Made by a program: the position numbers and the translations under genes. From the NCBI GenBank assembly GCA_900234795.1, contig LT962688.1:2010001-2042000 (forward strand): DNA of 32,000 nucleotides, written 5' to 3'. Shown one piece after another: positions 1 through 32,000 of the stretch (position 1 is the first letter of the stretch; every line of letters starts with the position of its first letter). The stretch is from Methylorubrum extorquens. Its GTDB lineage: Bacteria; Pseudomonadota; Alphaproteobacteria; Rhizobiales; Beijerinckiaceae. The notes under the pieces are model-generated. The model saw nothing but the letters and a program-made list of their open reading frames with translations, was not told the DNA's origin and searched no databases.

Positions 1-1
1 C

Positions 2-466
2 GGGCGTGCGCGGGCGGATGACGTCGAGCGCCTGGAGCGCTTCCAAGTGAACGAAGTGACGGGCTTTGCGCGCGCTATTTCGCGGGCCAATCCCAACTTG
101 CTGGAGACACCGGCGAATTTCTTGGAAGAGGTGGCTCGCGCCGCCCGCCATGTTATTCACCAGCCGACAGTCAAACAGCTTGAGCGTGGACTTGAGCCGC
201 AGACGGGGTGGCCGGAAGCGATCACGGCAGCGCAGGATCTTCTGTCTGTTGTCGAGGCAGCCCTCGAAAGCAATAGCTTGATCGTAGGCTGGCGGAAGCT
301 CTCGGCAGGCGCAAAGGTGGATCCGAGGGTCACCGATGCGTTGGGCCGCGTCATAGCCGAGATCCAGGATCCGGACGCGCTGGAGGCCTTTCTGGGGCTT
401 GCTGATAAGGAGGTGGCCGAGCCTTCAACTCCTGTCCTAGCGGGCCGCCTGCGATCCCACCCCTGA
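2..466 (+). CDS. hypothetical protein, 5-prime truncated by window edge
   Basis: The frame is open from base 2, so the GTG at 47 used in the ORF track is probably internal. Stop at 464-466. GC (about 60%) is lower than the rest of the window. No motif recognised. Confidence 0.5.
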   Translation, partial: GRARADDVERLERFQVNEVTGFARAISRANPNLLETPANFLEEVARAARHVIHQPTVKQLERGLEPQTGWPEAITAAQDLLSVVEAALESNSLIVGWRKLSAGAKVDPRVTDALGRVIAEIQDPDALEAFLGLADKEVAEPSTPVLAGRLRSHP

Positions 467-522
467 GCCGACCGACGATCGTTACGACGTCATACGCTCG
501 ACAAGCCGACACGACCCTCGAG

Positions 523-544
523 TTGTTCACAGCTTCGTGAACAA
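523..544. repeat. perfect 8-bp inverted repeat TTGTTCAC-N6-GTGAACAA
   Basis: Read directly from the sequence, 57 nt after the stop at 466. No T-tract follows, so it is either a weak terminator or an operator-like palindrome. Confidence 0.35.
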
Positions 545-785
545 GCCCTAGAGCGGTGCTGTCGGCCTCGCTGGCCGGCTCATCACCAAGACACGGAAAA
601 AGTGACACCGGGTAGCCGGACCTAGCATGGACGGTCCGATGCGCCCCACTCTCGGGCCTGATTTTCGCCTTTGCTGCCAAATCTCTCGGCTGCTTCGAGG
701 CGGGCTCAACTTTTGAAAGACTTTGTAGACAGGTCGCTGAGGTGTGACATCATGATCTAAGTCGAAATTAATTTGGGTCTGCCGC

Positions 786-953
786 ATGCTGTTCACACTA
801 GAAGACATCCCGCAGATGACGCCCCCTGTAAAGGAGCACCCGAGGCCGAAGGCGCGACGCAAAAGAGCACGCAAGCCGCAGCAACTCTGCCTGCTTGACC
901 TTCTCGCCCCGACAATGCTGGTGCCGAGGACGCATAAGCAGGTCATCAACTGA
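786..953 (+). CDS. possible small basic protein (55 aa), below the ORF-track cutoff
   Basis: ATG 786 to TGA 951-953. Translation: MLFTLEDIPQMTPPVKEHPRPKARRKRARKPQQLCLLDLLAPTMLVPRTHKQVIN. GC3 is about 74% within an AT-richer patch. It is followed 6 nt later by a GAGG-spaced GTG start. Confidence 0.3.
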   Translation: MLFTLEDIPQMTPPVKEHPRPKARRKRARKPQQLCLLDLLAPTMLVPRTHKQVIN

Positions 954-959
954 GGTTAG

Positions 960-1241
960 GTGACGCCAACAGTGGCGACTGGCGTCAACCGGATCCGCGT
1001 CGCTAACTGGCTGCTCTGGCTGCGCTTCCTCAAACGGGGCGGCGCCTGGCGGCTGCGCTGCATCCGTAAGGGGCGGCTCTCGGGCCGGATCCAGGGCACC
1101 GCCGAGGCGCCCGACGATCCTACCGCCGACGGGAGTGCCCGGTGCCGGATTTGCATCGCCGGGACCGGCTTCGCCGCGCTCTTTGAGCACTTCTTCTGGG
1201 GCGCGCGGGCCACGAGCCAGGGCGGGATCCCTGGCTTCTGA
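960..1241 (+). CDS. hypothetical protein (93 aa)
   Basis: GTG 960 is preceded by GAGG (953-956). Third-position GC is high. First-position G (about 37%) favours the plus strand over the antisense ORF 956-1213 that shares the same wobble positions. A hairpin follows at 1262-1284. Confidence 0.35.
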   Translation: MTPTVATGVNRIRVANWLLWLRFLKRGGAWRLRCIRKGRLSGRIQGTAEAPDDPTADGSARCRICIAGTGFAALFEHFFWGARATSQGGIPGF

Positions 1242-1261
1242 GCCTCGTCGGCGCCACCGAA

Positions 1262-1284
1262 GGGTCCGCACAGTCTGCGGGCCC
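1262..1284 (+). terminator. hairpin GGGTCCGCA-cagtc-TGCGGGCCC after ORF 960-1241
   Basis: 9-bp stem (one T-G wobble) and 5-nt loop, starting 20 nt after the stop. Only a weak T-rich tail (TTCATC) follows. Confidence 0.35.
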
Positions 1285-1327
1285 TTCATCACATCAAGGG
1301 GTTAGCCCCACCCAGGATACCTGCGGC

Positions 1328-1684
1328 ATGTTGCATATCATTTCTCCAGAGGACCGCCGCGCCGCCGAGCGCGACCGCCGGATCGCCCGTGCTCGGGCCG
1401 AGGCGCGCCCGTCCGCGCAGGCGCTCGTTGCCGAGGCCGGCCGCGCCGGGAACGGCGGCCCGCCCATGCTCGCCTCGGCGGCCGAGATCCGGGCGATCGG
1501 CGAGCTCCTCTACGGAAGGCGCTGGACGACCGAGCTCGCCGAGGCCCTTGGCGAGGACCCGCGCCAGGTCAGGCGCTGGCTCTCCGGCGAGGCCGCCGTT
1601 CCCGATCGGGCGGTCCGCTGGTCGCGCGAGGCCGCCCGGCGCCGGGCTCGGGAGATCCTCGCGCTCGTCGGCGACGAGGCCTAG
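1328..1684 (+). CDS. XRE/Cro-like helix-turn-helix protein (118 aa)
   Basis: High GC3. The segment GRRWTTELAEALGEDPRQVRRWLSGEAAVP fits the XRE HTH pattern (xxELAxxLGxxxxxVxxWxxGxxxP). It is paralogous to ORF 11316-11678. An alternative start at the internal Met (about aa 47) is possible. Confidence 0.6.
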   Translation: MLHIISPEDRRAAERDRRIARARAEARPSAQALVAEAGRAGNGGPPMLASAAEIRAIGELLYGRRWTTELAEALGEDPRQVRRWLSGEAAVPDRAVRWSREAARRRAREILALVGDEA

Positions 1685-2511
1685 AGCGCGAGGACGAGGG
1701 CGGGATCGAACGAGGGGTTTTCGAGCTCGACGATCCAGTCGCCGTTGCGCCGCCGGTGCGAGGTGTCGTGCCCGCGCGGGTTGGCGAGCACGCGCGTCCG
1801 GCCGACCCGATAATCCCTGCTCGCGTGCACGTGCCCGTGGATCCAGATGTCCGGCGCGTGCTCGCCCTTCAGGATCGAGGAGAGGTCCGAGGCGTAGGCC
1901 GCGTCGATGGGCTCGCGAACCTCGCCGTGCAGGAGCGACCTCGGGTGCGGCGCGTGATGCGTGACGACGATCCGTGGGCCGGCCCAAGGCTCCGCGAGGC
2001 GCCGCTCGATCCGGGCGCGGTGCTCCGCGTGGAGCGCTGCCGCGGCCGGCGGCCGGAACGGGGCGGGCGTCCCGAGCCGGTCGCGGCACTGGATGCGGCG
2101 GTGATCCCGCATGCCGACCTGCCGGTCCCCGGCGACCCGCATCGCGAGCGCCCGATGCTCAGCGCCCGCGACGGCGTAGTCGGTCCACATCGTGGCCCCG
2201 ATGATTTCGACCCCGTCGACGTGCCGGGCCTGCCCGCAATCGAGCAAGGTGATGTCGTGCTCGATGGCGGCGTCCCGGCCCCGGGAGATCTCGTCGGGCA
2301 GGCGGCAGCGCCAGAGGTCGTGATTGCCGGGGATGTAGACGACGGCCCGCGCGCGCGGGCGGACATGCTCGGCCAGCCACGGGATGGAGCGCCGGGTCAA
2401 CCCGTCGGCGACGTCGCCGGCGACGATCGCCAGGTCGACCCGCGGCCCCGGCGGCGGCGTCCACGGGCTCGCGTCGATGTGCAGGTCGCTCAGGATCCAG
2501 ACACTCGGCAT
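1681..2511 (-). CDS. calcineurin-like metallophosphoesterase (276 aa)
   Basis: All five MPE motifs are present: LSDLHID, AGDVAD, PGNHD, VVTHHAP, HGHVH. Start trimmed from the track ORF to ATG 2511 (MPSVWILSDLH). Its start shares one nt with the upstream gene's stop (TGATG). Confidence 0.85.
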   Translation of the reverse strand: MPSVWILSDLHIDASPWTPPPGPRVDLAIVAGDVADGLTRRSIPWLAEHVRPRARAVVYIPGNHDLWRCRLPDEISRGRDAAIEHDITLLDCGQARHVDGVEIIGATMWTDYAVAGAEHRALAMRVAGDRQVGMRDHRRIQCRDRLGTPAPFRPPAAAALHAEHRARIERRLAEPWAGPRIVVTHHAPHPRSLLHGEVREPIDAAYASDLSSILKGEHAPDIWIHGHVHASRDYRVGRTRVLANPRGHDTSHRRRNGDWIVELENPSFDPALVLAL

Positions 2512-2843
2512 CACTCGCTCCCCTCGCACCACGCCGTCCCATCCGCCTCGAACCAGGCCGCGGCCGCCCGCACGACGACCCGCCCATCGCACCTGAAGCC
2601 CGGCTCCTCGACCCGGTACCGGAGCCGTCGCGCGCCCGCCGGCCGGGGCAGGTCGGAGAGCTCGCCCGACGCCCAGGCATGGACGTCCCGAGCCCCGGAC
2701 CGCAGGCACCGGATCCGGGCCGCCTCTCTCGCCCGGAACGTCGCGCCGACGAGGGCGACGTCGAGCCGGTGGCCGACGACCCGTCCGCATTCCCGGACGC
2801 TCCAGAGTCGCCGCGACCGGTTACGGTAGACCTCAACTGCCAC
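2511..2843 (-). CDS. hypothetical protein (110 aa)
   Basis: ORF with high GC3. Its stop overlaps the phosphoesterase start, and it overlaps the upstream gene by 11 nt. No domain recognised. Confidence 0.6.
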   Translation of the reverse strand: MAVEVYRNRSRRLWSVRECGRVVGHRLDVALVGATFRAREAARIRCLRSGARDVHAWASGELSDLPRPAGARRLRYRVEEPGFRCDGRVVVRAAAAWFEADGTAWCEGSE

Positions 2844-3453
2844 CGGCGATCCGCCTGCCGTTCGCGTGCTCCTGGCAGAGGCAGCGCAGCCACCCGCCCT
2901 GTCGGATCCGGCCTGGGCGCCCGCACTCCTCGCAGATGAAGGCGGACAGGTGCTCGACGCTGTCTACTAGGGACTGCGTGTATTCGTAGTCGTCGCTGCA
3001 GTCGTAGTACCATCGAATACTGCCGAATTTCTCCTTCGCCTGTGTCGTGCGGAACCCGGCCGGAACGCCGCGCTCCTGCAGGACCTCGGCCGCCGCTTCC
3101 CATAGCCAGCGCCATCCGCCGCCGCACTCGAACGGGCTGTCCCGGAAGACGACGCGGTGGCGCCGGCCGAGCTTCTCAGCCCAGTCGGGCGGGCAGCGGG
3201 GCGCGCCATCGCGCCAACGGCAGGCGAGCACGCGGGCGAGCAGGTCGAGGAGGAACGGGCCGGGGACCGGGCCGACGAACGTCGCGCCCCCGGGCTGCTC
3301 GGTGCGCTCGCGCTCTACGGCGAGGAGCGGTGCGCACCAGCGCGCGAGCGGGCCGTGCGGCGAGGGCTCGACGGCCACCACCGTGGCGCTGTCCGCGCCG
3401 CGGTGGTGGCGCAGGGCCGGGCCGGCGATGTTGAGGAATTCTTCGGCGATCAT
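2833..3453 (-). CDS. hypothetical protein (206 aa) with Cys/His-rich C-terminus
   Basis: Start trimmed to ATG 3453 (MIAEEFLNIAG), which forms an ATGA overlap with the upstream gene. The C-terminus carries KEKFGSIRWYY and FICEECGRPG...WLRCLCQEH, a putative zinc-binding motif. Confidence 0.65.
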   Translation of the reverse strand: MIAEEFLNIAGPALRHHRGADSATVVAVEPSPHGPLARWCAPLLAVERERTEQPGGATFVGPVPGPFLLDLLARVLACRWRDGAPRCPPDWAEKLGRRHRVVFRDSPFECGGGWRWLWEAAAEVLQERGVPAGFRTTQAKEKFGSIRWYYDCSDDYEYTQSLVDSVEHLSAFICEECGRPGRIRQGGWLRCLCQEHANGRRIAGGS

Positions 3454-3677
3454 AGCGGCGGCTCCGGCGGCAGGGGGGCGAGGCAGAAGGCGAGGGCTTC
3501 GGTCTCCAGCGTGAGGCGGAGGCCGACGGCGGGATCGAGCCGGCCGGCCTCGACGAGGCGGCTGATGCGGACGACGCGGGCGCGGCAGCCGCGGCCGACG
3601 AGGCTGCAGATCCGGCCGCTCTCCCAGGCGGCCTGGATCCGGGAGGCGATCGCGTCGAGGGGTTCGGTGCTCTCCAT
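3450..3677 (-). CDS. hypothetical protein (75 aa)
   Basis: Strong RBS AAGGAGAGAGAG upstream of ATG 3677. ATGA overlap with the next gene. Confidence 0.55.
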   Translation of the reverse strand: MESTEPLDAIASRIQAAWESGRICSLVGRGCRARVVRISRLVEAGRLDPAVGLRLTLETEALAFCLAPLPPEPPL

Positions 3678-3728
3678 GGGGCTCTCTCTCCTTCCTGTTG
3701 GCGTGCTGGGGAGGTCCGCGGATCCGTT

Positions 3729-3995
3729 TCACGACCTCTCCTCCCGCGGCTGGCGGCGGTCGTCCGGATTTGCGGGCAGCGCCTCGGCGAGGCGGGTCAC
3801 GGCCTGGCAGAGCAGCCGGGCGTCCGACGGCGCGTAGAGGCCGAGGGCGTACGCGCGGGCCCCGAGCTGCAGGATCGCGACCGCGCACGTGGCCAGCTCG
3901 GGCCGGACGAGGCCCGAGCTGTCGCGGCCGCGCACCTGCGAGAGGGCGGCGTCGAGGACGGGCAGGCGGGCGCGGGTCGGGCGTTGGGCGGTCAT
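3729..3995 (-). CDS. hypothetical protein (88 aa)
   Basis: Trimmed to the internal ATG 3995 (MTAQRPTRARL), which is preceded by GGAGAC. The upstream extension in the track is R/P-rich and overlaps the ATPase gene. Confidence 0.5.
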   Translation of the reverse strand: MTAQRPTRARLPVLDAALSQVRGRDSSGLVRPELATCAVAILQLGARAYALGLYAPSDARLLCQAVTRLAEALPANPDDRRQPREERS

Positions 3996-4036
3996 GACGG
4001 TCTCCGGGCGTGAGGGGGAGTAGGCGAAGGGGAAGG

Positions 4037-5701
4037 TCAGTGCCGGGGCGCGAAGGTTTCGCGGCTCGCGAGGACGGCCTCGACCATGCGGCGGAGCGGG
4101 CGCAGGCTGCCGCCTCGCCATGCCGTGAGGGCGTCGAGCTCATCACCCGAGAGCGATGGGCACCACACGTCGTCGAGGCCGCGCTCGCGCCGGAGCTCGG
4201 CGAGGATCGCGGCGGCGGCGACGGGCAGGTCCTCCGCCCGCGGTGCCGGCCACTGCAGGACCTGACAGCGGTCGCGCAGCGGGCCGGCGAGCCCGTCGAG
4301 CGAGTTGGCGGTCAGGACGTACGAGACGGCCGACAGGTCGAGGGCGCACTCGAAGGCCGGGTCGAAGATCGCCTTCGCCGTGCTGCCCCGCTCCAGGAAG
4401 GGCAGCAGGGTCTCGTCGAGGCGGCCCCATCGCCGGCTGTCGCCTGCCTTCTCGACCTCGTCGACCACCACGCCGTGGTTCGCCTTGCCTAGCCGCAGGC
4501 ATGCCTGGGCCGGCACGGACGGACGCCAGGATCCCCATTGACGCGATGTTCCGGCCCAGCTGCCGCCGTCCATCTGGCCTGCACCGCCGTAGACGGTGAC
4601 GTCGAGCCCGGCCGCCTCCAGCACCGCTCGGGCGAACGCCGTCTTCCCGCAGCCTGCCGGGCCGACGAGGATGCGCGGCGAGAACCGAGCGAAGGGGGCG
4701 CCGACGAGGTCGGCCGCGTAGGCCTCGATCGCCTCGGCCGCCCACGGGAAGCGGACGCGCAGGCCCTCGGCGAAGGCGGACGGATCGGGCGCCGGCGTGA
4801 GCGGCATCGGCTTGCCAGCCCACGGCTCCGCGAGCGCGCGCGGGCTGTCGCCCCGGTCACGGATGGACTTCGGGGGCTCGGGAAGATGCGTCATCACGGG
4901 GATGACCGGCATCGAAAGCGCCGGCCGGGCGGCCTTCGCCTCGGTAAGGATCGACTCGACCGTGCGTGCCGGCGCCGCCTCGGGCGCGGGCAGTCCGAAG
5001 TCGAAGTCCAGGTCGCCGTCCTGCACGGCCGCGGCCTGCTGCCCGGCGCCGCCGCGCAGGATTGCGTCCTCATCTTCGACCATCCGGAGCGCAGCCCCGA
5101 AGACGGTGAAGGCCTGGATCCAGGCGGCCGCCTCGACGTCGAACGTCTCCAGCCTGGGGTAGCTCGGCCCGGGCACGTAGGGGACATCCCGCGCGGTGCA
5201 CTGTGCATCCTCGGCCCGCAGGAGCGCGTGCCGGGTCACGAGGAACGCCCGGTCGAACAGGCGGGCTCGGACCTGCGCGGCCGCCATCGAGAACAGCTCG
5301 GCCGCGAGCCGGGCGCTCGCGACCTCGCAGCCGAGCTCCGCCTGATGGAAGACGAGGACACCGGCGACGTCCCGCACGAGGGCCATCGTCGGGGTCGGCA
5401 GGCTCGCGCGGAGGGCCTCACCGGTGAGGCGCCGCTCCAGGTCGGCGATCCGGCCGACCGTGGCGTCCTCGAAGGCGGCGGTCACCGCGGCGTGCGTGCG
5501 GTCGCGCAGGCCCGGCGCGCCGAGGAGCGGCTGCAGGCGCAGGCGCAGATCGGCGACGGCGTCGTGCCCGGCCATGCCGCCCCCGTACAGGAGCTGCACC
5601 CGGGTGCGGGTGCCCTGCCCGTCGCGGGGGCCGGCGTAATCGCGCGGATCGAGGATGACGGCGCGCACGGCGGCGGCCGACGACGAGGCGTTCTTGGGCA
5701 T
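4037..5701 (-). CDS. AAA+ ATPase with Lon-type ATPase module, no protease domain (554 aa)
   Basis: Walker A is GPAGCGKT and Walker B is VVVDEVEKA. The stretch DLSAVSYVLTANSLDGLAGPLRDRCQVL is collinear with the Lon AAA+ module (DLS..F..TAN....P.PLRDRME.I). The protein ends about 90 aa after this, so there is no room for a protease domain. The N-terminal 340 aa or so are unrecognised. Confidence 0.85.
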   Translation of the reverse strand: MPKNASSSAAAVRAVILDPRDYAGPRDGQGTRTRVQLLYGGGMAGHDAVADLRLRLQPLLGAPGLRDRTHAAVTAAFEDATVGRIADLERRLTGEALRASLPTPTMALVRDVAGVLVFHQAELGCEVASARLAAELFSMAAAQVRARLFDRAFLVTRHALLRAEDAQCTARDVPYVPGPSYPRLETFDVEAAAWIQAFTVFGAALRMVEDEDAILRGGAGQQAAAVQDGDLDFDFGLPAPEAAPARTVESILTEAKAARPALSMPVIPVMTHLPEPPKSIRDRGDSPRALAEPWAGKPMPLTPAPDPSAFAEGLRVRFPWAAEAIEAYAADLVGAPFARFSPRILVGPAGCGKTAFARAVLEAAGLDVTVYGGAGQMDGGSWAGTSRQWGSWRPSVPAQACLRLGKANHGVVVDEVEKAGDSRRWGRLDETLLPFLERGSTAKAIFDPAFECALDLSAVSYVLTANSLDGLAGPLRDRCQVLQWPAPRAEDLPVAAAAILAELRRERGLDDVWCPSLSGDELDALTAWRGGSLRPLRRMVEAVLASRETFAPRH

Positions 5702-6080
5702 TGGGGGAGCTCGCAGGTACGGAAGGCGGGATGCGCGAAGGGCACCGAGCGGGTGGCTCAGGCGGCGGCGTTCCGTTTCCGTATCAAGCGAGCGGTCATC
5801 ACGGCGGGGGCGATCCCTGGCGAGTGGAGGGTCACGATGCCCTGGGCCCGACCCCGTGTCGAGCCGTTCCGTGCCGCGGGCTGTGGACGCCTCGCGGGCT
5901 GGTCAACGGGCGGTGAACCGGACCGCGCGAATCCGTCCGATCGCCCGCTGGACAATATGTCGCACCGGGCTCCGCCCCCGCTGGGACGCCTCTTCCCTCT
6001 AGGGGCCGCCCTTACGAATCAGGCCCGCTGCGAGATTTCGCGTACAGAGTCCAGTGCGAATCGCTGACGTGCGCTACCCT

Positions 6081-6092
6081 GATCCCGGGATC
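6081..6092. promoter_or_regulatory. 12-bp perfect palindrome GATCCCGGGATC, 18 nt upstream of the first gene of the plus-strand array
   Basis: Read directly. It lies in the 408-nt divergent intergenic region between the two operons. A role as an operator is inferred only. Confidence 0.25.
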
Positions 6093-6109
6093 ACGGGACG
6101 GGGTGGGAC

Positions 6110-6748
6110 ATGGCGCGAGTGCCGGAGTTCGTCGTGACGGGGGTGCACATCCCCCGGGTACATTTCTGGGCGCGGGTGCTTGTCGAGCCCGAGCGCCTGC
6201 AGCAAGTGAAGGACCTCGCCCTCCGGCAGGGGCAGATCTTCCTGAACCCGGGCGAGGTCCTTCAGGTCGACACCAGCGGGACACGCGAGAGGGAGCGGGC
6301 GCTCACGGTGTCGGGCTTCGAAACCGACACGCCCCGGCTGACCTGCCTCGTCGCATGGAACGAGATCGCGGGCGACATCACGATCTACGGAGACGACACG
6401 GACGACCTCCCGGTCATCGCCAGGTCTGTCGAGATCGCGCTCACCGGGATGGCCGCAGCGCAAGGGGGCGTGGCACTTCGCTTCGAGGGACTGACCTCGA
6501 TCCAGGTCGGGGACGTGCAGGTCTTCTTCCCCCGCAAGGAGGTAGAGGAGTTGAGCCCCGAGAGCGTGCTCAACCAGATCGAGGAGGAGCGGAGCTACTT
6601 CCGGTCGCGGGGGCATGCCTACCCGCCGGACGCCGCCGACGAGCCGGCCGCGCAGGATCCCGATCGCTATCCGTCGTCGGTCCTGAAGGCGGGTGAGAAG
6701 CTGCGGGCCCCGCGCGGCACCGCCATCCGCTCGGGGCGGTCGGCATGA
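6110..6748 (+). CDS. hypothetical protein (212 aa), first gene of the overlapping array
   Basis: ATG 6110 is preceded by GGGGTGGGA. High GC3. ATGA overlap with the next gene. Confidence 0.65.
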   Translation: MARVPEFVVTGVHIPRVHFWARVLVEPERLQQVKDLALRQGQIFLNPGEVLQVDTSGTRERERALTVSGFETDTPRLTCLVAWNEIAGDITIYGDDTDDLPVIARSVEIALTGMAAAQGGVALRFEGLTSIQVGDVQVFFPRKEVEELSPESVLNQIEEERSYFRSRGHAYPPDAADEPAAQDPDRYPSSVLKAGEKLRAPRGTAIRSGRSA

Positions 6749-6969
6749 CCCGGGCCTCGATCCCGCCCGAGCTGCGGGCCCGCCTGCACGCGAGGTTCCC
6801 CAAGTCGCCGCTGTGGGCGCCGGTCACCGAGCCGGCCCCTTCGCTGTGGGAGGTCATCCGCGCGGTGCTCGCCCGGGGCCGCGCCGACGGCCTCGACGAC
6901 GTGCAGCTCGCGGCCGGCGTCTACACCGCCCTGGTGAGCCATGGCCTGATGGACGGGGGGCGCGCGTGA
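6745..6969 (+). CDS. hypothetical protein (74 aa)
   Basis: ATGA overlap upstream and GTGA overlap downstream. High GC3. Confidence 0.55.
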   Translation: MTRASIPPELRARLHARFPKSPLWAPVTEPAPSLWEVIRAVLARGRADGLDDVQLAAGVYTALVSHGLMDGGRA

Positions 6970-7298
6970 TCGAGCTCTTCGACAAGCGACCTCGGAAGCT
7001 CGACATAATCGGGTTCAGCACCAACCGGTGGTCTGAGCCCGGCGGCGGCTCCGAGGGCGGCAGGGTCACCCTGGAGTAAAGGGACGGCGGCCGCGTCCGC
7101 TGCAGTCTTGAGGAGAAGGACCTCTGCTACCTCGACGACCTCGGCGCGCAGGTCCTCGCCGGCAGCCGGTACGAGCAGCTGCAGGCCGAGCACACAGCCC
7201 TGTGGCAGTTCGTGCAGGCGGCCTTCCCGGGCTTGAAGCTCACGGTCACCGAGGAGGCCGGCAAGCCGGTCTTCAGCCTGCACAGGAAGCCGGCATGA
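6966..7298 (+). pseudogene. ORF interrupted by an in-frame TAA (7077-7079); about 110 codons if read through
   Basis: GTG 6966 forms a GTGA overlap upstream. The same frame keeps strong GC3 bias after the TAA up to TGA 7296-7298, which forms an ATGA overlap with the next gene. There is no ATG/GTG/TTG in that frame until GTG 7212. Confidence 0.45.
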
Positions 7299-7543
7299 GC
7301 CGCGCCTTCTATGCCCTGACCCGGCCGAAGCAGATCGCCTTCCGCAGCGCCGTCGTCGGCATGCGGGACGGCCGCGCCCCCGAGGCGGCCCGGGAGGCCT
7401 GGGCCGCCCTCGACATCGGGGAGCATGCCCTCGACCGGACGCACGTGCTCGACCTCTTCGACATCGCCGAGGAGCGGCTCGCCCTCGTGCCGCCGGGGGA
7501 GCGCGAGCCGATCGCGGCCGCCCTGCTGGGAGGCTGCCCGTGA
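7295..7543 (+). CDS. hypothetical protein (82 aa)
   Basis: Trimmed to ATG 7295 (MSRAFYALTRPKQ). 4-nt overlaps on both sides. Confidence 0.55.
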   Translation: MSRAFYALTRPKQIAFRSAVVGMRDGRAPEAAREAWAALDIGEHALDRTHVLDLFDIAEERLALVPPGEREPIAAALLGGCP

Positions 7544-7707
7544 GCACGACCGACATGGTCCTCCTCGCCTCGGGCTGCCTCCTCATCATGGCGACATCGA
7601 TCGTCTACCTGGCCGCCCTCGTCGAGGGGCACCGCCCCCCGCTGAAGGGGCGCCTCGACGCCCTCATCCAGGCCGTCGCCGCGAAGAAGAAGGGGCCCTG
7701 CCCGTGA
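7540..7707 (+). CDS. small predicted membrane protein (55 aa), below the ORF-track cutoff
   Basis: GTG 7540 forms a GTGA overlap. Translation: VSTTDMVLLASGCLLIMATSIVYLAALVEGHRPPLKGRLDALIQAVAAKKKGPCP. It has one hydrophobic helix followed by a basic tail. GTGA overlap downstream. Confidence 0.45.
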   Translation: MSTTDMVLLASGCLLIMATSIVYLAALVEGHRPPLKGRLDALIQAVAAKKKGPCP

Positions 7708-8192
7708 CGGAGAGCGAAGCCGAGTTCATCCGGATGGTGGACGAGGGGGAGGCTGCGGCCCTCCGCGACCTGGAGGCGATGGACCCGGAGAAGCTCCGGG
7801 CAGCGATCCGCGAGTTCCGCACCCCGGCATTCATCCCGTGGTCCCTGGAGCCGCCGTCGCCGCAAATCGAAATCGAGAAGGCCCCGGCGGGCGAGCTGCC
7901 GGCGGTCGGATCGTTCTGGGGCTGGGGGGGGGCGATGGCCGATAGGTACATGCAGCGCAAGCAAGCCGACGTCGCCCTCGGGCTGGACGTATTCGCCATG
8001 GGCGAGGCGGCCGACGGCCTTCTACGGCCGCGAGACAAGGTCTTGGTCGCAGCCAGCGAGACGACCTGCCCCCGCGAGAAGCGGGCGCTGGCCGAGCTGG
8101 CGCAGGACATCGAGACCCTGCGGGAGCGCGTGCGGGCGGCCAAGAACCGGATGGCGGCCCGGCGCCGGCAGGCGGCCGAGACGGAGGCCTGA
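7704..8192 (+). CDS. hypothetical protein (162 aa)
   Basis: Trimmed to GTG 7704 (GTGA overlap). High GC3. Contains a G9 homopolymer at 7924-7932. Confidence 0.55.
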   Translation: MTESEAEFIRMVDEGEAAALRDLEAMDPEKLRAAIREFRTPAFIPWSLEPPSPQIEIEKAPAGELPAVGSFWGWGGAMADRYMQRKQADVALGLDVFAMGEAADGLLRPRDKVLVAASETTCPREKRALAELAQDIETLRERVRAAKNRMAARRRQAAETEA

Positions 8193-8193
8193 C

Positions 8194-8781
8194 ATGACCG
8201 ACGTCACCATTGAACGCCGCCCCGATCCGAAGGCCGAGCTCGGGTACGTCTGCCCCGGGTGCGAGCAGTGGTCCCCGGTCGGGCTCTGGAAGGAGAGCGA
8301 GGTCGGCTGCGAGGACTGCGGTAGCCACAGCGCCATGCGCTGCCCGCTCTGCGAGGCAGACCATGACGAGATCTACACCGACTTCGAGGATGCCGACGGC
8401 TTCCTGGAGCGCGAGGCGGCCACCCGGGGGCCCGGCCCCGCCGAGCAGATCCTCGACCTGGAGCGGCAGGTCGCGAGCCTGAAGGACCACGCGGGCACGC
8501 TGGAGGCCTTCCTCAAGGCGGCCGACGACCGGACCCGGACGGCGAAGGCCGAGGCGGAGGTCTCCAAGCGCGAGGCGACGGCCCTGCGGACCGCGTGGCT
8601 CCGCGCCGTCGGCGGCCGGCTGCTCTGGCGCCCGGACCTCATCGTCGCGCTGTCCGAGACCACGACCGACATGCGGCTGCGGCTCGACGAACTCGACGAG
8701 GCGGACGCCGGGTGCCGGCTCTCCGCGATGGAAGCCGAGTACGGACCCTTCATCCCTGCCGAGGCCGAGGAGGCCGCCTGA
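8194..8781 (+). CDS. zinc-ribbon plus coiled-coil protein (195 aa)
   Basis: The N-terminus has CPGC-x17-CEDC-x9-CPLC. The C-terminal half is Ala/Glu/Leu/Arg-rich and looks helical. The start is 1 nt after the previous stop. Confidence 0.6.
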   Translation: MTDVTIERRPDPKAELGYVCPGCEQWSPVGLWKESEVGCEDCGSHSAMRCPLCEADHDEIYTDFEDADGFLEREAATRGPGPAEQILDLERQVASLKDHAGTLEAFLKAADDRTRTAKAEAEVSKREATALRTAWLRAVGGRLLWRPDLIVALSETTTDMRLRLDELDEADAGCRLSAMEAEYGPFIPAEAEEAA

Positions 8782-8783
8782 CC

Positions 8784-9206
8784 GTGGCGAACTACACCTA
8801 CTTCCGCGTGGCGATGACCGGGCCGGCCGACGACCTCGCCGCGTTCCAGAGCCGGCACGTGCGCCCGAACGACCGGGGCGACCGCTACATCGACTTCCAG
8901 ACCCTGATCCCGACGGCGGAGCCGTGCCCGGAGGTCTGGGGCAGCTTCACGATCGGCTACGAGTTCGAGATCGCCTCGGAGAGCCCCGGGCAGGTCGAGT
9001 TCACCTTCTCCGTGCGTGGCGGCGACGCGGCTCCGATCCTGCGCGAGATCGCCCGGCGCTACCCCGACGTGACGGCGGTCATCGCCTGCGAGGAAGAGGG
9101 CGGCTCCTACGCGGCGACCGGTGCCATGCAGGCCGGCGAGCTAACCTACGAGCGGCAGCCTTGGTCCGAGGCAGTCTGGGAAGCGGTTCACGGGGAGACC
9201 TTCTGA
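8784..9206 (+). CDS. hypothetical protein (140 aa)
   Basis: GTG 8784 is 2 nt after the previous stop (alternative ATG at about 8814). High GC3. No confident domain call. Confidence 0.5.
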   Translation: MANYTYFRVAMTGPADDLAAFQSRHVRPNDRGDRYIDFQTLIPTAEPCPEVWGSFTIGYEFEIASESPGQVEFTFSVRGGDAAPILREIARRYPDVTAVIACEEEGGSYAATGAMQAGELTYERQPWSEAVWEAVHGETF

Positions 9207-9368
9207 CATGACCCTCTGGCACAAGCCCGCCTACACCCGAAGCTCCGCGCGGCGGCGCGCCTGCGGGATTCGAGCGTCCGCGCCACGCTCGACGGGGGCT
9301 GGGACCTCGCTGGGCAGCGGGTCTTCATCGCCACCCCGGAGCAGGCCTCCTTCTTCCGGGCGGTCGCG

Positions 9369-9605
9369 ATGAAGGAGCCGCCCCCGCCGCCGAAGCCCGA
9401 GCAATCCTACGAGGAGGCCGCGGCCGAGCTCGCGAGCAACATGGAGAAGGAAGCGCGGGGCCTCGCGCTGGAGATGGGGCGGTCCCTCACCGCTCCGAAG
9501 CCGCCCCCACGCCCGGAGCCCCCCGGTGCGACGAGGCATCCCTTCATCGGGGCCAACCGGGCGCAGCGCCGGGCGGCCGAGACCAGGGCGAGGAGGCAGG
9601 CGTGA
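9369..9605 (+). CDS. hypothetical Pro-rich protein (78 aa from ATG 9369); coding signal extends upstream to about 9237 with no start codon
   Basis: The same frame is open back to the TGA at 9204-9206. It has about 95% GC3 from 9237 to 9368 but no ATG/GTG/TTG. ATG 9208 lies in the +1 frame. See finding. Confidence 0.5.
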   Translation: MKEPPPPPKPEQSYEEAAAELASNMEKEARGLALEMGRSLTAPKPPPRPEPPGATRHPFIGANRAQRRAAETRARRQA

Positions 9606-9724
9606 GCGAGACGCGGAAGCACACCCAGCTCGGGTTCTCGGTCATCGTCATGCGTGGCACCGGGCCGATGGCCCGCGCCGCCCTGGAGGCGATCGGCCTG
9701 CCCTCGATGTCGAGGAGCTCGTGA
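9602..9724 (+). CDS. possible small protein (40 aa), below the ORF-track cutoff
   Basis: GTG 9602 forms a GTGA overlap with the previous stop. High GC3. Its TGA 9722-9724 overlaps GTG 9721 of the next ORF. Confidence 0.35.
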   Translation: MSETRKHTQLGFSVIVMRGTGPMARAALEAIGLPSMSRSS

Positions 9725-9921
9725 TCGAGCAGAACGGTGGCGAGCTGGCGCTCGGTGGGATCGCCGTGTCCGAGAGCGACGCCCGGCTCGTCTACGCCGC
9801 CTGGCAATGCGACCCGCACCCGTTCCGCGACCTGCCGCCCGACCGCGAAATCGAGCGGATCCAGAGGTCCATAACCATCCGGCAGATGCTGGAACAGGCG
9901 AGCAGGGGAGAGCCAGCATGA
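9721..9921 (+). CDS. hypothetical protein (66 aa)
   Basis: Trimmed to GTG 9721 (VIEQNGGELALGG...). The upstream part of the track ORF is R/G/P-rich out-of-frame noise. ATGA overlap downstream. Confidence 0.45.
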   Translation: MIEQNGGELALGGIAVSESDARLVYAAWQCDPHPFRDLPPDREIERIQRSITIRQMLEQASRGEPA

Positions 9922-10397
9922 CCGAGACCAAGATCGCCGCCGCGCAGGAGGCCGTCGCCAAGGCGGCCGCCCTGCTCCTGGAACACGCCGAGGGGCTGGG
10001 CATGCTCGCCATGGTCGAGAGCCGGCGCGAGCCGCCGGACCTGATAGACACCGTCGCCTTCAGGAACGGCGAGACGGTCATCCGGAACGTCGCGGCCGAG
10101 CAGGCGTGGTCGCAGGCGGCGCTCGCAGCCGCGCGGTTCGCCGGGCGCTTCGAGGCGTTCCAGCAGGAGCGGGACCGCTATTCCGAGGTCGGCGTCACCC
10201 TGCGGGAGGAGGTCGAGAAGCTCGTGGGAGGCACCGGCAGCTTCCCCCCTCCGCTCTCGATGATGCCGGCCTCGGCCGGGCACGCCGCTCTCGGGATCAC
10301 CCCGCGCCAGGTCCACGCGCAGGCCTGGCGATCCCACCTCGCAGCTTCGGCCGCGACGATCGCGCGGGTCGAGATCGGGATGGGGTACGGCGCGTGA
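9918..10397 (+). CDS. hypothetical protein (159 aa)
   Basis: Trimmed to ATG 9918 (MTETKIAAAQEA). 4-nt overlaps on both sides. Confidence 0.55.
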   Translation: MTETKIAAAQEAVAKAAALLLEHAEGLGMLAMVESRREPPDLIDTVAFRNGETVIRNVAAEQAWSQAALAAARFAGRFEAFQQERDRYSEVGVTLREEVEKLVGGTGSFPPPLSMMPASAGHAALGITPRQVHAQAWRSHLAASAATIARVEIGMGYGA

Positions 10398-10807
10398 CGA
10401 AGGCAACCCTCACGCCGAACGGGGACGGCACGTTCGCCATGTCGACCGGCAGGCTGCATCTCAACCGGGTGGGGCTCCAGCCGGCCCCGGCATGGCTGGC
10501 TGCCCGGAAGCTGCAGGGCACGGTCACGGGCTTCGAGGACGCGGCCGACGGATCCTGGTCCGTCAAGCTGGACAACCTGCAGCCTGTCATCGAGACCGCC
10601 CCCAAGGCCGAGCAGCCCCCAAACCGGCCGGCCGAGTTCTGGTGGGTCGAGTGGTGCGAGGGCATGCCGCTGGAGCCGGCGCGCATCTCGTTCCTCGGCG
10701 AAGAGCCGACCTGGATCGACCAGCTCGGCGGCGACGCCGGCGAGCGGCTCGACGAGACCGGCACTCGCTTGGTCGAGCGGATCCTGCCCCCGGGCGTGAC
10801 GGCCTAG
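10394..10807 (+). CDS. hypothetical protein (137 aa), last gene of the array
   Basis: Trimmed to GTG 10394 (GTGA overlap). Trp-rich segment EFWWVEWCEG. Its TAG stop shares a CTAG with the convergent minus-strand gene. Confidence 0.55.
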   Translation: MTKATLTPNGDGTFAMSTGRLHLNRVGLQPAPAWLAARKLQGTVTGFEDAADGSWSVKLDNLQPVIETAPKAEQPPNRPAEFWWVEWCEGMPLEPARISFLGEEPTWIDQLGGDAGERLDETGTRLVERILPPGVTA

Positions 10808-11166
10808 CGCCCCCCGCGCTCCCGCGCCTGCAGGGCCTCCTCGACGAGCTCGGCGACCCGCTGCCCGGCGGCGCTGGCGAGCTTCTCCCGCGCGGCGACG
10901 ATGCGCATGCGGTCGCCCGGCGCGGCGACGACGAGATCGCCGTTGGCGTGCAGGCGGACGGTGACGACGAGGTCCCCCTCGGGCCCGGCTACCTCGCCGA
11001 TGTCCCTGGCAAGGGCATCGCGATAAGCCTCGGCCTCCCGGACCTCCCGATCGTCCGGCGAGCGGCCGTCATCGCGCAGACGTGCCAGCCTGTCCTCCGT
11101 CTCGGCCAAGGCCTGCCGCATCCGCCGCAGCGTCCCCAGGCGGACCTCCTCTCGCAGCTCGCTCAT
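10804..11166 (-). CDS. hypothetical coiled-coil-like protein (120 aa)
   Basis: Trimmed to ATG 11166 (MSELREEVRLG), preceded by GGAGGGG. The long upstream extension in the track (to 12018) is R/P/A-rich shadow sequence. Confidence 0.55.
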   Translation of the reverse strand: MSELREEVRLGTLRRMRQALAETEDRLARLRDDGRSPDDREVREAEAYRDALARDIGEVAGPEGDLVVTVRLHANGDLVVAAPGDRMRIVAAREKLASAAGQRVAELVEEALQARERGGR

Positions 11167-11227
11167 GTGCCCCTCCATGCCGGAGGCAGACTCGCGCGGG
11201 CCGACCCGGCGGGCAAGCCCGGCCGGG

Positions 11228-11278
11228 TGCGCATAAGGCCGGCCCGTGGGCGTCAGGACGTCATATCCTGCGCATAAG
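11228..11278. promoter_or_regulatory. direct repeat TGCGCATAAG x2 (11228-11237, 11269-11278) bracketing inverted repeat CAGGA-N7-TCCTG
   Basis: Read directly. It lies in the 149-nt gap between the HTH-like gene and the 120-aa gene. This is a locally AT-richer motif in GC-rich DNA. Confidence 0.3.
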
Positions 11279-11315
11279 CGGGCCAGACGCGGGATGTCTT
11301 GAACGTAAGGGAGGG

Positions 11316-11678
11316 TCAGGCCGGCGGCCCCGGCAGGGCGTCGACATCCTCCTGCGGAGCGGCCGACCAGTCCGCGCGGATCCGGTCGGCTCGGCGCACG
11401 AGGTCGGCGGCGATCCGCATGGCCAGCTGCTGCAGGGGCTCGACCAGCGACTCGGGCACCGGCCGCACGCCGAGAACCCAGTGCGAGACCTGCGCCTGCC
11501 CGACGCGGCGGCCCGCCTCCTGCGACAGGGCGGCCGCGAGGTCGGACTGCCAGCGCGGCCCGAAGGCGAGCTCGCCTAGCGTGACGACGCCCTGTCGCAC
11601 GAGGATCTGCCGATCGGTCAGGCCGGAGAGGTCGACCTTGGGCTCGCGGCGCGGGGGCTTGGGTGGCGAGAGGGTCAC
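11316..11678 (-). CDS. XRE/Cro-like helix-turn-helix protein (120 aa), paralogue of 1328-1684
   Basis: Trimmed to GTG 11678, preceded by AGGAGC plus a 5-nt spacer. The segment LGELAFGPRWQSDLAAALS...VSHWVLGVRPVPESLV aligns with IGELLYGRRWTTELAEALG...VRRWLSGEAAVPDRAV. Confidence 0.55.
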   Translation of the reverse strand: MTLSPPKPPRREPKVDLSGLTDRQILVRQGVVTLGELAFGPRWQSDLAAALSQEAGRRVGQAQVSHWVLGVRPVPESLVEPLQQLAMRIAADLVRRADRIRADWSAAPQEDVDALPGPPA

Positions 11679-11776
11679 GGGGGGCTCCTGATGTCGGGCG
11701 GTGGAAGGGGGCGGCCTGAGGCCCGTGCGAGGCCGGCGGGATCCGCGAGGGCGCGGCGCCGGCCCCGAGGCGGGCA

Positions 11777-12199
11777 TCAGACCGTGAGTTGGGACAGGGC
11801 GACCTCGTCGACGGCGAGCTCGCGAGCACGCTTGCGCGCAGCTGCAGCTGTCTTCTTCTCGACGCGGTCGATGCGTGCCTCCAGGGCACGTCCCTCGACG
11901 CAGGGGTCGACGCCGGGCACCGTCTCCCGGATGCGGGCAGCCTCCGCACGCGTGAGTATCGTGGCGACGAGGCTCTGACGGGGGCCGATCTTCGAGACCT
12001 GGACGCGCAGGCCGGCATCCCGGCAGGCGGCGATCAGGCTATCGCGGCTGTCCCGGTAGCGGCCGCCGTAGCGGGCGGCGCTCCCCTTCAGGTCCGACCC
12101 GGCCCACGAGGCCCAGCCGTTGATCAGGGATTTCTGGTAGTCCCCCTTGCAGACCGAGAGGGCGATCTTGTGGGCGGTGGCGGTGGCGATGGTCGACAT
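11777..12199 (-). CDS. hypothetical protein (140 aa)
   Basis: ATG 12199 with GGAG 9 nt upstream. High GC3. No domain recognised. Confidence 0.6.
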   Translation of the reverse strand: MSTIATATAHKIALSVCKGDYQKSLINGWASWAGSDLKGSAARYGGRYRDSRDSLIAACRDAGLRVQVSKIGPRQSLVATILTRAEAARIRETVPGVDPCVEGRALEARIDRVEKKTAAAARKRARELAVDEVALSQLTV

Positions 12200-12229
12200 C
12201 TGGGAGGCTCCAGCGGTTGGGTGAAGGAT

Positions 12230-12252
12230 GGGACCGGGGGGAGCCCGGTCCC
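12230..12252 (-). other. intercistronic hairpin GGGACCGGG-N5-CCCGGTCCC
   Basis: Perfect 9-bp GC stem between the 75-aa and 140-aa genes. No U-tract, so it is more likely an mRNA processing/stability element or an attenuator than a terminator. Confidence 0.4.
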
Positions 12253-12259
12253 GCTGTCC

Positions 12260-12487
12260 TCAGAGGGCGTTGACGTCGGCGCCGCGTTCGGCGGTGGCCA
12301 TCCGGCCGGCGGCGGAGAGGGCGATCGAGGTCTCCTCGGTGTAGAAGGCGGAGCCGAAGCCCGGCTTGCCCTCGACGTGGCGAGCGTCGTCGGCGCAGTA
12401 GTCGACGCGGAACTCGGCGTTGGCGCCGTCGTAGGAGGCCTGGAGGCCGAGGGCGCGGATCTCGGTGAGGGTCTGCTGGATCGCCAT
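12260..12487 (-). CDS. hypothetical protein (75 aa)
   Basis: ATG 12487. The leader CCAACCCCGGAGCCTCCC-ATG is nearly identical to the leader of the next gene. High GC3. Confidence 0.55.
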   Translation of the reverse strand: MAIQQTLTEIRALGLQASYDGANAEFRVDYCADDARHVEGKPGFGSAFYTEETSIALSAAGRMATAERGADVNAL

Positions 12488-12541
12488 GGGAGGCTCCGGG
12501 GTTGGTGGTCCGGGGCCCTGTCTCTCGCCCCGTTGATAGTT

Positions 12542-12569
12542 AATATACTACCAGCGACGGCGAATGCAA
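12542..12569 (-). promoter_or_regulatory. candidate sigma70-type promoter TTGCAT-N16-TATATT (minus strand)
   Basis: An AT-rich island (TAGTATATTAACTATCAAC on the minus strand) 55-80 nt upstream of ATG 12487. The hexamers were read directly; promoter function is inferred. Confidence 0.35.
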
Positions 12570-12710
12570 GGGCTCGGTAGTGGAATTTCTACCGAAAAGG
12601 TGCGGCATTCCGCGCAGGGGTGCGGCACGGCGCGATCGGCCCGGCCGCGCGGGCTGGCGCGACGACGGGGCTTGGTTCTGTCAGCGGGACTTGAGCGACT
12701 GTCTTGCTGG

Positions 12711-13640
12711 TCAAGCGGGTTGCCATGGCGTTCCGTCTCTCAGGATGGCGTTGAGGATGGTGATCAGCTTCCGAGCGGTGGCAATCAGGGCAACGAGCTT
12801 GGGCTTACCGGCTGCGATGAGCCGGTCCCGGAAGGTTTTCAGCGCGGCATTGTGACGGCTGGCCACCATGGCCCCCATGAACAGCGCCGTGCGAACAGGT
12901 GCGCGGCCGCCTGCAATGAAGCTCCTCCCTCGCCACTGACCGGATTGCCGCGTCCAAGGGGCCAAGCCGACCAGCGCGGCGACTTGCTTCCGGTTGAGGC
13001 TTCCAAGCTCAGGCAGCTCCGCGATCAGGGTTCGTGCGATCGTCGGTCCAACACCAGGAACGGAGGTCAGGAGGGTCTCCTTCCTGCGCCATTCAAGCGA
13101 CCGGTCTACCTCTGCATCGATCGAGCGGTCGATCACACTCTGCTCCTGCTCCAACGCCTCTATGACGCGCCGGACGCTGTCTCGAATGCACGGTGGAGCT
13201 TGGCTCGCTCGCTGCCGCTCGGACGCGATCAGTCCTACGATCTGACGGCGTCTTGTGACGAGATCAGCCAAGGCCTGAGTCTTGGCATCGGCCCGAGCGC
13301 GAACGGGTGGGTTGGTGGCCGCCGCGAACCGGGCGATCACGGTGGCGTCGATGCGGTCGGTCTTGGCGCGTTGGCCCAAGGCGTGAGCGAAAGCACGGAC
13401 CTGTGCTGGGTTCACGATCACGGCTGGCAGCCTCCAGGTGGTGAGAGCACGTGCCACCATGGCTTCCAAACCGCCGGTTGCCTCCAGGACGACGAGCTTC
13501 GGCTTCAGGGGCCGGAGGCGTTCGCACAGCTGCTCCACACCCTCGGTCGTACGATCAACGGCGAAGTTCGCTCCAGAGGGATGAACATGAATATCGAGGC
13601 GGTCACGGGCCACATCGATCCCAACAACAGGAGCGTCCAT
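12711..13640 (-). CDS. IS110-family transposase/recombinase (309 aa)
   Basis: Trimmed to ATG 13640 (MDAPVVGIDVARDRLDIHV). Hallmarks: GIDVA, LEATGG, KTDRIDA, SVPGVGPTIARTLIAELPELG, and the C-terminal ARKLITILNAILRD. Confidence 0.9.
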   Translation of the reverse strand: MDAPVVGIDVARDRLDIHVHPSGANFAVDRTTEGVEQLCERLRPLKPKLVVLEATGGLEAMVARALTTWRLPAVIVNPAQVRAFAHALGQRAKTDRIDATVIARFAAATNPPVRARADAKTQALADLVTRRRQIVGLIASERQRASQAPPCIRDSVRRVIEALEQEQSVIDRSIDAEVDRSLEWRRKETLLTSVPGVGPTIARTLIAELPELGSLNRKQVAALVGLAPWTRQSGQWRGRSFIAGGRAPVRTALFMGAMVASRHNAALKTFRDRLIAAGKPKLVALIATARKLITILNAILRDGTPWQPA

Positions 13641-13870
13641 CTGATCCCATCCTTGCGCAAGCGGGCTTCGCGTTGAGCGGCCCAAGCGACTGTTCGGGTT
13701 CGATGGAACGGCGGGCGAGGACCCTGGCTCACTTGCGGGCTTGGTGGCCCCAGAGGCTAACGGTCTCTCACCCGCCACCGCGCCGAGGAGCATACCCCGC
13801 GAGGTTGGGATCAAGTTACAAGAGGCTGGATCCGTGACCGCCAGCCCGGTCCCGTTTCAAGCGGGACCGC
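13641..13870 (-). ncRNA. candidate bridge (guide) RNA region of the IS110 element
   Basis: Inferred from position only: it is the non-coding end upstream of the recombinase, as in the IS110 subgroup. Local stems are visible: palindrome CTTGCGCAAG 13652-13661, GGTGGC...GCCACC 13743-13779, and CGGTCCCG-N7-CGGGACCG 13847-13869. Confidence 0.3.
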
Positions 13871-13947
13871 CGCGTCGCCGACCACCCTGCCGGGGCTTCC
13901 CGAGCGGGGATTTCGCACGTTTCGGGACCAGTAACGGGACCAACGAC

Positions 13948-13967
13948 AAAAGCCGCCCTGAGGCGGC
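13948..13967 (-). terminator. rho-independent terminator of tRNA-Gly
   Basis: On the minus strand: GCCGCC-tcag-GGCGGC followed by TTTTG, about 33 nt downstream of the tRNA 3-prime end. Confidence 0.6.
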
Positions 13968-13999
13968 CCTGCTAAGTCGTTGAACTTGGTTGGGAAAAC

Positions 14000-14074
14000 T
14001 GGAGCGGGCGAAGGGATTCGAACCCTCGACCCCAACCTTGGCAAGGTTGTGCTCTACCCCTGAGCTACACCCGC
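14000..14074 (-). tRNA. tRNA-Gly (anticodon GCC), CCA encoded
   Basis: The reverse complement reads GCGGGTG-TA-GCTC-AGGGGTA-GAGC-A-CAACC-TTGCCAA-GGTTG-GGGTC-GAGGG-TTCGAAT-CCCTT-CGCCCGC-T-CCA. It is 75 nt with a full cloverleaf, a GTTCGAAT T-loop and a U discriminator. Confidence 0.95.
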
Positions 14075-14178
14075 TCTCTTGTCCGTCCGTCCGGCGCCGT
14101 GGGCGCGTCCGTCGGTGGCGCTGGTAAACACTATCCCGGCCGGGGATGCAAGCGCCAAGGTCGATTTTTTTGCGCGGC

Positions 14179-14655
14179 TCACCAAAGCTCGGCCGGAGGC
14201 TGGCTGCCGCGGATCTCGTCGAGACGGGCGCGGGTGGCGCGGGTGGTGTCGGCCGGTAGGGCATCGAGGGGGAAGAAGCCGGCCTCGGCGATCTCGCGGT
14301 CCGGTCGCTTCGGGCCCGTCACCGTGAAGGCCGGGACGATGTAGACGGCGATGTGGTCGCGGCGCTGCGCGCCGGGGTTCAGGAAGAAGCCGTGCAATTG
14401 CAGCGGGGCATCCGGCGACACCACGATCTCGGCTTCTTCCCGGAACTCGCGGGCCATCGCGGTGGGGCCGCTCTCGCCCGGATCGATTCCGCCACCCGGC
14501 AGGTGCCAGCCGGCGACATAGGTATGGCGCACGAGGCAGACCCGTCCCTGTCCGTCGATGGCGACGCCGCGGACGCCCAGCGTCATGCCGCGCGTGAACA
14601 ATGCGACCCGCAGGGACAAGCGGTGGAGCCAGGGGCGGTCGAGATTCGGGATCAT
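14179..14655 (-). CDS. NUDIX hydrolase (158 aa)
   Basis: Nudix box GGGIDPGESGPTAMAREFREEAEI. Trimmed to ATG 14655 (MIPNLDRPW). Confidence 0.85.
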   Translation of the reverse strand: MIPNLDRPWLHRLSLRVALFTRGMTLGVRGVAIDGQGRVCLVRHTYVAGWHLPGGGIDPGESGPTAMAREFREEAEIVVSPDAPLQLHGFFLNPGAQRRDHIAVYIVPAFTVTGPKRPDREIAEAGFFPLDALPADTTRATRARLDEIRGSQPPAELW

Positions 14656-14702
14656 GCCCGCCTTGTAGACGCAGGCGTTTCGCCCGTCGCGCCCCGGCTC
14701 GC

Positions 14703-15398
14703 TCACACGACCTTGAGCGCGATCGCGCCGACGCCCTCGATCCGCGCGGTCATGGTCTGGCCGCGTTGCACCGCCCCGACGCCCGAGGGCGTGCCGGTGA
14801 GGATCAGGTCGCCGGGATGCAGCTCGAAATAGGTCGAGAGCAGTGCGACCTGCTCCGGCACCGACCAGATCATCTCGGAAAGGTCGCCGCGCTGGCGCTC
14901 GGCGCCGTCGACGGCCAGCGTGATCGCGCCGGAGCGAGGATGGCCGATGACGCCCGCCGGCCGCAGGGCGCCGATGGGGGCGGAGAAATCCGCCGCCTTG
15001 CCGAGCTCCCATGGCCGAGCCTGCCGCTTGGCCTCGTCCTGGAGGTCGCGCCGGGTCATGTCGAGGCCGACCGCGTAGCCGTAGACATGGGTGCCGGCGG
15101 TCTCCACCGGGATGTCGCGCCCGCCCCGGCCGAGGGCGGCCACCAGCTCCACCTCGAAATGGTAGTTTTCGGTGCGGGGCGGATAGGGATGCTCGACCGT
15201 CACGCCCTCGGGCACGATCTGGACTGTGTCGGCCGGCTTGAGGAAGAAGAAGGGCGGGTCGCGCTCGTCAGCGCCCATCTCGCGGGCATGGGCCCGGTAG
15301 TTGCGGCCCACGCAATAGACCCGGCGCACGGGAAACAGATCGGAACTGCCGTGGATCGGCAGCGCCGTGCGCGGCGGGTTCGGGATCACGGACAGCAT
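14703..15398 (-). CDS. fumarylacetoacetate hydrolase (FAH) family protein (231 aa)
   Basis: Typical FAH-family segments: VYCVGRNYRAHAREMG, FFFLKP, GDLILTGTPSGVG. Confidence 0.9.
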   Translation of the reverse strand: MLSVIPNPPRTALPIHGSSDLFPVRRVYCVGRNYRAHAREMGADERDPPFFFLKPADTVQIVPEGVTVEHPYPPRTENYHFEVELVAALGRGGRDIPVETAGTHVYGYAVGLDMTRRDLQDEAKRQARPWELGKAADFSAPIGALRPAGVIGHPRSGAITLAVDGAERQRGDLSEMIWSVPEQVALLSTYFELHPGDLILTGTPSGVGAVQRGQTMTARIEGVGAIALKVV

Positions 15399-15605
15399 GG
15401 CGCCTCAAGCCTCGTCTTCGGTGGGACGGAAAACACGGTCGGATCGGGCGGCGATCCGCTGCAAAGGGAAAACCCGCAAGCGCCCGGTGTGTGCCATTTC
15501 CCGGGATACCCGTTCCGCCATCCTCGGCCCTCGGTGCAAATGCCGTTCCCCCGGTCTATCTGAGGCGGACGACGCTTCGTTCGTCCCCGCCTCCGCCCTC
15601 CATCG

Positions 15606-17057
15606 ATGACCGCTCCCCTCTCCCGCGATCGCCTGCTGGCCACGCTCTCCGAGCGGCTCGGCCTTCGGCACGTGCGCACCGATCCGGCCGATCTCGCGCC
15701 GCATCTCGTCGAGTCGCGCGGGCTCTATCGCGGCCATGCGCTGGCCGTCGTGGCGCCGGGCACGACCGAGGAGGTCGCCTTCACCGTGCGAACCTGCGCC
15801 GCGGCACGGGTGCCGGTGGTGGCGCAGGGCGGCAATACCGGCCTCGTCGGCGGCGGCGTGCCCTTCGGCGGGATCGTGCTGTCGCTCAACCGCCTCGACA
15901 GGCTGCGCGCGATCGATCCCCTCGGCGCCAGCATGACGGTGGAAGCCGGCATGATCCTCGCCGACGTGCAGGCCGCGGCCGAGGCGGCGGGGATGCTGTT
16001 CCCGCTCTCCTGGGCGGCGGAGGGCACGGCGCGGATCGGCGGCGGCCTCGCCACCAATGCCGGGGGCCTGGCGGTGCTGGCCTACGGCAATGCCCGCGAC
16101 CTCGTGCTCGGCCTCGAGGTCGTGCTCGCCGACGGACGGATCTGGAACGGGCTCAAGGCGCTGCGCAAGAATAACGCCGGCTACGACCTCAAGCACCTGT
16201 TCGTCGGCTCGGAGGGCACGCTCGGTATCATCACCGCCGCGACCCTGAAGCTGTACCCCAAGCCCCTCTCCACCTGCGTCGGCTTCGTCGGCCTCGCCTC
16301 GGCGCAGGCGGCGCTCGCCCTGTTCGCCCGGCTCCGGGCCGGCGCCGACCGGGGGCTGACGGCCTTCGAGTACATGCCCCGCTTCGGCCTGGAGATGGTG
16401 CTGAGACACGGCATCGACGTGCGTCCGCCGCTCTCCGGCTCCCATGCCGCCTACGCCCTGGTGGAGCTGTCCTCGCCCCGGCCCGGCTCCGACACCCGCG
16501 CCGAGATGGAAGCCTTGCTCGCCGAGGCGATGGAGGCGGGAGAGGTGGAGGATGCGGTGATCGGCGGCAGCGCGGCGCAGGACGCCGCCCTGTGGCGCCT
16601 GCGCGAGTTGCTGCCCGAGGTGCAGAAGGCGGAGGGCGGCTCGATCAAGCACGACGTCTCGCTGCCGCTCTCGCGCCTCGCCGACTTCCTGGAAGAGGCG
16701 AGTGCGGCCTGCGAGGCGGCCATGCCGGGCCTGCGCCCCTGCCCGTTCGGGCATTTCGGCGACGGCAATATCCACTTCAATCTGACCCAGCCGGTCGGCA
16801 TGGAGAAGGCGGAGTTCCTGAGCCAGTGGGGCCGCTTCAACGCCATCGTTCACGGCATCGTCGAGCGCATGGACGGCTCGATCGCCGCCGAGCACGGCAT
16901 CGGCTTGATCAAGCGCGATGAACTCGCCCGCACCGCCGACCCCGTCGGCCTCGACCTGATGCGGCGGTTGAAGGCCGCCCTCGACCCGCATGATGGGCTC
17001 AATCCGGGCAAGGTGGTGGCCCTCTCGGACGACCCGCCGCCGGCTCTCCCGGTCTGA
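15606..17057 (+). CDS. FAD-linked oxidase / D-2-hydroxyacid dehydrogenase-like (GlcD family, 483 aa)
   Basis: FAD-binding PCMH-type N-terminus (VAPGTTEEVAFTVRTCAAARVPVVAQGGNTGLVGG). The C-terminus has HFGDGNIHFN and AEHGIG motifs. Confidence 0.9.
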   Translation: MTAPLSRDRLLATLSERLGLRHVRTDPADLAPHLVESRGLYRGHALAVVAPGTTEEVAFTVRTCAAARVPVVAQGGNTGLVGGGVPFGGIVLSLNRLDRLRAIDPLGASMTVEAGMILADVQAAAEAAGMLFPLSWAAEGTARIGGGLATNAGGLAVLAYGNARDLVLGLEVVLADGRIWNGLKALRKNNAGYDLKHLFVGSEGTLGIITAATLKLYPKPLSTCVGFVGLASAQAALALFARLRAGADRGLTAFEYMPRFGLEMVLRHGIDVRPPLSGSHAAYALVELSSPRPGSDTRAEMEALLAEAMEAGEVEDAVIGGSAAQDAALWRLRELLPEVQKAEGGSIKHDVSLPLSRLADFLEEASAACEAAMPGLRPCPFGHFGDGNIHFNLTQPVGMEKAEFLSQWGRFNAIVHGIVERMDGSIAAEHGIGLIKRDELARTADPVGLDLMRRLKAALDPHDGLNPGKVVALSDDPPPALPV

Positions 17058-17434
17058 AAGCGAGTGTGACGGGGCGCACGCGGGAACGCGCGCTGGCCTC
17101 CGCGGGTTGTTGTGCAACGCACAAGATGGCTGCATGATTCGGGTCACAGGGCCGGGAATCAGCCTTGCGCGCAACCGGAATGATGCCCGGATGATGAGAT
17201 CGTTAACCCTTGCGACCCGACAATCGCCCTCTACCGGCACCGGTGGCGGAGCGATCCGCCTCGGTTTCGTCGCATGACGATTTTAGGCGCTCGTTCCACA
17301 TACCGCAGTGCGGTGCGCTTCCCCCGGAAGGTGACGCGCTGCAGCGACGGGCGATGGATCGAGTCATCCGGCTTGCATCCTGGGGCACGCGTTCCGAGTC
17401 GTCCCGTCCGCACCGACTTTGAAGGAGACCATTG

Positions 17435-17728
17435 ATGCCCGTTTCACAGGCCCGGGTGCCGACCGCGGAAGCCAGTCGCTACCTGAAGCAGCTCTGCCGC
17501 CATTGGAGCCATAAGTTCCCGGTCGAGGAGAGCGGCGACAAGGGCCGGGTTCCGTTCGGCGAGGATCGGATCTGCACCTTCGAGGCGAGCCCCGACGCCC
17601 TGGTGATGCAGGTGGCCACGCCCGACCCGGCCGGCCTGACACGGCTGGAGAATGTGGTCTCCGACCATCTCCTGCGCTTTGCCTTCCGCGAAAATCTGGG
17701 TGACATCACGTGGTCGCGCGCGGCCTGA
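17435..17728 (+). CDS. DUF2218 domain protein (97 aa)
   Basis: ASRYLKQLCRHWSHKF ... HLLRFAFRE is the DUF2218 signature as I recall it. ATG 17435 has AGGAG 7 nt upstream; the track start at 17432 is a TTG. Confidence 0.75.
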   Translation: MPVSQARVPTAEASRYLKQLCRHWSHKFPVEESGDKGRVPFGEDRICTFEASPDALVMQVATPDPAGLTRLENVVSDHLLRFAFRENLGDITWSRAA

Positions 17729-17805
17729 GCCGCGGATCGGTCTGACGGGATCGGTTCCGGGCCGGGAAGACGGCGCGCGGCGTGACAGCCTGGAGAACCC
17801 CTTCC

Positions 17806-19065
17806 ATGAGCCAGACGCCGGGCACGGCCGCCCTCCCCTTCACCGAGCGCCTCGACCGGCTGGCGGAAGTCGCCGTGCGGGTCGGCCTCGGGCTGAAAGC
17901 GGGCCAGGAACTGGTGATGACGGCGCCGCTTGAAGCGGTGCCGCTGGCCCGCGCCATCACCGAGCAGGCCTACAAGGCCGGTGCTGCGCTGGTCACCACC
18001 TTCTACGCGGACGACGCCGCGACGCTCGCGCGCTTCGCCCACGCGCCCGACGAGGCGTTCGACCGGGCCGCCGGCTGGCTCTATGCCGGCATGGCGGACG
18101 CCTATCGGAGCGGAGCGGCCCGGCTCGCCATCTCGGGCGACGACCCGTCCCTGCTGGCGGGTCAGGACCCGTCCAAGGTCGCCCGCGCCAACCGTTCGCG
18201 CTCGCAGGCCTACGTGCCGGCGCTGGAACTGATCGCCGGCTTCTCCACCAACTGGACCATCGTCTCGGCCGCGACCAAGCCCTGGGCGCGCACGGTCTTC
18301 CCCGACCTTCCCGAGGACGAGGCGGTCGCGCGCCTGTGGGACGCGGTCTTTGCCGCCTCGCGCATCGACGGACCCGACCCCGTCGCGGCCTGGGGCGCGC
18401 ATAACCGCGATCTCGCCCGCCGCACCGAGCGGCTCAACGGCGCCCGCTTCTCCGCCCTGCGCTTCCGCGGCCCCGGCACCGACCTGACCGTGGGGCTCGC
18501 CGACGATCACGAATGGTGCGGCGGCGCGACGACGGCCAAGAACGGCATCGTCTGCAACGCCAACATCCCGACCGAGGAGGTGTTCACCACGCCCCACCGG
18601 GCGCGGGTTGAGGGCTACGTCGCCAGCACCAAGCCGCTCTCCTACCAGGGCACCCTGATCGACGACATCCGTGTGCGCTTCGCCGAGGGCCGCATCGTCG
18701 AGGCGAACGCGCGCACCGGCAGCGACGTGCTCGCCAAGGTGCTCGACACCGACGAGGGCGCCGCCCGCCTCGGCGAGGTGGCTCTGGTGCCCGCCTCCTC
18801 GGCGATCTCGGCCTCGGGCCTGTTGTTCTACAACACGCTCTACGACGAGAACGCCGCGAGCCACATCGCGCTGGGGCAGGCCTACTCGAAGTGCTTCCGC
18901 AACGGCGGCGACGGTCTGAGCGAGTCGGATCTCGCCGAGCGCGGCGCCAACCGCAGCCTGATCCATATCGACTGGATGATCGGCTCGGCCGAGATCGACG
19001 TGGACGGGATCACCGCATCCGGCGAGGCTTTGCCGGTGATGCGCCGCGGCGAGTGGGCCGACTGA
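17806..19065 (+). CDS. M29-family aminopeptidase (AmpS/PepS-like)
   Basis: The opening FTERLDRLAEVAVRVGLGLKAGQELV is typical of M29, and the C-terminus has HIALG and SLIHIDWMIG. ATG 17806 is preferred; GTG 17782 is an alternative. Confidence 0.85.
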   Translation: MSQTPGTAALPFTERLDRLAEVAVRVGLGLKAGQELVMTAPLEAVPLARAITEQAYKAGAALVTTFYADDAATLARFAHAPDEAFDRAAGWLYAGMADAYRSGAARLAISGDDPSLLAGQDPSKVARANRSRSQAYVPALELIAGFSTNWTIVSAATKPWARTVFPDLPEDEAVARLWDAVFAASRIDGPDPVAAWGAHNRDLARRTERLNGARFSALRFRGPGTDLTVGLADDHEWCGGATTAKNGIVCNANIPTEEVFTTPHRARVEGYVASTKPLSYQGTLIDDIRVRFAEGRIVEANARTGSDVLAKVLDTDEGAARLGEVALVPASSAISASGLLFYNTLYDENAASHIALGQAYSKCFRNGGDGLSESDLAERGANRSLIHIDWMIGSAEIDVDGITASGEALPVMRRGEWAD

Positions 19066-19093
19066 TTTCTTGTGAATCCGCCGTCCGCCGGGA

Positions 19094-20143
19094 TCAGGTG
19101 CTCTGCGCTTCCCCGGCGGGCTGCACCGGAAGCGTTCCCTTCGGCAGCATCTTGGGCCGCCAGCGGCGGTGCATCCACAGCCACTGGCCGGGATGCTCGC
19201 GCACCCATCCCTCGATCACGCGCGTCATCGCCTGCATCGCGCCCTGAACCTCGATCAGCCCGTCCGGGCCGCGGGGCAGATCGAGCGGCGGCGTCAGTTC
19301 GAGCAGGAAGCGCCCGCCGCCCTTGCGCACCACCCGCGCGCCGTGGACCGGGCAATCGTGGTGCCGGGCGAGCTTGCCGAGCAGCGGGTTGACCAGCACC
19401 GGCCGGCCGAAGAACGTCACCACGACACCGCGGGTGAAGTGCTGATCGATGAGCTGGCCGAGATGGCCGCCGCGCTCCACCACGCCCTGCATCGCGAAGA
19501 CGGCGCCGGGGCCGGAGGCGGCAAGCCCTCCCATGGTCTTGCGGCGGACTTCCTGCACGAGCTGGGCGGCGGCCGGATTGTTCGGCGGGCGGAACACGGC
19601 GGTGGTCTCGAGCCCGAACTTCTCCGCGCAGATCGCGGGCAGTTCCCAGTTGGCGAGGTGAGCTGAGAAGATCAGCCCCGGCTGGCCATCGTCGCGGATC
19701 GCGAAGAACTGTTCGAGCCCGCGCACTTCCATGCGCTGGGTCGCGAGGTTCTCCGGGTCGTAATCGAAGATCGTGTCGAGATGGGCGTATTCGGCGCCGG
19801 TGCGCCCGAGATTGTCCCATGCCTCCAGCGCGATCGCCCGCAGCCGCCGCTCGTCCTCCTTCGGATAGGCCGCGCGGAGGTTGTCCATCGCCGTGCGGTG
19901 CGAGGGCAGGAACGGTCCGATGAGGCGAACGAGCCGGCCGCCGGCCGCACTCGCCCGGTCGGTGCCGAGCATCCGCGCGAGCAGGAACACCGCTCGGATC
20001 AGCGGGATGGTCGCGAAGCCGGCCAGCCGAGGCAGGTTCCGCCGCAGGATCAGCGCAAGGCGCAGCACAGCCGGTTCATCGAAGGAGCGATCGGGGGAGG
20101 TTCGGAAGGCGGCATAAAGTATATTTTTCGGGCAGGCGAGCAC
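19094..20143 (-). CDS. lipid A biosynthesis lauroyl/acyl-transferase family protein (LpxL/HtrB-like, 349 aa)
   Basis: The HX4E/D-type motif FSAHLANWELP and the overall LpxL-like layout. GTG start at 20143; an internal start is possible. Confidence 0.8.
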   Translation of the reverse strand: MLACPKNILYAAFRTSPDRSFDEPAVLRLALILRRNLPRLAGFATIPLIRAVFLLARMLGTDRASAAGGRLVRLIGPFLPSHRTAMDNLRAAYPKEDERRLRAIALEAWDNLGRTGAEYAHLDTIFDYDPENLATQRMEVRGLEQFFAIRDDGQPGLIFSAHLANWELPAICAEKFGLETTAVFRPPNNPAAAQLVQEVRRKTMGGLAASGPGAVFAMQGVVERGGHLGQLIDQHFTRGVVVTFFGRPVLVNPLLGKLARHHDCPVHGARVVRKGGGRFLLELTPPLDLPRGPDGLIEVQGAMQAMTRVIEGWVREHPGQWLWMHRRWRPKMLPKGTLPVQPAGEAQST

Positions 20144-20163
20144 GTTGCTCGGGAAACGGCGAA

Positions 20164-20194
20164 GGCCGCCGGCCCGTCGAGCGGACCGGCGGCC
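20164..20194 (-). terminator. hairpin GGCCGCCGG-N13-CCGGCGGCC downstream of phaB
   Basis: 9-bp GC stem about 30 nt after the phaB stop. The T-tract is weak (TTCGCCGTTTCC on the minus strand). Confidence 0.35.
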
Positions 20195-20223
20195 TCCGGA
20201 AGGCGCGGCGCGAGAGCCTTCGA

Positions 20224-20952
20224 TCAGACGAAGTGCTGACCGCCGTTGATGGTGAGGGTCGAGCCGTTGACGAAGCCGGCCTCGTCGCTGGCGAGGTACT
20301 CGACCGCGTGGGCGATCTCGTCGGCCTCGCCGAGGCGGCCGGTCGGGATCGTCGAGATGATCTTGTTACGGATGTCTTCCGGCACCGCCATCACCATCTC
20401 GGTGGCGATGTAGCCGGGGGCCACCACGTTCACGGTGACGCCCTTCGAGGCGCTCTCCTGCGCCAGCGCCTTGGCGAAGCCGATCACGCCGGCCTTGGCG
20501 GCCGAGTAGTTGGTCTGGCCGGCCTGGCCCTTCTGGCCGTTGATCGACGAGATGATGATGATGCGCCCGAAATTGCGCGCGCGCATTCCCTCGATCAGCG
20601 GACGGGTGCAGGTGAACATCGAGTCGAGGTTGGTGCGGATCACCGCCTGCCACTTCTCGAAGGTCATCTTGTGGAAGGCGCCGTCGCGGGTGATGCCGGC
20701 GTTGTTCACGAGGACGTCGATCGGGCCGAGTTCGGCTTCGATCGCCTTGATGCCGGCCTCGCAGCTCGCGAGATCGCCGACGTCGAACTTGAACACCGGG
20801 ATGCCGGTCTCGGCCTTGAAGGCGTTGGCCGCCTCGTCGTTTCCGCCGTAATTGGCGGCGACCTTGTAGCCCTTGTCCTTCAGGCGCTTGGAGATCGCGG
20901 CGCCGATGCCGCGCGTTCCGCCCGTGACGAGGGCGACGCGTTCCTGAGCCAT
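20224..20952 (-). CDS. phaB: acetoacetyl-CoA reductase (SDR, 242 aa)
   Basis: VALVTGGTRGIG, NNAGITRD and YSAAKAG SDR motifs, with full-length PhaB-like sequence, adjacent to phaA and phaR. Confidence 0.95.
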   Translation of the reverse strand: MAQERVALVTGGTRGIGAAISKRLKDKGYKVAANYGGNDEAANAFKAETGIPVFKFDVGDLASCEAGIKAIEAELGPIDVLVNNAGITRDGAFHKMTFEKWQAVIRTNLDSMFTCTRPLIEGMRARNFGRIIIISSINGQKGQAGQTNYSAAKAGVIGFAKALAQESASKGVTVNVVAPGYIATEMVMAVPEDIRNKIISTIPTGRLGEADEIAHAVEYLASDEAGFVNGSTLTINGGQHFV

Positions 20953-21133
20953 AGTTTCCTCCGTGATCCCGTATCGGGTTGTTGTTAAGACGGTTCGCGA
21001 AATACCCGCTAGGCGTGCGGCGGACAGGGCAACGATCCTGTCACCGCCTTCGCGGGAGCGGGGCGCCGCGCGTCATCCCCGCCTGTGTATCCGGGCGACC
21101 GCGAGCCCGCATCGCATTTAAATTTCACAAACC

Positions 21134-21164
21134 CTCAAGCTGATTTCGTCAAATTCAGCTTGAG
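21134..21164 (-). terminator. hairpin CTCAAGCTGA-N11-TCAGCTTGAG, second structure after phaA
   Basis: Perfect 10-bp stem. On the minus strand it is followed by GGTTTGTGAAATTT. Confidence 0.45.
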
Positions 21165-21173
21165 TTTCGGTGT

Positions 21174-21210
21174 GGGAAGGGCGCCGCGCGCCCTTCCCCG
21201 CGCCCTTCCC
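21174..21210 (-). terminator. GC-rich hairpin after phaA with a duplicated arm
   Basis: GGGAAGGGCGC (21174-21184) can pair with GCGCCCTTCCC at 21188-21198 or with its tandem copy at 21200-21210. It lies 13-50 nt downstream of the phaA stop. Confidence 0.5.
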
Positions 21211-21222
21211 GAAGCCGGTCGC

Positions 21223-22407
21223 TCAGACCCGCTCGACACACATGGCGACACCCATGCCGCCGCCGATGCAGAGCGTGGCGAGGCCCTTCTTGGCGTCGCG
21301 GCGCTTCAGCTCGTGCAGCAGGGTGATGAGAACGCGGGCGCCGGAGGCACCGATCGGGTGGCCGATGGCGATGGCGCCGCCATTGACGTTCACCTTCTCG
21401 TCGTCCCAGCCCATGTCCTTGTTCACGGCCAGCGCCTGGGCGGCGAAAGCCTCGTTTGCCTCGATCAGGTCGAGGTCGGCGGGCTTCCAGCCGGCCTTCT
21501 CCAGGGCCTTGCGCGAGGCCGGGATCGGGCCCGTGCCCATCACCTTGGGATCGACGCCCGCGGTCGCCCAAGAGACGATCCGGGCCAGCGGCGTGATGCC
21601 CCGGCGCTCGGCCTCGGAAGCCGACATCAGCACGAGCGCGGCGGCGCCGTCGTTGAGGCCTGAGGCGTTGGCCGCGGTCACGGTGCCGTCCTTGGCAAAG
21701 GCGGGCTTGAGCTTGGCCATCGCCTCGACGGTGGCGCCGTCACGGATGTACTCGTCGGTGTCGACGACCGTGTCGCCCTTGCGGCCCCTCACAGTGACGG
21801 GGACGATCTCTTCCTTGAAGCGGCCTTCCTTGCGGGCGGCCTCAGCCTTGTTCTGCGAGCGGACCGCGAACTGGTCCTGCTGCTCGCGGGTGAGCTGGAA
21901 GGCCTGGGCAACGTTCTCGGCGGTCTGGCCCATGTGGTAGCCGTTGAAGGCGTCCCACAGGCCGTCCTTGATCATGGTGTCGACGAGCTTGAGATCGCCC
22001 ATCTTCTGGCCGCCGCGCAGGTACTGGGCGTGCGGGCTGAGCGACATCGATTCCTGGCCGCCGGCCACAATCACCTTGGCGTCGCCGTTGGCGATCTGCT
22101 GCATGCCGACCGCGACGGTGCGCAGGCCCGAGCCGCAGACCTGATTGAGGCCCCAGGCGGTCGCCTTCTCGGGGATGCCCGCGGCGATGGCGGCCTGACG
22201 GGCCGGGTTCTGCCCGGCGGCAGCGGTGAGCACCTGGCCGAAGATCACCTCGTCCACGTCGTCCGGCGAAACGCCCGCGCGCTCCAGTGCGGCCTTGATC
22301 GCCGTGGCGCCGAGTTCGTGGGCCGGCACGGAACCGAAGGCACCGGCGAACGATCCGACGGGCGTACGCGCCGCACCGACAATGACGATATCTTCACTGG
22401 CTGCCAT
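21223..22407 (-). CDS. phaA: acetyl-CoA acetyltransferase (beta-ketothiolase, 394 aa)
   Basis: Thiolase motifs: NQVCGSGLR (active-site Cys), [24 protein letters not shown]. Trimmed to ATG 22407 ([18 protein letters not shown]). Confidence 0.95.
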
Positions 22408-22732
22408 CGTGACGTTCTCCTCATTCGGCGGCGCGATATTTGGTAGACCAGAATGTCTGGCGCGCGACCTGCCGTTCACCGGATGAAGAGCGCACACCTC
22501 GCGAAGTCAAGCGTGCTTACGGACAACATGGGCGGAACGTCGCATAGACGACCGTGCTCGCATGCGCCGGATTCTACGGGGACAGGGATAAATTGCTGTT
22601 TTCGCCGCGCCGCGAAAGCCTTAAGGTTGGTTCCGACGAATGTAGAGCCCGGCCTGCGCAGGCGGGCAGCCGATCATGTCGGAGCGTTGAGCTTTGCGCA
22701 GACTCATGAGCGAAGCGGGAGGTGTCGCAACG

Positions 22733-23344
22733 ATGGCCGAGAACGGCAGGGCGCATCAGACCGTCATCAAGAAGTACGCCAATCGCCGGCTCTATCACAC
22801 CGGCACCTCCACCTACGTCACGCTCGAAGACCTCGCGACGATGGTGCAGAACGGCGAAGACTTCATCGTCTACGACGCACGCTCGGGCGACGACATCACC
22901 CGTTCGGTGCTGACGCAGATCATCTTCGAGCAGGAGAACAAGGCCGGCGACGACAATCTGCTGCCGGTGGCCTTCCTGCGGCAGCTGATCCGCTTCTACG
23001 GCGACAGCATGCGCACGATGGTGCCGAGCTTCCTCGAATTCTCCATGGCCAACTTCGCCAAGGATCAGGACGGCCTTCGCGAGAAGATGGCCCAGAGCTT
23101 CGGCCCCTCCGCCTTCCAGCAGGCGCTGCAGGAGCAGGTGCGGGCCAACATGACCTTCTTCGGTGATGCGATGAAGATGTTCACCGGCGGCTTCGGCCCC
23201 GGCGGACCGCCGCCGGGAACGATACCCGCCGCGCCCCCTGCCCCTGCTCCCACGCCCGCCGTCAGCGGCCCGGCCGACCTCGACGAGCTGAAGAAGCAGA
23301 TGGCGGAGATGCAGGCCCGCCTCGAATCGCTGGCGCGCAAGTAG
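22733..23344 (+). CDS. phaR: polyhydroxyalkanoate synthesis repressor PhaR (203 aa)
   Basis: IKKYANRRLYHTGTSTYVTLEDLATMV is the canonical PhaR N-terminus. Divergent from phaA. The start is ambiguous: ATG 22733 is preferred, with ATG 22706 and TTG 22694 as alternatives. Confidence 0.9.
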   Translation: MAENGRAHQTVIKKYANRRLYHTGTSTYVTLEDLATMVQNGEDFIVYDARSGDDITRSVLTQIIFEQENKAGDDNLLPVAFLRQLIRFYGDSMRTMVPSFLEFSMANFAKDQDGLREKMAQSFGPSAFQQALQEQVRANMTFFGDAMKMFTGGFGPGGPPPGTIPAAPPAPAPTPAVSGPADLDELKKQMAEMQARLESLARK

Positions 23345-23395
23345 GGGCTCGTCGCGGCGGACGATTGCCGCGCGTCCGTCCGCACGACGCCGGCG

Positions 23396-23420
23396 AGAGG
23401 GCGAACCCGCGCCCTCTTTC
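23396..23420 (+). terminator. phaR terminator AGAGGGCG-N6-CGCCCTCT-TT
   Basis: 8-bp stem about 50 nt after the phaR stop, with a short T tail. Confidence 0.45.
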
Positions 23421-23565
23421 ACGCCCAGAGCATCATCTTTTTCCGAAAGCTGGCAGCCACCGTTCGGGATGATGCTCCGGTGGCGCGAGACAGATCGTTA
23501 AGATCCGGTTAACGTCGGCCCCGGCTTTGCACGAGAACGCGTGCGAGGCCGGAGGTTTGACGCGA

Positions 23566-23814
23566 ATGGACCGTTTCGAGACCGATTGTGCCGATCAGGA
23601 CCATGTCGTCCGTCCGGACTCGTCCTCGCGCGCCCTCGTTGCCGATACGCCCAGCGACGCCGGTCCCCGCATCCGGGGCCGCCGCCCGATGGCGGGCTTT
23701 CTGACCCAACTGATCGTCAGCGCCGATCCCGCCTTGCATCCCGCACGCCTCGAACGCACGAAGGCCGCAACCGCGCTCTACGCGCGGAATGCGGCCTTCG
23801 CAAAACCGGCCTGA
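23566..23814 (+). CDS. possible small hypothetical protein (82 aa)
   Basis: ATG 23566 (MDRFETDCADQ...). GC3 is only about 77%. The stop lies in the loop of the hairpin at 23804-23823. Weak support. Confidence 0.3.
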   Translation: MDRFETDCADQDHVVRPDSSSRALVADTPSDAGPRIRGRRPMAGFLTQLIVSADPALHPARLERTKAATALYARNAAFAKPA

Positions 23815-23823
23815 CGGCCGGTT
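23801..23823 (-). terminator. rho-independent terminator downstream of rpmF
   Basis: On the minus strand: AACCGGCC-gtca-GGCCGGTT followed by TTG (run GGTTTTG), 74 nt after the rpmF stop. Confidence 0.55.
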
Positions 23824-23896
23824 CTTCGCATCGCTGGCAGGACACCCGCTGCGCCGCCGCGGCCCGAGAGGGGCGGTCGGCGCTCGGGCGGTCGCC

Positions 23897-24085
23897 TTAC
23901 GCCTCGGCGGACTTCACCTTCAGAACCTGACGGCCGCGGTACATGCCGGTCTTCAGGTCGATGTGGTGCGGACGGCGCAGTTCGCCCGAGTCCTTGTCCT
24001 CGACATAGGTCGGGGCCTTGAGGGCGTCGGCGGAGCGGCGCATGCCGCGACGGGAGGGGGAGGTCTTTCGCTTCGGAACGGCCAT
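23897..24085 (-). CDS. rpmF: 50S ribosomal protein L32 (62 aa)
   Basis: [18 protein letters not shown] is the invariant L32 N-terminus. Confidence 0.95.
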
Positions 24086-24242
24086 GGGAGTGTACCTCAG
24101 GCAAAAAGGGCGCCCAAGGCATCCTCATGTCTGAGGATCGCCGATGGCACCGCGTTGAGTAACGGAGATTCGAGGCGGGCTGTATAACCGCAGGAACGGC
24201 GACTGGCTAGAGTGCCGGTTTCTCTATGGACAGGCCATCGCC

Positions 24243-25139
24243 TCAGGGCGTGACGGGGGCAGCCGAGGCCTCCCGGATCGGGGCGGGCTCGGCGGGCTTG
24301 CGCGCCGCGATGGCGATCGTCGGACGCGGGATCGCCGCGAGCACGGTCTCGGAGGGGCGGCGCGGCGGCAGCGGCACCTCCACGGCGTCCGCGGCGGCCA
24401 TCGTCGGCGCGGCGGACGCCTGCGGGGTGGCGGCTTGCTGGGGAGCGACCTGCGCCGGGATCGGGGCCTGCGGCTGCGAAGCGGTGGGCTGCGCGAGGCT
24501 CGCCACCTGCACGGGCTCGGCGGAGAGAGCAGTTGGCCGGCGCGGCGGCAGCGGCACCTCGACGGCGTCGGTCGGGCCAGGGCCCGGCGCGGCGTAGGCC
24601 AGCGCCTGCTGGGCGCCCACGGCAGGCGTGCTGCCGCGCAGGGCGAACATGCCGTCGAAGCCGTTCGCCGACCGGGCATTCGCGCCGGTGGGCGGCGTGG
24701 CGGTGGCGACGGTCGTCGTGCCCGCGTCATCCGGCTGGGTGGCATCGATGCCGAGGCGCTTGGCAGCGTAGTAGTAGCCGCGATTGTAGTAGCGGTAGGC
24801 CTGCTCCAGGTCGCCCTTGGCGGCGCGGTAGGCGCCGGCGAGATAGGCGATGCCGTATTTCAGGTTGATCTCGGGATTGTAGAGCCCGGCCGCATCGCCG
24901 GTATAGCCGAGGCCGCGGGCGGTGGCGTGCTTGATCTGCATCAGGCCGAGCGCCGAGCCGCCCTTGGCGCGGGCGTTGTAGTTGCTCTCCCGCTTGACCA
25001 CGCGATGGACGAACGCCTCGGGCACCTTGTTGGCCCGGGCCTGCTCGGCGATCAGCGCATCGATGTTGTCCCGTGCCGCCTCCTGGGCGAAGGCCGACGC
25101 CGGGGCGGCGGCAAGAAGGGCGGCGAGGACAAGACGCAT
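24243..25139 (-). CDS. secreted lytic transglycosylase (SLT domain) with Pro/Ala-rich repeat tail (298 aa)
   Basis: Signal peptide MRLVLAALLAAAPASAFA. SLT motifs ESNYN ... GLMQI ... YN. The tail carries DAVEVPLPPRRP twice. Trimmed to ATG 25139. Confidence 0.85.
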   Translation of the reverse strand: MRLVLAALLAAAPASAFAQEAARDNIDALIAEQARANKVPEAFVHRVVKRESNYNARAKGGSALGLMQIKHATARGLGYTGDAAGLYNPEINLKYGIAYLAGAYRAAKGDLEQAYRYYNRGYYYAAKRLGIDATQPDDAGTTTVATATPPTGANARSANGFDGMFALRGSTPAVGAQQALAYAAPGPGPTDAVEVPLPPRRPTALSAEPVQVASLAQPTASQPQAPIPAQVAPQQAATPQASAAPTMAAADAVEVPLPPRRPSETVLAAIPRPTIAIAARKPAEPAPIREASAAPVTP

Positions 25140-25386
25140 GGGGGACCCGGTCGTTTTCGGTGCCGCGCTCCGTCTCCCGTTGGCCGGCGCCCTGCTCTCG
25201 AGAGAGGGCGGGGGCCGCGGGAGCCGGGCGAGGGTCACTCGTTACGGCTCAGTTTGTTTCTCCTGGGTCGGGGCCAAATGAGGCGGGAACGTGGAGTCCG
25301 GGCAAATCCCTGCGGATGACGAGGACTGTGGCGCCGGCCCTGTCGCAGATGGGGCACAGCCCTCCGCCCGGCGGCAGGTGCCGATT

Positions 25387-26190
25387 TCAAGCGTCGCCGA
25401 ACACGAACCGGTTGATCGCGCGGGCGAAACCGTCCTCGTTGTTGCCTGAGGTCACCGCGGAGGCCGCCTGCCGGACCGCGGGGGCGGCGTTGCCCATGGC
25501 GATCGACAATCCGCTCTCCCGGAACAGGGCGATGTCGTTGGCCGCGTCGCCCAGCGTGGCGATTCGCTGCCGCGGGATGCCGAGCTGCCGGCCGAGATCG
25601 GCGACGAAGCTGCCCTTGTCGATGCCGGGCGGCGTCACGTCGAGGTAGTAGGGCTGCGAGCAATGCACGGCGGCCCGCCCCTCCAGCTCCGCCGCGAGCG
25701 CCTCTTCCAGCCGCGCGAGCCCGGCATGATCGCGGCTCACGCCGACGATCTTGGCCGCCCGGGCGAGCAGCGGCGACAGGTCCGGCACGACGCTCGGCTC
25801 GGTCTGCAAGGTGCGGCGCTCGAGATCGGTATAGGGGGCTTGGTCGTCGCGCAGGTTCCAGGCGCCGTCCGCGAACACCCAGAGGTCGATCCCGGCCGCT
25901 TCGAGGCGCGCGGCCGCCGCGCGGGCGACCGATTCGGGGATCAGCCGCTCCGAGATCGGCCGGAGGTCGGGCGTACAGACGGTGCTGCCGTTGAAGGCGC
26001 CCAGCGGCAGCCGCAGGTCGAGCGCCTCGGCGAGATGGCGCAGGCCGACCGGCGGGCGGCTGGAGGCCAGGGTGAAGCCGATCCCGGCGGAGTCGAGCCG
26101 CCGCACCGCCTCGATCGCAGCCGGGGTGAGACGCTTGTCGTCGGTGACGAGCGTTCCGTCGACGTCGGAGACGACGAGGGCGATGGCCAT
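25387..26190 (-). CDS. Cof-type HAD-IIB phosphatase (267 aa)
   Basis: DVDGTL motif I, the lid region, and GDAANDIALF motif IV. Trimmed to ATG 26190. The track ORF fuses it with the upstream gene in another frame. Confidence 0.85.
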   Translation of the reverse strand: MAIALVVSDVDGTLVTDDKRLTPAAIEAVRRLDSAGIGFTLASSRPPVGLRHLAEALDLRLPLGAFNGSTVCTPDLRPISERLIPESVARAAAARLEAAGIDLWVFADGAWNLRDDQAPYTDLERRTLQTEPSVVPDLSPLLARAAKIVGVSRDHAGLARLEEALAAELEGRAAVHCSQPYYLDVTPPGIDKGSFVADLGRQLGIPRQRIATLGDAANDIALFRESGLSIAMGNAAPAVRQAASAVTSGNNEDGFARAINRFVFGDA

Positions 26191-26198
26191 GCTCTCTC

Positions 26199-26741
26199 CT
26201 ATGCGCAGATGTCGCCCGCGGGGATGTCGAGACGGGTGGCGACCGCCGCGACGATGGCGTCGGGCCCCTCCTCGATGCCGACGGTGATCGGATTTTCCTC
26301 CGGGCCGGGTGGTTCGAGGGCGGCGAACTGGCTGTCGAGGAGCGAGGCGGGCATGAAATGGCCGTGCCGTGCCCGGATCCGGTCCTGGATGACTGCCCGG
26401 CTCCCTTCGAGGAAAACGATGCGCACCCGCTGGGGATCGCCGATCAGGGCCCGGCGGTAGGCCCGCTTGAGGGCCGAGCAGGCGACCACAGCATTCTCTC
26501 CGGCCGCGATTCGCGCGTCGATCCAGCCACGGATGCGGCCGAGCCAGGGCTGACGCGCCGCATCGTCGAGCGGGTGCCCGTCCCGCATCCGGGCAATGCT
26601 CTCGGGCGTGTGGAAATCGTCGCCGTCGGCGAAGGTCCAGCCGAGCCGCTCGGCCAGCAGCGCGGCCACCGTGCTCTTGCCGGAGCCCGAGACGCCCATC
26701 ACCACGAGGACGGTCGGGGCGAAGGATCGGGAAGCGGTCAT
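26199..26741 (-). CDS. gntK: gluconokinase (180 aa)
   Basis: P-loop GVSGSGKSTV followed by FADGDDFH and RQPWL, the pattern typical of the GntK/IdnK family. Confidence 0.8.
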   Translation of the reverse strand: MTASRSFAPTVLVVMGVSGSGKSTVAALLAERLGWTFADGDDFHTPESIARMRDGHPLDDAARQPWLGRIRGWIDARIAAGENAVVACSALKRAYRRALIGDPQRVRIVFLEGSRAVIQDRIRARHGHFMPASLLDSQFAALEPPGPEENPITVGIEEGPDAIVAAVATRLDIPAGDICA

Positions 26742-27043
26742 CCAACGCCTTGAAAGAGCGATGTGGGCCTGGGCCGGACGCCCTGCCCCGTCGTGGATCG
26801 GGTGGCGCCGGCTTGGCCGGACGCAGTCAGGTAGCGGACCTTAGCGCCAGGACCATCCTCCGCCCCTTCTCCCCCTGCCCCCGATTCGACCGAGCCTCGC
26901 CTCCGATGAGGGCGGGATCAGTGTGGGCTGCGGGGAAAGGCGGCCCGGTTCGGTGCTCCCCGGCCCGGTGTGGCGGCCTCGCCACGGACAGCTTGGCCTG
27001 TTTCGGCTACCCACCCGATGAGAAAAACCGTCAGGCGGCCTGA

Positions 27044-28210
27044 ATGCGCGCTCTAGCCATTGCTCTCCTCACCGCCACGGCGGTGTCGGGGTGCTCCATC
27101 CTGCCGGCCGCGGGGCCGACGACCTCGGCGATCGAGGGCGGCGCCGACGTCGCCACCGCCGAAGGCCTGTTTGCCCGCTACGAAATCATCGACATCACCC
27201 CTGCGCTCGTCGAGGCCCTGCGCACCCGCCCCCTCGACAGCCTCCTCGTCACCTTCGGTGACAGCCGCCCGGCGCTCGAACCGGTGATCGGCGTCGGCGA
27301 CTACGTGTCGGTGCAGGTCTGGGAAGCCGGTTCCGGTGGCCTGTTCTCCGGCCCGCTCGTCTCCGACCGCTTCTCCGCCGGCTCGAAGTCCGCGATGATC
27401 CCCGAGCAGGTGGTCGGGCCCGATGGCGGCATCACCGTCCCCTATGCCGGACGGATCAAGGTCGTCGGACGCCGCACCCAGGACGTTCAGGCGCTGATCG
27501 AGACCGAACTCGCCGGCAAGGCAATCCAGCCGCAGGTGCTCGTCTCCGTCACCAAACCGATCTCACAATCGGCCACCGTCACCGGCGAAGCGGCCATGGG
27601 CATGCGCGTGCCGCTGTCGGGCCGCGGCGACCGCTTGCTCGACGTCATCGCCCAGGCCGGCGGCGTGCGCACCCCCGTATCCGAGACTTTCGTGCGGCTC
27701 TCGCGCGGCAACCGCACCGTCACCGTGCCGATGACCACGGTGGTCGCCAACCCGCGCGAGAACATCTTCGTGCGGCCGAACGATACGCTGACCCTGGTGC
27801 GCGACCCGCAGACCTTCCTGGCCGTGGGCGCGCTCGGCAACACCACCGAGGTGCCGTTCACGGCGGACGGGCTGACGCTGTCGCAGGCGCTGGCGCGGGC
27901 CTCCGGCCTGCGCGAGTTCCAGGCCGATCCGGCGGGCGTGTTCATCTTCCGCTATGAGCCGGCGGCGGTGGTGCGGCGGCTGCGGCCGAACTCGCCGCTG
28001 CTATCCTCGCCGCAGGTGCCGGTAGTGTACCGGGTGAACCTGCGCGACGCGCAAGGCATGTTCCTGACCCAAAGCTTCCGCATGCGGAACCGCGACCTCG
28101 TCTACGTGTCGAGTTCGCCATTCGCGGAGCTCGGCAAGGTGCTGGGCGTGTTCTCGACCGTGGCCTCGCCCATCGCGGCGGGCGCCTCGATCTACACCGT
28201 CACACGGTGA
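27044..28210 (+). CDS. outer-membrane polysaccharide export (OPX/Wza-like) lipoprotein (388 aa)
   Basis: Lipobox LTATAVSGC. Poly_export-type motif VGDYVSVQVWE. SLBB-like repeats (NDTLTLV, DLVYV). Confidence 0.85.
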   Translation: MRALAIALLTATAVSGCSILPAAGPTTSAIEGGADVATAEGLFARYEIIDITPALVEALRTRPLDSLLVTFGDSRPALEPVIGVGDYVSVQVWEAGSGGLFSGPLVSDRFSAGSKSAMIPEQVVGPDGGITVPYAGRIKVVGRRTQDVQALIETELAGKAIQPQVLVSVTKPISQSATVTGEAAMGMRVPLSGRGDRLLDVIAQAGGVRTPVSETFVRLSRGNRTVTVPMTTVVANPRENIFVRPNDTLTLVRDPQTFLAVGALGNTTEVPFTADGLTLSQALARASGLREFQADPAGVFIFRYEPAAVVRRLRPNSPLLSSPQVPVVYRVNLRDAQGMFLTQSFRMRNRDLVYVSSSPFAELGKVLGVFSTVASPIAAGASIYTVTR

Positions 28211-28914
28211 TCCAGGACGCGGTGGTGTCCGGCGCGGTGACGGGTGGAGCAATCCTCGCGGTCGCGGGATTGGCCCGCGAGGCCCGCATCGCCGCCGGGC
28301 CGGGCGTCGAGACGATCCAGGCCGGCGGCAACCCCGAGCGGTTGCGGGCCGCGCTCGACCGGCGGTCTCCCGATGACCTGCGCGCGGTCGTCAGCTTCGG
28401 AATCGCCGGGGGGCTCGACCCCGCCCTGCGGCCGGGCGACATCGTCATTTGCACATATCTCGACGCGGACCAGCGTTTCCCCGCCGATCCCGAGCTTGTC
28501 CGCCGCCTGTCCGAGCGCCTGACCGGTGCGCCGGATCGTGTCGTCGCGGGCGGCCTCGTGGGCTCCGCGGTCGCGGTCATGACCGTTGCCGACAAGGCGG
28601 CTTTGCATGCGCGCACCGGCGCCCTGGCCGTCGATATGGAATCGCATGTGGCCGCCGCCTACGCTGCCCGCCATGCCCTCCCCTTCGCGGCGATCCGGGT
28701 GGTCTGCGACCCCGCAGGACGCGCCCTGCCCGCCTTCGCGGCCTCGGCCCTGACGCCGGAGGGCGAGCCGGACATCCGGGCGGTGCTCGGCGCGCTGCTG
28801 CGCGGCCGCGCCCGGATCGGCGAGCTGATTCGGCTCGGCCGCGATTCCTCGGCGGCCTTCGCGGCGCTCGCCCGCTGCCGGGCCCGGCTCGGACCGGGTC
28901 TCGGGCTGCTGTAG
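28207..28914 (+). CDS. hpnG: hopanoid-associated nucleosidase/phosphorylase HpnG (235 aa)
   Basis: PNP/UDP-family fold motifs: LAVAGLAREARIA, SFGIAGGLDPALRPGD, AVDMES. Next to hpnH. GTG 28207 forms a GTGA overlap with the export gene; a downstream start is possible. Confidence 0.8.
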   Translation: MIQDAVVSGAVTGGAILAVAGLAREARIAAGPGVETIQAGGNPERLRAALDRRSPDDLRAVVSFGIAGGLDPALRPGDIVICTYLDADQRFPADPELVRRLSERLTGAPDRVVAGGLVGSAVAVMTVADKAALHARTGALAVDMESHVAAAYAARHALPFAAIRVVCDPAGRALPAFAASALTPEGEPDIRAVLGALLRGRARIGELIRLGRDSSAAFAALARCRARLGPGLGLL

Positions 28915-29044
28915 GACCGCCACGCGAGGCGCCCGCCCTTCCCTCTTCCGCGACGGCCGTTCCGCGAGCGGCGCTCATCCGCCACCATGGCTGCGGCGCG
29001 TCCGCTTTCCGCGAGACGAGCGTTTTCCCGCGCGACGCCCTTGA

Positions 29045-29080
29045 AACGAAAAGACCCGCGCGGCCGGTGCCGCGCGGGTC
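29045..29080 (-). terminator. strong rho-independent terminator of hpnH (possibly bidirectional)
   Basis: GACCCGCGCGG-N6-CCGCGCGGGTC, a perfect 11-bp stem. It is followed on the minus strand by TTTTCGTTTC, and on the plus strand by TCTCTT. Confidence 0.75.
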
Positions 29081-29108
29081 TCTCTTGGTAAGCGGGGAAG
29101 CGCGTCGC

Positions 29109-30272
29109 TCAGGCGGCGGTGCGCTTGCGGGCTTCCTGCTTGGTGTCGACGCCCGAGGCTTTGATCTCGGACAGCTTCTGGGCGACGTTGCGGGAGAACA
29201 CGAACTCGGCCGGGCGCTGGTTCTCCAGGGAGATCTCCGGCGCCATGTCGCCCTCGGTCTTGATGCCGCGGATCGCGTGGATCAGCGGCTTCCACGGCTT
29301 CTTGACCGAATCGACCACCGAGGACGCCTCGTAGCCCGAGTGGACCATGCAGTCGGCGCACTTCTCGTAGTTGCCGGTGCCGTAGGAATCCCAGTCGGTC
29401 TCTTCCATCAGCTCCTTGAAGGTCGCCGCGTAGCCCTCGCCGAGCAGGTAGCAGGGCTTCTGCCAGCCGAACACGGTGCGGGTCGGGTTGCCCCACGGGG
29501 TGCAGTGGTAGGTCTGGTTGCCGGCGAGGAAGTCGAGGAACAGGCCCGACTGCTGGAAGGTCCACTTCTCGCGGCCCTTCTCCTTGCCGTGCCGGAACAC
29601 GCCGCGGAACAGGTCCTTGGTCGCCTTGCGGTTGAGAAAGTGCTTCTGGTCCGGCGCGCGCTCGTAGGCGTAGCCGGGCGAGACGGTGATGCCGTCGATG
29701 CCCATGCGGGTCACCGAATCGAAGAAGTCGGCGATCTTGTCCGGCGAGGAATTATTGAAGAAGGTGCAGTTGATGGTGACGCGGAAGCCCATCTCCTTGG
29801 CCTTCGCGATCGCCGCCACCGCCTTGTCGTAGACGCCGCGCTGGCACACCGAGCCGTCGTGCATCTCCTTGTCGCCGTCGAGATGGATCGACCAGGTGAA
29901 GTAGGGGCTCGGCTTGTAGTCCTTGATCTTCTTCTCAAGGAGCAGCGCGTTGGTGCAGACGATCGCGAACTTCTTCTGCGCGATGATGCCCTGCACGATC
30001 TGCGGCAGATCCTTGTGGAGAAGTGGCTCGCCGCCGGCGATCACGACCACCGGTGCACCGCACTCGCGCACGGATTCGAGCGCCTCGTCCACCGGCAGGC
30101 GCTTGTTCAGGATCTCGTCGGGGTAATCGATCTTCCCGCAGCCGGCGCAAGCGAGATTGCAGCGGAACAGCGGCTCCATCATCATGACGAGCGGGTAGCG
30201 CTTCCGCCCCGTGATGTGCTGCTTGAGGATGTAACCGCCGATCTTCGCGACGTACCGTATGGGGATTCCCAA
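29109..30272 (-). CDS. hpnH: adenosyl-hopene transferase, radical SAM (387 aa)
   Basis: CNLACAGCGK radical-SAM cluster motif, and full-length HpnH-like sequence (MGIPIRYVAKIGGYILKQ...). Confidence 0.95.
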   Translation of the reverse strand: MGIPIRYVAKIGGYILKQHITGRKRYPLVMMMEPLFRCNLACAGCGKIDYPDEILNKRLPVDEALESVRECGAPVVVIAGGEPLLHKDLPQIVQGIIAQKKFAIVCTNALLLEKKIKDYKPSPYFTWSIHLDGDKEMHDGSVCQRGVYDKAVAAIAKAKEMGFRVTINCTFFNNSSPDKIADFFDSVTRMGIDGITVSPGYAYERAPDQKHFLNRKATKDLFRGVFRHGKEKGREKWTFQQSGLFLDFLAGNQTYHCTPWGNPTRTVFGWQKPCYLLGEGYAATFKELMEETDWDSYGTGNYEKCADCMVHSGYEASSVVDSVKKPWKPLIHAIRGIKTEGDMAPEISLENQRPAEFVFSRNVAQKLSEIKASGVDTKQEARKRTAA

Positions 30273-30336
30273 GACGCGGCTCCTTGGATGCGCGGGTTCC
30301 GGACTTAGCCGGGCTGCTTAGCGTGAGAAGGACAGA

Positions 30337-30361
30337 AGTTCCAGCGCATTAGGCTGGAACT
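30337..30361. promoter_or_regulatory. hairpin/inverted repeat AGTTCCAGC-N7-GCTGGAACT upstream of hpnH
   Basis: Perfect 9-bp inverted repeat, 65-90 nt upstream of the hpnH start, in an unusually long and relatively AT-rich intergenic region. Confidence 0.3.
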
Positions 30362-31019
30362 GTTCCGAGAGGGCGCGCTTTGAGCGCGATTTCGAGAAAG
30401 TGTGTCGTGCCGGTCTCGCGGCCGAACTGCGGCTTCGGAGATGAAGCCGGTGGTCGCGCGATCCGAACCGGGAATGATCGTCTGATTTCCGCATTCTGCG
30501 GCAGATTTTTGACCGTTCCTCTGCACGGACAGGCCGCAAGGGGCGAAACGGGGCGAAACACGTTCACGATTTCTCGCACGATGTCCCGTGCGGCGTCCGC
30601 TACCCCGTCATGAAGCCGACATCGTTCGGAATGCTTGTGCGAAGCGATATCGTCGCGCAATCCGGTTGCAGTGCGCAATCGCACCGCCGCCGCCGGATCG
30701 GACCGGTTTGCCGGGCCGCGTTGCATTCCCCCGCTGGGACAAGTAGGTAGCGCGCCAACGACACGAATGATCGGCGTGGAGTCTTTATCGAGCTCTTCGC
30801 GCGGTCCGTGTTCGACGGGCAGGGTCCGCCGGCCGTCGGCGCCCCTCCCGGTTTCTCGCTCGCGAGGGCCACGTCCCGCGGGCCAAGACGAGGATCGATT
30901 CGGCGCGTCGCCGCCTGCTGAGGACGCCGCGTCCTGTGTCGCGGGGAGGACGGGACTTCGGCGTCCCGGCCCGTCGTCACGCGGGGACAGGCCGGATCGT
31001 TAGGCAGACAGGGTTTTAC

Positions 31020-32000
31020 GTGATCGAACGTCTCGTCGCGTTTTCCGTCAGGCGCCGCTGGCTGGTACTGGTGGCTGCGGCGCTCCTTACGGTCGCGGGC
31101 GTGGGCGCGGCCGCGCACCTGTTCCGCATCAACACCGATGTCGAGCGGCTGATCGAGCCGAGCGTCTCCTGGCGCAAGGACGAGATCGCCTTCGAGAAGG
31201 CGTTCCCGCAACGCACGAATCTCGTGGCCGCGGTGATCGACGGCGAGACGCCGGAGATCGCCGAGGAGGCCGCCGCACGTTTCGCCGAGGCGCTCAAGGC
31301 GCACCGCTCCGAGATCGAGACGGTGTACCGGCCCGATGGCGGCCCGTTCTTCGACCGCAACGGCCTCCTGCTGATGTCGCAGGAGGAGTTGGAGCAGACC
31401 ACCCAGCGCCTGATCGAGCAGCAGGGCCTTCTCGGGCCGCTGGCGGCCGACCCGTCGCTGCGCGGCGTGATGCGGGTGCTCTCCCTCGGCGTGAAGGGCG
31501 TGAAGAGCGGCGACGCCAAGCTCGAAGACCTCGCCCAGCCGATGGAGCAGATCGACGGGACCCTGCGCAAGGTGCTCGACGGGCAGCGCGCCCGCATGTC
31601 GTGGCAGACCCTGCTCGCGGGCGGGCGCAGCGAGACCACGGACACCCGCAAGTTCGTGATGATCCAGCCGGTGCTCGACTACAACGCCCTGGAGCCGGGC
31701 CGCGAGGCGACCAAGCTGATCCGGCGCCTAGCCGCCGAGCAGAACATCGACGCGGCGCACGGCCTGCGCATCCGCCTGACCGGGCCGGTGGCGGTGGCCG
31801 ACGACGAGTTCGCCACGCTCGCCGACGACGCCTTCCTCAACTACTCGCTGACGACCGCCGCCATCGTCCTGTTCCTGTGGCTGGCTTTGCGCTCCGGACC
31901 CCTCGTGATCTCGGTTCTGATCACGACCTTCGCGGGTCTCGTCGTGACGGCCGCCCTCGGGCTCATCATGGTGGGCGAGCTGAACCCGATCTCGGTGGCC
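31020..32000 (+). CDS. hpnN: hopanoid-associated RND/MMPL transporter HpnN, 3-prime truncated by window edge
   Basis: Not in the ORF track because there is no stop in the window. GTG 31020 is open in frame to base 32000 with very high GC3. It has an N-terminal TM helix (WLVLVAAALLTVAGVGAA), a large periplasmic loop, then TM helices (LTTAAIVLFLWLAL...), as in MMPL/HpnN. Confidence 0.8.
   Translation, partial: MIERLVAFSVRRRWLVLVAAALLTVAGVGAAAHLFRINTDVERLIEPSVSWRKDEIAFEKAFPQRTNLVAAVIDGETPEIAEEAAARFAEALKAHRSEIETVYRPDGGPFFDRNGLLLMSQEELEQTTQRLIEQQGLLGPLAADPSLRGVMRVLSLGVKGVKSGDAKLEDLAQPMEQIDGTLRKVLDGQRARMSWQTLLAGGRSETTDTRKFVMIQPVLDYNALEPGREATKLIRRLAAEQNIDAAHGLRIRLTGPVAVADDEFATLADDAFLNYSLTTAAIVLFLWLALRSGPLVISVLITTFAGLVVTAALGLIMVGELNPISVA

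Follow-up and report, generated by a model that had tools for sequence, protein, structure and literature searches.

Results

Organization of the six-gene operon

The 32,000-nt stretch of the Methylorubrum extorquens genome analysed here (the window) carries six minus-strand genes encoding proteins of 554, 88, 75, 206, 110 and 276 aa, referred to below as the ATPase, g88, g75, g206, g110 and the metallophosphoesterase (MPE; Table 1). The initial annotation had described them as running head to tail, and their positions are confirmed by the open reading frames, by a third-position GC content (GC3) of 0.86-0.97 that falls precisely in the six frames, and by public gene calls on identical DNA, which agree with all six proteins (554/88/75/206/110/276 aa). 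Gaps of 41 nt (ATPase stop at 4037, g88 start at 3995) and 51 nt (g88 stop at 3729, g75 start at 3677) separate the first three genes. Direct reading of the remaining junctions bore out the proposed couplings: an ATGA overlap of 4 nt between g75 and g206, an 11-nt overlap between g206 and g110, which starts with GTG, and a TGATG overlap of 1 nt between g110 and the MPE gene. The start/stop codon overlaps within the operon are preserved between loci, and a search of its interior for promoter-like or terminator-like sites revealed none.

Table 1. Features of the operon and its immediate flanks (window positions).
Feature	Position	Strand	Evidence
Lon-type AAA+ ATPase, 554 aa	4037..5701	-	GC3 frame, Pfam AAA, PDB Lon, AF2/Foldseek
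g88, 88 aa	3729..3995	-	GC3 frame, public gene call
g75, 75 aa	3450..3677	-	GC3 frame, homologues 3′ of ATPase in related loci
g206, two-domain Cys-rich protein, 206 aa	2833..3453	-	alignment, AF2 model
g110, PF25735 member, 110 aa	2511..2843	-	Pfam, PHROG
Metallophosphoesterase (MPE), 276 aa, phrog_1649 type	1681..2511	-	PHROG, Pfam Metallophos, motifs
Divergent intergenic region, 408 bp	5702..6109	no strand	gene map
Convergent HTH gene, 118 aa, phrog_3626-like	1328..1684	+	PHROG E 7e-11, weak Pfam HTH_3

Between the operon and a run of small plus-strand genes lies the divergent intergenic region, which includes a perfect 14-bp palindrome (6080-6093). The region presumably holds the promoters of both the operon and these small genes, which we only infer because a search of the region for a sigma-70 consensus found none. 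At the other end, the convergent HTH gene overlaps the MPE stop by 4 nt and keeps its position in related loci L001-3, L005, L007, L009, L011 and L012.

A Lon-type ATPase without a peptidase domain

The ATPase comprises an all-alpha N-terminal domain (residues 1-215), a disordered linker (218-259) and an AAA+ module (~260-550). Residues ~340-550 match the AAA+ modules of Lon (phmmer against PDB, E 2e-13; Foldseek, E 8e-14), Pfam AAA is matched at E 1e-7, and the top Foldseek matches of the AF2 model (pLDDT 84) are all Lon. The LonA/LonB module is the closest match in both sequence and fold (E about 1e-13) and shares Walker A and B, the sensor-1 ‘TAN’, the arginine finger, sensor-2 and a pore-loop-1 aromatic residue in the same place as in Lon. 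In contrast to LonA and LonB, the protein lacks the S16 Ser-Lys peptidase domain and the LAN N-domain, begins with an all-alpha domain that varies between lineages, and is encoded in a phage/plasmid operon together with an MPE; against the Lon profile TIGR00763 it scores 37 bits (cut-off 608). The proposed description as a protease-less Lon-like protein holds, given the Lon AAA+ matches, a C-terminus that lies ~5 residues past the AAA+ lid helix and the lack of any match to peptidase families in a Pfam and NCBIfam profile search. Across 22 homologues, Walker A K353, Walker B D414/E415, pore-loop R387/W389, sensor-1 T464/N466, R478 and R534 are all invariant. The pore loop is of the Lon type, with SRQW aligning to Lon RRTY. 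Judged from the invariance of all ATPase motifs and of the pore-loop aromatic residue, the enzyme looks active. The core is conserved, whereas the N-domain diverges between lineages. Weak PHROG matches point to clamp-loader families; assignments to DnaC/DnaA, SF3, MCM, RuvB or ABC/SMC-like ATPases were rejected, the top matches all being Lon.

The small proteins and the metallophosphoesterase

Gene presence was compared in 45 distinct Methylobacteriaceae loci, most of which were found through the ATPase itself, so that the counts carry an ascertainment bias. The commonest small partner is g75, directly 3′ of the ATPase in 29 loci; g88 is one of the alternatives there and holds the same position in six. 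Neither g75 nor g88, the latter searched against Pfam, PHROG, PADLOC and NCBIfam, matches a family. Both had been annotated as ORFans, but homologues of each are present in many Methylobacterium loci, and the same label fails for g110. This protein, the best-conserved partner of the ATPase (34/45 loci), matches PF25735 (Phage_L5_gp82) at E 1e-14 with 54.8 bits, above the curated cut-off of 27, and phrog_586 at E 4e-14. It has homologues in 546 phage records, the majority in the early right arm of mycobacteriophages, where the L5 gp82 genes are surrounded by small early genes and have no AAA+ or MPE neighbour.

The N-domain of g206 is restricted to Methylobacteriaceae. The motif GW…KEKFG.lRwY…CExCG.pG…W..C..H, a putative zinc ribbon, lies in its C-domain (about 88-200), and C174, C177, C193 and H196 are invariant (alignment A2/A4). 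The AF2 model (pLDDT 92.7, pTM 0.90) has no neighbour in the PDB (best E 0.79), its BFVD matches are uncharacterised phage proteins only, and no Pfam family was found. Nevertheless, g206 is no ORFan, since its C-terminal half falls within an unnamed family of very large size (13,080 representative clusters in a 1.84-billion library), which is also found in Lak and other jumbo phages.

The MPE carries all five metal-binding motifs (DxH, GD, GNHD, H and GHxH, read as SDLHID, GDVADG, GNHD, THH and GHVH) and matches Pfam Metallophos with 33.7 bits (cut-off 21.5) and phrog_1649 at E 3e-36. These motifs are those of phosphodiesterases/nucleases and not those of PPP protein phosphatases. Full-length homologues occur, among the matches listed, in 171 records of large virulent phages (108-386 kb, mostly jumbo or T4-like), and also in 57 plasmids. 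Iyer et al. 2021 (PMC7824862) predicted that calcineurin-like phage phosphodiesterases, orthologues of T5 A1, act as counter-nucleotide enzymes. Like these, the MPE is a calcineurin-like accessory gene of large phages, a likeness at the level of enzyme class; it differs in being coupled to an AAA+ unfoldase.

Conservation and phage context

It is well supported that the block is a conserved operon of a temperate phage lineage of Methylobacteriaceae, preserved here in a prophage remnant by a tRNA-Gly. At least one partner gene lies directly downstream of the ATPase in all 45 loci, and synteny persists at ATPase identities as low as 35%. The genes thus make up a genuine conserved operon, but its composition is not fixed: the layout is [HTH]–ATPase–small proteins–[g206]–g110–[MPE], with g206 present in 19 loci, the MPE present in 18 and given as absent in 25, and a small protein, g206, g110 and the MPE all present in nine. 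The exact six-gene form is limited to the lineage of the window. An HTH protein of ~180 aa heads the operon in 23 of the 45 loci, with a small XRE gene running divergently from the HTH-headed operon at one locus.

Among the genes of related loci are those for a tyrosine integrase, a Bro-N/ANT antirepressor, an XRE HTH protein, a GH108 endolysin, a phrog_704 exonuclease and a primase-polymerase-like protein; in one IMG/VR relative, TerS, TerL, portal and protease-capsid genes lie ~12 kb from the block. The prophage remnant in the window has lost its integrase and structural genes, and the block in it is intact. The tRNA (14000-14074) and the IS110 element (12711-13814) that had been placed beside the operon belong to the same island, but at its edge, 7-8 kb away. 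An identical block adjoins tRNA-Gly in the window and in L059 and tRNA-Val in L060; the upstream genes are mosaic, with a breakpoint relative to L060 at window position 6103. Carriage on mobile elements (prophages and plasmids) is upheld, and the region is a prophage and not a chromosomal defence island.

Recognised defence systems vary around the block and include Lamassu (LmuCBA), Shedu (SduA), a CBASS cyclase with a 2TM protein, Old-like and PDC-M02. The block itself behaves like a phage backbone module and not like swappable cargo, as judged from two small samples of three loci each. In the first, g110 homologues picked without regard to the ATPase all lie one or two genes downstream of a protein of 530-570 aa, for which Pfam AAA is recorded in two of the three loci. 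In the second, ascertained through the primase-polymerase, all three clear cases (close relative, enough flank) hold the ATPase, g75 and g110; a fourth locus, L088, with a one-sided flank only, shows none of them.

In other genera, the ATPase is adjacent to an MPE on plasmids of Microvirga, Bradyrhizobium and Polaromonas, with differing order and spacing (reversed order in Bradyrhizobium), and on a Rhizobium plasmid the MPE has an unrelated AAA+ unfoldase of the Cdc48/FtsH type as its coupled partner. The linkage of ATPase and MPE is recurrent across genera, and each is also frequently found without the other.

Discussion

None of the known systems for defence, replication or repair matches the block. 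PADLOC profiles run on all six proteins gave no significant match for the ATPase and the four small proteins; the best matches were IetA at E 0.08 and the candidate PDC-S10 at E 4e-8, the latter on the MPE N-terminus only, in agreement with the initial impression of an unnamed gene combination. Gabija GajAB, PARIS AriAB, Old, Lamassu, IetAS and BREX BrxL likewise couple an NTPase to a hydrolase on mobile elements, and such ATPase and nuclease systems adjoin the block in related loci. However, these pairs use ABC/OLD/SMC-type ATPases with Toprim, Cap4 or PD-(D/E)XK hydrolases, whereas the block, which has no profile match, combines a Lon-type AAA+ protein with a calcineurin-like MPE. BrxL retains a Lon-protease-like domain, which the block ATPase lacks. 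SbcCD, Mre11-Rad50 and T4 gp46-gp47 also link an MPE-type hydrolase genetically to an ATPase and are widespread in phages, but their ATPase is an ABC/SMC coiled-coil protein; the MPE belongs to phrog_1649 and not to the SbcD/gp47 family, SbcD/Mre11 being absent among its Pfam and NCBIfam matches. The lambda operons cI-rexAB and PR cro-O-P-nin (with the NinI phosphatase) resemble the block in adjoining a divergent promoter region of a temperate phage, and the block in turn often has an HTH gene first and an MPE last. In contrast, its proteins are not homologous to Rex, O, P or Nin, and the PPP signature of the lambda phosphatase (GDxVDRG/GNHE) is replaced by GDVADG and GNHD.

Among the readings of these data, we rate highest, still tentatively, an early module that serves the phage or plasmid itself instead of protecting the host. 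Second comes a new prophage- or plasmid-borne system against phages or other mobile elements, which we regard as possible though doubtful. In such a system, the ATPase with its variable N-domain would sense an invader protein or DNA and activate or deliver the MPE as a nuclease/phosphodiesterase effector, the small proteins would be adaptors or inhibitors, and the operon would be on in the lysogen like lambda cI-rexAB. The anti-phage interpretation was right in that the operon is real, mobile and unnamed. It is favoured by an NTPase and a phosphoesterase in one translationally coupled operon, by carriage beside recognised defence systems, by an ATPase-MPE pair that recurs with permuted order or with a substitute unfoldase, by the variable N-domain on a conserved core, by the leading HTH gene, by the retention of the operon in a decayed prophage and by the PDC-S10 match. 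Against it, the block is constant where recognised defence systems change around it, and three of its components are ordinary early or accessory phage genes: the MPE, g110 and the g206 C-domain are common as solitary genes in large virulent phages, which is unusual for defence effectors. Moreover, with the MPE absent in 25 of 45 loci, the supposed effector would be missing there.

The alternative of a mobile-element module lies closer to the evidence, but its assignment to replication or recombination could not be made, and profile searches did not place the block in a known phage/ICE replication or repair module. Such a module, with the ATPase as DNA translocase, helicase or helicase loader and the MPE as an Mre11/SbcD-like end-processing nuclease, would be a positional analogue of the O-P-nin part of the lambda PR operon, and we consider it unlikely. 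An HTH-led operon that adjoins a divergent promoter region and an operon on the integrase side, the SbcCD and T4 gp46/47 logic of pairing an ATPase with an MPE, the clamp-loader matches and the nuclease-type motifs agree with it; the specifically Lon-like ATPase, by sequence, fold and pore loop, and the many loci without an MPE do not. Furthermore, the elements hold a separate large replication-type protein (the primase-polymerase-like f13, phrog_2478; f17; or f69), and iterons or repeats, looked for in and near the ATPase gene, were not found. Still less probable is that the six genes are phage ‘morons’ or early genes independent of one another, brought together by mosaic recombination and the compactness of phage gene organization. 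The variable composition (g206 in 19, MPE in 18 and g88 in 6 of 45 loci), the fact that phages and plasmids elsewhere carry the MPE, g110 or the g206 C-domain each on its own and the general frequency of start/stop overlaps in phage operons would fit. However, g110 is linked to an ATPase-position protein in all three independently chosen loci, the ATPase-MPE adjacency recurs in three further genera, a fourth having an analogous unfoldase instead, and a directly downstream partner is kept in every one of the 45 loci.

The phage-serving module draws on the phage context, the backbone-like behaviour, the phage-typical MPE, g110 and g206 C-domain, the intact ATPase motifs, the codon overlaps, the ATPase-MPE adjacency and the prediction in PMC7824862. 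Counting against it are the neighbouring defence systems, the weak likeness of the MPE to PDC-S10, and the frequent solitary MPE or ATPase. Early expression of the module is also open to challenge, since an HTH-headed operon with a divergent XRE gene could equally be a lysogenic operon of the cI-rexAB type; the intact block in a remnant without integrase and structural genes hints at a host benefit. As we picture the phage-serving module, the 554-aa protein would form a Lon-like hexamer, working as an ATP-driven translocase or unfoldase without a peptidase of its own, and its lineage-variable helical N-domain, together with co-translated g88 and g75, may choose the target protein or nucleoprotein complex. 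The putative zinc-ribbon protein g206, g110 and the MPE would act on this target or its pathway, the MPE possibly hydrolysing a phosphodiester, either at the end of a nucleic acid or in a nucleotide second messenger. The module would be switched on soon after infection, induction or entry and would remodel or disarm a host component, either for take-over or as counter-defence.

Gene structure of the six-gene block

The six minus-strand genes form an operon that is conserved in a lineage of temperate phages and centred on a protease-less Lon-type translocase. Since the window has a GC content of about 73%, coding frames are visible as a third-position GC of about 0.9, and in the frame plot this value marks exactly the six named minus-strand frames (Table). 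The translated products have 554 (ATPase), 88 (g88), 75 (g75), 206 (g206), 110 (g110) and 276 aa (the metallophosphoesterase, MPE), and the public annotation of identical DNA has the same genes; the ORFs of the initial annotation are confirmed. The overlaps by which it had regarded the last four genes as translationally coupled were confirmed by direct reading: g75 and g206 share an ATGA (4 nt), g206 and g110 share 11 nt, and g110 and MPE meet in a TGATG (1 nt). The remaining junctions are gaps of 41 nt (ATPase/g88) and 51 nt (g88/g75), and the start codon of g110 is GTG. The g88 frame is also open from an upstream ATG at 4121 (130 aa; 3729-4121), overlapping the 3′ end of the ATPase gene by 85 nt; the 88-aa start at 3995 is favoured by homologues of 64-88 aa and by the public gene calls. 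No sigma-70 promoter or intrinsic-terminator consensus was found in 1200-6300, which is a weak test for a genome of 73% GC, and an Rfam search for structured RNAs returned the tRNA only.

Features of the window and defence or anti-defence genes in related loci (L-numbers: related loci compared with the window, coordinates within the locus; L060: block copy next to tRNA-Val). The fourth column gives occurrence among 45 distinct loci
Feature	Position	Strand	Distinct loci	Remarks
Island	about 1-14000			abuts 3′ end of tRNA-Gly
ORF	47-466	+		C-terminal part of a 553-aa protein starting left of the window (L060 15236-16897)
HTH gene, phrog_3626-like	1328-1684	+		paralogue of 11316-11777; 3′ ends of divergent operons, each convergent
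MPE	1681-2511	-	18/45, plus 2 on other strand	
g110	2511-2843	-	34/45	
g206	2833-3453	-	19/45	
g75	3450-3677	-	29/45	
g88	3729-3995	-	6/45	
ATPase	4037-5701	-		
Intergenic region (408 bp)	5702-6109			parts block from divergent plus-strand gene string
14-bp perfect palindrome TGATCCCGGGATCA	6080-6093			16 nt upstream of first plus-strand gene (6110)
String of ~13 small, mostly overlapping ORFan genes	6110-10807	+		divergent from ATPase operon
HTH gene, phrog_3626-like	11316-11777	-		paralogue of 1328-1684
IS110 element	12701-13821			transposase 12711-13814; NCBIfam transpos_IS110 E 2e-63
tRNA-Gly	14000-14074			
Lamassu LmuC/B/A and Shedu SduA	L001-L003/L067 2500-9100			between integrase and block
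PDC-M02 A+B	L060/61 (L060 6650-8300)			
Type I CBASS cyclase and 2TM effector, also Tad2-like gene	L065 12690-14100, 15766-16200			CBASS just downstream of block
Old/AriA-like ATPase and DUF2235	L026-L028 15800-19800			next to UmuDC

A Lon-type AAA+ module without a peptidase

Residues ~340-550 of the ATPase constitute a Lon (HCLR)-type AAA+ module, as revealed by a phmmer search of the PDB (E 2e-13 over residues 345-545) and by Foldseek (E 8e-14), where the top 50 matches were all Lon. In the AlphaFold model, which is based on a 22-sequence alignment (pLDDT 84), this module is preceded by an all-alpha N-domain (1-215) and a disordered linker (218-259). The protein has the Walker A and B, pore-loop and sensor motifs and the arginine finger that define a Lon AAA+ module: Walker A K353, Walker B D414/E415, sensor-1 T464/N466, R478 and R534 are invariant in 22 homologues, and so is the pore-loop aromatic in SRQW389, which aligned to RRTY of Lon. 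Because of these invariant residues the ATPase looks, as far as its sequence tells, like an active translocase.

Lon carries a C-terminal S16 peptidase with a Ser-Lys dyad, whereas the ATPase has no peptidase domain because it stops, at residue 554, a few residues past the lid helix (H533-549). It gave no Pfam or NCBIfam match to Lon_C or peptidase families, and its score against NCBIfam ‘lon’ (TIGR00763) was 37 bits at a cut-off of 608. The two also differ at the N-terminus, where LonA has a LAN (PUA-like) substrate-binding domain whereas the N-domain of the ATPase is all-helical in the model and without a Pfam match to LON_substr_bdg. The C-terminal half of the protein diverges far more slowly than the N-terminal ~250 residues. 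A protein of Methylorubrum extorquens matches the ATPase with 100% identity.

The metallophosphoesterase and the small proteins

MPE contains all five calcineurin-like motifs (DxH/GD/GNH(D/E)/H/GHxH) in the form SDLHID, GDVADG, GNHD, THH and GHVH. It scores above the cut-offs of PF00149 (33.7 bits, cut-off 21.5) and PF12850 (28.6 bits, cut-off 27) and matches phrog_1649 (E 3e-36); on these motifs and profiles it belongs to the calcineurin-like metallophosphoesterase superfamily. We rejected a PPP-type Ser/Thr phosphatase such as lambda NinI, which would carry the signature GDxHG/GDxVDRG/GNHE, whereas motif II of MPE is GDVADGL without DRG, motif III is GNHD, and the match to phrog_547 reached only E 0.0014. 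An SbcCD/Mre11-Rad50 complex was likewise rejected on motifs and partner class: it combines an ABC/SMC coiled-coil ATPase with a phosphoesterase of the SbcD/Mre11 family, whereas the ATPase of the block is a Lon-type AAA+ and MPE is not SbcD, its best NCBIfam matches being TIGR03729 and CpdA.

Among the small proteins, g110 is a member of Pfam PF25735 (Phage_L5_gp82; 54.8 bits, cut-off 27, E 1.1e-14), which is carried by all 56 g110 homologue clusters. The AF2 model of g206 (pLDDT 92.7, pTM 0.90) has no fold neighbours in the PDB and only uncharacterised phage proteins in BFVD, and PDB sequence profile searches with g206 and g110 yielded no solved relatives. The C-terminal domain of g206 (~110 aa, window 2833-3150) has the pattern GW…KEKFG.lRwY…CExCG…C..H and is found in 13,080 representative clusters at E<=1e-3 in a library of 1.84 billion proteins. 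Its members (proteins P0198-P0347 among them) are mostly free-standing (110-130 aa), and some consist of 2-4 tandem repeats (P0212, P0227, P0233, P0344). Ten representatives that were scanned had no Pfam family over this domain. This is a very large unnamed family, a putative zinc ribbon, without Pfam model or close structural neighbour in the PDB. No family match was obtained for g75 and g88, and curated names in NCBIfam and Pfam for the six proteins do not extend beyond AAA, Metallophos and L5_gp82.

Two further families were observed around these genes. DUF6634 precedes two MPE genes in the M. extorquens CM4 plasmid (L102), follows g110 in another related locus (L076, 7640-8068) and is fused to the g206 C-terminal domain in protein P0269. 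The BPSL0761 family accompanies MPE in Polaromonas and Pseudomonas plasmids.

Related loci and operon composition

A scan of one genome per species identified 58 loci, almost exclusively from Methylobacterium or Methylorubrum, and IMG/VR added six. Clustering of all neighbouring ORFs revealed a variable architecture, in which an optional gene for a ~180-aa HTH or an XRE HTH protein is followed by the ATPase, by one or two small proteins (g88, g75 or the neighbour-ORF family f37), by an optional g206 and by g110, and then by optional genes for a g75-like protein (~145 aa), MPE and a small signal-peptide protein. Throughout the loci, the stop codon of one gene and the start codon of the next overlap or nearly abut. 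On the co-occurrence that the initial annotation proposed to check, the block is conserved, with at least one partner in 45/45 loci, but the operon is modular, and the set of six genes represents one of its variants. A small protein, g206, g110 and MPE occur together in 9/45 loci, the exact six-gene form is restricted to the window's own lineage, and MPE is missing from most class-II phage loci.

The gene neighbours mark the related elements as temperate phages; they include a tyrosine integrase, a Bro-N/ANT antirepressor, XRE and HTH_3 regulators, GH108 and Phage_lysozyme endolysins, a phrog_704 repair exonuclease and a nucleoside deoxyribosyltransferase. Moreover, a fixed slot holds one of three large proteins, which are the families f13 (primase-polymerase-like, phrog_2478), f17 (phrog_4756) and f69/p553. 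In the 69-kb IMG/VR contig 2551306471_000001, f13 is directly followed by small terminase, large terminase, portal and protease-capsid genes (phrog_57, 15, 21, 4523). The same contig carries two divergent whole ATPase modules (L070/L075 and L071/L074), each with its own primase-polymerase-like gene and one of them adjoining lambda-like head genes, which suggests tandem prophages. In a check for phage satellites (PICI/P4-like), some loci showed no virion genes within flanks of only 10 kb, for example L047, in which integrase and primase-polymerase-like gene are ~14 kb apart; other relatives do carry virion genes.

The window copy in a prophage remnant

The IS110 element sits between the island and tRNA-Gly; a strain that is otherwise 99.9% identical (L059) does not carry it. 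Another copy of the block (L060) shares window 1-6103 at 99.7% identity, but adjoins tRNA-Val and has different mosaic upstream genes. There were no integrase or virion genes within reach of the window copy or the tRNA-Val copy, and no repeat of the 3′ end of tRNA-Gly or tRNA-Val that could mark att sites in L059 or L060; the window therefore carries a prophage remnant. A megablast of the 14 kb against GenBank phages returned a tRNA match only.

Within the divergent plus-strand string, p6745, p7202, p7540 and p7704 are kept at the same place in related prophages, and none of the string genes has a Pfam or PHROG function. The palindrome ahead of the string may be an operator; it is unique in the window, and a single match at <=2 mismatches was also seen in 19/100 shuffles. 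The two paralogous HTH genes may act as island regulators. The 553-aa protein that reaches into the window from the left is ~30% identical to the f69 family, which in related prophages fills the slot of the ‘large replication-type protein’; it has no family match.

The ATPase-MPE pairing in other genera

The AAA+ half of the ATPase family is also present on alpha- and betaproteobacterial plasmids, and full-length MPE homologues located near it share 38-45% identity with the window MPE (E 1e-41 to 1e-62). In Microvirga terrae such a homologue immediately follows the ATPase, in Bradyrhizobium japonicum it immediately precedes the ATPase and overlaps it by 4 nt, and in Polaromonas it lies three small genes downstream of the ATPase, the first of these genes carrying the g206 C-terminal domain. 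On Rhizobium leguminosarum pRlBT01c (L098 2082-4765), the MPE homologue overlaps by 4 nt a gene for a 639-aa Cdc48/VCP/FtsH-type AAA+ protein (PDB E 9e-57), which is unrelated to the Lon-type ATPase beyond the P-loop; on the basis of these matches, a different predicted unfoldase is partnered there with the same phosphoesterase family. That the pairing recurs with changed order, and with an analogous partner, is the strongest argument for a functional pair of an AAA+ unfoldase and MPE. Evidence against a strict coupling comes from the class-II loci without MPE and from solitary copies of MPE, which is found alone in 171 phage records (those inspected were all phages of 108-386 kb, mostly jumbo or T4-like) and on many plasmids without an AAA+ neighbour. 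The neighbourhoods of g110 and MPE in mycobacteriophages and Rhizobium phages consisted of hypothetical genes only, with no linked ATPase.

Discussion

The initial annotation considered the block a candidate uncharacterised system in an accessory region, with an architecture shared by many anti-phage systems. A known defence system was rejected, as five of the six proteins have no meaningful PADLOC match: searches of PADLOC-DB v2 (2023) gave no matches for g88, g75, g206 and g110 and only IetA at E 0.084 for the ATPase, while MPE resembled PDC-S10 (E 3.9e-8) over its N-terminal 108 residues only. The view that the block corresponds to no named system thus stands for this database, and the genes are conserved together and not assignable to a known module. 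The accessory region is indeed a mobile element, but a phage genome and not a defence island. Clear defence systems were detected by PADLOC beside the block in related loci and differ from locus to locus; the block is constant while this neighbouring cargo varies. Two non-ATPase entry points, g110 and f13, were used to lessen the bias from ATPase-based ascertainment. One or two genes upstream of each of three blindly chosen g110 homologues, the ATPase position was occupied by a protein of 530-570 aa, with Pfam AAA on record for two of these proteins. Similarly, the three clear metagenome loci found through f13 (close f13, enough flank) all contained ATPase, g75 and g110; a fourth with flank on one side only did not, and distant f13 relatives from other biomes had no ATPase module. 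An f13 search of IMG/VR returned only a contig already among the known loci. These small samples point to a backbone-like module of the phage lineage.

Regarding its function, we rank first an early module that serves the phage or plasmid, at somewhat less than an even chance. The variable N-domain and the small adaptors would guide the unfoldase in remodelling a target of the host or of the element, and MPE would cleave a phosphodiester substrate. This reading is favoured because of the backbone behaviour and because three components are typical phage genes, found also in virulent phages. Moreover, it is consistent with a published prediction (PMC7824862) in which calcineurin-like phosphodiesterases of phages act as counter-nucleotide enzymes. 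A new defence system expressed from the lysogen or plasmid ranks second and is a tentative reading; it draws on the ATPase-plus-hydrolase logic, the HTH gene heading the operon, the known defence systems as neighbours, the intact state of the block in a decayed prophage and the weak resemblance to PDC-S10. The main alternative in the initial annotation, a replication or recombination module of a mobile element, is unlikely: the ATPase is specifically Lon-like, separate replication-type proteins are already present on the elements, and neither iterons nor tandem repeats were found in or around the ATPase gene. That the six genes have no joint function is more improbable still.

The interpretation as an uncharacterised system is supported in part, by a block that is conserved and matches no known module, and weakened by its location in a phage genome and its variable composition. 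A further reading, about as tentative as that of a defence system, is an undescribed two-enzyme conflict system of mobile elements, in which a protease-less Lon-type unfoldase (or, in some elements, an unrelated Cdc48/FtsH-type one) works with a phrog_1649-type MPE and small adaptors either in anti-phage defence or in counter-defence. In its counter-defence version, it would unfold a host immune protein and destroy its nucleotide signal or nucleic-acid product, and the adaptors would include the abundant unnamed zinc-ribbon domain of g206. The six-gene block lies outside every family tested, but it is of a familiar kind, either a pairing of an ATPase with a hydrolase or an early operon of a phage. 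A literature search on L5 gp82/PF25735, on Lon-like protease-less defence ATPases and on systems of an ATPase with a metallophosphoesterase found nothing specific.

The ATPase-MPE pairing spans alpha- and betaproteobacterial mobile elements and has no counterpart in PADLOC-DB v2 (2023). If the two enzymes cooperate, they would represent a new wiring of an AAA+ unfoldase to a phosphoesterase in conflicts of phages or plasmids with their hosts. They would also open a first way into the function of three large uncharacterised families, namely the L5 gp82 family of mycobacteriophages, the phrog_1649 phosphoesterase found in jumbo and T4-like phages and the ‘KEKFG zinc-ribbon’ domain with its ~13,000 sequence clusters. 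If the block turns out to be a usual early operon of a single phage lineage, its value would be more modest, as a marker module for temperate phages of Methylobacteriaceae, whose flanks are hot spots for known defence systems.
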